Source of the DNA: a virus | Virus record (IMG/VR): IMGVR_UViG_3300008267_000027 | Coordinates: 23,175-87,174 of that record | Length of the DNA: 64,000 bases | Direction: 5' to 3' (one strand) | Notes under the pieces: generated by a model | Seen by the model: only the letters and a program-made list of their open reading frames with translations | Told to the model about the DNA's origin: nothing | Database searches by the model: none | Made by a program: the position numbers and the translations under genes | Shown: positions 1-64,000 of the stretch, piece by piece | Position numbering within the stretch: position 1 is the stretch's first letter | Layout of the letters: every line of letters starts with the position of its first letter

Positions 1-30
1 TGGCACAGCATTGTGCATTAATTAATTACA

Positions 31-864
31 ATGACTGAATTAAAATATAAAACATTTAATCAACTTTTAAGTGAGGTGTTAATTGATTTTTACACTTTTA
101 ACTTAGAGGGTATGATTGATCCAGCTCAGCTTATTAAAGTAACTTTAAGAGTTAACTATGAGTTGGGTCTTAGAATTCATAAATCTAAAGATGTCATACT
201 AGAACTTGATCATGGTAAATGTAAATTACCAGATGATTTTTATGTTTTAAATTATGCTAATCTTGTAGGTAAATATACTGTACAAGACCCAGTTATATCA
301 GGTTCTCACGTAGAAGATGTTATTTTAGAGACAGTTCCTGAAAATGGTTCATGCTGTAAAGTGAATGCGTGCAAATCAAGTTGCGGTCAATATTATAACT
401 TAGTTCAAAGTTTAAGATCTGAAGTAAGAACTTATGAGGAGTTTTATCCTTTACAAGTTGGTAAGGCTAAGGTAGTATCTGAAGATTGCCCAAATCTCCA
501 AGTTAAGTCTACAAATCAAGCACAAATTAGAGATGGTTTTATTTTTACTAATCTTAATGAAGGTAAAATCCATATGAACTATATAGGTAATATGGAAGAT
601 GATGAGGGTAATTTGTTAGTATTAGATCACCCTTTGATTAATGAATTTTATGAGTATGCTCTAAAACAAAGAATTTTAGAAAACCTTTTAATCAATGGTG
701 AAGATGTAACATCAAGAGTTCAACTTATAGAACAAAGAATGAGAGCTGCTAGAAATAATGCACTATCTCTAGTAAACACTCCAGACTATGCTGAAATGCA
801 AAAACTTTGGGAAACTAATAGAAAAGCAATGTATGGAAAATACTACAACATGTTTAAGCGATAA
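31..864 (+). CDS. Putative tail tubular/ring protein (crAss-like)
   Basis: 277 aa ORF upstream of the tail stabilisation gene; G.C.LPDDF and YEYALK motifs resemble podovirus tail tube/adaptor rings; call is mainly positional. Confidence 0.55.
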   Translation: MTELKYKTFNQLLSEVLIDFYTFNLEGMIDPAQLIKVTLRVNYELGLRIHKSKDVILELDHGKCKLPDDFYVLNYANLVGKYTVQDPVISGSHVEDVILETVPENGSCCKVNACKSSCGQYYNLVQSLRSEVRTYEEFYPLQVGKAKVVSEDCPNLQVKSTNQAQIRDGFIFTNLNEGKIHMNYIGNMEDDEGNLLVLDHPLINEFYEYALKQRILENLLINGEDVTSRVQLIEQRMRAARNNALSLVNTPDYAEMQKLWETNRKAMYGKYYNMFKR

Positions 865-1234
865 ACCTGCAAAATACTCTAAGAGTATAAAATTGCCAAC
901 ATACAATTGTGAGCTTATGGTTATAATTACCAGTAAGCTAAAAGATGATGCAACTAAGATATATAAAAAATATAAGATTAAAGATGATGATGAGGATGGT
1001 GAAAGTGAAGGAATAGTTATTAGTCCAGATATAGATAAGTATTTTTTAATGATTGATTTAAAATACCTATCTCATAATACACTAGCCCATGAGATATATC
1101 ATGCTACAGTGAGAATAACAGAGGATAGAGGTATTGTAGAAGAAGAAAGTCAAGCATGGTTATGTGGACATCTCACTGGTGTTATATATAAATTTTTAGA
1201 TAAAAAGACATTGACAATTAAACATGGCGGATAA
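788..1234 (+). CDS. Small zincin-like metallopeptidase
   Basis: LAHEIYHAT (HExxH) plus downstream EESQAW glutamate; true start uncertain because it overlaps the upstream gene. Confidence 0.55.
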   Translation: MLKCKNFGKLIEKQCMENTTTCLSDKPAKYSKSIKLPTYNCELMVIITSKLKDDATKIYKKYKIKDDDEDGESEGIVISPDIDKYFLMIDLKYLSHNTLAHEIYHATVRITEDRGIVEEESQAWLCGHLTGVIYKFLDKKTLTIKHGG

Positions 1235-4200
1235 CACACAAAATACTAATACTAACACAACTAACAGTTTTAATAAAGGATTAATAAAAGATCCTGCTGA
1301 TAGTTTTGTTGGAGAAGGTTTATGGACACATGCAAGAAATGCTGTTAATAATTCTACAGAGGGTCAGCTAGGATTATTAGGTAATGAACCTGCTACCACT
1401 CTTTGTAAGTATGTACCTTATACAATAATAGGTTCTATATATTTAGGTGGGGAAGACTGGATTATATTTTCAACAGACAACTTTAATTCAGAGATAGGTA
1501 AGTTTAATGAGAAAGATTGCACATATTCTAAATTAGTAAACGCTCCTTGTTTAAACTTTAAAACTTCTAACTTAATAAAGGCTGCAGTAAAATCTAATTT
1601 TGATTGCACGAGTTCTGTATACTGGGATGATGGTATAAACCCCACGAGAGTTTTAAATGTAGATAATATTCCATATAAAGAAAAACCTAGAAAGAATACA
1701 GGAACAGAATGTTATGTAGCAGAATATACTACTGATTTAGATTGTGAAGCCTTAAGACTTGCACCATTATTAAAAACACCTTGCGTTAATCTTTCAAAGG
1801 GGAAGACTGGCGGTATAATGCCTAATGGTTCATACCAAGTTGTAATAGCTTATTCTATTAACGGTATTAAAGTTACTGATTACTTTTTACCATCTAACAT
1901 ACAATCTTTGTTTAGTCACTCAGATGTGTCTGGATCATTAGAGGTTGAAATAGAAAGTATAGATGAAGATTTTGATGAGTTTGAACTTGTAGTTATTAGT
2001 TATGTAAAAGAGAATATTACAGCTAGAAAAGTTGGGAACTATTCAACAAGAACTAAAAAAATATTCATTGACAAACTGGATGCTGCAGCTGTTGTAGTAG
2101 GTGTAGATAGGATACCTTTAAGAACACCTTCTTATGAAAAATCAGATGGACTATATGATTTAAATGATTACTTGATAAGAGTGGGTATATACACCAAACC
2201 TGATTTTAACTACCAACCTCAGGCTAACAAGATAGAAGCAAAATGGGTTGCTGTAGAAGTTCCTTCAAATTATTATGTTAAAGGAGGTAATGAAGTATCT
2301 TATTTGAGAGATGAAGTGTATTCATTTTTTATTAGATGGGTGTATAACACTGGTGAAAAATCAGCAAGTTATCATATTCCAGGAAGAGCTTCTCAAGGTA
2401 GAGATACATCTAATGCAGGTGGTACTGATGCAATAGAAACAAGAGAGGGTGGTGGACTAGTTAAAAAATGGCAAGTAAGTGATACATCTAAAATTTTAAA
2501 TAAGTCAACATCTACATTAGAAGGTGTTGGTACTATTGTAGCACAAGGTGAAATGGCTTACTGGGAAAGCACAGAAAGATACCCAGATAATAATCCTGCA
2601 ATATGGGGTGATTTGTGTGGTAAACCTATTAGACATCATAAAATGCCTGATAACAGCACCACTCATATTTATAATCTTGAGAATGATGCTATAGTATTAT
2701 TAGGTGTAAAGTTTGAGGGTATTACACATCCATTAGATAATGATGATAATCCAATATCATCTATAGTAGGTTATGAAATACTAAGAGGATCTAGAGAAGG
2801 TAATAAAACTGTTATTGCTAAAGGACTTCTTAGTAATATGGCAGAGTATGATATTGATCCTGATGTATCAAGTAGAAAAGGTTTATATGCAAACTATCCT
2901 TTTAATGATCTTTCTGCAGACCCTTTCCTATCTAAGAAACCTGTAAAGGGTGGTTGTGAAGGTAAAGGATATACATCAATGGGAAGTTTTAGAAATGACT
3001 TATTTAGCTTTCACTCCCCAGATACACAGTTTAGAGATCCTTTCTTAAACCCATATGAATTAAAAATACATGGTGAAGTTTTTGGAACAGTGGAAGGTAG
3101 CTTTAGTCCTGTATATAGACATCCACAACATAAACTCATAAAAGACTTTGCTGTATTTTGTGCAGCTATTATAGGTGTTGGTGTAGGTATACTATCTATT
3201 AAAGGTAGAACTACAACAGGAACAGCAAAAGATCCTAAAAGAAGTCTTGATACAGGTTTAACAATGACAATTGGTGGTTTTGCAAATGGTCAATTAGTTA
3301 ATACTCCATTAGGAGGATCATTAGGTGAAGGTACAATTAATACTTCTCAGACAACTGAACAACTTGTACCTACTGAAAATAGAACTTTGATGGCAGCCCA
3401 AGCTGCATTCACTTTTACATACTTTATGGGAGCTGGTATGGATGAGGCGTTAAGAACAATAAGATTTATGCTTCCTTATCAGCAGTATGCTTATCAATAC
3501 AATGCTCATGGATTATATAATAACTATATAACTCCTACTCCTGGAAATATTAGACGTAAAGTTGTAGATGCTCAATATATTAATCCATATATTCAAGATT
3601 TTGGACCTACTGAAAGAATTAATAATCTATTTAGAAGTCGGTTTGTAGCTTTAAGAATAGAAGATACATTAGAGAACCCATCCACAAAAGACAACTCTAG
3701 AGTTACTATTGGTATGCTTTCTCAATGGGATAATCCTACAAGACCTTTTTCAAGAACAACATCTTCACACTATAGTTCTCTTAAAATACAATTACCTAGT
3801 CAATATGGACAACTTGATGGTATAATGCAAGTACCTGTTTCAGGATGCACATATTACACTTCTGGTGAAAAAGATATAAGATATACTTCTCCTGTATTGT
3901 TTGGAGGAGACACCTACATAAACAGATATACTGAAAAAAATGCATTCTTTTTCTTTAATGACTGGTTGATGGGACAACCTGATGGTTTTACATATGACTA
4001 TATGCAGTATGTAAATGTCCCCTATCCTAGATATTGGATGGATAGCAGTGATTATGATTCTTCTAGATTAATTGCTCCATTAGCTAAGATAGCAGTTGGT
4101 GTATTTGGAGGAGCTGCATTAGGACAACTTATAGGAAATATAATTCAAAATGCAGCAAGTAGTGCAGCAGGAACTATTGGAGGAACTGCAGGTAATATTG

Positions 4201-6023
4201 TAGGAACAGCTACAACAATTGGTGGTGTGGTAGGTGGGTTAGCAATGGGTACTATTTCTTTAGCAGATTGGAAAAGTCAAGTGTTAGCTAATGACTATTT
4301 TCATTTAGACAGAAGAAAATCAGATTGTACAGGTAAAGTTGGATTCGGTGTTAGAGATGCATTCTTTTATGTATTTGCTAATGGTGTAAGAGATTTCTTT
4401 GTAGAAAGTGAAATTAACTTAGCACAGAGAGACTGGGATGAAGAAACAGCTAGACGTCACTATGATCAATATACCTATACAGATCTTAAATCATTATTTA
4501 GAAGTGATATTATAAAAGCAGGTAACTACTATAAATATGATTATAGTTTGTCAGCTAATAGAATGTTTAACAACTTTATATCTTGGGGTAACTTGGTTCC
4601 TAGAGATTTTGATCCACTAGTCTCTGAAAAATGTTTTTCATACTATCCATCTAGAGCAATATACTCACTACCTACACAGGATGAATTAAAGAGAGATAAT
4701 TGGAGATTCTTCTTAGCTAATAACTATTATGATTTTGGTAGCACTGTTACCACAATAAAAGGAGTTAACCAGTCTGGTGCTTTAATTCTTTATGCTGATG
4801 CCTCTCCAAATCTATTTGCTGGTGTGGATCAACTACAAACTAATAATGGAATTAAAGTTACAATTGGTGATGGAGGTCTGTTTGGTACACCTATGCAAGC
4901 TACTAGTAATGCTGAACATCTTTATGAATATGGAGCTTGTCAATCAGTGTATGGAGTTATAAATACACCTGCTGGATTATTCTGGATAAGTCAGAATCAA
5001 GGTAAGGTGTTTCAGTATGGAGGTCAAGGAGCACTTAAAGAGATTTCTAGAAACGGTATGAAGTTTTGGTTTGCTAAGTATCTACCTTCACAACTACTAC
5101 TTCAGTTCCCAGATTTTGAACTTAAAGATAATATTGCATCTGGTGTAGCTGCTTCATTGACATATGATAATGTAAATGACATTTTATATGTTTGTAAAAA
5201 AGACTACGTAGTTAGAGATGAGTATAAGGCAAATGTTGTATATGATGGTGGTAACAGATTTAGATATTTAAATCAACTTATATACTTAGGAGATAGTAGA
5301 ATTTTTGAAGATGCAAGTTTTACAATCAGTTATGATGTAAAAACAGAAGCATGGATAAGTTTCCATGACTGGCATCCTGATTTTGTAATCCCTTCTAAGA
5401 GACACTTCTTAACAGTTAAAGATAAAGGTATATATAGACATAATGATAGATGTGATTTATTCTGTAATTTCTATGGTGTAGATTATCCATTTGAAGTGGA
5501 GTTTGTATCTCAAACTGGTCAGACAGTAACTACAATGAAAAATGTAGAGTATCAGTTAGAGTGTTACAAATATGATAAGACATGTCAAGATAAAAACCAT
5601 ATACTAGACTATAATTTTGATAGGGCTGTTATACATAATACAGAGCAAAGTTCTGGTGATTTGAAGTTGGTCCTTAGACCTAAGAATGATCCAATGTCTA
5701 TAATAGACTATCCTATTATTAAAGCTAATAATATTGACATTCTATATTCTAAAGAGGAGAATAAATATAGATTCAACCAGTTCTGGGATGCTACAAGAAA
5801 CAGAGGTGAGTATAAAGAAAACTATACACCTATGTGGCAAACAGCTGCAAATGGTTATGACAAAGTATTAAATGAAGCATATCACAATTATCAAAGATCA
5901 TTAACCCAACATAAAAAAATAAGACATTATTTAAATAAGATTTTGTTGAAGAGGATGAAGTGTGATGATGTTAAAATGTTATTTAGATTGTCTAATGCTA
6001 AAGTTACAAATTCATTTAGATAA
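1224..6023 (+). CDS. Tail stabilisation / muzzle protein (P22 gp10-like, crAss-like)
   Basis: 1599 aa; N-terminal SFNKGLIKD..WTHARNAVN, YLRDEVYSF, FGGDTYINR and C-terminal WISFHDW motifs typical of this family; position before the ejected-protein genes. Confidence 0.75.
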   Translation: MADNTQNTNTNTTNSFNKGLIKDPADSFVGEGLWTHARNAVNNSTEGQLGLLGNEPATTLCKYVPYTIIGSIYLGGEDWIIFSTDNFNSEIGKFNEKDCTYSKLVNAPCLNFKTSNLIKAAVKSNFDCTSSVYWDDGINPTRVLNVDNIPYKEKPRKNTGTECYVAEYTTDLDCEALRLAPLLKTPCVNLSKGKTGGIMPNGSYQVVIAYSINGIKVTDYFLPSNIQSLFSHSDVSGSLEVEIESIDEDFDEFELVVISYVKENITARKVGNYSTRTKKIFIDKLDAAAVVVGVDRIPLRTPSYEKSDGLYDLNDYLIRVGIYTKPDFNYQPQANKIEAKWVAVEVPSNYYVKGGNEVSYLRDEVYSFFIRWVYNTGEKSASYHIPGRASQGRDTSNAGGTDAIETREGGGLVKKWQVSDTSKILNKSTSTLEGVGTIVAQGEMAYWESTERYPDNNPAIWGDLCGKPIRHHKMPDNSTTHIYNLENDAIVLLGVKFEGITHPLDNDDNPISSIVGYEILRGSREGNKTVIAKGLLSNMAEYDIDPDVSSRKGLYANYPFNDLSADPFLSKKPVKGGCEGKGYTSMGSFRNDLFSFHSPDTQFRDPFLNPYELKIHGEVFGTVEGSFSPVYRHPQHKLIKDFAVFCAAIIGVGVGILSIKGRTTTGTAKDPKRSLDTGLTMTIGGFANGQLVNTPLGGSLGEGTINTSQTTEQLVPTENRTLMAAQAAFTFTYFMGAGMDEALRTIRFMLPYQQYAYQYNAHGLYNNYITPTPGNIRRKVVDAQYINPYIQDFGPTERINNLFRSRFVALRIEDTLENPSTKDNSRVTIGMLSQWDNPTRPFSRTTSSHYSSLKIQLPSQYGQLDGIMQVPVSGCTYYTSGEKDIRYTSPVLFGGDTYINRYTEKNAFFFFNDWLMGQPDGFTYDYMQYVNVPYPRYWMDSSDYDSSRLIAPLAKIAVGVFGGAALGQLIGNIIQNAASSAAGTIGGTAGNIVGTATTIGGVVGGLAMGTISLADWKSQVLANDYFHLDRRKSDCTGKVGFGVRDAFFYVFANGVRDFFVESEINLAQRDWDEETARRHYDQYTYTDLKSLFRSDIIKAGNYYKYDYSLSANRMFNNFISWGNLVPRDFDPLVSEKCFSYYPSRAIYSLPTQDELKRDNWRFFLANNYYDFGSTVTTIKGVNQSGALILYADASPNLFAGVDQLQTNNGIKVTIGDGGLFGTPMQATSNAEHLYEYGACQSVYGVINTPAGLFWISQNQGKVFQYGGQGALKEISRNGMKFWFAKYLPSQLLLQFPDFELKDNIASGVAASLTYDNVNDILYVCKKDYVVRDEYKANVVYDGGNRFRYLNQLIYLGDSRIFEDASFTISYDVKTEAWISFHDWHPDFVIPSKRHFLTVKDKGIYRHNDRCDLFCNFYGVDYPFEVEFVSQTGQTVTTMKNVEYQLECYKYDKTCQDKNHILDYNFDRAVIHNTEQSSGDLKLVLRPKNDPMSIIDYPIIKANNIDILYSKEENKYRFNQFWDATRNRGEYKENYTPMWQTAANGYDKVLNEAYHNYQRSLTQHKKIRHYLNKILLKRMKCDDVKMLFRLSNAKVTNSFR

Positions 6024-8956
6024 TGAGAAAAGACTCACCCTTATTAGCTTTTTATTATGATAGACTTCCATCTAAGAAAGAAGGTGGTCCTGGAGATGGA
6101 ATATTTGATTCTGTAGTAAGTAAGTTAAATCCATTTAATTGGGGAGTAACAGACTATAGTAAATCTGGTTCATTTAAAAATGCTTATTCAGCAGCATTAA
6201 AGAATAATGAAAAGGAGTTCATGTATAATAATAAAAGGTATAATACTAATTATAAAGGTACAGAACAGCAACAATTATCAGCTACAGGTATTACAAACAA
6301 TCAAAGAATGAATCAAAATGTTTTTAGGAAAGCTCTTAGAAACATTGATCAAGGAAGTGGTAGTGAGGATGTTGATGAAGGTTATAATGGATATCCTAAT
6401 CCTTTTAATGCTCTAGGAGATTTGCTTGCTGGTAAAAAATATAATACTCAAGATGATCCAGAGCAAACAGATATGCTTAATATTTATGCAGGTGCCCCAC
6501 AAAAAAATAACACATTAGGTGTTAGTAGGTATAAACCAACTAAGATAAAAGAAAATAATGCATCAACCTACTATAGAGTCAATCCATTAAATAATAAAAT
6601 GCCTAATCAATTGACTCAAGAGCAATTTGATTATGTATTAAAGAATAAAGCTTTTAGTGATTATCTTCCAAATTTTAACAGTTATGTAGATGAGCAAGGA
6701 AAACCGCATAACAACTATAGAGGTCTTGGTACTTTTACTATTGATGCTGGAAAAGATGACAGGGGTGATTATATTTCATATTATGACAAATGGGATTTAA
6801 ATCCATTTAGTTCTGGAAAAAATGCACCTGATTTATCATTAGGTGTAGGTAAACCTTATGAAATTTATGATAGAATATATTATAAAGACTATGGAAATGG
6901 GGTTAAAAAAAGAATGTATTATAATGATAGTGAACTAAGTAATTTAGATTTCAAATCTAAAAATTTTGATACTAAAGCCTTACAGAGAGAGTTGGCAAAC
7001 AGAGGATATAATCTATCTAAATCTTTTATTAAAGATGATGAGGATTATGATGGGATACTTGGTGAAGAAACCAAAAAAGCATATTTAGATTGGAAGTCTA
7101 AATATCAAACTCCTAAAAAAGAATATGGAGGTATTACAAAATACGGACCTGGTGGTATGACTAAAGATCCTAATAAACCTTATTCTAAATCTAATCCAGA
7201 GGGATATGTTAGTTTAAAAAATAATCGAGACTGGTTTGATAGTCATGCTAATTGGACTAACACTGGAAATCCTGAGTGGGATGCTAAAGTTAGACAACAG
7301 ATACTAACAGGTAGATTTGGACTTGATCCTAAATCAGGTGCATTAATAAAGCTTGATAAAAATGAATGGGTTAATGTTCCATCAGAATATAAAAGAGAAG
7401 CTACAGATACTAGACAATGGACACCTGAACAAAAACAACAATCTTGGGAAAAGAAAGTTAAACCTCAAATAGTACAAAGTACTAAAGACTTAATTACTAA
7501 TCCAGTGATGATGGCACCTGGTGCTATACTTACAGGAGGTATGGCTGCAGGTATTCCTGCTATATCTAGAACAGCAGCAGCTGTTGTGCCTGCTTTAGAA
7601 ACATCAATAGGAGGTATACCAGGACTTACAGCAGGTAATCTTATTAATGCAGGGTTTGCATATCAAGGTGCTAAAAATTTACCTAATGTAGCAAGTGCAT
7701 GGAAAGATGTAGCTAATAAACCTACGTGGGGTGGTGTAGGAAATGCTTTAGGTCAAACAGCACTTACAGCAATAGATATCTTACCTTTTGCTAGTACAGC
7801 TGCTAAAGGTATCCCTAGCGTAATGCAAGATGTCAATCAAGCCGGTAATTATTTAACAACACAAACTCCTTTAAAGAGTACATATAAATTAAATCCTTGG
7901 GCATTTAAACCTCAAGAAGGAATGATGTATAGAGGTCTTGGACAAGAAGGAATGGAAGATGCTATTCAATCTGGTGTATTTAGACCTAAGCAACATGGTT
8001 ATGCAGAAGGTAGATCTTTAGCAGAAAAGGTCACTACACCTAAACAGTTTGGTAGTACATTTTATGCTCCTGCTGAAAGATTTGGAGTGGTTGAAAATTA
8101 TGGACCTAGTTACTTAGCAGAAGTTCCTTTTGAAGGTAATGAGTTTGCCAGAAGATATGGAAGAAAAGATTGGAGTTGGAGTACACCTAGACAAATACCT
8201 ATTGAGGAAGGAAGAATACTACAAAAAAATTGGCTAAGAGGATATAAAGAAGTTCCTAAACCTACATCTTTAAGTTCTACTGTAGAAACACCTAGTAACT
8301 TAAGTACTATTAATTTAGAAAGGGGAAGTCCTAAATCTAAATCAAAAATGTATAAAGCTAGTGAAGTAGTTGATGACCCTCACTTTAACATTAAAAAAAT
8401 ATTTAGAGGGGATAAAGAAGTTCCAAAAGAGATTAAGATTGTCGGAAAATCTGGAGATTGGACAGTTAATAAATCTAAAGATGGAACCTATTATTTTAAT
8501 GCTTCAATGTCTAATCCTTTAGAGTCAGGAAAAGCAATGTTAAAAATAAATGAGTTATTACCATCTAAATCTACGATATTAGAACCAAACAGTTTAAGTT
8601 TAGATTCATATAAAAATGTTTTAAAACTAGGGAAAAGACCAGGTTGGAAAATGGAATTTGAAAATTATATACCCTTAAATCATAGTGCAATACATGATAA
8701 AAGTTTAGCTGATAAATTTGGGTTTACTCCTGATGCATACACTGTTCCTTTTGAATCATTAGAAGATGCTAATAAAGCTTTAAAAGAAGTAAACGCAATG
8801 TTAAAAAAACAAGGAATTAATTATGAGGCTGATGTCTTTTCTAATGGTATTGGATTATATGGTATAAAAATACCAAATTTTAAATTAACTAGAGGCTATA
8901 AAAAGGGTGGTAAAGTAAATCCTTTACAGCAATTCTATATGAGTAAAATTAGGTAG
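6023..8956 (+). CDS. Modular virion cargo protein with peptidoglycan-binding domain and possible ART-like module
   Basis: 977 aa; KALQRELANRGY..DGILGEETKKA resembles PG_binding_1; MYRG module; hydrophobic Ala/Gly central segment; xxxGG motifs separate modules. Confidence 0.55.
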   Translation: MRKDSPLLAFYYDRLPSKKEGGPGDGIFDSVVSKLNPFNWGVTDYSKSGSFKNAYSAALKNNEKEFMYNNKRYNTNYKGTEQQQLSATGITNNQRMNQNVFRKALRNIDQGSGSEDVDEGYNGYPNPFNALGDLLAGKKYNTQDDPEQTDMLNIYAGAPQKNNTLGVSRYKPTKIKENNASTYYRVNPLNNKMPNQLTQEQFDYVLKNKAFSDYLPNFNSYVDEQGKPHNNYRGLGTFTIDAGKDDRGDYISYYDKWDLNPFSSGKNAPDLSLGVGKPYEIYDRIYYKDYGNGVKKRMYYNDSELSNLDFKSKNFDTKALQRELANRGYNLSKSFIKDDEDYDGILGEETKKAYLDWKSKYQTPKKEYGGITKYGPGGMTKDPNKPYSKSNPEGYVSLKNNRDWFDSHANWTNTGNPEWDAKVRQQILTGRFGLDPKSGALIKLDKNEWVNVPSEYKREATDTRQWTPEQKQQSWEKKVKPQIVQSTKDLITNPVMMAPGAILTGGMAAGIPAISRTAAAVVPALETSIGGIPGLTAGNLINAGFAYQGAKNLPNVASAWKDVANKPTWGGVGNALGQTALTAIDILPFASTAAKGIPSVMQDVNQAGNYLTTQTPLKSTYKLNPWAFKPQEGMMYRGLGQEGMEDAIQSGVFRPKQHGYAEGRSLAEKVTTPKQFGSTFYAPAERFGVVENYGPSYLAEVPFEGNEFARRYGRKDWSWSTPRQIPIEEGRILQKNWLRGYKEVPKPTSLSSTVETPSNLSTINLERGSPKSKSKMYKASEVVDDPHFNIKKIFRGDKEVPKEIKIVGKSGDWTVNKSKDGTYYFNASMSNPLESGKAMLKINELLPSKSTILEPNSLSLDSYKNVLKLGKRPGWKMEFENYIPLNHSAIHDKSLADKFGFTPDAYTVPFESLEDANKALKEVNAMLKKQGINYEADVFSNGIGLYGIKIPNFKLTRGYKKGGKVNPLQQFYMSKIR

Positions 8957-8979
8957 TCTGCTAAAAATTCAGTAAATTT
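8952..8979 (+). promoter_or_regulatory. Putative phage promoter GGT-N16-AGTAAATTT
   Basis: Same GGT-N16-AGTA(A/T)ATT spacing as the motif before the 56.5 kb operon; lies just before the 9003 gene. Confidence 0.4.
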
Positions 8980-9002
8980 AAATATAAGGTAAATAATAAA
9001 TT

Positions 9003-18697: not shown

Positions 18698-21600
18698 ATG
18701 GCAGATAATCAAAATCTAAGTGACAATTTAGTACCTAGTACAGAATCAAGTCTTTTAAACTATGGACCTGATCTCCTACCTGTAAACGACCTACCTAAAG
18801 TTCCTTCTTATGAAACTCCTGCTATATCAATGCAGGATGGGGCGGATCCTTTTGCTGATTTGTATACAGACTTTGATAAAAAGTTTAATCAGACTTTAGC
18901 TAAAACAGATTATGCTAAGCAGGGTGCTGTTACAGAATTCCCTGCAGAGAAAATGCAGTTTGAAAAATGGTACCAAAGTTGGGACTATTCTGATAAAGGA
19001 TTTATTCCATGGAGGGATAACCAAGATGTTTATGATTCTGATACTAACACTTTTAAAGAATTATATAGAGCAACTCACTATATGGGTCCTCTTTTTTTTG
19101 ATGGTTTTATGTCTGGTTTAAGGACTATCCCTGATTTAACAGAAGGATTATTTACTGGTAATTGGGATGCATTTTTTAATGTAGATGAAATAGGTGCAAT
19201 TAAACAAGAAAGAGCTTATAGGATGGGTACATCTACAGCAGGTGGACTATCTACATTCGCTACTGGTTTAGGTATTGCTGCATCTAATATGGCAGGTACT
19301 CTTATTGAAGCTCAAGCTGAAACAGCATTATTAGCATTTATTACAGCTGAATCAGGTGGTGCTACTGCAGAAGTTACTCTTCCTGCTATAGGTATGAAAT
19401 GGACAAAAGTTGGTGCTACTATAGCTAATGGTTTTAAGAATATATCTAATGCTACAAAGATTTTTAAAGATGCTGATAAGATGAGAGATGCTTATAGATC
19501 TTTTAAACTTGGAGAGGCAACATGGACAGCAACCAAAGGTTTAGGTAAGTTTTTAAACCCAGCTAGTAACATGGTTGAATATGGTGTTAAACTATATAAG
19601 GGTGAAGAAGCTTTTTCAGCAACTAAAGGTTTTGGTGCATTCTTTAGAGATTTTCAAGAAATGAAATTTGCGTTAGGCGAAGCAAAACTAGAGGGTGGTA
19701 CAGGAGAATTACAATTAAGAGATGAGCTTGTAAATGATTACATGTCTAAAAATGATGGTAGACTTCCTGATTATGACACATCTATTAAAATAGGAGAAGT
19801 AGCAAAACTTAATGGAGATGCTATTACAAAAACAAACCTACCTGTAATATACTATTCTAATAGAATAGGTTTTGGAAACTTATTTAAAGGTGTACCAGGA
19901 TTAAACAAACTAATGGCTGAGTCAGAATCATCCATGTTTAAGTATGTAGATTTTGACACATTTAAAGATGAGTTTGTAAAGAACATTGGTGGTACGAGCT
20001 TTAAAAAAGCTTACAGATCAGGGATTGCTGGGTTAGCTAATTACACAAAGGCTAACTTTATGGAAGGTATACAAGAATCACTTCAAGATGTAATATCATC
20101 ATCTTCTACAGAATATTATAAAAAACAATTCTTTAATCCTTCATACGGTGGATTACAGGTTATAAAAGGAGATATACTGAATGCTTTTGGTCAACAAGTA
20201 AGCGGTCAAGGTTTGTCTACATTCTTAGGTGGATTTGTAATGGGTGCTATTCCAGGTAGTGTAATGGGAGGTGCTGCAAGAGCTCAAGGACTATATTACA
20301 GACTTACCAATAAAGAAGGTTGGGCTGAATTTAAAGCTAAGAGAGAAGCAATGGTTGATGACTATGTAGCTCAACTTAATCAAGTGTATAAAGATCCTTT
20401 AAAGTTTTTTGACTTTGAAATGATTAATGCAGGTCGTCAAGGAGAATTTGCAAAGTTCATGTCACAAGCTACACTAAATAAGAATGACAAAAGTTTTTAT
20501 GATATAAAAAATGAACAGGCGTTTGAACATCTGTATACAGTTTTAAGAAGTGGTAAACTAGAATTATTTAAAGATAGAATCAATACTATTAGTAAACTTA
20601 AAGATGAAGAACTTAAAGAAGCTTTAGGTTTTGATGTAGAAGACCCTAATGTTTTAAGACAGAGGATTCAAGACATCAATAAAAAGATAGACTATATACA
20701 AAAGAGATATGAGATTAGTCAGGAAAAACTAAAGAATCCTATAAATCTAAATGGTCTCAAAAAAGATACTCCTGAGTATGCTAATGCTGCATTACAGTTT
20801 ATAGCTTTTGAAGATGCTAGAAAGCAAGCAATATTTGCTGGATATTCTTTTGATAGAAATGCTGAGAGAATGGCATCTATACTTAAAGATATAAATGATG
20901 TTAAAGTATTATCTAAAACAAGTTTCTTAGATTTTAATATTTTAACTAATCCTTCTTTCTATAATAAAGAAATTGAATTACTGCAAAAAGAGATTACTGA
21001 AAATAAAAAGTCAGATGACCCATCTATTAAAGAATTAGCTAAACAAAAACAACTTAGACTAGATGCTTTAAAGAAATGGAAGTCTGCTATGATTTCTAAA
21101 GGTGCTTATCCTTTTATAACTAAAAATGTTGTTGATCCTGTTACAGGTAAGAAAGTTAAACAACAAGAAGTTAATCCCCAACATGAAGCTTTTAGAACTA
21201 AAGCACAAGAAGCTTTTATAAATTATGCTGAGAGAGAAGGTGAACTAGTAGATGACTCAGTGCTTAAAGATGGGGTTAATGAAGCTTTCACTAAGTTTAT
21301 GGACTATCATGCTCTTTATCAAGAGCAACCTAATTTGATGAAGTCTGTTAATATCATGGCAGACCCTCAAAGCTTTTTAAACTTATATGAATCTCACTTA
21401 GATGAAATTAAAAAAATATATTCTGATAGAGATAATATTCTAAGAGAGTCTATTCAGAAAGCTTTAAGTATTACAGATGAGAATAATCTAATAAACGAAC
21501 TAGCTAAACTTGGGTTTGTAGTTGATCCTAAAGATCCAAATAAATACTATAAAGTATCAGGTGATACATTTGAACTTGTAAAGAAAGGATCTAAAGAAGA

Positions 21601-24600
21601 AAAAACAATCAACACTTTTATAGAAGACTATAAAAAAGCAACAGAGAAAAAAGCTAAGGAAAAGGAAGCTGCTAAGAAAAAGGATGAGGGTGAAAAGGGT
21701 AAAAAAGAAGAAGGTAAAAAACCTACTCCTCCTGTAAAGAAAAAGACTGAAGAAGAAACTAAGGAAGAAGAACCTGAAGAAGAGGATCTACCAGAAGAGG
21801 AAACTGAAATGGTAGAAGAAGGTACTTATGACCCTGAAGCTACTTATATAAATGACTACTTTAAAATTCCTTTAAGAAAAATAAACTACAAGATTAAGTG
21901 GGCTGACAATGGTCAAATAGCATATGCTACATGGAGTTTTGTAGGTTCTAAAGAAGCACCTAATGTTGAAAGATCTGTAAATACAATACAAGACTTAGAA
22001 GAGATTCTCAGACTTAAAACTTTAATGGATTACCTTACTAAAGTTCAAAAGGTTTATAAGGTTGAAATTACTGATACAGAGGTTTTAACTTATGGAAGAC
22101 CTGGAAGTAAACAACAATCTAAAGAGTATAAATATACAGGTGTAATACCTGCTATATTTTCTAAAACAGAAGAAGTTCCATTCTTTTATGATTTACTATC
22201 AGAAGACGCTAAGTATGATTTTGATAATGACTTTTTTACAGAAGAAATTACCGATTTAGAGGATAAAAATAAAAAAGATTTTGAGGAGATTAGAGTGTTA
22301 GTTAAAAGCGGAATTAATGATGTTCTTGATTCTGTTAGAAAAGCAATTGCTGATAAAACAGCAGCAATGAAAGAGGTGCGTACTGTAGATCAGAAGTTTA
22401 TTACATCCTCTACTAATATGGTAAAAATATTTACCATGAAAGATGAGACTAGAGAAAATATGCAAAAGGCTGTTTTCTCTATGAGCAAGGATGAGATAAA
22501 AAGTAAAATGACTGGTAAGATTGAAAAGATTAAACCAGGTGCACCAGAGGTAGTATTTGATAAAACTAGAAATAAGGTAAGACTAAGAGTATTACGTCAA
22601 AGTCCTGCTGTAGCTTCAACTATTTTAGTTGATGGTAAAGCTATAGGCTATCCTACATATCCTGATGTTTACACATTTGAAATTGATGGTGTTATAAAAA
22701 CTGCAAATGAACTAACTAAAAAAGAGTTTTATTTGTTTGCACAAGATACAGTTAGCTATGAAGACTACATGGCAAACTATAATACCAGCATGTCTGTGTA
22801 TAATGCGTTTGCTGATTTATTAGATGATAATAAATCTGTTCAAGTTACTAATGAAGATCTTCAAAAAATATTTGATATCACTCCTGTATTTGGAGATTAT
22901 GCTTTTACTAAGAATAAGATTACCCTATCTAAGTTGGAGAAGAATGGTACTAAACTAATAGGAGTAATTGATAAAAATAATGTAGCTGAAGCTATTGTTC
23001 CTGGTAAGAGTCTTACTGAGGTTGCAAATAATCGTGCTATTATAAATAACTATATAAATACACTAGAGACAGATTCTGCAACTGGTGAAATAAAAAAGTT
23101 TACAAATCAAGGTAGATATATTGCAGTGTATACATTACCTAATGGTAAACCTGCATTTGTTGAAGTTACATCTGCTAACTTAGAAGAAGATGGTTTAGAT
23201 ACAGTGTTTTCTGATATAGCTGAGAGACTTCAAAAAACATATAATGAAAATGTAGTAGCTGATAAGTCTGGTAAAATTGAAGAAGTAAAAAATAAAAACT
23301 TCAATCGTGGGTTTGATACCTTCACTGAAGAGAGTGGTAGAATGCCTTTCTATATTGCTATACCACAAAATCCTCAGAAACCAGATGCTCTATCTTATAA
23401 TATAACTCTTACAGTGACAGCTAATGGATCGTTAGTTGTTCAGTTTGTTAACACACAAAGTAAAGATAAAGAATATCACAAAGCGTATGTTGAAGTTAAA
23501 TATGATGAGAAGGGTAATCCTGACATTGAAGACTTTAATGATATGCTTAGTAAGGTTAATGCAGAGATTGTTAATTATAATGGTGATAATAAAGAAGCAG
23601 ATCTTCCAATATTAAAAGCTGAATATTTTAAAGAGTCTATCCCTAAAGCTGCTAAGTTTAGTGATATGGCTGAACAAGTGACTAATGTTTCTGAGAATAT
23701 TTTTCAGAACACTCACATGATATTCACTCCTGCATCAGAACTTACACCAGATGTAGATGCTGCAAGCAGAAAGACTGGTAAGAAAACAACTATAAAAAGT
23801 TCTACTACTGAGGATCCTCTTTTACCAGTTTTAAGTATTGATGTCTTAAAAGATTTAAAACAAGCAATACTAGACGCTAAAAATATAACTGATTTAGAGG
23901 ATATGTTTGAAGAAGCTATGACACCTTCTTCTGAGGCTGATTTTGAAGCATGGGTTAATGTAAAAGAAAATATTGAGTTTATTCAAAATGACCCAAGTAT
24001 ATTAGCTAAAATTCAATCTGCAAAGAGTCAAAAAGAATTACAAGAAATTTCTCTTAGATATTCTCTTTTAGCTTATTTAGATGCTAAGATAAAAGAGATT
24101 GAAGGTGCTCAACCTGCTGAACCCCCTAAAAAGAAAAGAGGTGGTCTTGGATTAAGTGGTATTAAAGTAGATAAAAATAAATTAAGACAACAAGCAGCTA
24201 GTGAAAATGTAGAGGATAAAGATACAGAAGAAGAAAAGAACTCTGGTAAGATTGCAACTACCTCTGATAATAAAACAGCTCAAGAGATTAATGATCAATA
24301 CTTACAAGATAAAGCTGAGCTAGAAAGTAAGTTTGTTAAAAATAGTGTTGTTACAGATGCTGTAGAATATGATAAAGCTATTACAGAACTAGAGAAGCAA
24401 TTTAAAAAGGACATTGAAAGTCTAAAACCTAAGAGAGTACCCAGACTTAAAATAGTTGATAGAGCTGAATTTGATGATGTATCTGTAGAAGATATAGATA
24501 AGTTTAGGTTGTGGATGAAAAAAACACTACCTACTATTGATGTAGATGCTGATATGGTAGCTGAGAATCTAGTAAACAATCGTGTTGTTGTTGGTAGATT

Positions 24601-27600
24601 TTTAGCATATGTAAAGATGACTGCTAACGGACCAGAAATAAAAGGTAGTATTCAAACTAGTAAAGAGGCTGCTTTTAAATATCATGAAGCTTTCCACGCA
24701 GTATTTAATTTGTTCTTAACTGATGAACAAATAGATAACCTATTAACTTTAGCTAAATATGAAGTTAATAAAAAACTAAAGAGTGAAGGTAAAGTGCTAT
24801 CTGAGGAAGTTGAAAAAATGAGAGATGAGCATCCTAGTTATGCTGAAATGTCTACTGAAGAATTAACAGACAGATATTTAGAAGAGTATTTAGCAGATGA
24901 CTTTGATACATTTAAGATGGATCAATCTGCTCCTGGGATACTTGGTAAGATTAAACAAGTGTTTGCTAAGCTACTAGACTTTATTAATTCATTATTAGGA
25001 AGACAATCTGAATTAAAAACTTTCTATAAAGAAATTGACAAGGGTAAGTTTGCTAATGCTAATGTTCAAAGTAATAGATTTACTAAAGACTTAGCATTAA
25101 ACAATAATCCTGTTATTGAGAAATACAAAATTAAATATGGATATAAGGCTATAGAAACTCTTAATGGAGAAACTATAATGACTCCTCAATATGTTACTGA
25201 ATCAGATTCACAAAGAATCATAGGAGCTGTAGTTAATTCATTCTTACATCGTACTGCTAAAATGCCTGAGTATAATAAAGCTAGAGTACTTGATGGTATT
25301 TTAGAAGATATGATGAAACTATACCAAATAGGTCCAAAGTATAATAATCTATCTATAGATAAACTTAATAGACTTAGAATGTTCAGAGATATCTTTACTA
25401 GCTCAGAAGCTAAAGAAGATATTAAAAAGAATGCAAACGTGTTCTTAGATTTAATGGGATACACTCAAGATTTAGAAGATGATACAGAATATGAAAATGC
25501 TTTAGAAGATGAGGGTGAAAGAGCTACAACAGAAAAGTTTGGTGAAAAATTTGCTCAAGGTGGTTTTAAATCATTCTCTAAATATGCTAGACAATATATT
25601 CAATCAACCACTTATGAAAAACAAGATGAGTTTGGTAATCAGTATTTAGATGAACAAACTCAAGAACCATTAGCATTTGGTGTTAATGCTGGCGTTATTT
25701 ATAATGGTATGGTTAAGTTGATGAGTGGCGTTACTACAGAAGAGAAGTTTATACAAAGACTTATACATTTTAAAAATGCTGCTAGTGAACAAACTGTAGC
25801 GTTTATAAATAAATTCTTAGAAGATACAGGAATAAATGAAGAGTCTGATTACACCCCTGTTAAAAATAAGAGATTATTTAATGCAATCTATAAACCATTT
25901 ACATTATTTAATGTAAGCTATAGAAGTTATTTAATTGATCCTAAAACTGGTAAGTCTAAGAGTATCCGTGCTAATATGAGAGATGCTGCTAGTAATCAGT
26001 ATAATCAATGGCAAAACAACTTTAATAGCAACTACCAAGACCAGTGGACTGAGAAAAAACAGAAAAGGGTATTAGAGTTGATGACCAGTATTAATGATGG
26101 TTTAAAAGGAGAGTTTGCAATAACAGAAGAAGAGTTTTTAGAAAAAGCAAAAGAACTAAAAGAACTTGAAAGACTTAGTGGTATTAAAATAGTATTTGAA
26201 TATTATAAGTATTCAGCTTTAGCTACTCTTAGAGAAAACAGTAAAAGAACTGCATCACCATTAACTAAAGAACAAATAGACTTTGTTAAATCATTTGAAG
26301 GTGTTCCTGTATTACTTTCAGAAGATATATCTGAAATAATGATTACTTTAGGTAAAAAAGAAAGTCCTTTTATTACGTTTGACGATGTTGTTGTAGATAA
26401 TACACCAGCTGGTCAAGAAGAAGATAATAACTATGATTCAGATGAAGATGAACCAGATGAAGTAGTTAGTGATGAGGACAAAGCTGATGATGCTGTTAAG
26501 TATGAAAAGCAGATGAATAAAGGAAACAGGAGTAGACTTATGCGTATAGCAGAAGGTAACTCTATGTTTGATGAAACTGTTCTATCATCTTCTTGGTTGA
26601 ACTCTGAATTTGAAACAGTATCTTCCCACCAATTGCCTAACTTTCATTTAGCTTATTTAGAAGATACAATTAAAAATCCAGCAGCTTTAGAAAAAAAGAT
26701 AATGGAGGATCCATTCTTAATGGATAGTTATATAGGTCAAGAAATTCTAAATAATGGTGAGTTTAGACAAATGCTAAACAGACTTCGTATTGATCGTATA
26801 GATGGTATCACTGCTAGAAAACTTACAGAACTTCAAGATGGAACTGTATTAGCTAATACTAAATTACAAGTTAACAAACGTGATGGTATTACCTATGGTA
26901 AATTTCAAGATAGAGAATTCTTATTAACAAACATGTTAATGTATCTTGAAGATAATGAAGTTATACGTAAAGCAGGTGGTGAAGAAATAGTAGCTAGTAG
27001 ACATCTTATTCGTGTAATTGAATCTAAGAATACAGGGGATACTATTAACATGCCTGTTATCAGTGCAGTAGTTGGTAAAGGAAATAAACTAAGACTATCT
27101 GAAGAAGCAGAAAAAATTTGGATGCAAGAGTTTATGGCTGAGTTTAACAGAATAAACAGAGTGTGGAGTGAAAGAAATAATCCTGAAAGAGATATCATAG
27201 ATAATTATAATGACTTTGATAATCCTAATAGTCAAATGAGAGGTGTTAAGTTTAGAACCTTTGAAGACTTTTTAGGACCTAAGATGGAGGAGTATAGAGC
27301 AATAGCTATGAGTGATAATCCTGTCTTAAATGCAAGACAGAAAGATCAGCTTGTAAAAATATTTAATGAATACTTATTAGGTGATGAAGAAAATGGTGGA
27401 ATGGTTGATGAGTTTATTTATATGCTAGATGATGCTGGTATTATTAAAGTGATGCCTGGTGGTAAGATTATGAATAAAATGTTACCTGCAGAGATATACG
27501 GTGTAAAAATGAAGAACCCTACAGATAGGATGAATAAACTGTTTTTAGGTACTGACTTCAAAGCTAATCTTGCTCAGATCTTTATTAATGATTATTTGAA

Positions 27601-30600
27601 TACAATCTCAATTAATAAATTATACTATGGTGATCAGGCAATGAGTCTTATTGATTTTGTTGACTCTGTTAAACGTGCTGCTGGTGCTGCAGGTTCTGGA
27701 CACCATATGGCTACAAGTTTGATAGATGAAAGTCTTGGTATAAATCATTCTCATCAGAATTCTCATGCTATCACTCATATTGATCCTATATATGAAGGAA
27801 AGTATTCTAAATCTAAAAAACAAAAGTGGTCAGATGGTCAAACTTGGAGTACTGTAAAAACAGCTAGGTATAATGCTTTTGGTTTAGGTAGACTTGATGA
27901 ATACAAAGCTCAGATATTTGATAAGCTAGAAAGAGGTGTTCCTCTCACTGCAGAAGAAATCTTTGGTATAAATGGTACTATTGAAAACAATGCTCAGCTT
28001 AAGGTTGAGAAACTTGTATACTTTGATGGTAAACAATATATCAAAACCTCTGTATTCTTCTTAACAAAAGAACTCACTTCTCAACTTAAACTATCTGCTA
28101 AAAGAAAAATTGATGCTTTATTAGCTAAAGCAGCTGAGAGTAAACTTACTGAGAAAGAGTATTTAGAAGAAGCATATGCTTTACAGAGAGATAACAATAA
28201 CTGGATAGCTCGTCCTGGTCGTGAAATACTTCATAACAAAAGAGTTGAGATGGAGAAGTTTCAGGATGAAAATGCTACCACTGTATATTCTTTCCCTGCG
28301 TCAGCTTCTAAAATGATGAAGAGAAATGTCTCTCAGTCATTAGAAGACTTTGCTGTTTCACAAAAACAAGCTTATAAACTTGATAATAGATACATGCGTT
28401 TACAGTTGGAGAATACTACCAATAAGAAAGGTGGTATTAATGATTCTACTCAGATGCAAAATATCATTGATGCTGAACAAAACCCTAACACTAAAGTAAC
28501 ATATAAAGGTGAATCAGGAGTTAAGGTTAAAGATGTTATTAAAGATTACCAAGAAGCTCTAGCTCAAAAAGCTAAGGTATCATATCTCTTAGCTCGTAAT
28601 AGTATTTTCTCTTTTGAAGATGCATCTAAAGAGTTTGAAGTTTCTGTAAAAGGTGGTGAGGTAACTCCTAAGCTTGCTAAGTTTCAGAAGAAGGCTATTG
28701 AAAACTTGAAAAAGAGTGGTGCATCTCAACAACTTCTTGAGTTCTTTGAACTGCAAAAAGATCCTGAAACAGGAGAAGAGACTCCATCATATGACCTTAA
28801 TAGTCCATATACTAGAAAAAAGTATGAGCAGTTATTCTTAGCATACTTTAGAAAAGATGTTTTACAACAGCGTACTCCTGGTCAAGCCCTTACATTAACA
28901 TCAGACTGGGGAGCTTACCCATTAAAGAGAGCTAAAAGAATTTTAGATGGTAAGGTGGTTGAATGGGAAGTTGTAAGAGTGGATCAACAAGAGGTTAGTG
29001 GTAAAGAGTACAGACCTATGTCTGACAGAGAAAAACTAGAGAATAAAGTTAGTATAGAAGAAGGTCAACTTACTGATGAAGAAAGATATGAAATGTTTGT
29101 ACGTGGAGAAAAAATTCCTAGTGGAGTAGATGACTATGAGTTTTTCCATAAGAGCATAGATGATGTTACAGAAGTTGGTCAACTGTTTACTGACAGATTA
29201 CGTCACAACTGGCCTGTATATGATGAAGCAGGAAACGTCACAGGATATAAGAGTGAGTTTATGATGCCTCATCATTTTAAAGAGAGTATGGAAATTGGTC
29301 CAGATAATGAACTTCCTCAAGACATTCTTGAAGCATTTGCTGCTCGTATCCCAGGTCAGGATAAACACTCTGCTGCTAGTTTAGATCTTGTAGACTTCCT
29401 ACCTGCACACTATGGTTCAATGACAATGCTTCCTAGAGAAGTAGCAGAGATCTCAGGTGCGGATAATGACGTGGATAAGGCATATACACAGTTCTCTGAT
29501 TTTTATGTAAAAAGAGACAGAGAAGGAAACCCTGAGTTTATAAAATATGGTACTGCAGTTGAAGATGCTGATAGATTTGTAGAGTTTTTCTTATGGAACA
29601 TTGCTAATAATAAAAATCTAAACAGTGAAATTAGAGATATAAAAGAGGGTGATGAAAACTATAAGAAAATAAAAACTCTATTAGATAAACTCTATATAGC
29701 AAAAGAACACATCTTAAATTATAAAAAAGCTGGTCAAGAGTATTTAGAAGAGCTTCATCAAGTGGATAGAGCTATTACGTTTATGTCTAAAGTAGATAAC
29801 TTAGATGAAACCTCTGATGCTTTAGAAGAAGATTATATACTAGCTGAATATAATAAAGTAAGAGGTCGTGCTGCTGAATTTGTTAAAGAAAGAATTTTAA
29901 AACTAGATGATTTAATTTCTGATATAACAAGAGAAGTTAGAAGATCAGGTAGTAATATATCTGTGGTTAAAAACAGAATAAATGAGGTTAAGCGTGAAAA
30001 ACTTTTAATAGAAAGAGTTATTCAGATGGAAGCTATGGAGAATTTAAATCTTCCAACTGATGTTGAACAATTCTTAGACTTTGAAGATAACCTAAATGGT
30101 GAAGTTAATATTGGATCACTTAACAATACTATACTTGAAGCTAAAAGAGTTCTACTTACTAATGATTACATGCAAGAAGATGACAGAGCATTTGAGGTAG
30201 CTGATCAGGGTGTTCTTGAAGATCTTGAAAAAGATAAAGATATTGCTCCATATACAACTCCAGATAGCACAATTGATAATGATAATTATGTAGGTAAAAC
30301 TTTAGCACAGCGTAATAACAAAGAAGGTTCTAGAAACATTGGTTCTGTGGTAAATGGTCAGATGTCTAATTTATTCTTAATGAAGAATAATGTTAAATTT
30401 AGACGTAAAGATGCAGATAAAGCAAATCAAGTTTACATACTTTCTATTGATGGTACTGAGTTTGATACCTATGCTAATGAGCGTAAAGCACTGATTACAG
30501 ATGACTATGAAGTTGTACCTAACTTTAAGAGTAAGAAAACTAGACGTGTAATGAATGCTGGTTCTGGATATGTATCAGTAATGACGGATAATGCTAAAGA

Positions 30601-33600
30601 TAGACGTTCTGCTAAGTTTAACCTTAATATTAATGCAGCAGCTATAGCAATGGATTTAAATGGTAGAGGAATCCCTGATAAACTTATAGCAGCATTAATG
30701 TTGAATAGAAATGTTAAAGCATATTATAATAAACTTAAGGATGAGAAGTATGCTATCAATCAAAGTGAACAAAGAACATCTAAGAAAAAGATAGCTGCTG
30801 AAATGATGGAGTCTTTAATTAAAAAAGCAGGTGGTGATAAAGCTGAGATTAAACCTTTAACAGCAAGGATGATTTTAGATGGTATTAGTAATCCTACGCC
30901 TGAAACAGACTTGTCTATATTTCATCACTTTTTAAATATAGAAAAACAATCTAAAGCTCATGGTGTACTTGCTCAGATTCTTAAATTGACCAAAGGACCT
31001 ACTGCTGATATGAATGATTGGGATAGTTTGATAGCTGATGCTTATACTTATCTAGGTGTGGGTATGACAAATGAACAGTTTGAAAAGTCTGATATACCAT
31101 TTGATGTTAGAAAATTGGTATTAGAATCAAGTCCTGTTATAGCAATGTATTGGAAGATTAATTCTCAAATACATGATGAAATAGGAAAAACTGTTTTGAT
31201 ATCACGATCTAAAATATTTAAGGCTGCTAAGAATGCAATATTAGGTCAGATGCGTATCCAGTATTCTTTAGCTGAAAAAGTGGAGTCAAAACTAGAGAAC
31301 ACTCTTATAATGTATTTTGCTTTAAGAGGTTATATAAAAACTCTTAGAACATATGATGATGAGCTTCTAACCGTATTAGATAACAATCTAGTGTATGGTA
31401 CACACAAAGGTTCTGAAAATATAACAGATATAATTAAAGAAGCTAGAAGAAATAATCCTGATAACTACTTGATTAATAAGTATTTAAGATTAACACCTAA
31501 AACAGTAATGCAGGGTGGTAAAGAGATTATTAATAAGGACAATAAGAAAAAGATTCATACACTTGAGCCTTCTACATATGGAGTGTTAGATGATTATATG
31601 ATGCAAAAGATCCATGATAGTTTTATGGATTTATATGAGAAGGATAGAAAAGCAGCACTCTCTATATTTGCTTATAGTATTATTAAAGATGCTACACTCT
31701 TTTCTCCTAATGGTATCATGCATATTTTCCCACCACACTTGTTTAAAGAATTGATGGGAGATGTAATGTTTAATGTAGGTACTATATTTAAGAAAGATAA
31801 TCTTGAAGAGTATTTATCTCAGGGTAAAAAAGCTAGAGATTTTGCAAACTTATTTGATGGTACATTTAAAGAAGTTGTTGCAGACTTTATGGAAGGATAC
31901 TTGAGACACGTTGAAACAAAATATCATTTAAAGACTTTCAATGTGTCATCTCCTGAAGTAACCGATAAAAAAAATAAGAAGAAAGAAGAAGAAGAAAAAG
32001 ATTTACCTATTAGATTTACTGTGGATGAGGTTGGTAAGTTAGATAGAAATCAAATAATAGTTGATTTGTTTACTAATGTTAAACCTACAAAAGTTAAATA
32101 TAAAAAGAAAGCTGAAGAAGATCCAGATTCTGATGAAGAGTCAAATGTAGAAGAATCTTCAAAAGCAAAATATAAATTAGATGCTAAAGCTAAAAAACAG
32201 CTTGGAGATAATATCAAAGCTTTAAAAAAATTCCCTTATAGTTTATTTGTAACAAATGATGATCAGGGTAATATTGGTTTACAACTTCCTTATTCTTTTA
32301 AAGTAAAAACAAGAAAGGGATTTGATGTTTATGTTCTTCAAAATATAACTAAGATATCAGATCAAGATAAGATGGAGAATGCAAGACTTGCTGATGTTCT
32401 TACAGATAATTTTAATATTGTTGCACCAAGGGCTATATACAAACTTGTAGAAGCTGAAGGTGCATACGGTACCACTCCTATAGGTAGAGTTTTTGGTGAG
32501 GTTCCTACATACAGCAGTATTAATGATCCAGAACTTATAGCAGCTGAAAAGAAAGCTCTAGAAGAAACTCCTACTGAAGAAGTAGAAGAAGATGATGAAG
32601 AGTCTGATTTAGATGTAAGTAGTCCTGATAAACCTTTAAAAAGACCATCTAATGTAGATGAAGAAGAAGAACCTATGGCTCAAAAAAGAGATATATCTTT
32701 TTTGAAATCTAAAGGAATATCAGTATCTTTGAAAGGGGGTGAGTATATTTATAAAAAGAATGGTAAAGTTTATGAGTTTAACGGATCTCCTAGAGAACTT
32801 GCTGACTTTTTTGATGAAGATGGTAAACTAAATGAAAAAATATCTGGTAAAAAAGTAGCAGGTGGAAAAGAACTAAAGTCTTCTAAGAAAAAGTTTTATG
32901 ATCCTGCTTACTTTCCAGGTGGTAAAAAAGGTAAAAGAACTGGATACATTCCTACTGTAAGTAAATTACAAAAGATTGAAGATGATGAAATCACTCAAAA
33001 AATGGTTGATAAACTTTTAGAGCAAGATGACATATCTACAATTACTCATTATGATGGTAAGAAGTTTGTTAAATACATTGGCAGTAAGTTCAATCAATAT
33101 GGTATATATAAAACTAAGGTTGAGGGAATGAGTGCTATTAATTTAATCAGATCTGGTATTAAAACAGAAATTAATATTGGAGTTAAAGAACATATCAGAG
33201 ATATTAATGAGCTGTTTGTTATGGAGGATACTGAGCAAAACTCACCTACATTTGGAGAACAAGTTCTTTTACGTGCAGTGACAGCTCCTTATAAATCAAA
33301 TAAGAAAAGCTTTAATGCACATCAAGGTTGGGACAGCTCTGTATGGGAAAACAGAAAAGATATGATTAAAAAATACAATGAGCTTTCTTTTAGATTTGAA
33401 TATGTTGGTGATATAGTTGATGGCGAATTGGTATTACCTGAAGGAACTCCTGTAAAGACAAAAGAGAAAAAGACCACCACTCCTTCTAAAACTGAACAGA
33501 CTAAAAAACCTGTACCAAGTGCATTTAAGAAAGATACATATGAACCAGAGGCTGGGTCTATTCAAGAGACTATCACAAACAGACTTGAAGAAACAATGTC

Positions 33601-34222
33601 TGAGTCAGCTAGAGAAGCAGGGTATCTTAAAAAAGAAGAGTATAAATCTAAAAGAGCTACACAGTTTATTGGTAAAGGTGCCTTTAATAAAAATGATGAA
33701 CCTAGTAGTACAGAGAGATACCGTGAATTGTATGCTGAATATGATTTAGCTAACACTGGAGATTATACATCTGATGATATAATTTGGGTTTCTGTTAATG
33801 GTAATAGAGCTGGTAGAGTTAAAGCTATAGTAGATGGTAAGCTTCAGGGTGAGTATAAGAATATTGATACAGCAATGAAAGCAGGGGCTTCTATTATAAT
33901 GGATACAGCTGAACACTTAGCATCTAATAAGTATAACATTGGTGAAAAAGAAGTTTCAGAGTATCTTTCAGATAATGGATACACCAGAGATGATAAGACT
34001 GGAATATGGACTCCAAAGTCTAAAATGAAAAAAACAGAAGAACCTCCAGCACCTGTTAAAAAATTCTCATTGGGTCTTGGTAAATTAAAGATTGATGTTA
34101 AAGCTTTAAGAGAGCAGGCAGCTACAGAGTTTGTTTCAGATGAAGAGCTTAATAAAGAAAAGTTTGAACCAGGTACTGAAGAAGAAGCTAGAAAAATAGA
34201 TTGTAGTAAAAAGAAAAAATAA
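18698..34222 (+). CDS. Virion-packaged DNA-dependent RNA polymerase polyprotein (crAss-like), with zincin domain
   Basis: 5174 aa; ARIPGQDKHS..DFLP..SGADNDVDK (DxDxD at 29462-29476) matches the two-barrel RNAP catalytic region; SDGQ motif upstream; HEAFH zincin at 24683-24697. Confidence 0.85.
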   Translation: MADNQNLSDNLVPSTESSLLNYGPDLLPVNDLPKVPSYETPAISMQDGADPFADLYTDFDKKFNQTLAKTDYAKQGAVTEFPAEKMQFEKWYQSWDYSDKGFIPWRDNQDVYDSDTNTFKELYRATHYMGPLFFDGFMSGLRTIPDLTEGLFTGNWDAFFNVDEIGAIKQERAYRMGTSTAGGLSTFATGLGIAASNMAGTLIEAQAETALLAFITAESGGATAEVTLPAIGMKWTKVGATIANGFKNISNATKIFKDADKMRDAYRSFKLGEATWTATKGLGKFLNPASNMVEYGVKLYKGEEAFSATKGFGAFFRDFQEMKFALGEAKLEGGTGELQLRDELVNDYMSKNDGRLPDYDTSIKIGEVAKLNGDAITKTNLPVIYYSNRIGFGNLFKGVPGLNKLMAESESSMFKYVDFDTFKDEFVKNIGGTSFKKAYRSGIAGLANYTKANFMEGIQESLQDVISSSSTEYYKKQFFNPSYGGLQVIKGDILNAFGQQVSGQGLSTFLGGFVMGAIPGSVMGGAARAQGLYYRLTNKEGWAEFKAKREAMVDDYVAQLNQVYKDPLKFFDFEMINAGRQGEFAKFMSQATLNKNDKSFYDIKNEQAFEHLYTVLRSGKLELFKDRINTISKLKDEELKEALGFDVEDPNVLRQRIQDINKKIDYIQKRYEISQEKLKNPINLNGLKKDTPEYANAALQFIAFEDARKQAIFAGYSFDRNAERMASILKDINDVKVLSKTSFLDFNILTNPSFYNKEIELLQKEITENKKSDDPSIKELAKQKQLRLDALKKWKSAMISKGAYPFITKNVVDPVTGKKVKQQEVNPQHEAFRTKAQEAFINYAEREGELVDDSVLKDGVNEAFTKFMDYHALYQEQPNLMKSVNIMADPQSFLNLYESHLDEIKKIYSDRDNILRESIQKALSITDENNLINELAKLGFVVDPKDPNKYYKVSGDTFELVKKGSKEEKTINTFIEDYKKATEKKAKEKEAAKKKDEGEKGKKEEGKKPTPPVKKKTEEETKEEEPEEEDLPEEETEMVEEGTYDPEATYINDYFKIPLRKINYKIKWADNGQIAYATWSFVGSKEAPNVERSVNTIQDLEEILRLKTLMDYLTKVQKVYKVEITDTEVLTYGRPGSKQQSKEYKYTGVIPAIFSKTEEVPFFYDLLSEDAKYDFDNDFFTEEITDLEDKNKKDFEEIRVLVKSGINDVLDSVRKAIADKTAAMKEVRTVDQKFITSSTNMVKIFTMKDETRENMQKAVFSMSKDEIKSKMTGKIEKIKPGAPEVVFDKTRNKVRLRVLRQSPAVASTILVDGKAIGYPTYPDVYTFEIDGVIKTANELTKKEFYLFAQDTVSYEDYMANYNTSMSVYNAFADLLDDNKSVQVTNEDLQKIFDITPVFGDYAFTKNKITLSKLEKNGTKLIGVIDKNNVAEAIVPGKSLTEVANNRAIINNYINTLETDSATGEIKKFTNQGRYIAVYTLPNGKPAFVEVTSANLEEDGLDTVFSDIAERLQKTYNENVVADKSGKIEEVKNKNFNRGFDTFTEESGRMPFYIAIPQNPQKPDALSYNITLTVTANGSLVVQFVNTQSKDKEYHKAYVEVKYDEKGNPDIEDFNDMLSKVNAEIVNYNGDNKEADLPILKAEYFKESIPKAAKFSDMAEQVTNVSENIFQNTHMIFTPASELTPDVDAASRKTGKKTTIKSSTTEDPLLPVLSIDVLKDLKQAILDAKNITDLEDMFEEAMTPSSEADFEAWVNVKENIEFIQNDPSILAKIQSAKSQKELQEISLRYSLLAYLDAKIKEIEGAQPAEPPKKKRGGLGLSGIKVDKNKLRQQAASENVEDKDTEEEKNSGKIATTSDNKTAQEINDQYLQDKAELESKFVKNSVVTDAVEYDKAITELEKQFKKDIESLKPKRVPRLKIVDRAEFDDVSVEDIDKFRLWMKKTLPTIDVDADMVAENLVNNRVVVGRFLAYVKMTANGPEIKGSIQTSKEAAFKYHEAFHAVFNLFLTDEQIDNLLTLAKYEVNKKLKSEGKVLSEEVEKMRDEHPSYAEMSTEELTDRYLEEYLADDFDTFKMDQSAPGILGKIKQVFAKLLDFINSLLGRQSELKTFYKEIDKGKFANANVQSNRFTKDLALNNNPVIEKYKIKYGYKAIETLNGETIMTPQYVTESDSQRIIGAVVNSFLHRTAKMPEYNKARVLDGILEDMMKLYQIGPKYNNLSIDKLNRLRMFRDIFTSSEAKEDIKKNANVFLDLMGYTQDLEDDTEYENALEDEGERATTEKFGEKFAQGGFKSFSKYARQYIQSTTYEKQDEFGNQYLDEQTQEPLAFGVNAGVIYNGMVKLMSGVTTEEKFIQRLIHFKNAASEQTVAFINKFLEDTGINEESDYTPVKNKRLFNAIYKPFTLFNVSYRSYLIDPKTGKSKSIRANMRDAASNQYNQWQNNFNSNYQDQWTEKKQKRVLELMTSINDGLKGEFAITEEEFLEKAKELKELERLSGIKIVFEYYKYSALATLRENSKRTASPLTKEQIDFVKSFEGVPVLLSEDISEIMITLGKKESPFITFDDVVVDNTPAGQEEDNNYDSDEDEPDEVVSDEDKADDAVKYEKQMNKGNRSRLMRIAEGNSMFDETVLSSSWLNSEFETVSSHQLPNFHLAYLEDTIKNPAALEKKIMEDPFLMDSYIGQEILNNGEFRQMLNRLRIDRIDGITARKLTELQDGTVLANTKLQVNKRDGITYGKFQDREFLLTNMLMYLEDNEVIRKAGGEEIVASRHLIRVIESKNTGDTINMPVISAVVGKGNKLRLSEEAEKIWMQEFMAEFNRINRVWSERNNPERDIIDNYNDFDNPNSQMRGVKFRTFEDFLGPKMEEYRAIAMSDNPVLNARQKDQLVKIFNEYLLGDEENGGMVDEFIYMLDDAGIIKVMPGGKIMNKMLPAEIYGVKMKNPTDRMNKLFLGTDFKANLAQIFINDYLNTISINKLYYGDQAMSLIDFVDSVKRAAGAAGSGHHMATSLIDESLGINHSHQNSHAITHIDPIYEGKYSKSKKQKWSDGQTWSTVKTARYNAFGLGRLDEYKAQIFDKLERGVPLTAEEIFGINGTIENNAQLKVEKLVYFDGKQYIKTSVFFLTKELTSQLKLSAKRKIDALLAKAAESKLTEKEYLEEAYALQRDNNNWIARPGREILHNKRVEMEKFQDENATTVYSFPASASKMMKRNVSQSLEDFAVSQKQAYKLDNRYMRLQLENTTNKKGGINDSTQMQNIIDAEQNPNTKVTYKGESGVKVKDVIKDYQEALAQKAKVSYLLARNSIFSFEDASKEFEVSVKGGEVTPKLAKFQKKAIENLKKSGASQQLLEFFELQKDPETGEETPSYDLNSPYTRKKYEQLFLAYFRKDVLQQRTPGQALTLTSDWGAYPLKRAKRILDGKVVEWEVVRVDQQEVSGKEYRPMSDREKLENKVSIEEGQLTDEERYEMFVRGEKIPSGVDDYEFFHKSIDDVTEVGQLFTDRLRHNWPVYDEAGNVTGYKSEFMMPHHFKESMEIGPDNELPQDILEAFAARIPGQDKHSAASLDLVDFLPAHYGSMTMLPREVAEISGADNDVDKAYTQFSDFYVKRDREGNPEFIKYGTAVEDADRFVEFFLWNIANNKNLNSEIRDIKEGDENYKKIKTLLDKLYIAKEHILNYKKAGQEYLEELHQVDRAITFMSKVDNLDETSDALEEDYILAEYNKVRGRAAEFVKERILKLDDLISDITREVRRSGSNISVVKNRINEVKREKLLIERVIQMEAMENLNLPTDVEQFLDFEDNLNGEVNIGSLNNTILEAKRVLLTNDYMQEDDRAFEVADQGVLEDLEKDKDIAPYTTPDSTIDNDNYVGKTLAQRNNKEGSRNIGSVVNGQMSNLFLMKNNVKFRRKDADKANQVYILSIDGTEFDTYANERKALITDDYEVVPNFKSKKTRRVMNAGSGYVSVMTDNAKDRRSAKFNLNINAAAIAMDLNGRGIPDKLIAALMLNRNVKAYYNKLKDEKYAINQSEQRTSKKKIAAEMMESLIKKAGGDKAEIKPLTARMILDGISNPTPETDLSIFHHFLNIEKQSKAHGVLAQILKLTKGPTADMNDWDSLIADAYTYLGVGMTNEQFEKSDIPFDVRKLVLESSPVIAMYWKINSQIHDEIGKTVLISRSKIFKAAKNAILGQMRIQYSLAEKVESKLENTLIMYFALRGYIKTLRTYDDELLTVLDNNLVYGTHKGSENITDIIKEARRNNPDNYLINKYLRLTPKTVMQGGKEIINKDNKKKIHTLEPSTYGVLDDYMMQKIHDSFMDLYEKDRKAALSIFAYSIIKDATLFSPNGIMHIFPPHLFKELMGDVMFNVGTIFKKDNLEEYLSQGKKARDFANLFDGTFKEVVADFMEGYLRHVETKYHLKTFNVSSPEVTDKKNKKKEEEEKDLPIRFTVDEVGKLDRNQIIVDLFTNVKPTKVKYKKKAEEDPDSDEESNVEESSKAKYKLDAKAKKQLGDNIKALKKFPYSLFVTNDDQGNIGLQLPYSFKVKTRKGFDVYVLQNITKISDQDKMENARLADVLTDNFNIVAPRAIYKLVEAEGAYGTTPIGRVFGEVPTYSSINDPELIAAEKKALEETPTEEVEEDDEESDLDVSSPDKPLKRPSNVDEEEEPMAQKRDISFLKSKGISVSLKGGEYIYKKNGKVYEFNGSPRELADFFDEDGKLNEKISGKKVAGGKELKSSKKKFYDPAYFPGGKKGKRTGYIPTVSKLQKIEDDEITQKMVDKLLEQDDISTITHYDGKKFVKYIGSKFNQYGIYKTKVEGMSAINLIRSGIKTEINIGVKEHIRDINELFVMEDTEQNSPTFGEQVLLRAVTAPYKSNKKSFNAHQGWDSSVWENRKDMIKKYNELSFRFEYVGDIVDGELVLPEGTPVKTKEKKTTTPSKTEQTKKPVPSAFKKDTYEPEAGSIQETITNRLEETMSESAREAGYLKKEEYKSKRATQFIGKGAFNKNDEPSSTERYRELYAEYDLANTGDYTSDDIIWVSVNGNRAGRVKAIVDGKLQGEYKNIDTAMKAGASIIMDTAEHLASNKYNIGEKEVSEYLSDNGYTRDDKTGIWTPKSKMKKTEEPPAPVKKFSLGLGKLKIDVKALREQAATEFVSDEELNKEKFEPGTEEEARKIDCSKKKK

Positions 34223-34228
34223 TATATA

Positions 34229-37200
34229 ATGAGTTGTCAAGTAATTAGAAATACAGATACTAATGAGATTGAAAAAGTGTTGGCTCCTAATGGTAAGGAG
34301 TCAATGCTATATAAAGATATCAATAAATATATTACTAGTAAAGAAGAAGCACTTCTTGCTTACGCTCAGATATATACACCAAGTTTTAAAGAATGGTTTG
34401 GTGATTGGGAAGGTAAAGAAGAATCTAAATCTGATCTTTTACTAAATGCGTATAATAATGTAGACATTAGTAATGCAGAAAAAGATGACTATAAAATAGT
34501 AATTAATGATAATCTTTATCTTGATAACTCTGAAGGTAAAGATTCTTATTATGGATACTGGATGCCTATAATGTCAGATGGTGAAGATATAGGTAGAATA
34601 AGATTTGAACAAAAATTAAATGTTATTGAAAAGGAAGGTAAACCTGTAAAAACATTTAGTCCAAATATACAAATTTATGATAAAAGTAATCAAGGAAAAG
34701 GTATAGGTTCAAAAGTACATCTTGCACTTTATAAGTATGTAAAATCTATACACCCTAATGTACCTTTTGTATCAGATGTTCAAAATACAGTAGCTGAAAT
34801 GGCTTTACTAAAATCTTTTGAAAGAGAAGGAATAGTTAAGCAAATAAATCCTATTGGTGAAATTAGTGAAAAATATGGTAACTACTCTGTAGAAAATGCT
34901 CCATTTATATTTAATGATGAGTATTTTAAAAAAGAAACTAAAGAAACATCTGGTATATCACAAGTAGTAGATGAAAATGGTGAACCTAAACTTGTATTTC
35001 ATTGGAGTCCTGTTCAAGGTATTGAAAGGTTTAATCTTGCAGGTATAGGGTCACACTTTGGAACCTTTGAGGCAGCTGATCAAGTGAATGAAGCTAAGTC
35101 TAAAACTAAGTTTACACTCGTTGATGAAGAGATGGGTACAGAGGAAGAAGTAGAAATTAAATCTGAACCTGGAGAATTTTACCCAGCATTCTTAAATCTC
35201 AGAAATATGTCTGAGATTACAGATAAGGGTCAACATACAGAAGAAAAAGATGGTCCTGAAGCAAAAACTTTATTAGATGAAGGTTATGATGGGTTCTTTT
35301 ATACTAATCAGTATGAGGATATTGGATCTACTTCTTATGTAGCTACTGAAGAATCTCAAATTAAATCTTTATATAATAAAGGTGCTTTCTCAAAAGAGTC
35401 TGGTAATATATACGCTAATGTAGAACCTAACGGACAACTTAATGACCCTGTTACAGCTGCTGCTATAAAAGAATTACAAGATAAAGGTTTTTTATCTCAG
35501 ACAGCAGATGGTAGAAGTGGGGCATACTATATATCTAAACCTGGGTCTACAACAACTAAAACAGCTGACCTAATTGATGAGATAACAGAAATAGAAAGCT
35601 TATTAGAATCTAAGAACATTGAGTATAAAAGAATAGGAGATACTATTAGGATATATGGTCTACCTAGGTATAATTATTCTTATAGTTTTGTAAGTTTAGA
35701 TACAGAAGAAGATCAGATAAACAATATAGATGATCTTAAAAAAGAATTAGGGATTAGTGGTAAATCACTTTCTGTAGCAGAATTTAAAGATGTTAACAGA
35801 AGTGTTAAAGCTTTTAATGAACAAAAAGATACAAATTATCTTATAGTATCCGATCAAAATACAGATGGTACAATTACTATTAGGAATATTGTAGAGGATA
35901 AAACATTAAATAGAAGCACTCTATCTGTGACACAAGAGTTGATGGATAGACTCCAGGCATTGTTTCCTGAGATTAAAGTGCAGTATATAAATCAAAATGA
36001 AATAAGTAAATATACTAATGGAAGGTTTACTAATAACGATCCTAGTCTAAACTCTTTTGTTAAAAATGGAGTAGTATATTTAATTAAAGATAGATTTACA
36101 GGAGATATTGTAGTTGAAGAATTCTTACATCCTTTTGTATCATCTCTTATTGCAGATAATCCACAGCTTGCTGATTCTTTATATTCAGAAATATCTAATA
36201 AATATTCTGATATAATAGACATGGTTGAAGACACCTATGTTGATGGTTTAGGATTTACAGAAGAAGACCGTAGAAATGAAATCATAACTAAAGGTTTACA
36301 AAGAGCTTTTTCTGAAAGGCTCCATAAATCCTTCAAGTCTAAAGATAGGACTATGAAAGATTTGATTGAAACCTTTATGGATTGGGTTAGAGATTTAATT
36401 AGAACTATAACTGGTAGAAAGAAATTGTACACAGGGGAACTGTCTACAAAAATGTCTGTTGATGATATTATTAATATGTTGGATAGTAATATTCAGATAA
36501 AACTAGGAAATCTAAATCCTAATGTGTATGCCAATCTATCTCAAGAGAAAATTGATATTTTAAATTATTTAGTAAAGAATGCTACAGCAGAACAAAAACA
36601 GATTGTAGAAGCTTTATTTGATAATGGTATTGTTCATGATGAAGTGGACCACACTTATCAAAAAGTTATACTAGATGAGAACGGTGATATAGAAGAAGTA
36701 ATAGATTATACATCTATGACAACTGCTATAAAAGGTCCATTTGAAGATACTGCGTATGAACTTAATAGAGATATTGGTACTGAGTTTGACTTCATAATGA
36801 ACTCTGTAGTTATGGGTGAAGACTTTAATGTTATTCAACCTCAACTTAAAGTTGTTAATGAAGAAACTGCAGCTAAGTTCTATGACATGATTTCAAATGT
36901 TATAGTTGGTTTAAAATCATCAGGAGCTATTGTTGTTCCTCAAATAGTGGTTGGTTCAGATGCAGATGCTATTGCAGGTAAACTGGATTTACTTATTGTA
37001 GAGCCATCTGGTAAGATGAGAATTATTGACTTAAAAACCAGTGCTACCAATGACGTTAAAAATAACCCTAAAAAGTATAATAAAAAGTATGAGATAGACA
37101 ATGAACAGTCTATGTTAAATGGAGAAAATCTATCTAACAGAGACCTTCATGGTTTACAGCAACAGGGTTATAAAAGAATGATAGAGCTTGATGCTAGACT

Positions 37201-40200
37201 GACTGAATATGAAGTGGAGAGTGTTAAAACATTGCATTATAGATTTGAGATTAATGATGGTAAAGCTGTTAATATAATATATGATGATTTAGTAGATCAT
37301 ACAGATGGTCATTATGATGAATTGTTAAATAAAATTATTCCATCCCAACCTTTAGAAAGAAGTACAGGTCTTTCTTCTAGTCTTTCTGCAGAAGCTGCAA
37401 AACCTGAAAATAAAGAAACAGTTAGAGAAATAAGAGACTTGGTAAAAGATGCTTCTAACATGCTTCAAAAAAGAAGAGAGTTTTACCAAAAAATAAATGA
37501 GACTTCTAAAGGTAAGTTTATTGTTAGTAAAGAATATTTAACAGCATTAGATGAAATAATTGCTACTATTAATGAAGCGGTTTTAACTGGAAAACCATCC
37601 TCTGCATACTATCAATTAGTTAAATATATCAATCAGGATGTCAAAGATAAGTCTAGAACTATTGGGCAGATGACTGATCGATCTGAAAGTCTTCAGTTTA
37701 TGTTAGAGGCGGAAAAAGACCTTATGACATATAAAGATCTATTACTACCTCCTAAATTATATTTAAATAATAAAGTGATTGATAAGCTTGCAAAAGATTC
37801 ATTAAACACTATACAGCAAACTTTAGATCTAATAGATAATCAAGTTCAACAGTTTACAGTAGATTTCGTTGCTAATAATACTAGTAGAAACTTAACAAGA
37901 GAGGAAGTAGAAGGTATTATAAAAGAAGCAGAGGATATTAGCATGCACCAAAGTTTATTTGGTGATCTTTCAACCAGTTCTGATACTATGCTATCAGTTT
38001 TAGATAAAGTTTATAAAAGAAAGCGTCAAGAAGTAATTGACTTTGTACAGAAGTTAGAAATTGAAATTAAAACTGCAGGTAATAAACTAGCATCTTTAAC
38101 CACTGATAAAGATAAGATGTATGACTTTATGATTGGTACTGATGATCAAGGTAATCCTACAGGTTACACTGTAGATAAAATAGGAAAACAGTATTGGTCA
38201 AAGAAGAGAGAAATAAAAAATAAACTTATTGATCCTGAAACTAAACTTAGATATAAATATAGAGATGTAAGAAATCCTAAAACAGCATCAAAAGAAGATA
38301 TAGAATTCAATATGAATTTGAAAAAACTTAGAGATGAAGAAGCTGAGTTTAACAAAAAAGAATATTTAAATGCAAACGGTGAGCTAGTTGATGGTCCATA
38401 TCATAAATATACACAAGAGTTTAAAGAAGCTAGAGCTAAAGTAATGAGACTTAAGATACGTAAAAACTCTTCTGGTGAAGCTACTGGTTTTGAATGGATA
38501 CCTAAAAATGCTGAGTCAAAAGAATTTAAAGATTTTGAAAGAAAGTATTATAGTCAAGAGACCACTTATCTATCACCAAAATATGAGTATGATAAAGCAT
38601 CAAAAACATATATATTTAAAGGTAGAACAGAAGAGGCGTCTGGTAGATTTGTTAAGTCTGAATATGTAGAAGTTAGAGAAATTGCTGAGAATGGTGAGGA
38701 TATGCGTGATGAAAAGTATGTAAATATAATGAATGATAACTCTGAACTAGGAATAGCTAGAAGAGAATATTATCAAACTTGGAAAAGATTATATGGTGAA
38801 CTTTTAGAAAAACTTCCTGATGGTGTAAAGATGAAAACTAGATTACCTGTTATATCTTCTGGAATGATTGCTAAAGCAAAGAAGATGGGAGGAGGTTCTA
38901 ACTATTTTAAAAGTATTTTAAAAGGTGTTGGTAGGTCAATTAATCCGTTCTCTAAATCTACATTCCATCATTCTGTTATACTTGATGAAGATGGTAATGT
39001 TGTAAGTAATATCCCTGTCTTCTATACAAGTGATTTAAAAAGTGAGTATGTTATAGATAAGGTTAAAGAAAAGATAAGAAACTTAAATGAGAGGTGGGCT
39101 AAAAAACTACCAGATGATGATGGTAGTATTTTAACTTATGATGAGTATAGACAAAAACTTGACAAGCTTACTAAATCATTAAAGATAGAACAAGGTAAAA
39201 CATCAGCTAGTGAAATCAGTACTGAAATGACTAACAATCTTGTTCAGTTTGCTGAGATGGCTGAAAACTTCCAGGTGATGAGTGCATTTGAGTCTACTGT
39301 TATTAGCGTACTAAGAACATTAAAAAATAGAAAAGTTACAAAAAGAGATCCAGAAGGTAATTTTATAACAAATAGTTTAGATAAAGCTACTGCTAAGTTT
39401 AGAGGTGATGACTCATTAACAGAACAAAGACTTAGAAAATGGATGGATATGGTGCTCTACAACTCTAAAAATCCATATAGAAGTAGAATGGGTAACTTTG
39501 TTGCAAAGGTTAAACTGTTGATGTCTATTAAAGGTGTGGGATTAAACCCTTTTGGTCAGCTTAATAACCTAAAAATGGGTAATATTAACAATATGGCTGA
39601 AGCTGCTGGGGGTACAATATACAATAAGAATGATTATAAAAAAGCTGTAAAGGCTTTTACTGTTGATTATCTACCTGCATTTTTATCTGCTAAAAAAGAT
39701 TATATACTATCTAGAGGTAAAGATAAAAATGGAGACTATTACAGTATGCCTAAAAGTCTTACCAAATATGATGCGTTAGCTAATAAGTATAGAATGATGA
39801 GAGCTATGCAGAGTAAAGATGGTATTGAAGGGTATGAAGGTAAGACAATGGATATATTATTTATGATGCAGCATGGTGCTGAATTTTCTGTACAGACTAA
39901 GTCTGGAATAGCAATATTAAATAATAAAACATTTACTAATAAAGTTACTGGAGAAAAGATTAGTATATACGATGCTCACTCTTTTGATCAAAAAACAGGC
40001 GAGCTGTACTTAGATCCATCTTTATATGAAGAGACAGATCAAGATAGATATGATATGACTAATCTTATTTATGAAACCAATAAGCGTTTACATGGTAACT
40101 ACGCATGGGAAGATAGAATGGTTATTCAACAAAATCTCATAGGGGAGTTGGTAGCTCAGTTTCATAAGTGGGTGTATCCTTATTGGAGAAGATTCTGGGG

Positions 40201-40819
40201 TAAAGCATATCATGATGAAAATTTAGGTGAAACAGAAGGTATATTTAATTCATTCTATAAGCTTAACAAAGCAGTATATGATATGACCAAATTAGAAGGA
40301 GGCTTTTGGAAAGGTATTACTAAGAAAAAAACATTTACAGAAGCATGGGCGACTATGAGTGATTATCAAAAGGCTAATATGTCAAGATTGTTAGGATATA
40401 TGGCATTTTATATGTTATCATTATTAATGAAGCATTTGTGGAGCTTGCTTGCAGATGAACTTGCTGATGATGATACAGGTGAAGATCATCCAATAACTAC
40501 TAAACTTGTTAACTTCATGGTGTATTTAGATGATAGAACTATGAGTGAGATATCAGTTGCTATTAACCCAACAGAGGTTGGTCAGTTCATCAAAAACCCA
40601 GTAGCTATTGTAGGTTTTGTAGGGGATGTTTGGGATGCTCTTAGTGAAAGTGCTCACTTTATATTACCTCCTTATGGAGAAGAAGATGAGGTGTTCCAAA
40701 GAGGTGTTAATAAAGGAGAGTATAAATGGAGAAAAGAGTGGGGAGATGTACTACCTTTCTTCAGCACTATTAATAAATGGGACAGTTTTGAAGAACTTAA
40801 AGATTTCTATATTAAATAA
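34229..40819 (+). CDS. Large polyvalent ejected protein (ART-like, GNAT, degenerate zincin, PD-(D/E)xK nuclease)
   Basis: 2196 aa; FKEWFGDW..VVDENGEPKLVFH..GYDG..QIKS (ART-PolyVal-like); QGKGIGS (GNAT motif A); EEFLH; GKLDLL..IIDLKT. Confidence 0.7.
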   Translation: MSCQVIRNTDTNEIEKVLAPNGKESMLYKDINKYITSKEEALLAYAQIYTPSFKEWFGDWEGKEESKSDLLLNAYNNVDISNAEKDDYKIVINDNLYLDNSEGKDSYYGYWMPIMSDGEDIGRIRFEQKLNVIEKEGKPVKTFSPNIQIYDKSNQGKGIGSKVHLALYKYVKSIHPNVPFVSDVQNTVAEMALLKSFEREGIVKQINPIGEISEKYGNYSVENAPFIFNDEYFKKETKETSGISQVVDENGEPKLVFHWSPVQGIERFNLAGIGSHFGTFEAADQVNEAKSKTKFTLVDEEMGTEEEVEIKSEPGEFYPAFLNLRNMSEITDKGQHTEEKDGPEAKTLLDEGYDGFFYTNQYEDIGSTSYVATEESQIKSLYNKGAFSKESGNIYANVEPNGQLNDPVTAAAIKELQDKGFLSQTADGRSGAYYISKPGSTTTKTADLIDEITEIESLLESKNIEYKRIGDTIRIYGLPRYNYSYSFVSLDTEEDQINNIDDLKKELGISGKSLSVAEFKDVNRSVKAFNEQKDTNYLIVSDQNTDGTITIRNIVEDKTLNRSTLSVTQELMDRLQALFPEIKVQYINQNEISKYTNGRFTNNDPSLNSFVKNGVVYLIKDRFTGDIVVEEFLHPFVSSLIADNPQLADSLYSEISNKYSDIIDMVEDTYVDGLGFTEEDRRNEIITKGLQRAFSERLHKSFKSKDRTMKDLIETFMDWVRDLIRTITGRKKLYTGELSTKMSVDDIINMLDSNIQIKLGNLNPNVYANLSQEKIDILNYLVKNATAEQKQIVEALFDNGIVHDEVDHTYQKVILDENGDIEEVIDYTSMTTAIKGPFEDTAYELNRDIGTEFDFIMNSVVMGEDFNVIQPQLKVVNEETAAKFYDMISNVIVGLKSSGAIVVPQIVVGSDADAIAGKLDLLIVEPSGKMRIIDLKTSATNDVKNNPKKYNKKYEIDNEQSMLNGENLSNRDLHGLQQQGYKRMIELDARLTEYEVESVKTLHYRFEINDGKAVNIIYDDLVDHTDGHYDELLNKIIPSQPLERSTGLSSSLSAEAAKPENKETVREIRDLVKDASNMLQKRREFYQKINETSKGKFIVSKEYLTALDEIIATINEAVLTGKPSSAYYQLVKYINQDVKDKSRTIGQMTDRSESLQFMLEAEKDLMTYKDLLLPPKLYLNNKVIDKLAKDSLNTIQQTLDLIDNQVQQFTVDFVANNTSRNLTREEVEGIIKEAEDISMHQSLFGDLSTSSDTMLSVLDKVYKRKRQEVIDFVQKLEIEIKTAGNKLASLTTDKDKMYDFMIGTDDQGNPTGYTVDKIGKQYWSKKREIKNKLIDPETKLRYKYRDVRNPKTASKEDIEFNMNLKKLRDEEAEFNKKEYLNANGELVDGPYHKYTQEFKEARAKVMRLKIRKNSSGEATGFEWIPKNAESKEFKDFERKYYSQETTYLSPKYEYDKASKTYIFKGRTEEASGRFVKSEYVEVREIAENGEDMRDEKYVNIMNDNSELGIARREYYQTWKRLYGELLEKLPDGVKMKTRLPVISSGMIAKAKKMGGGSNYFKSILKGVGRSINPFSKSTFHHSVILDEDGNVVSNIPVFYTSDLKSEYVIDKVKEKIRNLNERWAKKLPDDDGSILTYDEYRQKLDKLTKSLKIEQGKTSASEISTEMTNNLVQFAEMAENFQVMSAFESTVISVLRTLKNRKVTKRDPEGNFITNSLDKATAKFRGDDSLTEQRLRKWMDMVLYNSKNPYRSRMGNFVAKVKLLMSIKGVGLNPFGQLNNLKMGNINNMAEAAGGTIYNKNDYKKAVKAFTVDYLPAFLSAKKDYILSRGKDKNGDYYSMPKSLTKYDALANKYRMMRAMQSKDGIEGYEGKTMDILFMMQHGAEFSVQTKSGIAILNNKTFTNKVTGEKISIYDAHSFDQKTGELYLDPSLYEETDQDRYDMTNLIYETNKRLHGNYAWEDRMVIQQNLIGELVAQFHKWVYPYWRRFWGKAYHDENLGETEGIFNSFYKLNKAVYDMTKLEGGFWKGITKKKTFTEAWATMSDYQKANMSRLLGYMAFYMLSLLMKHLWSLLADELADDDTGEDHPITTKLVNFMVYLDDRTMSEISVAINPTEVGQFIKNPVAIVGFVGDVWDALSESAHFILPPYGEEDEVFQRGVNKGEYKWRKEWGDVLPFFSTINKWDSFEELKDFYIK

Positions 40820-40848
40820 AGAAAGGGAGCTTAATTGCTCCCTTTCTT
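40819..40848. terminator. Bidirectional intrinsic terminator between the convergent blocks
   Basis: AAGAAAGGGAGC-TTAATT-GCTCCCTTTCTT perfect 12-bp stem at the convergence point. Confidence 0.85.
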
Positions 40849-41280
40849 GACTTCAAATGGATGTTTCATTAAGAAACAATCTTGTTCCCATCCCATGTGT
40901 TTTTTAAACCCATTGAGAAAGTCCTGAATATTCTTAGCACCTACAGGATTATGTGAGTGTACACAACATTGTTTTAAAGGTGTATTCATTTTTTGAGAAT
41001 ACTCTACTACAAAGTTAGCACAGTCCATCCCAGTCTTTTCTTTATAAGTTTCATATTCTGGAATCTGAAACCCTTGTTTAGCAAACTGACTATAATAGTC
41101 ATTCATGTGTTCTTCTGCTAAATCATGGTCAAAACTGATAAGATCAGGAATACCGTTTTCTATAATCCATTTAGTAAACTCATCATAGTTTCTCACTACA
41201 TTCCAGGGATGATAACCAGGAAGAGTTTCTGTAGGAGTACGTACATCATCTAGGTAAAGAGCTGTCTTCATGTATTTCAT
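40831..41280 (-). CDS. Cyclic-phosphate-processing receiver-like domain protein
   Basis: LYLDDVR, ISFDHDL, TGMDC, VHSHNPVG motifs characteristic of this standalone receiver family. Confidence 0.75.
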   Translation of the reverse strand: MKYMKTALYLDDVRTPTETLPGYHPWNVVRNYDEFTKWIIENGIPDLISFDHDLAEEHMNDYYSQFAKQGFQIPEYETYKEKTGMDCANFVVEYSQKMNTPLKQCCVHSHNPVGAKNIQDFLNGFKKHMGWEQDCFLMKHPFEVKKGSN

Positions 41281-41455
41281 TTTGTTTTATAAAATCTGTG
41301 TCAAAGCATTGTATAAAGCTATCTTTCATAACTTTATCTTTTTCATATCTCTTTGTAGGGTAACAATACCATACATCAGTGAATAACCCATGTGATTTAA
41401 ATGCAAACCACTCATAGTCCACTCCAACTATTGCTTTAAATTTACTTCCTATCAT
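41246..41455 (-). CDS. Hypothetical protein
   Basis: Short ORF packed in the operon; start chosen at MIGSK. Confidence 0.45.
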   Translation of the reverse strand: MIGSKFKAIVGVDYEWFAFKSHGLFTDVWYCYPTKRYEKDKVMKDSFIQCFDTDFIKQNEIHEDSSLPR

Positions 41456-41678
41456 TTTCTTTTTTACCTGCAATTCTTATTGCAACTTCTTTTTTTAATA
41501 TTGGTGAATATCTTCTATTTTTATTGATAGCTGCATCTCTAACAGATCTATTAGTTAGACCTAACTTCTTAGCAGCATTGCAATAAGAGTTATATATACC
41601 TATTAGTTCTTTTTTTTCTGGATCATAGACTTTAACACATTCATCATTAGATCCAAATGCTTCTATTCTTCCCATCAT
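41442..41678 (-). CDS. Small NUMOD1-like HTH DNA-binding protein
   Basis: VKVYD..LIGIYNS..AAKKLGL..VRDAA pattern. Confidence 0.55.
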   Translation of the reverse strand: MMGRIEAFGSNDECVKVYDPEKKELIGIYNSYCNAAKKLGLTNRSVRDAAINKNRRYSPILKKEVAIRIAGKKENDRK

Positions 41679-42364
41679 AATTTTAAAATATTTCCAAGTG
41701 AAGTTAATCCTTTATCAAATCTACCATCATCTACACAAGATCCATTAGAGAAGATTGTTTTAGTTTTAGAGTAGTGACTTACTCCTTGATTGTCACAATT
41801 AGGAGAATCATGTATATGTCCAAAGAGCATAAGCTTAAGAGTGTCTCTCATCTTAAAACACTTCTTCATAAGAGCACCATCACCACAAAACTCTAAGTTA
41901 CCATGTCTATCATGAGAAAGATCTCTAACACCCTTAGGTGGACCATGAACTATGAGTACATCAGTGTCTTCAGGAATGTGTTCCCATGTCCTACCAATAC
42001 TTTCTCTACTCTTCATAAATGCCCAGTCACCAAAGGTGGGAGTGTGAGGACTTCCCCAAAACTTTATACCATCTATAACTATCTCTTCATTCTCAAGATA
42101 GATAAGACCGTGATCTTTAAAGTCTTGTCTTTTAACTCTGTTTCTTTCTATACTGGTATCATGATTACCTGCTACATAGATTTTATTCTTTACAGGTACA
42201 TCTTTATACCAAGTTAGGAATGCCCTAACTTCTTGTTCATTCCTAACTACATCTCTGTAGTTAGAACAATCACCACTATGAACCACAACATCTATGTCTT
42301 TAAATCTATCCATAGGAAACATATCATGAAACCCATGCGTATCTGAAATGTGTAGTATTTTCAT
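41675..42364 (-). CDS. Calcineurin-like metallophosphoesterase
   Basis: SDTH, SGD, GNHD, HGPP, GHIH motifs. Confidence 0.9.
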   Translation of the reverse strand: MKILHISDTHGFHDMFPMDRFKDIDVVVHSGDCSNYRDVVRNEQEVRAFLTWYKDVPVKNKIYVAGNHDTSIERNRVKRQDFKDHGLIYLENEEIVIDGIKFWGSPHTPTFGDWAFMKSRESIGRTWEHIPEDTDVLIVHGPPKGVRDLSHDRHGNLEFCGDGALMKKCFKMRDTLKLMLFGHIHDSPNCDNQGVSHYSKTKTIFSNGSCVDDGRFDKGLTSLGNILKL

Positions 42365-42367
42365 ATA

Positions 42368-42697
42368 TTATCTATTATCTCCTGATCCTTGAATTACATT
42401 GCGGGCTCTTCTGTCTAAGAGCTTTTCTATATTTCTTTGTGCAATAGTTTCTAGAGGAACTTCTATATCTCTAGAGAGAGCTGCTATATACCATAGTACA
42501 TCACCAATCTCATCAGCTATTGCTATCTTGGTTTCGGTGCTGCTAAAGTCCCCAGCTTTGTCTCTGATAACTTTTTTAATCTTACCTAGCACTTCACCTG
42601 CTTCATTAGCTAGTCCTAATGCAGGGTAGATTATTTCACTCCCTGCTCCATAAATTGCTGTCTCTACAGCTTTGTCTTGATAGTCTTTAAATGTCAT
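42368..42697 (-). CDS. mazG: MazG-like nucleoside triphosphate pyrophosphohydrolase
   Basis: GLANEAGEV..DEIGDVLWY..NIEKL..R..GSGDNR. Confidence 0.9.
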   Translation of the reverse strand: MTFKDYQDKAVETAIYGAGSEIIYPALGLANEAGEVLGKIKKVIRDKAGDFSSTETKIAIADEIGDVLWYIAALSRDIEVPLETIAQRNIEKLLDRRARNVIQGSGDNR

Positions 42698-42699
42698 AA

Positions 42700-43551
42700 T
42701 TAAAATATATATCTAATGTTAGAAAGATCAAAGTATTCAGAATAAAGAGCTTTAAAGTCTTTTACCATCTGAGCTTTTAGTTTATGTTCATATCTAATGT
42801 TATCAGGGGCATACTGAGAATCTTTAGCTTCTTGTATATCTGGTCTCCATAACATCTGGTCTATTACAGGCTCGTTTCTCTCATGCTGAATAACATTGTA
42901 AGTTAAGAAAATACATTCACATTTTACATCTATTCCCTTACTTTTTAACTCCTCAAATAGTTTACGGTATTCATCTAACCAACCATCTGTATAAATAATA
43001 GGGCTAAAGTTAATATGAACTTCCATGCTTTGCTGAAGTCTTGGTATATGAGCTATCCTATCTGTTATACTATCTGTACCTGGTTCTAAGATGTCTGAAT
43101 ACTTCTGAGGCATTAAGCTTACTCTTATCCTATGCTTATCTTTAAATAAAAGAAAATCTTTAGGATAAAACATACTAGGATACTTGGTAGCAAATGTACT
43201 TTTTACATATGGAGTGTAATTGAAATAATTAAATACTTTTTCCCAGTTATAGTGCTTACTCATAAGAGCTACATCTGTACTGCATCCTATGTCTATAACA
43301 TACTTCTTATCATCACACTGATTAGGTACTTTAGGAAACTTTTGTTTCTCTAACCACCCTGTTATAGAATCTAATATCTGTTCTGTATTCTCATTTATAT
43401 AAACTTTGTCGTGGTTGTATCTACCTACATAACAGTAGGACTTCATACAACCCCCTAAACAACCGTAGATAAAATTGGGAGAAACTGCATCTGAGCTTCT
43501 CCCATTATCTCTAGTAGTTAGAGTTTTGGTTTTTTGTTTTATTATCTTCAT
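42700..43551 (-). CDS. Spore photoproduct lyase-like radical SAM protein
   Basis: CLGGCMKSYC cluster, DIGCSTD, FATKY, RIRVSLMP, HINFSPII resemble SplB-family motifs. Confidence 0.75.
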   Translation of the reverse strand: MKIIKQKTKTLTTRDNGRSSDAVSPNFIYGCLGGCMKSYCYVGRYNHDKVYINENTEQILDSITGWLEKQKFPKVPNQCDDKKYVIDIGCSTDVALMSKHYNWEKVFNYFNYTPYVKSTFATKYPSMFYPKDFLLFKDKHRIRVSLMPQKYSDILEPGTDSITDRIAHIPRLQQSMEVHINFSPIIYTDGWLDEYRKLFEELKSKGIDVKCECIFLTYNVIQHERNEPVIDQMLWRPDIQEAKDSQYAPDNIRYEHKLKAQMVKDFKALYSEYFDLSNIRYIF

Positions 43552-44201
43552 AATATTCCAGCATGCTCTAAAATTGTTTGTACAGTAAATTTAAGAGATA
43601 CTAGGTCTGATACATTAGCTATCTTATAGTCAAACTTCCAGTTATCAAGTCCTGTTTCTGAAGGATGTGCGTTAATAGGTTTTACACCTGGTCTATCTAT
43701 ACGAATAATAATACCATCCTTTTCTTTAATAGCTTTAGCTTCATTCTCAAATCTAGTATCTGTAATAATCCAATTAGGGTAATACCCTTCTTCATCTTCT
43801 ATATAATCAGCCATTAGTGCATTCACCCATGTATTCTCATGTAATCCATTTCTCATACACTCTGTACCAAGCTTTTGTAAAAGATCTCTCACAGTCATGG
43901 GTTGCATCCCTTCGTCACAAGGAGTCCACCATTCTGCACCTAAAACAGTTTTTTTAAAGTCTTGATTTTCAAACTCTTCTCTATCTATACCAGTAAGATG
44001 ACTAGCTATATCTTTGAGTTTACCTGCAAACTTCATTATCTCCCATCCAGATTGGTCTTGTAACCACCACTGGTGTACAGAATAATCATTGCATGCTTGC
44101 TCTATTGTAGTCTCTCCTAGCTCTGTGCAATAAAGATATTGTATAATAGTACCTACAGTGTCCTTTCCAGAACCACTATAACCTGATACTCCGATTATCA
44201 T
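43548..44201 (-). CDS. Deoxynucleoside monophosphate kinase
   Basis: GYSGSGKDT P-loop, FAGKLKD, RDLLQKLGTE, ITDTRFENE, HPSE motifs of T4 gp1-type kinases. Confidence 0.85.
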   Translation of the reverse strand: MIIGVSGYSGSGKDTVGTIIQYLYCTELGETTIEQACNDYSVHQWWLQDQSGWEIMKFAGKLKDIASHLTGIDREEFENQDFKKTVLGAEWWTPCDEGMQPMTVRDLLQKLGTECMRNGLHENTWVNALMADYIEDEEGYYPNWIITDTRFENEAKAIKEKDGIIIRIDRPGVKPINAHPSETGLDNWKFDYKIANVSDLVSLKFTVQTILEHAGIL

Positions 44202-44272
44202 TTTTATAAGAATTTTGGGTTAGAGATAAAATGCAGAGGTAAATATGTTTAAACCATCCTAATACAGTGTTC

Positions 44273-44497
44273 TTACGGATATAAGTTTCTGAGTTTTGTG
44301 TATTTTTCTTGTAGTTCAACATATTGTTTTTTCAAAGATACATATTTATCTGTAATAGTGATCAACTCTTTTTTATAATTTTCTACTTTTTTTTCCATAT
44401 CATTATAATTTTTAATAAGTAGATTATACTTTTCAATATGGGTAAACTCTCTTTTTATTTTTAATAGCACTGTGTGAGCAAATTCTTTATTTTTCAT
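44273..44497 (-). CDS. Hypothetical coiled-coil protein
   Basis: 74 aa ORF in operon orientation. Confidence 0.5.
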   Translation of the reverse strand: MKNKEFAHTVLLKIKREFTHIEKYNLLIKNYNDMEKKVENYKKELITITDKYVSLKKQYVELQEKYTKLRNLYP

Positions 44498-44518
44498 ATT
44501 GACATTTTTAATAAAAAC

Positions 44519-44544
44519 AAAGGGGAGACTTAATGCTCCCCTTT
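44519..44544 (-). terminator. Intrinsic terminator
   Basis: AAAGGGGAG-ACTTAATG-CTCCCCTTT stem; T-rich tail on the minus strand; downstream of the 44556 gene. Confidence 0.75.
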
Positions 44545-44555
44545 ATTCTGTTGGT

Positions 44556-45431
44556 TTAAAATAAGTCCAAAAGATCTGACAGTTCAGAACTGCGTTCTTT
44601 AGGAATTTCTACTTGTGTTTCTGCATCTACTTCAATCATTTCAAAAGCTTTTTCTGGACCTTCTATAAAAGGAGACTCAGCAAAAGGAATTTCTTGTGGT
44701 AAGAACTCTTCTGTACCTGTAGGTATCATACCAAAGTTTTCAGAAAAGAACTTATGAAGGTCTACATGTCTTTTCATCCAGTTCTTAGGATTGTCTTCTT
44801 TAAAGGCATGTGTAGCATAATTATATAGAGACCATGCGTTATGTTTAGGAACACCATAATCATAAGTGGGATCTTGCATCTCTCTCTTCATAATATTTAT
44901 CTGAGTGGAAGTGATTATCTCATCATGAATAAACATTCTACCCATAAGAGCAGCCATATCAGATGGATGCAAATCTATCTTTTTAAGATGTTCTCTGTCT
45001 TCTATAAGTTTTTCAAATATACCTTTAGCTCCATAAAGATATGTTCTCATGATTTCCATAGACTCAACATCTGCTGTGCCTGTGTGTTTTCTTCTATATG
45101 CACCTAGATCACCACCTACACATCCATTAGAACAAATAAAAACATGAGCACCTACAGCATACTTAAATGATACTGCTTTATTATAACTGTTTTGCCAAGC
45201 TACCATGAGTCCCATCTCTGGATCATTACCAAAGTTTAAATGATACTCTGCTTGACCAACTAGTCCGTCTGTAGAACTTCTATAATGAATTTTAGATACA
45301 GAGAATCCCATTTGATTAAGGATGGTTCTTGTATTTGTATCTACTGTTGCATGTGCTATTGGAGTATAGCTTTCTGTTCTTTCTGGAAGAGATGCTTTTT
45401 GCATTCTCTCCCAGGCTGTTAATGTTTCCAT
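44556..45431 (-). CDS. DUF932-like protein
   Basis: YTPIAH, QNSYNK, VFICSNG and WSLYNYATH motifs. Confidence 0.7.
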   Translation of the reverse strand: METLTAWERMQKASLPERTESYTPIAHATVDTNTRTILNQMGFSVSKIHYRSSTDGLVGQAEYHLNFGNDPEMGLMVAWQNSYNKAVSFKYAVGAHVFICSNGCVGGDLGAYRRKHTGTADVESMEIMRTYLYGAKGIFEKLIEDREHLKKIDLHPSDMAALMGRMFIHDEIITSTQINIMKREMQDPTYDYGVPKHNAWSLYNYATHAFKEDNPKNWMKRHVDLHKFFSENFGMIPTGTEEFLPQEIPFAESPFIEGPEKAFEMIEVDAETQVEIPKERSSELSDLLDLF

Positions 45432-45432
45432 A

Positions 45433-47364
45433 TTAAAATAATTCTAGTTGTTCAAATTTTCGTTTTACAATCTTATCTATGTTATGTATTTCCTTGTAAA
45501 TACTTTCAATATAATAGTCTTCATTGATATTATATTCCTCAAAGGTCTTATCTTCTTTTCTATTAAATATTGTTTGTAACCATCTACCAGACTCTATTTG
45601 TATTTCTCTACCATCTGTTTTATTTCTTTTTATAAGCTTTATACCATCTTTGGAAATAAAATATCTAGATGTTTTTTGCTGCTGCTTTTCTATAATATGT
45701 CCTTCTTCTACACTGACAGCATACAGTTGCCAGTCACCTTTCATTTTTACAGCACCACAATAATCATAAATGTCTCTGTTTTGTTTTAAGAAGTCTTCTG
45801 GTTTAGTACCATTAATAAAATAAGCATAGATAGCTTTAGGAATAATAAGGAAAGACTTGTTCTTATGAAGAATAGCAACCTTCTTCTTTTGAAGGTCTTC
45901 CCACTCAAATCTACCTTTACATTTAGGTTTTTTCTCAGGATCTTTAGGAATAGCAATATAATTATTTACGTCTGCTATAATCATTTTTTTATACTCATCA
46001 TGTTCTAGAGCAAGCTTGGTAAGCTTTTCCCATTCTTCACAAACCTGCATATAATCTTTCTTGTAGCAGTTTGGAATCATCATCTCTAGACCATCTGTAT
46101 TTAGCATAAGAGGTATAGCTCCAGGAATACGCTGAAGAAGCATCTCATAAAGTTTAGTTAGAAGCAATTGACCATTGATGGTAATACTCATAGTAAACTT
46201 TGGATCATACAGAAAACTATTCTCATCATTACTTAAACCATAAGTGGAGTTTAGAATAATCTTGTAAACATAGTTTTTAGGATCTGCTTTAGGTATTTTC
46301 TTTCTTTCATCAAAAAACCATTCATACTGAGTACAAAAAGCTTCTTGAGGAAAGTGTCCTGGAGATAGCTGGTTTCTGATAGCTAGATTAGGATAGAAAC
46401 TAGTAACGTCTGATGTCATTATTGTATAACCATCTAACGCTTCATATACACCACCTTCTTTAGCACCATGAATACCACCTAAACCATAATAAATATCTAT
46501 GCCTTTGTAATGAACCATATGATTAATAGAACCTTTAGTTTCTTTAATCACCTTACCCTTAAAGAACTCCAGAAGTTTTTGAAACTCTGGAGTCTCAAAG
46601 GATATATATGGAAAAATACATTCTCCCAAATAGACTACATCTCTTTCAGTTTTCATCTTCTTAACTTCATGCTTGGGGATACCAAGGTTTTTACTTAAGA
46701 AGTGTGCAAAAAGTTCTTTAGCTATTCTGGTCTCTGATGCAGAAAATAAATTGATACCATATTCTTCACTAAGAGATTTTCTAAGCTCTATTTGTTCTTT
46801 ACTTGCTTCAAAAACTTTCTTAGTAGACTGAACGTCATTAATACAATATCTAATTATAGTTTCTAATTTTTCTATTGTATCAACAGACTCAGTGTGGTGG
46901 TGAGGCATGTCTTCAACATTCTCCCAGTCCATAGAATACTGTATCCATTTAAGACTAGATCTCTTAGCTGCATTATCCCAATGATTCATTTTAAATAGAT
47001 CAATCTGATTGATGAACATTTTCCATTCAGGATAGTCAGCTCTTCTTTCTTCTTGACCATTTATAACATACTGAGCATATTTATAAATGATTTTAGCAAT
47101 TTCATCATTAGTATAGTATTCCCAATCCTTGTAGTTTTCAAGGATATAATGAGTGATTTGAGCATCAAAAGCTAAACCATTATAAGAGATATGCCATTCA
47201 TCTTTCTCTAGATTCTGCTGAATAAATTCTATGAATTCTTCAAACTGACTCTTAGGTGAGAAACGATGAATGACAAATACTCTTCTAGTTTGTTCTTTGT
47301 AATGTTCAAATACTGCAATAAAGCAGTCAGATAAGGTCTCATAGTCCATTACCCAGTGATTCAT
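45433..47364 (-). CDS. polB: Family B DNA polymerase with 3'-5' exonuclease
   Basis: Exo motifs DYE, YNGLAFD, YCINDV; polymerase motifs SDVTSFYPN, KIILNSTYG, NTDG. Confidence 0.92.
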   Translation of the reverse strand: MNHWVMDYETLSDCFIAVFEHYKEQTRRVFVIHRFSPKSQFEEFIEFIQQNLEKDEWHISYNGLAFDAQITHYILENYKDWEYYTNDEIAKIIYKYAQYVINGQEERRADYPEWKMFINQIDLFKMNHWDNAAKRSSLKWIQYSMDWENVEDMPHHHTESVDTIEKLETIIRYCINDVQSTKKVFEASKEQIELRKSLSEEYGINLFSASETRIAKELFAHFLSKNLGIPKHEVKKMKTERDVVYLGECIFPYISFETPEFQKLLEFFKGKVIKETKGSINHMVHYKGIDIYYGLGGIHGAKEGGVYEALDGYTIMTSDVTSFYPNLAIRNQLSPGHFPQEAFCTQYEWFFDERKKIPKADPKNYVYKIILNSTYGLSNDENSFLYDPKFTMSITINGQLLLTKLYEMLLQRIPGAIPLMLNTDGLEMMIPNCYKKDYMQVCEEWEKLTKLALEHDEYKKMIIADVNNYIAIPKDPEKKPKCKGRFEWEDLQKKKVAILHKNKSFLIIPKAIYAYFINGTKPEDFLKQNRDIYDYCGAVKMKGDWQLYAVSVEEGHIIEKQQQKTSRYFISKDGIKLIKRNKTDGREIQIESGRWLQTIFNRKEDKTFEEYNINEDYYIESIYKEIHNIDKIVKRKFEQLELF

Positions 47365-47753
47365 TACTCAGTTATGATTTTAGGAGTTTCTAATGTAGTA
47401 ATATATTGATCGTAGTTGAAAGTTTCTTCATTAAGAGCGTTTGCTTTAATAAATGCTCTGATTTCATCTTTCTCATGTATAAAATATTCCCAAGGAGTAG
47501 CAAGTTGTACTCTTTGCATTTTAGCTTGAGATCCATCAGATCCTTTACCAGTTTGTCCTGACGGATTACCATTCTCATCCAGTCTTTCTAACATAGTGAA
47601 GGTGTCTCTTGTAGACTTACCAAGGATAGCTAGAGCTTCTAACTTAGGCATATAGATTGCTTCGTTAAAAGGACAGTCTGCATGCAAAGGAATAAGACTA
47701 AATGTTTTGTCACCATTTGTAGCTGTGGTGTACAGCATCATTGTTTTTTCCAT
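47364..47753 (-). CDS. Hypothetical protein
   Basis: 129 aa ORF whose stop overlaps the polB start. Confidence 0.6.
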   Translation of the reverse strand: MEKTMMLYTTATNGDKTFSLIPLHADCPFNEAIYMPKLEALAILGKSTRDTFTMLERLDENGNPSGQTGKGSDGSQAKMQRVQLATPWEYFIHEKDEIRAFIKANALNEETFNYDQYITTLETPKIITE

Positions 47754-47772
47754 AAGTTTTTTTTAATTTTTA

Positions 47773-47780
47773 CAAATATA
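47773..47780 (-). promoter_or_regulatory. Bacteroidota-type -7 promoter element TATATTTG
   Basis: Matches TAnnTTTG in the short gap upstream of the 47753 gene and polB; no clear -33 TTTG seen. Confidence 0.4.
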
Positions 47781-47783
47781 GTA

Positions 47784-48341
47784 TTAATTAATGAAAGTTT
47801 CTTTACTAATATCAGGCTTGCTTAAAAGTTCTGAACCATCGATACTTTCTAAAGGAATATCTAAAGCTTCAGCATATATCTCATAATACTCTTCTGGATA
47901 TAAATATGAGTCTATAAATTTACTATACTCACTATCAGAATAATAATCAGTGATAGTTTTTTTAGCAACTTTTGTTAGTTTAGAATACTCACCATTAAGA
48001 AATACTTTCCATTCCCATTCAATATTTATTCTTTTAATATTAAAGACATACATTATTTTATCATCATCTAGAACATGTAAATCTTCAAAATATCTGTTTA
48101 AAAGTAAATATTTTTTTTCTTCTTTTCTCTGATCAGAGTTAGTCATCTTATTAAAAATACATATTAATTTTTTATCAGTAGATTGTATTACTTCTCTACC
48201 GTTATGTATCCAACCAATATAGGTTTGTTCAGGATGAAGGATAGAATCTTTAGGAATGTATAGAAAAGGATAAATAAACAGTTTAGATCTCTGAATATAC
48301 TGTTTATTTATAATTCTTTCCGTAATTATAGATTTTATCAT
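47784..48341 (-). CDS. Hypothetical protein
   Basis: 185 aa ORF in the replication operon. Confidence 0.6.
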   Translation of the reverse strand: MIKSIITERIINKQYIQRSKLFIYPFLYIPKDSILHPEQTYIGWIHNGREVIQSTDKKLICIFNKMTNSDQRKEEKKYLLLNRYFEDLHVLDDDKIMYVFNIKRINIEWEWKVFLNGEYSKLTKVAKKTITDYYSDSEYSKFIDSYLYPEEYYEIYAEALDIPLESIDGSELLSKPDISKETFIN

Positions 48342-48353
48342 ATATAATTATTT

Positions 48354-49409
48354 TTATAAGATCACCCCATCATCTTTTATAAACTGATAAGGTAGTGTAT
48401 AATCTTTGTTTGTGTAATGATAATCTGCAGTGATTAGAACAGAATGTAGTTCTATCATCCATTCTTTCATAGTATCATCACTAACTAAGAAAGAATAAAC
48501 CTGTTGATTTTTATCTACAACAATAAATCTAAACTCAACTTTATAACCATCTTTTATAAGATCAGCATGTTTGTTATTAACTAGTAATACATATATTGCT
48601 GCTTGAAGACTATACTTATAAAACTTAACAGTTTCTGGAAAATCTGCTAGGGTTTTACTAGTAGTCTTAAAATCATTAACTCTAATTGTTTTACTTATGG
48701 GATCTACCACCATGTTGTCAATAATACCCTTTAGTCCAAATTTAAACTTTTTAAGTTCCATTTCCAAAGGTATTTCATTGTAAACATCAGTTGTTTTCCA
48801 CCATTCATCCTCAGCATTTAAACATAGTAAATCAGATATTTGTTTATTAGTCTTTATCTTTTCTACTATGTCTTTACATTTTTGATACATTTCTGAATCA
48901 ACAATTTGCTTACCTCTGCTTTTAAATAAGAAATCCCAATAGATGTTTGCATCAGGTGTATATATCTTAGCAAACCTTTGTTCATCTGTTTTAAGAGACT
49001 GATGAAGATTCATATCTTTAAGTACATCTATAATTGCATTTTGATAATCAGCAAGAGTTTCTCCTCTGTATGGTTCACCTGAGCTATAAAGTTCAAGATG
49101 ATGAGCATAAACTCTATCTACAACAGTTTTAGTATTATCACTAGGCATCTTACCTGTCATTACTATAAACTGTTCATCAAACTTTTTAGGTTCTAAAAGG
49201 AGACAGTGAATCAACCTTCCTTCTGTAAGATAGGACTCATCTTTAATATCCTTTTCACCTAGAATATACTCTCTATAAAATATTTCTGGACAATACAGTA
49301 GTTTATTAAGACTACTATAAGAGAAGTAAAACTTCTTATCATAAAAGAATATCTCTTCTGATTTTATACCGTCTACAAACTGCTGAGGTGTTATTGTTGT
49401 TGTTTTCAT
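48354..49409 (-). CDS. PD-(D/E)xK exonuclease (ExoVIII/Cas4-like)
   Basis: FSYSSL, GRLIHCLLLE, KGIIDN, VNDFKT, YSLQAAIY. Confidence 0.8.
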   Translation of the reverse strand: MKTTTITPQQFVDGIKSEEIFFYDKKFYFSYSSLNKLLYCPEIFYREYILGEKDIKDESYLTEGRLIHCLLLEPKKFDEQFIVMTGKMPSDNTKTVVDRVYAHHLELYSSGEPYRGETLADYQNAIIDVLKDMNLHQSLKTDEQRFAKIYTPDANIYWDFLFKSRGKQIVDSEMYQKCKDIVEKIKTNKQISDLLCLNAEDEWWKTTDVYNEIPLEMELKKFKFGLKGIIDNMVVDPISKTIRVNDFKTTSKTLADFPETVKFYKYSLQAAIYVLLVNNKHADLIKDGYKVEFRFIVVDKNQQVYSFLVSDDTMKEWMIELHSVLITADYHYTNKDYTLPYQFIKDDGVIL

Positions 49410-49708
49410 TATTCCCAGGTTTCTTTAAGTTTTAACATTGCTGCTTCTGATAAGATGATACCAGAAACTTGATTACCACTGATGATGTTATTTTCATCAG
49501 CATACTCTTTATGCTTTTCAACAAATACATTAGCTAAACTTCTCCAGCTATGTTCATCTTCACATCTCCATTTCTTGATATCTTCAGCTCTTCTTTTACC
49601 TAAACTTTTAGCAAGGTCTTTTATATCCTTGTTAATACTTGTTTTCATAACATCTGTATATATAGACTTTATAAGTGGGGTGTCATCTGACTTTTTTTCT
49701 ATTTCCAT
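49409..49708 (-). CDS. Hypothetical protein
   Basis: 99 aa ORF coupled to the nuclease gene. Confidence 0.5.
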   Translation of the reverse strand: MEIEKKSDDTPLIKSIYTDVMKTSINKDIKDLAKSLGKRRAEDIKKWRCEDEHSWRSLANVFVEKHKEYADENNIISGNQVSGIILSEAAMLKLKETWE

Positions 49709-49851
49709 ATTCCAAAGTTTATTAATAATACTCTTATTCTAGTTGCTGTTGACTTATCTGTAGTCATAGCTTCTTCATACTCAAGAAAATCTACAAGAGC
49801 TTTCATTGTAAGCTCTACTTCCATATCATCTTGTTTTACTTCTTCTGCCAT
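49699..49851 (-). CDS. Small hypothetical protein (50 aa, not in ORF track)
   Basis: MAEEVKQDDMEVEL..FGIWK; overlaps both neighbours and fills the gap. Confidence 0.5.
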   Translation of the reverse strand: MAEEVKQDDMEVELTMKALVDFLEYEEAMTTDKSTATRIRVLLINFGIWK

Positions 49852-50039
49852 CTTTTTCTTATTTCTTTCCCAAGATCTACATCATTAGGAAACTGGGTGA
49901 TCAAATTGGTTATTGCATTCTCTGTTCTAATCTCTTTATCTTCTAGAGCATCTGCTATTCTTTTAAGTTGATCAGCTATTTCAGGAAGAGTGTGTTCTAT
50001 AAGTTTTCTACCCATTAGGGTCTCATGTAGTTCTGCCAT
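49836..50039 (-). CDS. Small hypothetical protein
   Basis: 67 aa; ETLMGRKL..LKRIADALE and FPNDVDLGKEIR motifs. Confidence 0.55.
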   Translation of the reverse strand: MAELHETLMGRKLIEHTLPEIADQLKRIADALEDKEIRTENAITNLITQFPNDVDLGKEIRKRWQKK

Positions 50040-50181
50040 CTTCTTTATAAATTTTATCTATTACTTTTTCAAATTCTCTAACATTGCTAAGTCCTATTTT
50101 TTTAATAAGGCTAGTTATGTTAATGGTGGTTTCATCAAAATAAGCTTTTAAAGCTTCCACTTCTTCATTAGTTAGTGTCAT
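50023..50181 (-). CDS. Small hypothetical protein (52 aa, not in ORF track)
   Basis: MTLTNEEVEALK..DGRTT; overlaps both neighbours and fills the gap. Confidence 0.5.
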   Translation of the reverse strand: MTLTNEEVEALKAYFDETTINITSLIKKIGLSNVREFEKVIDKIYKEDGRTT

Positions 50182-50356
50182 CTCTTAAATGTTTAAATTG
50201 TTTCCAGTCTTCTTCTGGTAAATAATTAATTAGATTTTCTATAGGTAGGAACTTAAGGAGTTCTTCTATAGCTTCCACTTCACCACAGTGAATATCTAAC
50301 TCTATTTGTTTATACACTGTTTCTATAAGGTCCTGTTTACTTTTTGGACTTTTCAT
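50168..50356 (-). CDS. Small hypothetical protein
   Basis: Likely start MKSPK overlapping the HNH gene end. Confidence 0.5.
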   Translation of the reverse strand: MKSPKSKQDLIETVYKQIELDIHCGEVEAIEELLKFLPIENLINYLPEEDWKQFKHLRDDTN

Positions 50357-50735
50357 CTTGTGTTTTTTTATTATGGCAAACATTACATAGCACTTGAAGG
50401 TTATCAATTTCGCAAAAAAGTCTTTCAACAAAACCAGGAAGATCTTTAGCACTTCTTAGTGTACCAGCAGGAATAATGTGGTCTACATTAATTTCTTTAT
50501 CAGGAAACCAGTTCTTACATTGATTACACTGATACTCCCACTGCTGTCTTTTATTAGGACCCTTATACTTTCTCTTAGCAGCTTGTTTAGCTTGACCTAT
50601 AGGTTTCCACCATCTAGACTTTTGTCTAAGAGCAGATCTAATAAAACTCCAGAAAGCTGCGTCAGTCATAGTGCCAGCATTTCTAGTCTTAGGTGCTGCA
50701 TTCTTTCTAGGTTTTGATGACTTCTTTTTTGCCAT
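50337..50735 (-). CDS. HNH endonuclease
   Basis: CNQC..VDHIIP..NLQVLCNVCHNKKT. Confidence 0.85.
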   Translation of the reverse strand: MAKKKSSKPRKNAAPKTRNAGTMTDAAFWSFIRSALRQKSRWWKPIGQAKQAAKRKYKGPNKRQQWEYQCNQCKNWFPDKEINVDHIIPAGTLRSAKDLPGFVERLFCEIDNLQVLCNVCHNKKTQDEKSKK

Positions 50736-51709
50736 TAGTTTAGTTTTTTATTAATCAGAGGTATAAGAACACTTAGTGCTTTAGACTGACCATGTGCTTT
50801 TACAGCATCAGCTATGTCTTTTTCCATAGAAAAATACACAAAATCTAAATCATATGTGTCTTTATAAGTCTTCATTGCTTTTATACCTGCCTCATCATTA
50901 TCAAAGATAGTGATTACTTTTTTATACCTTTCTTTTAAATCTTCTATAGTTTCTTTCTTAATAAGAGTGTTTTCTGAGTCTGGTGCAATAACGTCTATTT
51001 TCAAACCTACAGATTTTAATGCAAGAGCATCTTTAAGACTAGAACATATAACTAAGAAGTCATGACCTTCTAGTTGATCAGATCCTTGTAGATAACTACC
51101 AACCTTTATAAACTTATGTTCTTTAACTTTAGGTTGATAAATCTTATATAGAGATCCATCTTTTCTAAAATATCCATACAAAAACAAACCTTTAATTTCT
51201 AGACTCTTTAGTTCACCATCTTCTTCTTTTTCCATCTTATAAGACTCAAGTGGTTTAACATTGTATTTCTCTAATAAACTAGATGGGATACTAAACTGCT
51301 GCCAAAACTTTTTATCTTGAGCACACCATGGTCTTACAACGGTAGATGTAACTTTATATCTACTATGTACTTTAAACTCTGTAAGCTTATGTTCTGTACC
51401 ATTATTTAAAAGCACAAATCTATTATAGTCTTCTACAATTCTTTTAGAAGAGAATTTAAAGTCTTCATTAAATATCTCCTGTACTAATTTTACTGCGCTG
51501 CCACCTTTACCTGTTGAAAAATCTTTAAAGAAATATTTACCATTATAAACAAAGATGCACATGCTAGGCGTCTTGTCTAATGGATTAAATACAGATTTGA
51601 TTTTAACATCTTGACCAGAAAGCTTTTCAGATAGGTTACAATAGTTTTGAAATATCCATGTCTCAGGAACATCTTTAACAGACTGTATAAGATATTTAGT
51701 GGATATCAT
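50735..51709 (-). CDS. DNA primase (TOPRIM)
   Basis: DKTPS..FKDFSTGKGG N-terminal domain; SLKDAL, FDNDEAG, KDIAD TOPRIM motifs. Confidence 0.8.
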   Translation of the reverse strand: MISTKYLIQSVKDVPETWIFQNYCNLSEKLSGQDVKIKSVFNPLDKTPSMCIFVYNGKYFFKDFSTGKGGSAVKLVQEIFNEDFKFSSKRIVEDYNRFVLLNNGTEHKLTEFKVHSRYKVTSTVVRPWCAQDKKFWQQFSIPSSLLEKYNVKPLESYKMEKEEDGELKSLEIKGLFLYGYFRKDGSLYKIYQPKVKEHKFIKVGSYLQGSDQLEGHDFLVICSSLKDALALKSVGLKIDVIAPDSENTLIKKETIEDLKERYKKVITIFDNDEAGIKAMKTYKDTYDLDFVYFSMEKDIADAVKAHGQSKALSVLIPLINKKLN

Positions 51710-51720
51710 AAAATAAAAAT

Positions 51721-51746
51721 AGGGGATGATATTTAAACCATCCCCT
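51721..51746 (-). terminator. Intrinsic terminator
   Basis: AGGGGATG-ATATTTAAAC-CATCCCCT stem; T-rich tail on the minus strand; follows the SSB-like gene. Confidence 0.7.
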
Positions 51747-51764
51747 TATTTAGTAATTAATAGA

Positions 51765-52460
51765 TTACAGATTAAAACCTGATGGTGTCCAACCTTCTGC
51801 TTTAGCTGGAGTACTATCCCATCCACCAGCTTCTACTTTAGTTTCAGACTCTGTTTTATCTTCTACATGAACACTGTAATTAAAAGTAGCCACTCTAGAT
51901 GGTGTGGTTCCTGCTAACTCAAAGTTCTTAAAGTTTTTATCATACTTTGGTAGATGTAAACTAAAGTCTTTATTACCATCATCTTTTAGATATGCAGAAC
52001 CTCCAACACACCAGTAGTAGAACTGATCACCAGATAGAATCTTACCAGCTTGCTTAACAAAGTTCTCAATAGTATCAGCTTCAATACCATTTAATTCATC
52101 TCTTTTACCATTAAGGTTAGCAATCTCAACCAAAGATCTTAAGATTTCCATATCTCTATTTCTTTCTTTACCTGCTTTAGTTTGTCCATTTCTATAAGGA
52201 TAAGCTGAGAATCTCACTTTACCCACTTGACCTTTAGCACGTCCTTTATTTGGATTGTCCTTGTCATACATAAAACCTTCAAAGTCAGGACCTTGATCCT
52301 CACCTTCTAGATGCAATACTAAATAAAAAGCTTCAGCATCACTCTTTAGTGGTTGTAAAGAAATGTCTAAGATTTTAGCTGTAATGTTACCTGGTTTAAT
52401 AGTTTTAGGAGTTTTACCAGAACCTCCTGCGCTTAGTTGGATGTCTTTTGTACTTAACAT
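51765..52460 (-). CDS. Putative single-stranded DNA-binding protein
   Basis: IKPGN.TAKI N-terminus, low-complexity tail ending in FNL, directly downstream of the AAA ATPase; start chosen at MLSTK. Confidence 0.5.
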   Translation of the reverse strand: MLSTKDIQLSAGGSGKTPKTIKPGNITAKILDISLQPLKSDAEAFYLVLHLEGEDQGPDFEGFMYDKDNPNKGRAKGQVGKVRFSAYPYRNGQTKAGKERNRDMEILRSLVEIANLNGKRDELNGIEADTIENFVKQAGKILSGDQFYYWCVGGSAYLKDDGNKDFSLHLPKYDKNFKNFELAGTTPSRVATFNYSVHVEDKTESETKVEAGGWDSTPAKAEGWTPSGFNL

Positions 52461-52485
52461 GTTTTGATAATTAAAATGTGAATTA

Positions 52486-53169
52486 TTAGTTTTCGTATGA
52501 TATAATAGCATCTCTTACTATTTGTAAGTCATTAGGAATCTCAAATCCTGTAAACATACCTCTTGGAGATTTACATGTATTCTCACCATTATTTTGGGTT
52601 TCAAACACATATCTCATTTCTCCATCTTTATTCTTTTTGACTTTACCAAAGAGAACAATAGAATATAAACCTTCTAATGTAAGCTTATCATCTACAAGTT
52701 TGCCTATAGTTTTAGCTTTCACTTTACGTTTACCTTCTAGATCTGTTGATTCTTCTGCATGAGTGAGATAGAAAACCATAAGGTCATCTCTCATCATTAT
52801 AGGAAGTTTTGCAATGTGAGCTAGTGCAGCACCCATCTGAGTAAATTTGTCAAAGCCTTTTTCTGTAGCTCTGCCAAAATACTCAAATGCTGACATGTAT
52901 TGAAAATCATCAATTACTACATTTTTGATTTCTTTACGCTCATTGTTTATAATTTTAAGAACACTCTCTATATCCTTAGGACTACTTACATTAGCACAAT
53001 TACCTTGTTTAGTAATTAGATCAAATGCAGGATACTTAGTCTTCCATCCTTTAAATGGAAGAGGTTTGTTAGCTACATTGATAATGAAACTTTCTTTAGG
53101 ATTTAAAGACTCAATAGAGGTTGATTTACCACAACCTGATTCTGCAATAATTAATACTGACTGTGCCAT
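52486..53169 (-). CDS. AAA-family ATPase (Sak4/AAA_24-like recombination protein)
   Basis: AESGCGKST Walker A, VVIDDFQY Walker B, KSPRGMF..IPNDL. Confidence 0.8.
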   Translation of the reverse strand: MAQSVLIIAESGCGKSTSIESLNPKESFIINVANKPLPFKGWKTKYPAFDLITKQGNCANVSSPKDIESVLKIINNERKEIKNVVIDDFQYMSAFEYFGRATEKGFDKFTQMGAALAHIAKLPIMMRDDLMVFYLTHAEESTDLEGKRKVKAKTIGKLVDDKLTLEGLYSIVLFGKVKKNKDGEMRYVFETQNNGENTCKSPRGMFTGFEIPNDLQIVRDAIISYEN

Positions 53170-53757
53170 TTATAAATTGTTTATTAGATTGTTTAACCAT
53201 TGTTTATTACTTACAGGTTTCTTTAAAAGAAGAGCTGCTAAATCTCTAAGTGTCATCTCAGAGTAGTGTACATCCTCTTGCTCTTTAAAGCTTTCTGTAG
53301 GTTGTTTTTTGTTAAGAATAGTGTCAATACTAACTTTTGGTTTTTTAGGTACAGTCATTTGAACTACTCCTGGTGTTGGTTGACCAGCTACTAGTTCAAG
53401 TTCTGAAACAGGAACTAAATAAGTTTCTGAGTTTTTGTTTCTACTAGGGTCTGCAGGAATAAGCTCATATTCACCATCCTTGTAGTAAGGATTGTGTCTA
53501 AGCTTGTACAATACAGGTTGATCAAACAATGGATAGTTTTCACCATTAGTGAGCTCCATATAGATACCGTCTACATGGTTCATTTCTGATGGAAACATAC
53601 TTACCACCATGTCTTCTCTATGTTTAGGAACATAGGCAAACTTGATGTTAAATGCTGGATCAATCAATCCTAGTTTTTTAAAGTTCTGTTCGTTTCTTTG
53701 CTTGAGAGCACTGAGAGCTACTCCTCTGTCAAGCTTTGTTCGTACTTGTGTCGACAT
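53170..53757 (-). CDS. Hypothetical protein
   Basis: 195 aa ORF between DnaB and AAA genes. Confidence 0.6.
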   Translation of the reverse strand: MSTQVRTKLDRGVALSALKQRNEQNFKKLGLIDPAFNIKFAYVPKHREDMVVSMFPSEMNHVDGIYMELTNGENYPLFDQPVLYKLRHNPYYKDGEYELIPADPSRNKNSETYLVPVSELELVAGQPTPGVVQMTVPKKPKVSIDTILNKKQPTESFKEQEDVHYSEMTLRDLAALLLKKPVSNKQWLNNLINNL

Positions 53758-53775
53758 CGTATGTTGTTTTAATTG

Positions 53776-54711
53776 TTAACTAACTGTTTTAGGTGGTGGG
53801 TCTGTTTCATAAAGTTTCATATGTTCAAAGTCTTCTTCAAAGAAACTAAACTGACCAGCTTGACCATTTCTATTTTTAAGATAGTGTACTACAATATGTT
53901 TAGGTTGCACTTGATATTTCTCAGGACCATACACTCTAAGGTTATACTTAGAAGGTCTGTTAATACCTAATACAATGTCAGCATGTTGTAGCAATGCGTC
54001 ACCCCCATAAATATCAGAGTCAAAGATGTAATTACCATAAGTACCTGGTTTTTGTCTTTCTACTGACTCCACTTCTCTATTAAGCTGAGTGAGTACAATA
54101 AACATAACAGGATGCTTCTTAAGATGGGTCATCATCTTTGCTAGATTGTGTAATGTATCAAACTGATCTTTCTCTGATGAAGATTTAGCAACCAACACTG
54201 AGTGATCTAACGTAACAATAAAAGGCATATTATACCTACCTAGACATTCTTCAATCTTAGATTGAATTTCTTTTACAGTCATAGGTTGATCAATAGTCCA
54301 AATATCTTTACTATTATTTTCTTGTGTATACTTAATCGCAGCAGTTAAATCATCATCTGATAATTCACTACTACAACTAGATAGTTGCTTCATGCTTTTC
54401 TTAATAGCTCCTGAGATTTCTCTCATTGCTATAGTACGAGCAATCATCTCAAACTGAAAATCTAAAACACCAAACTTTTGATCAGGATTTAACTTAAATG
54501 CTTCTCTTGTGATAAGATTAGTAAACATAGTTTTACCTGAACCAGGTCTGCCTCCAATGACAATTATGTTGTTCCATTCTAACCCATCCATAGTCACTTG
54601 ATTAACCTTAGACCATGGAGTTTTTATACTTTTTATTTCACCAGTCTTTCTTTTTGTCATGTAGTCCAAAGCTGACTGGTAAGCTTGACTAATGTGAATC
54701 AGATTTGCCAT
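53776..54711 (-). CDS. dnaB: DnaB-like replicative helicase (motor domain only)
   Basis: GGRPGSGKT, FEM, LDH, LTQLNR, LKNRNG motifs; start chosen at MANL. Confidence 0.88.
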   Translation of the reverse strand: MANLIHISQAYQSALDYMTKRKTGEIKSIKTPWSKVNQVTMDGLEWNNIIVIGGRPGSGKTMFTNLITREAFKLNPDQKFGVLDFQFEMIARTIAMREISGAIKKSMKQLSSCSSELSDDDLTAAIKYTQENNSKDIWTIDQPMTVKEIQSKIEECLGRYNMPFIVTLDHSVLVAKSSSEKDQFDTLHNLAKMMTHLKKHPVMFIVLTQLNREVESVERQKPGTYGNYIFDSDIYGGDALLQHADIVLGINRPSKYNLRVYGPEKYQVQPKHIVVHYLKNRNGQAGQFSFFEEDFEHMKLYETDPPPKTVS

Positions 54712-54712
54712 A

Positions 54713-54901
54713 CTATTTATTATCAATCTTAACAATAGAGCAGGTAAAGATATACATTTTTGCTGACAATAACAACAAAAATTCTAAAATAAAATACCTA
54801 AATACAGATATTTCTATTAGTAATGTATTCACTATAAACCAGGTGACTATTGAAAAACAAATAGATAGTATTAATCTGTGTACCCAATTAGGTATTCTCA
54901 T
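54713..54901 (-). CDS. Small membrane protein
   Basis: 62 aa with two hydrophobic stretches. Confidence 0.5.
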   Translation of the reverse strand: MRIPNWVHRLILSICFSIVTWFIVNTLLIEISVFRYFILEFLLLLSAKMYIFTCSIVKIDNK

Positions 54902-54909
54902 AATAAATA

Positions 54910-55230
54910 CTACTCATAGCTGTCTACGAATTTATTAAGCAGATTTCTCTCCTCTTCTGTTAAAAAATCCTCACTTTCATAGTGAGTTGGTAATTGTAAC
55001 CATTTCTCATCTAACAAATCTCCATCATGCATTTTAACATAAACATGATAGCGATAACCATCTGTCTCTGTAACTTCACTAGAGCACTCTAAGCTTTCGT
55101 CTTGTTCAAGAGCTTTCTCTATAACCATTTTAAGTTTCTCTAGTCCTTCTCTATTGCCTGTGATAAAGATATCATCAGACCAATACTTAGAACCAAAAAC
55201 TTTTAAAATAGAGGGTTTTTGTGTATCCAT
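54910..55230 (-). CDS. Hypothetical protein
   Basis: 106 aa; ITGNREGLEKL..DGYRY. Confidence 0.55.
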   Translation of the reverse strand: MDTQKPSILKVFGSKYWSDDIFITGNREGLEKLKMVIEKALEQDESLECSSEVTETDGYRYHVYVKMHDGDLLDEKWLQLPTHYESEDFLTEEERNLLNKFVDSYE

Positions 55231-55235
55231 AAAAA

Positions 55236-55832
55236 TTAAATTGCACTTGTATAACCACCATCAGGTATTTCTGGTGAGCTGTCTCCATCTAATATCATAT
55301 CGCAATAAGTTGCTAATGTGGATGTAGATGTTTTATCTAAACTACTTTTAAATATAAAATAACCAGATGTCTTCATAAACTTATAACCTTCTGGTTCATA
55401 TTGAGAAACATACTTCTTAGTAGCTTTAAGTATAGTATCCCAATCATATTCATAGTTATTAAAAAACCATATGAATCTTTTTTCTAATTCTTTTATAGGT
55501 GATCTAGAAGGAGAACCTGAAGGTAAGTTGCCTTTAGGAAAAAGTTCTCTATACGCTTCTATATTCTTTTTGTCTAGGTCTGTTAAACCAGTTTTCTTTT
55601 TAATTTTATCGTCATCTACTATTTCATAAGTGCTTTCAAGTTTTACTAAGACATCTTCACCTTTCTTTGTAATTTCTAAGTCATCATTTAAAAAACCATC
55701 TGCTTGTAAAAACCTAGTTTCAAATACTTGATTTATGACATGAGGTTTTTTTCTATTTTTTATACAGTATAAAAGATAGAGTCCATTAGGGGAGATGTTA
55801 AAATCTACCATTTTATTAAATAACTTTATCAT
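55236..55832 (-). CDS. Putative replication initiator / helicase loader
   Basis: Winged-helix-like N-terminus (EITKKG) and YRELFP..ILKATKKY..FMK...YFI C-terminus; upstream of dnaB. Confidence 0.45.
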   Translation of the reverse strand: MIKLFNKMVDFNISPNGLYLLYCIKNRKKPHVINQVFETRFLQADGFLNDDLEITKKGEDVLVKLESTYEIVDDDKIKKKTGLTDLDKKNIEAYRELFPKGNLPSGSPSRSPIKELEKRFIWFFNNYEYDWDTILKATKKYVSQYEPEGYKFMKTSGYFIFKSSLDKTSTSTLATYCDMILDGDSSPEIPDGGYTSAI

Positions 55833-56301
55833 ATTTTTCTTTTAGTTTTTCAATAATATTAACATAAATACACAAATAATTTTGATCATATTTAATCAAA
55901 TCTTCTGCTTTCTTTTCTAAGTGCATTATTGTAGAATGATCTCTATTTAGATAGTTCCCTATTGCAGCAAGTTTAAAACAGAAAGCTCTTGCTATTTTGG
56001 TAAATATAGACCTAGCATCTACAAGTTCTCTCTTTCTACAAGCATTTTTTAAGTCGCCATCTTTTAGTTCATAAGGGTAATTTTGCATAATGATTTGCTC
56101 AATATCTTGTAGATTGACTACTGGATAGTCTTCATCAATATTAATCTTTTCTGTTCCATTAAAGATTTTATGTATATCTGGGTTGCTTAATTGAATTGTA
56201 ATTTTTAAACCAGTTTTATACTTAAAGTCCTTAACAAAGTCTTTTATTAGCTTTTCAGCTAATATGTTTCTGTACTCTAAAGCTGTCATTGTTTTCTTCA
56301 T
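55816..56301 (-). CDS. DnaA C-terminal-type HTH DNA-binding protein
   Basis: RKRELVDARSIF..IGNYLNRDHSTIMH matches the DnaA domain IV signature. Confidence 0.75.
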   Translation of the reverse strand: MKKTMTALEYRNILAEKLIKDFVKDFKYKTGLKITIQLSNPDIHKIFNGTEKINIDEDYPVVNLQDIEQIIMQNYPYELKDGDLKNACRKRELVDARSIFTKIARAFCFKLAAIGNYLNRDHSTIMHLEKKAEDLIKYDQNYLCIYVNIIEKLKEKYDKVI

Positions 56302-56314
56302 AAAATTTAAAGTT

Positions 56315-56347
56315 GGTTATTTATTTGTTTTTTAGTATATTATATTG
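56315..56347 (+). promoter_or_regulatory. Putative phage promoter GGT-N16-AGTATATTATATTG
   Basis: Start of the plus-strand block; shares AGTATATTATATT with 15706 and GGT-N16 spacing with 8952. Confidence 0.5.
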
Positions 56348-56357
56348 TAGATAGTTC

Positions 56358-56481
56358 ATAGTAGAACCTTATAGTGTGCCAGGTTATTAACACCTTTTTA
56401 GCAACTATATTTGATCAGCCTGCCTCTCTCAGGGGTTGTCTTTAAGACAGATCAATAACCTGGTGACACTGGTTCTATTAT
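56358..56481 (+). ncRNA. Candidate structured RNA (long interrupted stem with branched apex)
   Basis: Nested pairings 56358-68/56471-81, 56373-77/56466-70, 56378-88/56454-64, 56413-16/56450-53; mismatches are G-U compatible on the + strand. Confidence 0.55.
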
Positions 56482-56514
56482 ATATTGTATAATTTATAAA
56501 CATGTTTATGTAAG

Positions 56515-56823
56515 ATGAGCGGAACTCCTAACCCAAAAAACTCTATGGCTAATACCATAAAGATATATCTTTTTCCAGCATTAGTTACAATTTTAGCAAC
56601 ACTTATTTGGAGAGATGTTACAGAAATGAGATCTGATATAAAGGCTCTTTTAGCTCAGTCTAACATAGATAAGACTGATATTCAAAATCTTAAAAGAGAT
56701 GTTGATAAGTTAGAACAAGCTGTTTTTCATAAAAAAACAATAGCTCAAAATAGTTTACCCTGGTATATGAATGTTTATTTTAAACCTGAGGAAGAATATG
56801 ATGTTAAGAAGTATTTAAATTAA
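56515..56823 (+). CDS. Single-TM coiled-coil protein (holin/antiholin-like)
   Basis: YLFPALVTILATLIW hydrophobic helix then heptad pattern. Confidence 0.5.
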   Translation: MSGTPNPKNSMANTIKIYLFPALVTILATLIWRDVTEMRSDIKALLAQSNIDKTDIQNLKRDVDKLEQAVFHKKTIAQNSLPWYMNVYFKPEEEYDVKKYLN

Positions 56824-56829
56824 TTAATT

Positions 56830-58128
56830 ATGGTAGATGGTCAAACAGTAAGAATATTAGAAAGCATCAACAAACAGCTATGTTGTATTAAAAACAACCA
56901 AGCTGATGGTTTGGATGTTACACTTGCACCTTCTACAGCACAAGATAGCTTTGGAAGACTAAGAGTTTCTGAACCTTTTACACTATTTGACTCAAGCCAT
57001 AGATTTGATGATAACGGACTTTGGGTTACATCCACTGCTACAGATGGAGCAGCTGTATTCAATGCTGATCAAGGACTTGTAGATTTAAATGTTACAGCAG
57101 CTTCTGGTTCTTCAGTTACTAGAGAAACAATTAAAGTGTTTGCTTACCAACCAGGTAAGTCACTCCTTGTTATGAGTACATTTGTAATGTCTACTGCTAA
57201 AACAGGACTTACACAACGTATTGGTTATTATGGAGCTGATAATGGTTTTTATTTAGAGCAAGCTGGGTCAGCAATATCTTTTGTAAAAAGAAGTATTGTA
57301 ACTGGATCTATAGTAAACACTCCTGTTTTACAAGCTGATTGGAATGGAGATAAGTTAGATGGTAATGGTCCTTCTGGTATTACTTTGGATCTAACAAAAG
57401 CTCAGATTCTTTGGATGGATTTAGAATGGTTAGGTGTAGGTTCTGTACGTATGGGGTTTGTAATAGATGGTCAGTTTATACTGTGTCATACATTTCAACA
57501 TGCTAATATATTAGCTTCAACATATATTACAACAGCTTCATTACCATTACGTTATGAGATATTTAATACAGCTGGTACAACTGGGAATAGCACATTAAAA
57601 CAAATCTGTTCCACTGTAATCTCAGAAGGAGGATATGAACTTAGAGGAGCACAATATGCAGTAGGTACTCCAATTGCTTCTCCTATAACATATACTGTTG
57701 CCAGTACTTATATACCAATAGTAGGTTTCAGGCTTAAATCAACAAGACTTGATGCCATTGTAATTCTTACTGCAGTGTCTATATTAGGACTTGGTAATGG
57801 TAAAAATTACTCTTGGAGAGTTGTTCAAGGTGCAACAATTAGTGGAGGTGGTGCATGGGCAACTACAGGAACTGATTCGTCTGTTGAATACAAGTTAGAT
57901 GGAACATCTGCTACAGGTGGTAGAATTCTTGCACAAGGATATGTAAACTCATCTAATCAGGGATCTCCTAGTATTAATATTCTTAAAGAAGCATTATTTG
58001 CAAATCAGTTAGAAAGAAATAGTTTCACTGGTACACCTTATGAGTTAGTATTAGAAGTAGCTATAAGTGATGCAAGTGGTACAAATGGAGTACTTGCTTC
58101 TGTAGATTGGGAAGAAATAAGTAGATAA
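56830..58128 (+). CDS. Virion structural protein, beta-sandwich/lectin-like
   Basis: DSFGRLRVSEPFTLFD, YQPGKS, EWLGVGSVR, LPLRYEI motifs recurrent in phage structural proteins. Confidence 0.6.
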   Translation: MVDGQTVRILESINKQLCCIKNNQADGLDVTLAPSTAQDSFGRLRVSEPFTLFDSSHRFDDNGLWVTSTATDGAAVFNADQGLVDLNVTAASGSSVTRETIKVFAYQPGKSLLVMSTFVMSTAKTGLTQRIGYYGADNGFYLEQAGSAISFVKRSIVTGSIVNTPVLQADWNGDKLDGNGPSGITLDLTKAQILWMDLEWLGVGSVRMGFVIDGQFILCHTFQHANILASTYITTASLPLRYEIFNTAGTTGNSTLKQICSTVISEGGYELRGAQYAVGTPIASPITYTVASTYIPIVGFRLKSTRLDAIVILTAVSILGLGNGKNYSWRVVQGATISGGGAWATTGTDSSVEYKLDGTSATGGRILAQGYVNSSNQGSPSINILKEALFANQLERNSFTGTPYELVLEVAISDASGTNGVLASVDWEEISR

Positions 58129-58140
58129 AATAAATATAAA

Positions 58141-58704
58141 ATGAATCCTACACCTACTGATATTTTTGGAAGACTTAGATGGTTAACTGATAGAATCAAA
58201 AGAATTTTTGGTAATATCACTTTATTAGATCAAAGAGTTACTGCTCTTGAAAATGGAGGCGGTGGAGGAGGAGACCCTCTTCCCCCATCTGTTACACAAA
58301 TTATAGATGGTGATGGTATATCTATAACACCAGCAGAAGGAACAGGCACAGTTACAATATCAACTGTAAATATTCCTTCAGAAGATTCTTTATCATTATT
58401 ATCTGGAATAGAACCTGTTAATCTACCTGTAGGATCAGAAGGATTAGGGGGGTTTTATGCTATAGATACTACAGATGATGGTACAAATATAGGTGGTGTA
58501 ATAGAGTTCCCTGACCCAGCATTATCTGTTGGTAAAGTTATCACCATTATGAACAGAAGCACTTATAATGCTCCTATTAGCAATAATGGATATATGCCTA
58601 TAGACGTTGATGGTAGTCCTGTATTATATGTACCATCAAGCAGTGTTTATGAATTTATATCAACAGCAAATGATTGGTATACAACTTTTACAAGAACCAT
58701 TTAA
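58141..58704 (+). CDS. Putative fibre/decoration protein
   Basis: Coiled N-terminus (RVTALE), Gly linker, VTQIIDGDGISI..GTVTI fibre-like motif. Confidence 0.5.
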   Translation: MNPTPTDIFGRLRWLTDRIKRIFGNITLLDQRVTALENGGGGGGDPLPPSVTQIIDGDGISITPAEGTGTVTISTVNIPSEDSLSLLSGIEPVNLPVGSEGLGGFYAIDTTDDGTNIGGVIEFPDPALSVGKVITIMNRSTYNAPISNNGYMPIDVDGSPVLYVPSSSVYEFISTANDWYTTFTRTI

Positions 58705-58714
58705 ATAATATTTT

Positions 58715-58933
58715 ATGAAATTTACATGGAAAGGTTATTGGGAACCTACTCCCAAAGGAATTAGAAAAATGGCTGACAGTTTGTTAGCTGGTGGTATGTT
58801 AATAGCTACTTTTTCTGTACTTAATGATCATCCAAAGTTTGCATTTGCTGTAATGTTGGTATGTGGGGTAGCTAAATTCTGTTCAAATTTCTTTACAGAT
58901 GTTAGAAAATCTAAAAAAAATCAGTCTATCTGA
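58715..58933 (+). CDS. Putative holin
   Basis: 72 aa, two hydrophobic helices, basic C-terminus, upstream of the endolysin. Confidence 0.55.
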   Translation: MKFTWKGYWEPTPKGIRKMADSLLAGGMLIATFSVLNDHPKFAFAVMLVCGVAKFCSNFFTDVRKSKKNQSI

Positions 58934-59525
58934 GATATTGATAGTAGTTCTTTTAGTTATTATTCTTTTACAGAGATGTAGTAAGGATCCTGTTGCTGTA
59001 GAACAACCTAAGATTATTAGAGACACTACATGGGTGTATAAGGACAGTACAATTACTAGACAACCTCAGATTATAAAGACCATCACTGTTCCTATAGAGC
59101 AGTGGAATACAGAATACCTACCAGATACTTCTAGTATGGCTATTCTTGTTAAACAATATAATGAGCTTGCTAATAAGTTCTTAGCTCTTAACATCTCTGT
59201 AGATAGCATAGCTGTTGACACTATTGGTAAAGTGTACATCACAGATACTGTTACTAACAATGTTATAAAGAACAGGAAACTTTCTTACAACTTAAAGTTT
59301 CCAACTATAACAAATACAATCATCCTACCTGAACCTAAAAAGACTCAGTGGTATGTAGGAGGAACTATACAGGGTGAACAGGGAGCTATAATAAGTCAGA
59401 TTAATGCTAATCTTCTTATAAAGAATAAGAGAGATCAGATATTTGGTGGTTCTGTAGGACTAAATAACTCTGGTGCATTACAAATAGGACTATCTAGTTT
59501 TTGGAAAATTAAACTTAGAAAATAA
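58899..59525 (+). CDS. Membrane-anchored lysis-associated protein (spanin-like)
   Basis: N-terminal TM followed by Cys (LLQRC); located between holin and endolysin. Confidence 0.45.
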   Translation: MLENLKKISLSEILIVVLLVIILLQRCSKDPVAVEQPKIIRDTTWVYKDSTITRQPQIIKTITVPIEQWNTEYLPDTSSMAILVKQYNELANKFLALNISVDSIAVDTIGKVYITDTVTNNVIKNRKLSYNLKFPTITNTIILPEPKKTQWYVGGTIQGEQGAIISQINANLLIKNKRDQIFGGSVGLNNSGALQIGLSSFWKIKLRK

Positions 59526-59965
59526 TGAATCTTCCAGCTGCATATCAATGGCTTGCTACAGAAGGTGCTCCTAGACATCTTCTAAAAGCATTAGAACTTT
59601 ATGGTGTTACAGAAACTGTAGGTTCTAAGAATAATCCTGTTATTATGGGATGGGCTAAAGAGCTTGGATTAGAAAAAGTATATAATGCAGACAGTATTCC
59701 CTGGTGTGGGTTATATGCTGCTATTATAATGCATAGAGCTGGTAGACCTGTAGTTGATCAACCACTATGGGCTCTCAACTGGAATAAGTTTGGTGTAAAA
59801 GTGAACCAACCAATGCTTGGAGACATCCTTACATTTTCTAGAACTGGTGGTGGTCATGTTGGTATATACGTAGGAGAAGACAGCATTGCTTATCATGTAC
59901 TTGGTGGTAATCAAGGTGATAAAGTTTGTGTAACTAGAATAGGAAAAGACAGACTATCTTGGTAA
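59525..59965 (+). CDS. CHAP/NlpC-P60 endolysin (TIGR02594-like), probably C-terminally truncated
   Basis: GVTETVG..NNP.I, DSIPWCG, WALNW, GGGHVG, LGGNQGD; stop lies inside sequence belonging to the next gene. Confidence 0.8.
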   Translation: MNLPAAYQWLATEGAPRHLLKALELYGVTETVGSKNNPVIMGWAKELGLEKVYNADSIPWCGLYAAIIMHRAGRPVVDQPLWALNWNKFGVKVNQPMLGDILTFSRTGGGHVGIYVGEDSIAYHVLGGNQGDKVCVTRIGKDRLSW

Positions 59966-61631
59966 AATAAAAGGAGATAATGATTTTGCTAGATTTGCTC
60001 ATTTAAATCATTTAGTAGATCAACTCAACGCAGGTGGTGTTGGAGGAGGAGGTGTAACAGAAGTTACATATACAAACCTTCAGTCTTTAATATCTTCAAA
60101 TGAATTATCTCCTGGAACTACATATAAGATTACAGGGTTTAATAAAAATATGCCTACAGCAGGTCCTGATAACCCAAATGGATGGCTTCCTGATGTACTG
60201 TATGATGATGGTACTAATAGTGGAGTGACAATATACATGCAGGCTGTTACTACTAATACATTAGCCACAAGTGGATATGGAGAGTTTTATAATCCTAAAT
60301 ATAATGACCAAACTACTTATAATAATACAGATGGTACAGGTCTTTATAGAATATGGGATGGTGATAATCCAGATCCTTTAGATGTACCTGTTTATGAAGA
60401 AGGTGATATAGTTTTTTGGGGTGGTTATGCATGGGAAAACTTATTAGGTAATGTAGGAACTGCTGTTACAATTGTAGAACTTAATTCTATTGACTGGGAA
60501 AAAATCCCTTATTCTAATACTACATGGTATGAGAAAGCGATAGATGAAATTAAAGTAGATTGGAACAATGGTATAGTAGTAGAAAGATATAATCCAGAAA
60601 ACCAAATAAGAGTAGCATTTAATCCTGATCAGTATTCTTGGTGGGTAGGGTTTGAATCAATAAATAGTTTTGGTATTAAATTATCTCCTATTTCAGCAAT
60701 TTGTTGGGGGTTATATTCTAAAGTTACTCCTGAACAACTTGATAATAATTTTTATGGTATATCAAATATAGAAGCTATTAACAGCCCTGTAGATTTAATT
60801 AATTTTAGAGGCAGTGTATTAGTAAATTTGTATTGTAATCTTGGGTATTTTGCAAGGAATTATATAGGAAAAAATGCATCTATAAGTGAAATAAACATTT
60901 CTCAATGGGGAGATTTATCTAACAATGTAATTATAGATAACTCTTCTATAACTGAAATAACTATAGTAAGTTCAAGTATAGCAGGTAATTATGTTTATTC
61001 TAACTCTCAAATTCGTAGTTCTAATTTAATACATTTCTCTAATATTAATGGAAATATTTTAACTAATAGTTATATTAGATATTGTAATTTAACACAATGT
61101 GAAGGTTTCGGTATAAATGAAAATACCTTAACAAATGGAAATATACAAAATAATATTTTATCAAATGGATCACGTATTCAACAAAACATATTAACAAATG
61201 GTTCTAGTATTTATTTAAATACACTAGATAATTCTTCTATTTATGGTAATATTTTAAATAACGCTTATATCGAAAGAAATACTTCATCTGGTCAATCTTT
61301 TATAGATTATAATGAGTTAAGTGATGATTCTTCTATCCGTAGTAACACAGTGATATCAAGTGTTCTTACGAATTCAAATCTTACAGGTAGTAATACTGGT
61401 ATTATTGCTAATTATTTCTATGATAGTGAATTAGCACTTGCTGGAATTAGTAGTGGTATAGTTACATCAAATTATTTTAATGGAGTTAATGCAAATGCCG
61501 ATTATACATCTGCTACTCACATTTTTGCATATACTTACACTAAAAATATAATATCACGTCCAGATGGCACAGCAAGAATTATTTATTATGATAACTCTAA
61601 TGTTTTGCAAAATGTTGCAGTAAATTCTTAA
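59943..61631 (+). CDS. Beta-helix fibre/spike protein, N-terminus apparently lost
   Basis: Frame open from 59943 (first ATG 60150); upstream part LGKIKGDNDFARFAHLNHLVD is homologous to residues 15-35 of the 63420 gene; Asn/Ser/Ile repeats typical of beta-helices. Confidence 0.65.
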   Translation, partial: EKTDYLGKIKGDNDFARFAHLNHLVDQLNAGGVGGGGVTEVTYTNLQSLISSNELSPGTTYKITGFNKNMPTAGPDNPNGWLPDVLYDDGTNSGVTIYMQAVTTNTLATSGYGEFYNPKYNDQTTYNNTDGTGLYRIWDGDNPDPLDVPVYEEGDIVFWGGYAWENLLGNVGTAVTIVELNSIDWEKIPYSNTTWYEKAIDEIKVDWNNGIVVERYNPENQIRVAFNPDQYSWWVGFESINSFGIKLSPISAICWGLYSKVTPEQLDNNFYGISNIEAINSPVDLINFRGSVLVNLYCNLGYFARNYIGKNASISEINISQWGDLSNNVIIDNSSITEITIVSSSIAGNYVYSNSQIRSSNLIHFSNINGNILTNSYIRYCNLTQCEGFGINENTLTNGNIQNNILSNGSRIQQNILTNGSSIYLNTLDNSSIYGNILNNAYIERNTSSGQSFIDYNELSDDSSIRSNTVISSVLTNSNLTGSNTGIIANYFYDSELALAGISSGIVTSNYFNGVNANADYTSATHIFAYTYTKNIISRPDGTARIIYYDNSNVLQNVAVNS

Positions 61632-61650
61632 ACAATAAAAACAGTATAAT

Positions 61651-61899
61651 ATGAACACCTTTTTAACTGTAAATCTTCCTTCTAAAGTAAAAGTAAAAGC
61701 ACTTGGTAATAGAGAAGTTGAGATTGACAAAATTGAAATCCATGAACTAGTTGACAGTCCTATTAAGAAAACTGTTGTAGCAATTTGTAGAAACCATCCT
61801 GTAAGAATTAAACTTTGGGAAGGTGATGCATATGATGCTATAGGAGATTGGACTAATCAAAATGTAATAGATAGAGTTCTTGAATTGTATAATACTTAA
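61651..61899 (+). CDS. Small protein, possible fibre chaperone
   Basis: 82 aa; LWEGDAYDAIGDWT motif; follows the fibre gene. Confidence 0.55.
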   Translation: MNTFLTVNLPSKVKVKALGNREVEIDKIEIHELVDSPIKKTVVAICRNHPVRIKLWEGDAYDAIGDWTNQNVIDRVLELYNT

Positions 61900-61911
61900 A
61901 ATACATGTATA

Positions 61912-62820
61912 ATGAAAAAAAGAGCATTTGTACGGTACAGTAAGCAAGGCAAGATTGTACCTGGTAGTTTGATCCTAACAGGAGGATCTCATCCTTCAGG
62001 ACCATCTACATGGAAAGAAGTTCCAGCAGACTTATGTTGTGATACAACAGCAGGTAAAGATCCTTTTATAATGAATGTTTTAACATCAGAAGGATTTTTT
62101 GAATTCGGTATGAGAGGTTACTCTAATAATACTATAAAAGGTATTATTTATTGGGGAGATGGTACCTCTGAATCATTTGATTTAACAGGAATTAGCAGCC
62201 TTAGTTATTTAAATCATACATATACTAACTGGCCAGAAGAACGTATGGCAACAGTTACTGTGTATTTCACAAGTACTAACGGTTTTAGAAAACTTGAAAT
62301 TGGTACAGGAGATGTAATTGGTGTAATATTATCTGTTTCTGGTTTACCTGCTGCATTTGCAAACAGTGAAATTCAAGAAGTAGATGTTGACTTTAGTAAT
62401 ATTGCTTCTTTAGATGTAAGCAATCTACCTATTCAAAATTTATACGCATTAGAGTGTCAATATTTACGTTATTTAAATGTTAATGGGTGTACAAATTTAG
62501 TTAATACTCAATTATATGGAGATGATTTTGTTATTTTAAATTTTAAAGGTTGTACAGCTTTATCTTACATAGATGTTTATGATAATCCTAATTTAGTACA
62601 TATAAATATTGATGATTGTCCCAATATTATTTCTTTAGATGCTTCTGATTCTGCAATACAAGAGACATCTGTAGATTATTTAATAACAACACTTGATAAT
62701 AACGGTTTAACAAATGGAAGTTTAATACTTAGTGGAGGTACTAATAGTGCTCCATCTGTATCAGTAGCAGGTAATATTACAAGTTTAACATCAAAAGGAT
62801 GGAATGTATTAACTAATTAA
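61912..62820 (+). CDS. Surface protein: conserved N-terminal anchor, PKD-like domain and leucine-rich repeats
   Basis: IYWGDG..HTY (PKD-like); LxxLxVxGCxxL repeats; N-terminus paralogous to the 62992 gene. Confidence 0.65.
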   Translation: MKKRAFVRYSKQGKIVPGSLILTGGSHPSGPSTWKEVPADLCCDTTAGKDPFIMNVLTSEGFFEFGMRGYSNNTIKGIIYWGDGTSESFDLTGISSLSYLNHTYTNWPEERMATVTVYFTSTNGFRKLEIGTGDVIGVILSVSGLPAAFANSEIQEVDVDFSNIASLDVSNLPIQNLYALECQYLRYLNVNGCTNLVNTQLYGDDFVILNFKGCTALSYIDVYDNPNLVHINIDDCPNIISLDASDSAIQETSVDYLITTLDNNGLTNGSLILSGGTNSAPSVSVAGNITSLTSKGWNVLTN

Positions 62821-62843
62821 TAATAATTTAAAACTTATATAAA

Positions 62844-62990
62844 ATGCCTATACGTACATTAACACAAGAAGAACAAGCTGCTAAAGATCTTAAAGAAAAA
62901 ACAGTTGGTGATTTTATTAAAGAAGGTCTAAGCGTTAAAGATGCTAAAGCTGCTTGGGATGCATTACAAGAACAATTAAAAACTAAATAA
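62844..62990 (+). CDS. Small helical protein (48 aa, not in ORF track)
   Basis: MPIRTLTQEEQAAKDL..QLKTK; AT-rich leader; stop 1 nt before the next ATG. Confidence 0.55.
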   Translation: MPIRTLTQEEQAAKDLKEKTVGDFIKEGLSVKDAKAAWDALQEQLKTK

Positions 62991-62991
62991 T

Positions 62992-63396
62992 ATGGCTAAA
63001 AAAAGAGCATTTGTAAGATATTCTAAGCAGGGAAAGATAGTTCCTGGTAGTCTCATCTTGACTAGTGGATCATTCCCTAGTGAACCATCTACATGGAGTG
63101 AAATTCCAACAGACTTATGTTGTGATCTTATCACATTAACATTCACTGTAACTAATCCAGAAATTAATGATGTAACATTAAGATTGTTCTGTAATGGTAC
63201 ACAGATTAATTACTTGTATACACCTAGAGATTCTGAAGCTATGTTAGATATAATTACCATATTAAACAGTACATTTGGTGTATTAGGAACATTCTCTAAT
63301 CCTAGTGGAAACATTATTGAGTTAGTGATGAGTGCTAGTATAAAAACAGCCTTGTGTCCTTCAGGAACCTTATCATTTGACGTTGTAGCAGATTAA
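62992..63396 (+). CDS. Surface protein with the same N-terminal anchor as the 61912 gene
   Basis: 37/43 aa identical N-terminus, unrelated C-terminus. Confidence 0.65.
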   Translation: MAKKRAFVRYSKQGKIVPGSLILTSGSFPSEPSTWSEIPTDLCCDLITLTFTVTNPEINDVTLRLFCNGTQINYLYTPRDSEAMLDIITILNSTFGVLGTFSNPSGNIIELVMSASIKTALCPSGTLSFDVVAD

Positions 63397-63419
63397 TAAA
63401 ACATTAAAAACTTATAATA

Positions 63420-64000
63420 ATGGCAATTAGAAAATTTAAGCCGTCAAGTCCTGATAGGGCATTAGGTAAAATAAAAGGTGATACAGAATTTGCAAGATTT
63501 GGTCATATTAATAGACTAGTAGATGATGTAGAAACAGGTAAAGCTAATCAGGAAATACACACTCTTGACTATCCTTTTGTATTCTATCCAGAATCTACAT
63601 TATTTAATGCAGGTCCTTTATATCAATATCCTAGTGGTCAAGGTATGGGTCCTATTCCAGCTGTCACTTTAAATAGTTATAGAGTGAGAGGAGTACTTCC
63701 TTATAGTGGAAGTTCTGTTATATCTCAGTATTTAGGTACAATTAAACTCATACCTAATGGTGAATTATTTGGAGGCCCTATTTTATTTCCTGGTAAATTA
63801 ACAGGTATGGTGGCAGCTACAGAAGATGATCTTATTGTTTTTGATCCCACTCTAGATGTTACAACCACCCCTTTAGCAGATGGTGCTCAAATGTGGGATA
63901 TAGATGCTGAAGTCTTTAATACTTTATATGGTGTTAAAGTAATGATGTACAGTTATGGAACACCACCTATTACAGGAGAAATTAACTATGCTCTTGTATT
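63420..64000 (+). CDS. Structural protein (partial, runs off window) with SPD..LGKIKGD..FARF.H anchor
   Basis: ATG at 63420, open to the window end; N-terminus paralogous to the 59943 frame. Confidence 0.65.
   Translation, partial: MAIRKFKPSSPDRALGKIKGDTEFARFGHINRLVDDVETGKANQEIHTLDYPFVFYPESTLFNAGPLYQYPSGQGMGPIPAVTLNSYRVRGVLPYSGSSVISQYLGTIKLIPNGELFGGPILFPGKLTGMVAATEDDLIVFDPTLDVTTTPLADGAQMWDIDAEVFNTLYGVKVMMYSYGTPPITGEINYALV

Follow-up and report, generated by a model that had tools for sequence, protein, structure and literature searches.

Aromatic-x-x-Gly-Gly marks at the cassette junctions of four putative cargo proteins of a crAss-like phage

In this study, we analysed a window of 64,000 nucleotides from the IMG/VR virus record IMGVR_UViG_3300008267_000027, in which a sequence-only reading had described four adjacent open reading frames of 977, 796, 654 and 765 aa that share a recurrent glycine motif. 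The four ORFs exist as described, and the features of the region are as follows.

1224..6023, + strand: muzzle protein gene, 1599 aa (crAss_MUZ); context marker that sets the next genes in cargo position
6023..8956, + strand: cargo ORF 1, 977 aa
7118..7156, + strand: junction KEYGG-ITK-YGPGG joining modules 1 and 2 of the 977-aa ORF
9003..11393, + strand: cargo ORF 2, 796 aa
11013..11390, + strand: tail of the 796-aa ORF, with seven aromatic-xxGG marks (11013-11297) and then the terminal cassette GG-IVVGETYDATPELLQKLSEGG-YTYELV
11396..13360, + strand: cargo ORF 3, 654 aa
13277..13460, + strand: boundary of the 654-aa and 765-aa genes, an in-frame junction in fused relatives
13371..15668, + strand: cargo ORF 4, 765 aa

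The ORF upstream of the four matches Pfam crAss_MUZ with 91 bits against a cut-off of 27, and its product is 64% identical to the homolog in the relative L003; this match identifies the window as part of a crAss-like phage. The crAss_MUZ gene (1224-6023) is followed by the four cargo ORFs and then by ORFs of 980, 5174 and 2196 aa, and the ΦcrAss001 record has the same order of muzzle, cargo and giant RNAP-type genes. Judged by gene order, the four ORFs occupy the position of the ΦcrAss001 cargo genes, and the earlier proposal that they are phage cargo genes is confirmed in position, directly after the crAss_MUZ gene and before the giant RNAP-type ORFs. In Cellulophaga phage phi4:1, the proteins at the corresponding positions (gp041-gp037) carry an annotation of detection in virions by MS/MS. 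No named phage was matched by megablast and tblastn when the region, the 796-aa ORF and the 765-aa ORF served as queries; neither the window's own proteins nor profile A1, used in pattern scans of viral_contigs, returned relatives, and profile searches of the PDB based on A1 and A2 produced 0 hits at E<=1. The source record measures 87 kb, is 72% complete and lacks the portal gene.

The marks stand at the termini of the four proteins and at their module junctions, which bears out what the sequence-only reading had claimed. In the 977-aa ORF, KKEGG (aa 18-22), KEYGG (366-370), YGPGG (374-378) and YKKGG (959-963) accompany a mobile module of ~335 aa (aa ~25-360, with a PG_binding_1-like stretch at 316-353), a module with a Gly-zipper-like stretch (368-611) and a DUF952/ART-like lead (612-756); the L003 counterpart of this ORF matches ART-PolyVal with 61 bits against a cut-off of 31.2, and the window ORF falls below it. 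The 796-aa ORF begins with a leader ending in MAYGG (aa 11-15), a Q-rich cassette and YAAEG-x5-GPGDG (84-99), continues with KKNGG-LY-KAYEG (295-306), a DUF3597-like stretch (307-349) and a CHAP/NlpC-P60-like lead (455-665), and ends in a tail of GG cassettes (671-796). The 654-aa ORF has an N-terminal tag MKIKVTG...IPKAIDG (aa 1-23), YGKDG/VAAEG (289-300), an M23 peptidase (391-486) and, after FKEGG (628-632), a terminal cassette ending ...ANGG-TVEYL. The 765-aa ORF comprises a basic N-terminal tag, an IEVEGG...HSKGG domain, MEYGG-SYYG-LPKALEG (aa 238-253), a helical part rich in Q, N and A, and a C-terminal SKDGG-MFIPIYQLGG-W (750-765). The M23 domain named by the earlier reading matches Pfam with 91.5 bits against a cut-off of 28.7. 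The PG-binding and DUF3597-like domains that it also named recur as resemblances below the Pfam cut-offs (PG_binding_1, E 0.013; DUF3597, E 0.0049), and the NlpC/P60-like domain is represented by look-alikes in the ESM Atlas only (feature score 0.91-0.92, TM 0.43-0.51).

All 23 strings listed by that reading were found in the translations of the four ORFs; 20 of them fit its patterns, and YGKDG, VAAEG and SKDGG are looser. Its cluster of seven motifs at 11013-11297 is exact and corresponds to aa 671-765 of the 796-aa ORF (FQNGG, FKQGG, YECGG, YAYGG, YNFGG, FNDGG and FQHGG). Compared with residue shuffles within each protein, the four cargo ORFs contain 19 copies of [FYMK]..GG against 6.0±2.4 (reached by 0 of 5000 shuffles) and 4 of [KY]A.[DE]G against 0.36 (5 of 5000), figures that are inflated since the patterns were picked after looking. 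The remaining 57 ORFs (24,074 aa) of the 87-kb record, the giant ORFs included, show no such enrichment, with 23 copies of [FYMK]..GG against 17.7 (reached by 40 of 300 shuffles) and 0 of [KY]A.[DE]G against 1.4 expected; the comparison with the rest of the proteome had been suggested by the earlier reading, whose observation is confirmed. Plain GG is only slightly raised in the cargo ORFs (37 against 30.0±4.8, 452 of 5000 shuffles reaching it) while [FYMK]..GG is strongly enriched, so what stands out is the context of GG and not the glycine content; glycine richness as the cause was rejected, the GG count being near the expectation from composition. Sequences that the earlier reader had not seen gave [FYMK]..GG counts of 18 against 5.4 (L003) and 20 against 7.1 (L005), neither reached by any of 2000 shuffles. 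The pattern is weak or absent in four distant crAss-like phages, namely phi4:1 (4 against 1.7; 173 of 2000 shuffles), crAss001 gp45 (5 against 2.1; 125 of 2000), Lbo-JY46 (3 against 1.5) and Fpv1 (1 against 1.7).

The motif is genuine and conserved, and it is found at junctions. Its copies are kept in homologs at 23-61% identity, including the GG marks of the 796-aa ORF in homologs at 41-61%. In an alignment of 21 homologs of the 765-aa ORF, with a mean column identity of 20%, G241 and G242 (the GG of MEYGG) are two of just 12 invariant columns, which also include E61, E63, E72, H90, G93 and G94. Aromatic residues are enriched 3.3-fold over background at position -3 of GG and 2.4-fold at -1, and the residue after GG is variable but hydrophobic. 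The C-terminal GG[YF][IV]PxY..GGW is conserved as well, 20 of 38 homologs ending in GG..W. Glycine codons at the marks are mixed (GGT/GGA) and close to overall glycine codon usage, which argues for selection on the protein; a signal at the DNA level was rejected, as the codon pairs are mixed. A phmmer search with aa 660-796 of the 796-aa ORF yielded 37 representatives with the same ordered cassettes, their tails being arrays of short conserved cassettes that each end in GG, and such tails are also encoded on their own by small ORFs (P0112, 136 aa; P0116, 146 aa).

Comparison of module content between relatives, which had been proposed as a check, revealed that modules do swap at the marks. At the junction of the 977-aa ORF, BLAST segments from 44 homologs have their ends at aa ~358-378 or their starts at 363-377, and the match of a 985-aa protein of L003 begins at aa 368 of the ORF, residue 12 of its own. 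The ~335-aa module is placed N-terminally, in the middle or C-terminally in different proteins, and among the 22 full-length alignments listed most copies have xxGG or AQ[DN]G on both flanks or stand at the end of the protein. Overall, a motif is no more than 15 aa away from 55 of 153 alignment breakpoints (~22 expected), and a ~58-aa cassette is gained or lost exactly from GG to GG. Genes also fuse and split at a mark: the junction FxxGG - poly-N - MKI[KR]ITG[TV]P - [FY]A[DE]GG - [RK]TVGDQMGYGLYRG between the 654-aa and 765-aa parts is present in 8 of 9 homologs longer than 1150 aa, and a 1370-aa ORF of L005 has it with the MKIRI unit doubled. Gains and losses of modules, like the fusions and fissions of genes, fall at the motifs.

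The four ORFs could well be an expanded and split set of the C1-type cargo (ejection) proteins of crAss-like phages, an assignment that we make tentatively. ΦcrAss001 C1 (gp45; crAss_CARG1, PF25725) is, like the window cargo, encoded by the first gene after the muzzle gene, and has a basic N-terminus, a Gly-zipper-like stretch and at least 10 xxGG marks. It also has in common with relatives of the 796-aa ORF a ~58-aa helical cassette (36% identity in 75 aligned aa; E 0.04 against a small database), and relatives carrying the tail cassettes pass crAss_CARG1 (cut-off 27) with 35.8 bits (L018) and 50.5 bits (L021). With the same family (cut-off 27 bits), no window ORF matched at E<=0.01 and no segment at E<=1, and the six frames of the whole record gave no match at E<=10. 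Membership of the 765-aa ORF in crAss_CARG1 was rejected (hhalign of its family against gp45, 2.9% probability; BLASTP E 0.33), only short collinear pieces of the two proteins resembling each other. In the window, by contrast with gp45, the cargo is split over four genes and includes cell-wall enzyme modules which gp45 lacks.

In the available account of the ΦcrAss001 virion, C1 has an ordered helix at 214-245 and an ordered domain at 425-552, its segments dock on the tail barrel and the portal, and the authors regard it as a single chain that links tail to capsid, its continuity being inferred (PMC10172136). SAYGG (206-210) precedes the helix and lies outside the ordered part; the domain starts with NAFGG (425-429), inside the density, whose model begins at residue 425, and stops shortly ahead of FAYGG (560-564). 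By comparison of the sequence with the described structure, the docked, ordered parts of C1 are the segments between marks. The available text of that publication leaves the motif unmentioned and contains no wording on cleavage, proteolysis or proteases (PMC10172136).

Taken together, we tentatively prefer to read the marks as a structural stop plus hinge that would delimit separately folding or docking cassettes in C1-type cargo. Each cargo protein would be a string of separately evolving cassettes, such as cell-wall enzymes or binders, helical mini-domains and aromatic or proline-containing peptides, and almost every cassette is closed by aromatic-x-x-G-G, usually with a hydrophobic residue next after it, (L)PKA-x-x-G recurring nearby. 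The mark may act as a helix C-cap or turn followed by a flexible glycine pair, a hinge that would stop neighbouring cassettes from merging, so that each could fold, dock and unfold independently; the chain would be stored extended and exit through the tail from N to C. With a hinge at the junctions, insertions, deletions, fusions and fissions would be tolerated, and cassette shuffling would thus be a by-product. We infer the hinge or cap role, and an uncut chain, from several observations. First, the enrichment is specific to cargo, the GG marks are conserved and sit at junctions, proteins that pass crAss_CARG1 contain the same cassettes, the ordered pieces of ΦcrAss001 gp45 lie between marks, glycine codons at the marks are mixed, and among the protease families searched for none that could account for cutting was found. 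Second, the 12 residues before GG are more helix-prone than the 12 after it (0.588 against 0.659, paired Wilcoxon p ~1e-4; n=196 GG in 14 proteins), a small effect on a helix-propensity scale. Third, the hydrophobic residues at -3 and +1 presumably fit a Schellman-type cap. Many cassettes before GG are non-helical (MPCYECGG, MYAYGG, PMYNFGG), and a cap would account for some of the sites only. Against a hinge, ordinary linkers drift, and a plain hinge seldom needs two invariant glycines and a conserved aromatic residue.

A further difficulty for the hinge is that the marks bracket cassettes on both sides, as in polyproteins, and this leads to the view, which we consider rather unlikely, that they are GG/X sites for a protease, from the host or packaged in the virion, which would cut the cargo into cassettes, remove short leaders and release enzymes and small basic mini-proteins, be it inside the head or once the cargo has been ejected. 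Adenovirus and ASFV cysteine proteases process core polyproteins at GG-X sites, and C39 peptidases cut double-glycine leaders; these systems resemble the window in combining Gly-Gly with an upstream hydrophobic residue, and in marks that bracket small basic DNA-stored proteins. Conservation mainly N-terminal of GG, the near-universal bracketing of cassettes, propeptide-like patterns (short N-terminal leaders, MYSFFDYQPQMAYGG, and stubs of 1-2 residues past the last GG, as in GGW) and the interchangeability of fused and split gene forms at a mark all agree with cleavage. The 5174-aa neighbour contains HEAFH at aa 1996, the single HExxH seen, in a region with no Pfam or PHROG match. Some M23 enzymes cut Gly-Gly bonds; M23 was nevertheless rejected as the general processing protease because it is absent from all five other motif-bearing related genomes (0/5). 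In the parts available, earlier work expected cleavage of the giant polyproteins of crAss-like phages and named a zincin-like domain (10.1101/2020.03.07.982082), and another study proposed processing of polyvalent proteins by zincin-like peptidases (PMC5512222).

Several results speak against cutting. S78, S77, C39, C48 and C5 were unmatched at E<=1 in this record (72% complete), and none of five related genomes (three complete in GenBank, the other two 96-100% complete) contained S78, S77, C39 or C48. The giants that the literature expects to be cut lack motif enrichment. Peptides between marks are near-invariant (PMYNFGGYFPQGPRF), which cleavage alone does not need, and seven sites in 95 aa would give fragments of ~6-28 aa. 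The 425-552 model of ΦcrAss001, as available, starts two residues before a GG and has two further GG inside, and the bands of 270 and >300 kDa reported from gels of virions are what giants that stay uncut would give (PMC6235969). The more specific proposal, that crAss-like phages package polyproteins cut at aromatic-xx-GG/X by a yet-unrecognised protease in the virion, such as the zincin-like domain in the giant RNAP-associated protein, seems to us unlikely. If true, the cut cassettes would be cell-wall enzymes, an ADP-ribosyltransferase-like module and small basic mini-proteins, a phage counterpart of the Gly-Gly-X processing of adenovirus and ASFV core proteins that would account for C1 parts in both tail and capsid.

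It is improbable that the motif is a short docking or 'sticker' signal whose copies attach to one shared site, be it on capsid, portal, scaffold or one another, for co-assembly of the cargo in the procapsid. Its multivalent copies, clustered in tails that also stand alone (P0112, P0116), the conserved C-terminal GG[YF][IV]PxY..GGW and its restriction to cargo ORFs across lineages would suit such a signal. However, the ΦcrAss001 contacts described in the available text are made by cassettes, with the SAYGG before helix 214-245 not ordered; the motif is loose outside GG and therefore a poor basis for specific binding; and one tag per protein would be enough, yet nearly every cassette is bracketed. 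Improbable too, finally, are marks with no function of their own, whether linker remnants of shared ancestry or short repeats favouring recombination between cassettes: gain and loss of cassettes precisely from one GG to another, between similar flanks ([ED][EQD]GG/I...), would agree with this, but GG is invariant amid surroundings diverged to 20% column identity, the repeat of at most 6-9 bases with mixed codons is too short for homologous recombination, and the mark recurs beside unrelated modules.

Crassviruses rank with the most abundant phages of the gut and of aquatic habitats. T4 gp21 and phiKZ/SPN3US exemplify head-packaged proteins with capsid-targeting or prohead-protease marks at N-terminal leaders and internal sites; their dedicated S77-type protease cuts after Glu, whereas the window and five relatives have no S77/S78 match. 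In T4-type gp38 adhesins, too, short conserved glycine marks part swappable segments and exchange occurs at the marks, which lie within one compact receptor-binding-tip fold, whereas those of the window separate unrelated domains of putatively ejected proteins. The storage and ejection of ~5 MDa of cargo protein by crassviruses is stated to be an open question (PMC10172136). We found no description of the punctuation itself in the literature. The mark offers a simple parsing rule for otherwise unannotatable cargo proteins and a catalogue of the small, conserved cassettes shared by phages that range from freshwater ones to ΦcrAss001; if the chain is cut, it would point to a new phage maturation or processing system, and if uncut, to the hinge grammar of a threaded ejection protein. 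Polyvalent proteins combine unrelated effector and enzyme domains in one packaged polypeptide, as the window cargo may do, and the available text of their description uses none of the terms 'linker', 'glycine' and 'low-complexity' and describes no shared junction motif (Iyer et al., 2017; PMC5512222). Unlike polyvalent proteins, the window ORFs contain many cassettes that are mini-domains or peptides of 4-60 aa rather than enzymes.

The parent IMG/VR virus record comprises 87,174 bases (the window being bases 23175-87174) and is estimated to be 72% complete. An ORF with a CrAss_Ring_2 match lies upstream of the window's muzzle-type gene, which is followed on its 3' side by seven ORFs, the last of 2196 aa:

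1224-6023: muzzle-type ORF (Pfam crAss_MUZ, 91 bits; cut-off 27)
6023-8956: 977-aa ORF
9003-11393: 796-aa ORF
11396-13360: 654-aa ORF
13371-15668: 765-aa ORF
15728-18670: 980-aa ORF, next in cargo position and counterpart of Fpv1 gp32; its middle holds a Gly/Thr-rich stretch, NEYGGGGFGDGTSSTTTGGTTGGGAG, beginning at an EYGG mark
18698-34222: 5174-aa ORF with a single HEAFH (aa 1996), ADNDVD (aa 3589) and similar ~30-aa stretches at aa ~1805-1840 and the C-terminus; the whole protein had no Pfam or PHROG match except one weak PHROG

In the ΦcrAss001 record, the muzzle gene gp44 is likewise followed by C1 (gp45), C2 (gp46) and the RNAP-associated giants, and the text of PMC10172136 describes C1, C2 and these giants as all detected in virions. 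Positional counterparts in Cellulophaga phage phi4:1 are annotated as MS/MS-detected virion proteins. Therefore, the word cargo, which the sequence-only reading had given to the 977-, 796-, 654- and 765-aa ORFs, is well placed.

All 23 motif strings listed by that reading were recovered in the translations, and its seven-copy cluster lay exactly at 11013-11297. Against residue shuffles inside each protein (up to 5000), the pattern [FYMK]..GG occurred 19 times in the four ORFs versus 6.0±2.4 (reached by 0/5000 shuffles), and the companion [KY]A.[DE]G four times versus 0.36 (reached by 5/5000). The remaining 57 ORFs in the record showed no enrichment (23 versus 17.7 and 0 versus 1.4, respectively). 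Plain GG hardly exceeded the shuffles (37 versus 30), and around isolated GG pairs aromatics were enriched 3.3-fold at -3 and 2.4-fold at -1, and aliphatics 1.9-fold at +1. Because both patterns had been picked by eye, they were then run on sequences unseen at that time: enrichment was strong in two syntenic metagenome loci (L003 and L005), weak or not significant in four distant crAss-like phages, and never seen in control proteins. The observation is confirmed and holds for a wide family.

Comparison of homologs placed module boundaries at such strings, hereafter the marks. The 977-aa ORF had 44 homologs, each spanning just 8-49% of it and bearing differing Pfam domains (LysM, PG_binding_1, Phage_lysozyme2, Glucosaminidase, ART-PolyVal); its residues 368-611 align with residues 12-289 of an L003 protein, the alignment beginning at KEYGG. 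Its module at aa ~25-360 is N-terminal, middle or C-terminal in homologs and, in most of the 22 full-length alignments listed, is bracketed by short strings of this kind (upstream e.g. YMQQGG, YQDGG, PKAQDG; downstream KQKGG, FKEGG, KKAYGG) or ends the protein. Alignment ends, counted only where both proteins run on for more than 30 aa, fell within 15 aa of a motif in 55 of 153 cases against ~22 expected under random placement (by ORF 28/62, 13/24, 1/8 and 13/59), a count taken as supporting evidence, and not as a formal test, because the ends are not independent. In addition, the 654|765 gene boundary is an in-frame junction in 8/9 homologs longer than 1150 aa, laid out as FxxGG, a poly-Asn spacer, MKI[KR]ITG[TV]P, [FY]A[DE]GG and then [RK]TVGDQMGYGLYRG; a 1370-aa ORF of L005 has the same type of in-frame junction. 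At L003 12438-13150, the protein corresponding to the 654-aa ORF holds an extra ~200-aa module, with no Pfam match, directly after its N-terminal PKAVDG mark.

The C-terminal tail of the 796-aa ORF (aa 671-796) is an array of short cassettes. A phmmer search with aa 660-796 against 1.84 billion representatives returned 37 proteins at E<=0.001, whose C-termini are ordered rows of short, strongly conserved units, each closed by GG and present or missing as whole GG-to-GG blocks:

Short units, for example: STYSAGVWYxxGG, MPCYECGG, MYAYGG, DIPNYMxxxNPMYNFGG, YFPQGPRFxxGG, QTMDNTMMGMINVFxxGG
Also, a basic helical unit of ~58 aa: IHIDPSKKGTF...ANFARNAxKWKxxxGG
Also, a terminal unit: IVxGQxxDVTPxxLxxLxxGGYTFEII

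Several proteins carry QG, EG or MG in place of the terminal unit's final GG, a pair that seems to belong to a fold rather than to act as a junction mark. N-terminal modules of the tail-bearing proteins (n=33) included YkuD (4), DUF5754 (4), DUF3597 (3) and Glucosaminidase (1). A pattern scan with a 136-aa tail-only protein, P0112, matched 13 IMG/VR loci, with a muzzle homolog directly upstream of the cargo gene(s) in 10 and the locus beginning at a contig end in three. Two proteins (P0122, 633 aa, and one at L011 9128-10345) consist entirely of many small conserved GG-separated units, including stretches that match Pfam DUF5872 and DUF5754, function-unknown families also found as stand-alone small proteins.

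At the loci L018 and L021, tail-bearing proteins score above the Pfam cut-off for crAss_CARG1, and therefore tail cassettes occur in bona fide C1 proteins; ΦcrAss001 gp45 has at least 10 marks of its own and one copy of the ~58-aa unit. Since no ORF of the window or whole record reached the crAss_CARG1 model, and profile and pairwise comparisons with gp45 were not significant, we base the name C1-type for the four ORFs on their position and the cassettes they share, and claim no membership.

The marks were also conserved within families. Among the 10 proteins matching the 796-aa ORF (query included), we aligned the query with seven homologs at 41-61% identity, which kept the N-terminal ...MGG, AA[ED]G-x5-GPGD, KNGG-LYKAxDG and the C-terminal GG series; two lacked the whole stretch from YKxGG to the next conserved part. 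For the 765-aa ORF (38 matches, query included), 21 of the matches were aligned (23-55% identical to the query, with columns averaging 20% identity); just 12 columns were invariant, and the MEYGG glycines G241 and G242 supplied two of these. C-termini of this family end in GG..W in 20/38, and have GGxxPxY within the last 25 residues in 21/38. Two further elements recur near N-termini:

Window 11396-11464 and 13371-13460, L005 16350-16500: MKI[KR][IV]TG.(L)PKAQ, a conserved basic-aliphatic tag at the start of M23-type and 765-type cargo proteins
Window 6074-6110 (KKEGGPGDGIF) and 9252-9300 (YAAEGIEVEDGPGDGVF), L003 12438-12560 (PKAVDGLVAGPGDDEW): GPGD[GD][IVLE][FW], just after the first motif near three N-termini

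The tag opens 24/38 homologs, and LPKAQ lies in the first 30 aa of 7/38. In fused forms it reappears internally after the poly-Asn, A-rich spacer (doubled in L005), where it could serve to start translation internally or be a loading tag present in repeat. The [KY]Ax[DE]G strings appear to represent the final part of this element.

As to mechanism, the sequence-only reading had proposed a cleavage site or capsid-docking signal for loading swappable effector modules; cargo position and swapping of modules at marks supported it in part, and several results went against its simplest form. We tentatively read the marks as a stop-and-hinge signal delimiting separately folding or docking cassettes of a threaded ejection protein: a mark would stop one cassette and hinge it to the next, cassettes would fold and dock apart, and the ejection chain would be threaded. 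This reading draws on several results, most of which also count against the rival in which the marks are sites where cargo proteins are cut. First, peptidase models S78, S77, C39, C48 and C5 had no match in the record (72% complete), nor had S78, S77, C39 and C48 in Fpv1, ΦcrAss001, phi4:1 or two IMG/VR genomes (96% and 100% complete). Second, motif enrichment is absent from the window's giant ORFs, the class that the text of 10.1101/2020.03.07.982082 expects to be processed in crAss-like phages. Third, peptides between marks are often better conserved than the enzymes. Fourth, going by the text of PMC10172136 and marks taken from the gp45 sequence, the ordered parts of ΦcrAss001 C1 are segments between marks; the model of its 425-552 domain starts two residues upstream of a GG, and the authors bridged the tail and capsid parts via the intervening 179 residues. 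In favour of the hinge itself, helix propensity (on a crude scale) was higher before GG than after, and the hydrophobic -3 and +1 positions are compatible with a helix C-cap. Cleavage, which we consider rather unlikely, is retained as a strong rival because two invariant glycines and an upstream aromatic exceed the usual needs of a hinge, mark-bracketed cassettes are polyprotein-like, short leaders and 1-2-residue stubs resemble propeptides, and a putative zincin-like domain is packaged nearby. The neighbouring M23 domain, considered as a Gly-Gly protease, was rejected as a general answer for the marks, M23 being absent from all five related genomes. Uncut marks would amount to a hinge grammar, and cut ones to a new phage processing system.

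The protein class is already known (crassvirus cargo and polyvalent proteins), and the conserved GG punctuation and cassette catalogue appear undescribed so far. A literature search found no description of the motif; in the article texts, 'cleav', 'proteoly' and 'protease' have 0 occurrences each in PMC10172136, as have 'linker', 'glycine' and 'low-complexity' in PMC5512222.

Finally, aa 612-756 of the 977-aa ORF (window 7856-8290) contain YRG...GSTF...AEVPFEG and have no Pfam match in the window itself. Their Atlas model looks similar to DUF952 proteins (TM by row 0.60-0.63, ~100-118 aa), and the corresponding end of the L003 counterpart scores 61 bits for Pfam ART-PolyVal; this module may be a divergent ADP-ribosyltransferase-like effector.

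Follow-up and report, generated by a model that had tools for sequence, protein, structure and literature searches.

Among known structured RNAs, the phage mRNA leader and processing hairpins cut by RNase III include the lambda N-leader and the R1.1-type sites of T7, and the processive antitermination RNAs that head long operons and act in cis include HK022 putL/putR, the EAR element of Bacillus, and conAn2. The promoter hairpins of phage N4 have a stem of 5 to 7 bp and a loop of 3 nt, and 6S RNA measures roughly 180 nt. The crAss-like phages rank with the most abundant phages known, the timing of their early, middle, and late expression is largely undescribed, and the only signals mapped in them to date are the host-type middle promoters of phi14:2. 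[quoted passage not shown] The same preprint reports abundant, unexplained early noncoding RNAs in phi14:2 (bioRxiv 10.1101/2020.03.07.982082). Across a literature covered mostly at listing level, no description was found of a leader RNA heading the late arm of a crAss-like phage.

Here, we describe a rod-shaped element at the strand switch of a phage represented by a 64-kb stretch of DNA (the window), which forms the end of an IMG/VR virus record of 87,174 bp (completeness rating, 72%). By its layout the source is a marine crAss-like phage, with ORFs of 5174 aa and 2196 aa on the + strand. A leftward block of genes (40831-56301) includes a DnaB-like helicase and begins with the gene of a 161-aa protein that matches PF08299 Bac_DnaA_C (39.9 bits against a cut-off of 31.5). 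The rightward block runs from 56515 to the contig end, which is also the end of the window, and resumes at the contig start to continue as far as window position 40819. Its first gene encodes a 102-aa protein that has no PHROG family and whose Pfam matches all lie far under the curated cut-offs; homologues of this protein are present in 21 loci (L083-L102 and L008). The second gene of the rightward operon encodes a virion structural protein (phrog_1645), and a CHAP-domain hydrolase (26.2 bits against a cut-off of 26) is found 3 kb downstream. The designation of this operon as a lysis operon in the initial annotation is only loosely supported. The divergent genes at 55816-56301 (-) and 56515-56823 (+) are separated by a gap of 213 nt; the strand switch and the GC-skew switch both fall at the site of the rod, which is located upstream of the replication block, 57 nt from its first gene. 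A tRNA/tmRNA search of the window returned none. The features of the locus, in window coordinates, are the following.

53776-54735, in the leftward block: DnaB-like helicase
55816..56301, - strand: ORF of the 161-aa DnaA C-terminal-domain (helix-turn-helix) protein (Pfam PF08299 Bac_DnaA_C), first gene of the leftward replication block
56324..56349, + strand: rightward host-type promoter, with a -33-like TTTG (56324-56327) and the motif GTATATTATATTGTA (56335-56349), identified as a conserved site and by similarity to P070
56351..56355 with 56484-56488, + strand: optional outermost 5-bp helix, extending the rod to 138 nt, in the MFE fold with weak support
56358..56481, + strand: rod core of 124 nt, consisting of P1, a 15-bp helix, a 24-nt bulge, and a three-way apex (MFE fold, homologue in L084, covariance model)
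56358-56368 (ATAGTAGAACC) with 56471-56481 (GGTTCTATTAT), + strand: P1, the 11-bp base helix (MFE)
56373-56387 with 56455-56470, + strand: 15-bp helix with one bulged G, spanning the AGTGT/ACACT and GCCAGGTTATT/AATAACCTGGT stems (MFE)
56388..56411, + strand: one-sided bulge of 24 nt, overlapping TATATTTG (56406-56413) and the least conserved part of the rod (MFE)
56412..56454, + strand: three-way apex, with a closing helix, two hairpins, and a pyrimidine loop containing CCUC (MFE)
56412-56416 with 56450-56454, + strand: closing helix of the apex, TGATC/GATCA (MFE)
56482..56514, + strand: AT-rich leader past the rod, containing a 3-codon mini-ORF and the second TATATTGTA; rod-less relatives have a homologous leader, from 56474 on
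56515..56823, + strand: ORF opening the rightward block; its 102-aa product has a hydrophobic helix at the N terminus

The rod-shaped fold behind the promoter is real. The + strand of 56345-56495 folds with an MFE of -45.3 kcal/mol, compared with -30.2 +/- 3.5 kcal/mol for dinucleotide shuffles (z -4.29), and none of 200 shuffles folds as well, which bears out the better-than-shuffled fold expected in the initial annotation; the - strand reaches -39.3 kcal/mol (z -3.66). The rod comprises 42 to 47 pairs across 124 to 138 nt, and its fold holds six G-U pairs on the + strand, the two already pointed out in the initial annotation included. All elements of the structure described there are present, at or within 1 to 2 nt of where it placed them. 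The unpaired region, headed there as a large bubble and described as a one-sided bulge, is indeed one-sided, with the opposite strand fully paired. P1 and the 15-bp helix are set apart by a 4-nt bulge. In the MFE fold the first apical hairpin is GCCTCT-CTC-AGGGGT, and the alternative CCTG-CCTCTCT-CAGG can equally be drawn, so that both are possible. The GC content of the rod is 0.36, against about 0.29 to 0.35 in 2-kb windows of the phage, and the mini-ORF in the leader behind it reads ATG TTT ATG TAA at 56502-56513 (by reading the sequence). The rod is present as a single copy in the 87-kb record and belongs to no catalogued RNA family: an Rfam cmscan of 55800-57000 at E <= 10, with the 6S families among those searched, gave three chance-level matches, no 6S match, and no family assignment.

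Three kinds of junction occur among the relatives of this phage, namely, a type A rod, a type B rod, and a short hairpin. The type A rod of the window is also found in L084 (IMGVR_UViG_3300008267_002708, identical to L110), at the same distance from the promoter. The type B rod, found in L103/L144 (IMGVR_UViG_3300008267_000612), has a different interior sequence on the same plan and folds with a z of -4.79, with 0 of 200 shuffles as good. Both types share, by eye, the base AGAACCTT...ACTGGTTCT (stem AGAACC/GGTTCT), a TGATYARCCTGC stretch at the junction, and a loop containing CCUC. The sample of rods consists of two type A sequences together with one complete and one partial type B sequence; a covariance model of type A (R1) matches only the window and the L084 contig and does not detect type B.

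Comparison of the two type A sequences suggests that the structure is maintained. In the element, 114 of 135 aligned columns are identical, and in the leader behind the rod 23 of 34. Within the rod, 8 of 94 paired columns differ, compared with 14 of 48 unpaired ones (Fisher p 0.0025). In the neighboring gene, 25 of 76 third positions and 8 of 23 fourfold sites differ over the first 76 codons; the paired columns of the rod change less than these third positions (p 8e-5), and the unpaired columns are indistinguishable from them (p 0.70). Seven pairs are changed between the window and L084: one is a double change from A-U to G-C, three are one-sided and stay paired through a + strand G-U, and three are broken, the latter being a pair of the optional outermost helix, a loop-closing pair, and a G-U inside P1 where the alignment has a gap in L084. 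The stems of the apex are the same in L084, with changes confined to loops. As judged from these two sequences and few events, the stems of the rod are under purifying selection, in the pattern expected of a selected structure and in agreement with the + strand selection proposed in the initial annotation. The compensatory change anticipated there in homologues is seen in part, as the one double and three wobble-kept changes stand against three broken pairs, all from L084.

A preference for one strand is seen in all three rods. The MFE values of the + and - strands are -45.3/-39.3, -43.3/-31.9, and -49.4/-45.0 kcal/mol, and the + strand folds contain six, six, and four G-U pairs, respectively. 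Because of this greater + strand stability and the G-U pairs, a symmetric role as duplex or cruciform is disfavored, and the bias suggests that the + strand functions as a single strand, whether as RNA made from the promoter or as DNA. G-T pairs are tolerated in single-stranded DNA and the + strand is the template of leftward early transcription, so the strand bias is no proof of RNA.

Ahead of the rod, the motif GTATATTATATTGTA is kept at the junction in 23 of 23 relatives examined (L103/L144 and the 21 loci encoding a 102-aa homologue). It is nearly identical to the phi14:2 promoter P070 (TATATTATATTTGTA), which has one T more and belongs to the middle promoters that primer extension mapped and sigma-70 holoenzyme transcribes in vitro; the position directly behind a promoter that the initial annotation gave to the element is upheld by both observations. 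Further copies of the motif precede + strand genes at genome positions 7409, 38902, and 79689, and a variant precedes 6405; inside the window, two matches compare with 0.72 expected, which is not significant alone. The core TAnnTTTG corresponds to the Bacteroidota -7 consensus. In phi14:2, the sequences upstream of g070, g075, g108, g110, g092, and g093 all show TAnnTTTG followed by TA, or by TG in the case of g075, and start codons follow 5 to 8 nt past the promoter box. From this spacing, we infer a start site at ~56351-56354, at the foot of the rod, and the rod is predicted to begin within about 10 nt of it. With the start site so placed, the motif (56335-56349), the rod (56358-56481), and the ATG (56515) follow one another on the sense strand as they would in a transcript with a structured leader. 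For the 102-aa gene we find no separate conserved promoter, the only candidate being a 12-of-15 look-alike in this phage (by eye).

In the relatives that have no rod, represented by 16 distinct sequences, the slot is occupied by a segment of ~39 nt that usually folds as a short hairpin. Relative to two of them, L083 and L085, the rod (56350-56473) stands in place of a 39-nt segment. RNAalifold applied to the 16 short-hairpin leaders yields no consensus structure; their 3' arms are shifted by indels, and we therefore claim no covariation there. In all 16 sequences the slot contains CAAAnnTA, the only invariant columns outside the promoter. The reverse complement of this motif is TAnnTTTG, a -7-type box aimed leftward at the DnaA_C gene, so the slot of the rod would normally also serve a leftward promoter function. 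A perfect leftward TAnnTTTG is absent from the gap in the window and in L144, and L084 has one near the leftward ATG.

The breakpoints of homology indicate how the junction may have been assembled. Between the window and L084, homology begins at 56333 and runs to 56745; with L144 it stops at 56351 and returns at 56572; and with L083/L085 it covers the promoter and then starts again from 56474 or 56479. By these breakpoints, the conserved promoter is a mosaic joint, and the rod and the start of the 102-aa gene travel as a unit. In addition, contigs from four runs of one aquatic study are ~93% identical to the window over 55900-56351 (30 to 31 differences in 439 to 452 nt) and then continue with sequence matching the start of the type B rod, so that a near-identical left arm is joined to the other rod type. 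Contigs of these runs (X1-X4) give no cover over 56370-56463 and slight cover over 56464-56557, which has no bearing on expression; among the sequencing runs listed, none is recorded as RNA. On a tree of the DnaA_C protein (23 rows), a single branch with 97/95 support separates off the three rod-bearing loci, so that one change is required; 1 of 500 label shuffles does as well, with only three labelled rows and with kin sharing labels. Three changes are needed when the label is placed on the 102-aa protein tree. At most, this suggests a rod whose presence follows the DnaA_C lineage and not the 102-aa protein. The type A rod accompanies two very different DnaA_C proteins, and a DnaA_C gene that is ~93% identical in DNA accompanies type B.

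Searches for further copies returned few sequences. A blastn of the junction against 50,697 phage records gave no match. Four scans of 2.9 million viral contigs, using rod-internal patterns independent of the promoter, found 0, 0, 0, and 1 match, the last being the L084 contig. A pattern combining promoter and stem found six stretches in viral contigs, with rods only in those of L084 and L103, and 30 stretches in metagenome contigs, none with a rod by eye; being coupled to the promoter, this pattern is blind to other sites. Scanning genome contigs for the DnaA_C protein retrieved 65 distant cellular-type matches, none of them close, and a tblastn of the same protein against phages retrieved 21 Flavobacterium phage records (40% identity, 43% query coverage). 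The 432-aa protein of this phage is a promiscuous marine virion gene that cyanophages and HMO-2011 also carry. Consequently, the 80 loci to which it led are not syntenic relatives, and blastn and nhmmer searches of the gap against them gave only short AT-rich or promoter matches.

We consider that the rod is a cis-acting structured 5' leader RNA of the rightward transcript, of a new family, and assign this reading a probability of about one-half. It draws on the strong fold, the conserved promoter of a validated class, the conservation of the stems, the + strand bias, and the second rod type in the same place, and of the options raised in the initial annotation, a structured leader fits best. 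That the rod is transcribed, where its transcript starts, and what it does are all inferred. Host RNA polymerase would use the conserved promoter (56335-56349) and start at the foot of the rod, and the first ~130 nt of RNA would zip into an irregular double-stranded rod with a three-way apex, to be followed in the transcript by the AT-rich leader and the 102-aa gene. In the version that we prefer, the rod would set the stability or processing of the operon mRNA in cis, either through a base-paired 5' end that blocks 5'-end-dependent decay or by presenting ~26 bp of stacked duplex as a substrate for RNase III or another double-strand-specific RNase. Less probably, the rod would act in polymerase pausing or attenuation and so time the virion and lysis genes. 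Counted against a leader are the leftward -7-type box that is invariant in the slot of 16 of 16 rod-less relatives and the fit of the rod to the DnaA_C tree (one change) over the 102-aa tree (three changes).

Three tests gave no support for a mechanism. Concerning a terminator tail, a consensus terminator scan did not call the base of the rod and picked out only the small hairpin of the apex at 56422-56436; in the three rods, 7 to 8 of the 12 nt that follow GGTTC are T (by eye), close to the AT-rich background. As for terminators downstream, no strong internal ones were called in the next 7.5 kb past the rod. An antisense search of the bulge and apex against the 60-nt start regions of called genes reached a best z of -1.3, with no target standing out.

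The same observations can be read in other ways, the first of which leaves RNA aside. A hairpin of + strand DNA might act as a promoter for the virion RNA polymerase, after the N4 paradigm, or as part of an origin next to the DnaA_C gene, including an origin primed by transcription. We regard this as unlikely, even though the rod sits at the strand and GC-skew switch just upstream of the replication block, its presence tracks the DnaA_C lineage, and the gap of the window and L144 is devoid of the perfect leftward box that L084 has. The + strand also folds as DNA, with z values of -4.6, -2.9, and -5.7 in the three rods. In phi14:2, the entire replicative module is early, read by the virion polymerase, and devoid of a detectable promoter motif, and that polymerase was assayed on denatured DNA (bioRxiv 10.1101/2020.03.07.982082). 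For the prototype crAssphage, an origin has been predicted at the strand switch. However, the multibranched 124-nt form far exceeds an N4 hairpin in size and would extrude poorly from duplex DNA, changes that preserve G-U are most typical of RNA, no specific pairing of DnaA_C protein and rod is seen beyond the common base stem, and a GC-skew switch that coincides with a switch of gene direction cannot locate an origin. The narrower proposal that the rod and the short hairpin of the relatives alike are + strand DNA structures, recognized by the virion RNA polymerase or the replication machinery once the injected genome opens, is improbable; if true, it would give the first candidate for a structure-dependent early promoter or origin signal in the crAss-type polymerase family, whose promoters are still undescribed. 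A role in duplex DNA, in which a palindrome would serve as a protein-binding site or a supercoil-sensitive cruciform in an early/late switch of back-to-back promoters, has a similarly small chance of being correct. The slot does lie between divergent promoters, an inverted repeat surrounds the leftward -7-type box in rod-less relatives, and the base stem AGAACC/GGTTCT is common to both rod types, but the arms change in a compensating manner instead of staying fixed, the duplex half-sites would be ~100 bp apart, and the six + strand G-T pairs correspond to A-C mismatches on the other strand, which disfavors a symmetric cruciform or dimer site.

A free trans-acting small RNA of ~130 to 140 nt, ended or cut after the rod, would account for the promoter of its own, the compact stable fold, and the U/A-rich sequence after all three rods, and TATATTTG in the bulge would suit a 6S-like decoy. 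We hold this to be a long shot in view of the uncalled terminator at the rod end, the antisense search that found no target at gene starts, the lack of a separate conserved promoter for the 102-aa gene, and an Rfam search that matched neither 6S RNA nor any other family. The 6S-like promoter mimic put forward in the initial annotation, in particular, is very unlikely. The -7-like box is indeed present at 56406-56413, but it reads TATTATTG in L084 and is missing from type B, and the bulge that holds it is one-sided and the fastest-evolving part of the rod; no covariance model matches at E <= 10, and the 6S reading is not supported. Very improbable, too, is a small palindromic element, mobile or inserted (MITE-like), in the promoter region, to which the replacement of the 39-nt segment of L083/L085, the inverted ends common to both rod types, and a flanking 9-nt direct repeat might have pointed. 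The repeat, TATATTGTA, occurs as the initial annotation stated at 56341 and 56481, but it fails as the mark of an insertion: the window has four copies against 2.47 expected (25 of 100 shuffles reach four), the first copy is not adjacent to the left arm of the rod, and the second lies in a leader that is homologous in rod-less relatives and hence ancestral, reads TATATTTTA in L084, and is absent in type B. The stems are, moreover, under purifying selection, and the element is single-copy, with only the L084 contig found elsewhere in the pattern scans of 2.9 million viral contigs, and an inserted element with target-site duplication was therefore rejected. Three other candidates were set aside: an invertible promoter, as the interior is only ~59 bp and the whole element is palindromic; a hammerhead or other ribozyme, with no Rfam match and no core motifs by eye; and an integron attC-like site, whose consensus is not matched by the end motifs.

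If the rod is a cis-acting leader, the virion and lysis arm would have a concrete, testable control element in this selected RNA-type structure where the rightward transcript begins. Three handles are offered by the site, namely, two interchangeable rod forms in near-identical phages, the replacement by a short hairpin in others, and the slot shared with a leftward promoter. Taken together, they give the strand-switch junction the look of a compact regulatory hub.

Among the known systems, 6S RNA, for which the Rfam families include those of Flavobacteria and Bacteroidales type, resembles the rod in its rod-like shape and in an unpaired region, where this one phage has a -7-like sequence; at ~125 nt, the rod is shorter, its bulge is one-sided, and the box is not conserved. 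Phage N4 likewise injects its own RNA polymerase, and the promoters of that enzyme are template-strand hairpins located ahead of early genes, but N4 hairpins are tiny compared with the 42 to 47 pairs of the rod, which is no short hairpin, and the crAss-type polymerase belongs to a different family. With phi14:2 the locus shares the class of promoter ahead of the rod. At the strand switch of phi14:2, however, P110 lies 5 nt before the ATG without a leader rod, and the noncoding RNAs of that phage are early, located in the replicative arm (g004-g006), and longer. The put, EAR, and conAn2 elements have in common with the rod a folded RNA that comes first behind the promoter of a very long same-strand block; they differ in that the rod has no Rfam match, is a single rod instead of the paired stem-loops of put, and is followed by 7.5 kb in which no strong terminators were called. 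Like the rod, the hairpins cut by RNase III are long, irregular, and interrupted by an internal loop or bulge, with a stacked duplex of >20 bp, and they lie near the 5' end of a phage transcript, as the rod would; no sequence relation exists, the host here is of Bacteroidota type, and the apex is three-way, and we claim no membership. By analogy, the rod would work most like the structured leader and processing hairpins of phages and possibly like leaders of the put/EAR type.

The conserved promoter in front of the rod (window 56333-56351) is a mosaic joint. Homology between the window and L084, a relative with the same (type A) rod, starts on the left at 56333, and homology to L144, a relative with a type B rod, and to contigs from four sequencing runs of one aquatic study (X1-X4) ends on the right at 56351. 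From these boundaries, the left and right arms are reassorted exactly at the promoter. Further to the right, window 56830-58128 encodes a 432-aa virion structural protein (phrog_1645). Synechococcus T4-like cyanophages and Puniceispirillum phage HMO-2011 have proteins 58-63% identical to it, and the gene looks like one common to many marine phages. It is apparently missing from the L084 contig, since homology there skips from window 56745 to 58700.

In alignment A2, which covers the junctions of L083-L102 (loci with a homologue of the 102-aa protein), the only invariant letters 3' of the rightward promoter are CAAAnnTA, found in 16/16 distinct rod-less relatives and occupying the same slot as window 56350-56473. 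Read on the opposite strand, this motif is TAnnTTTG, a -7-type box directed at the DnaA_C gene, and for this reason two divergent promoters appear to overlap back-to-back within ~30 bp at the rod-less junctions.

In several loci, the AT-rich leader contains tiny start-stop or 3-codon ORFs (ATG TAA, ATG TAG or ATG TTT ATG TAA) just 5' of the 102-aa gene, located by eye:

56502-56513, mini-ORF in the window's leader; others in the leaders of L083, L084, L087, L099 and L103

On the - strand, a terminator-like hairpin and T run fall among the early codons of the 102-aa gene (window 56541-56562) and are directed at the junction. We also observe a 10-nt exact direct repeat, TTTTAGCAAC, with one copy in the rod bulge (56396-56405) and the other inside the 102-aa ORF (56591-56600); this repeat may be due to chance.

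Upstream of the window, in whole-record coordinates (G000:C1), short hairpins are found between further copies of the rightward promoter motif and their genes (7340-7408 and 6282-6404), and the motif copy near 6360 is preceded by a G/C hairpin and T run that resemble a terminator. In the intergenic gap 20275-20438, a perfect TGTGGATAA, the DnaA-box consensus, adjoins a G/C-rich hairpin that has a T run. The phage's own DnaA C-domain protein makes this arrangement interesting.

At the strand switch of phage phi14:2 (L212 47753-48110), the source of mapped host-RNAP middle promoters, the mapped promoter P110 stands 5 nt before its ATG, without a leader, and G/C-rich inverted repeats occur in the rest of the gap (~300 nt).
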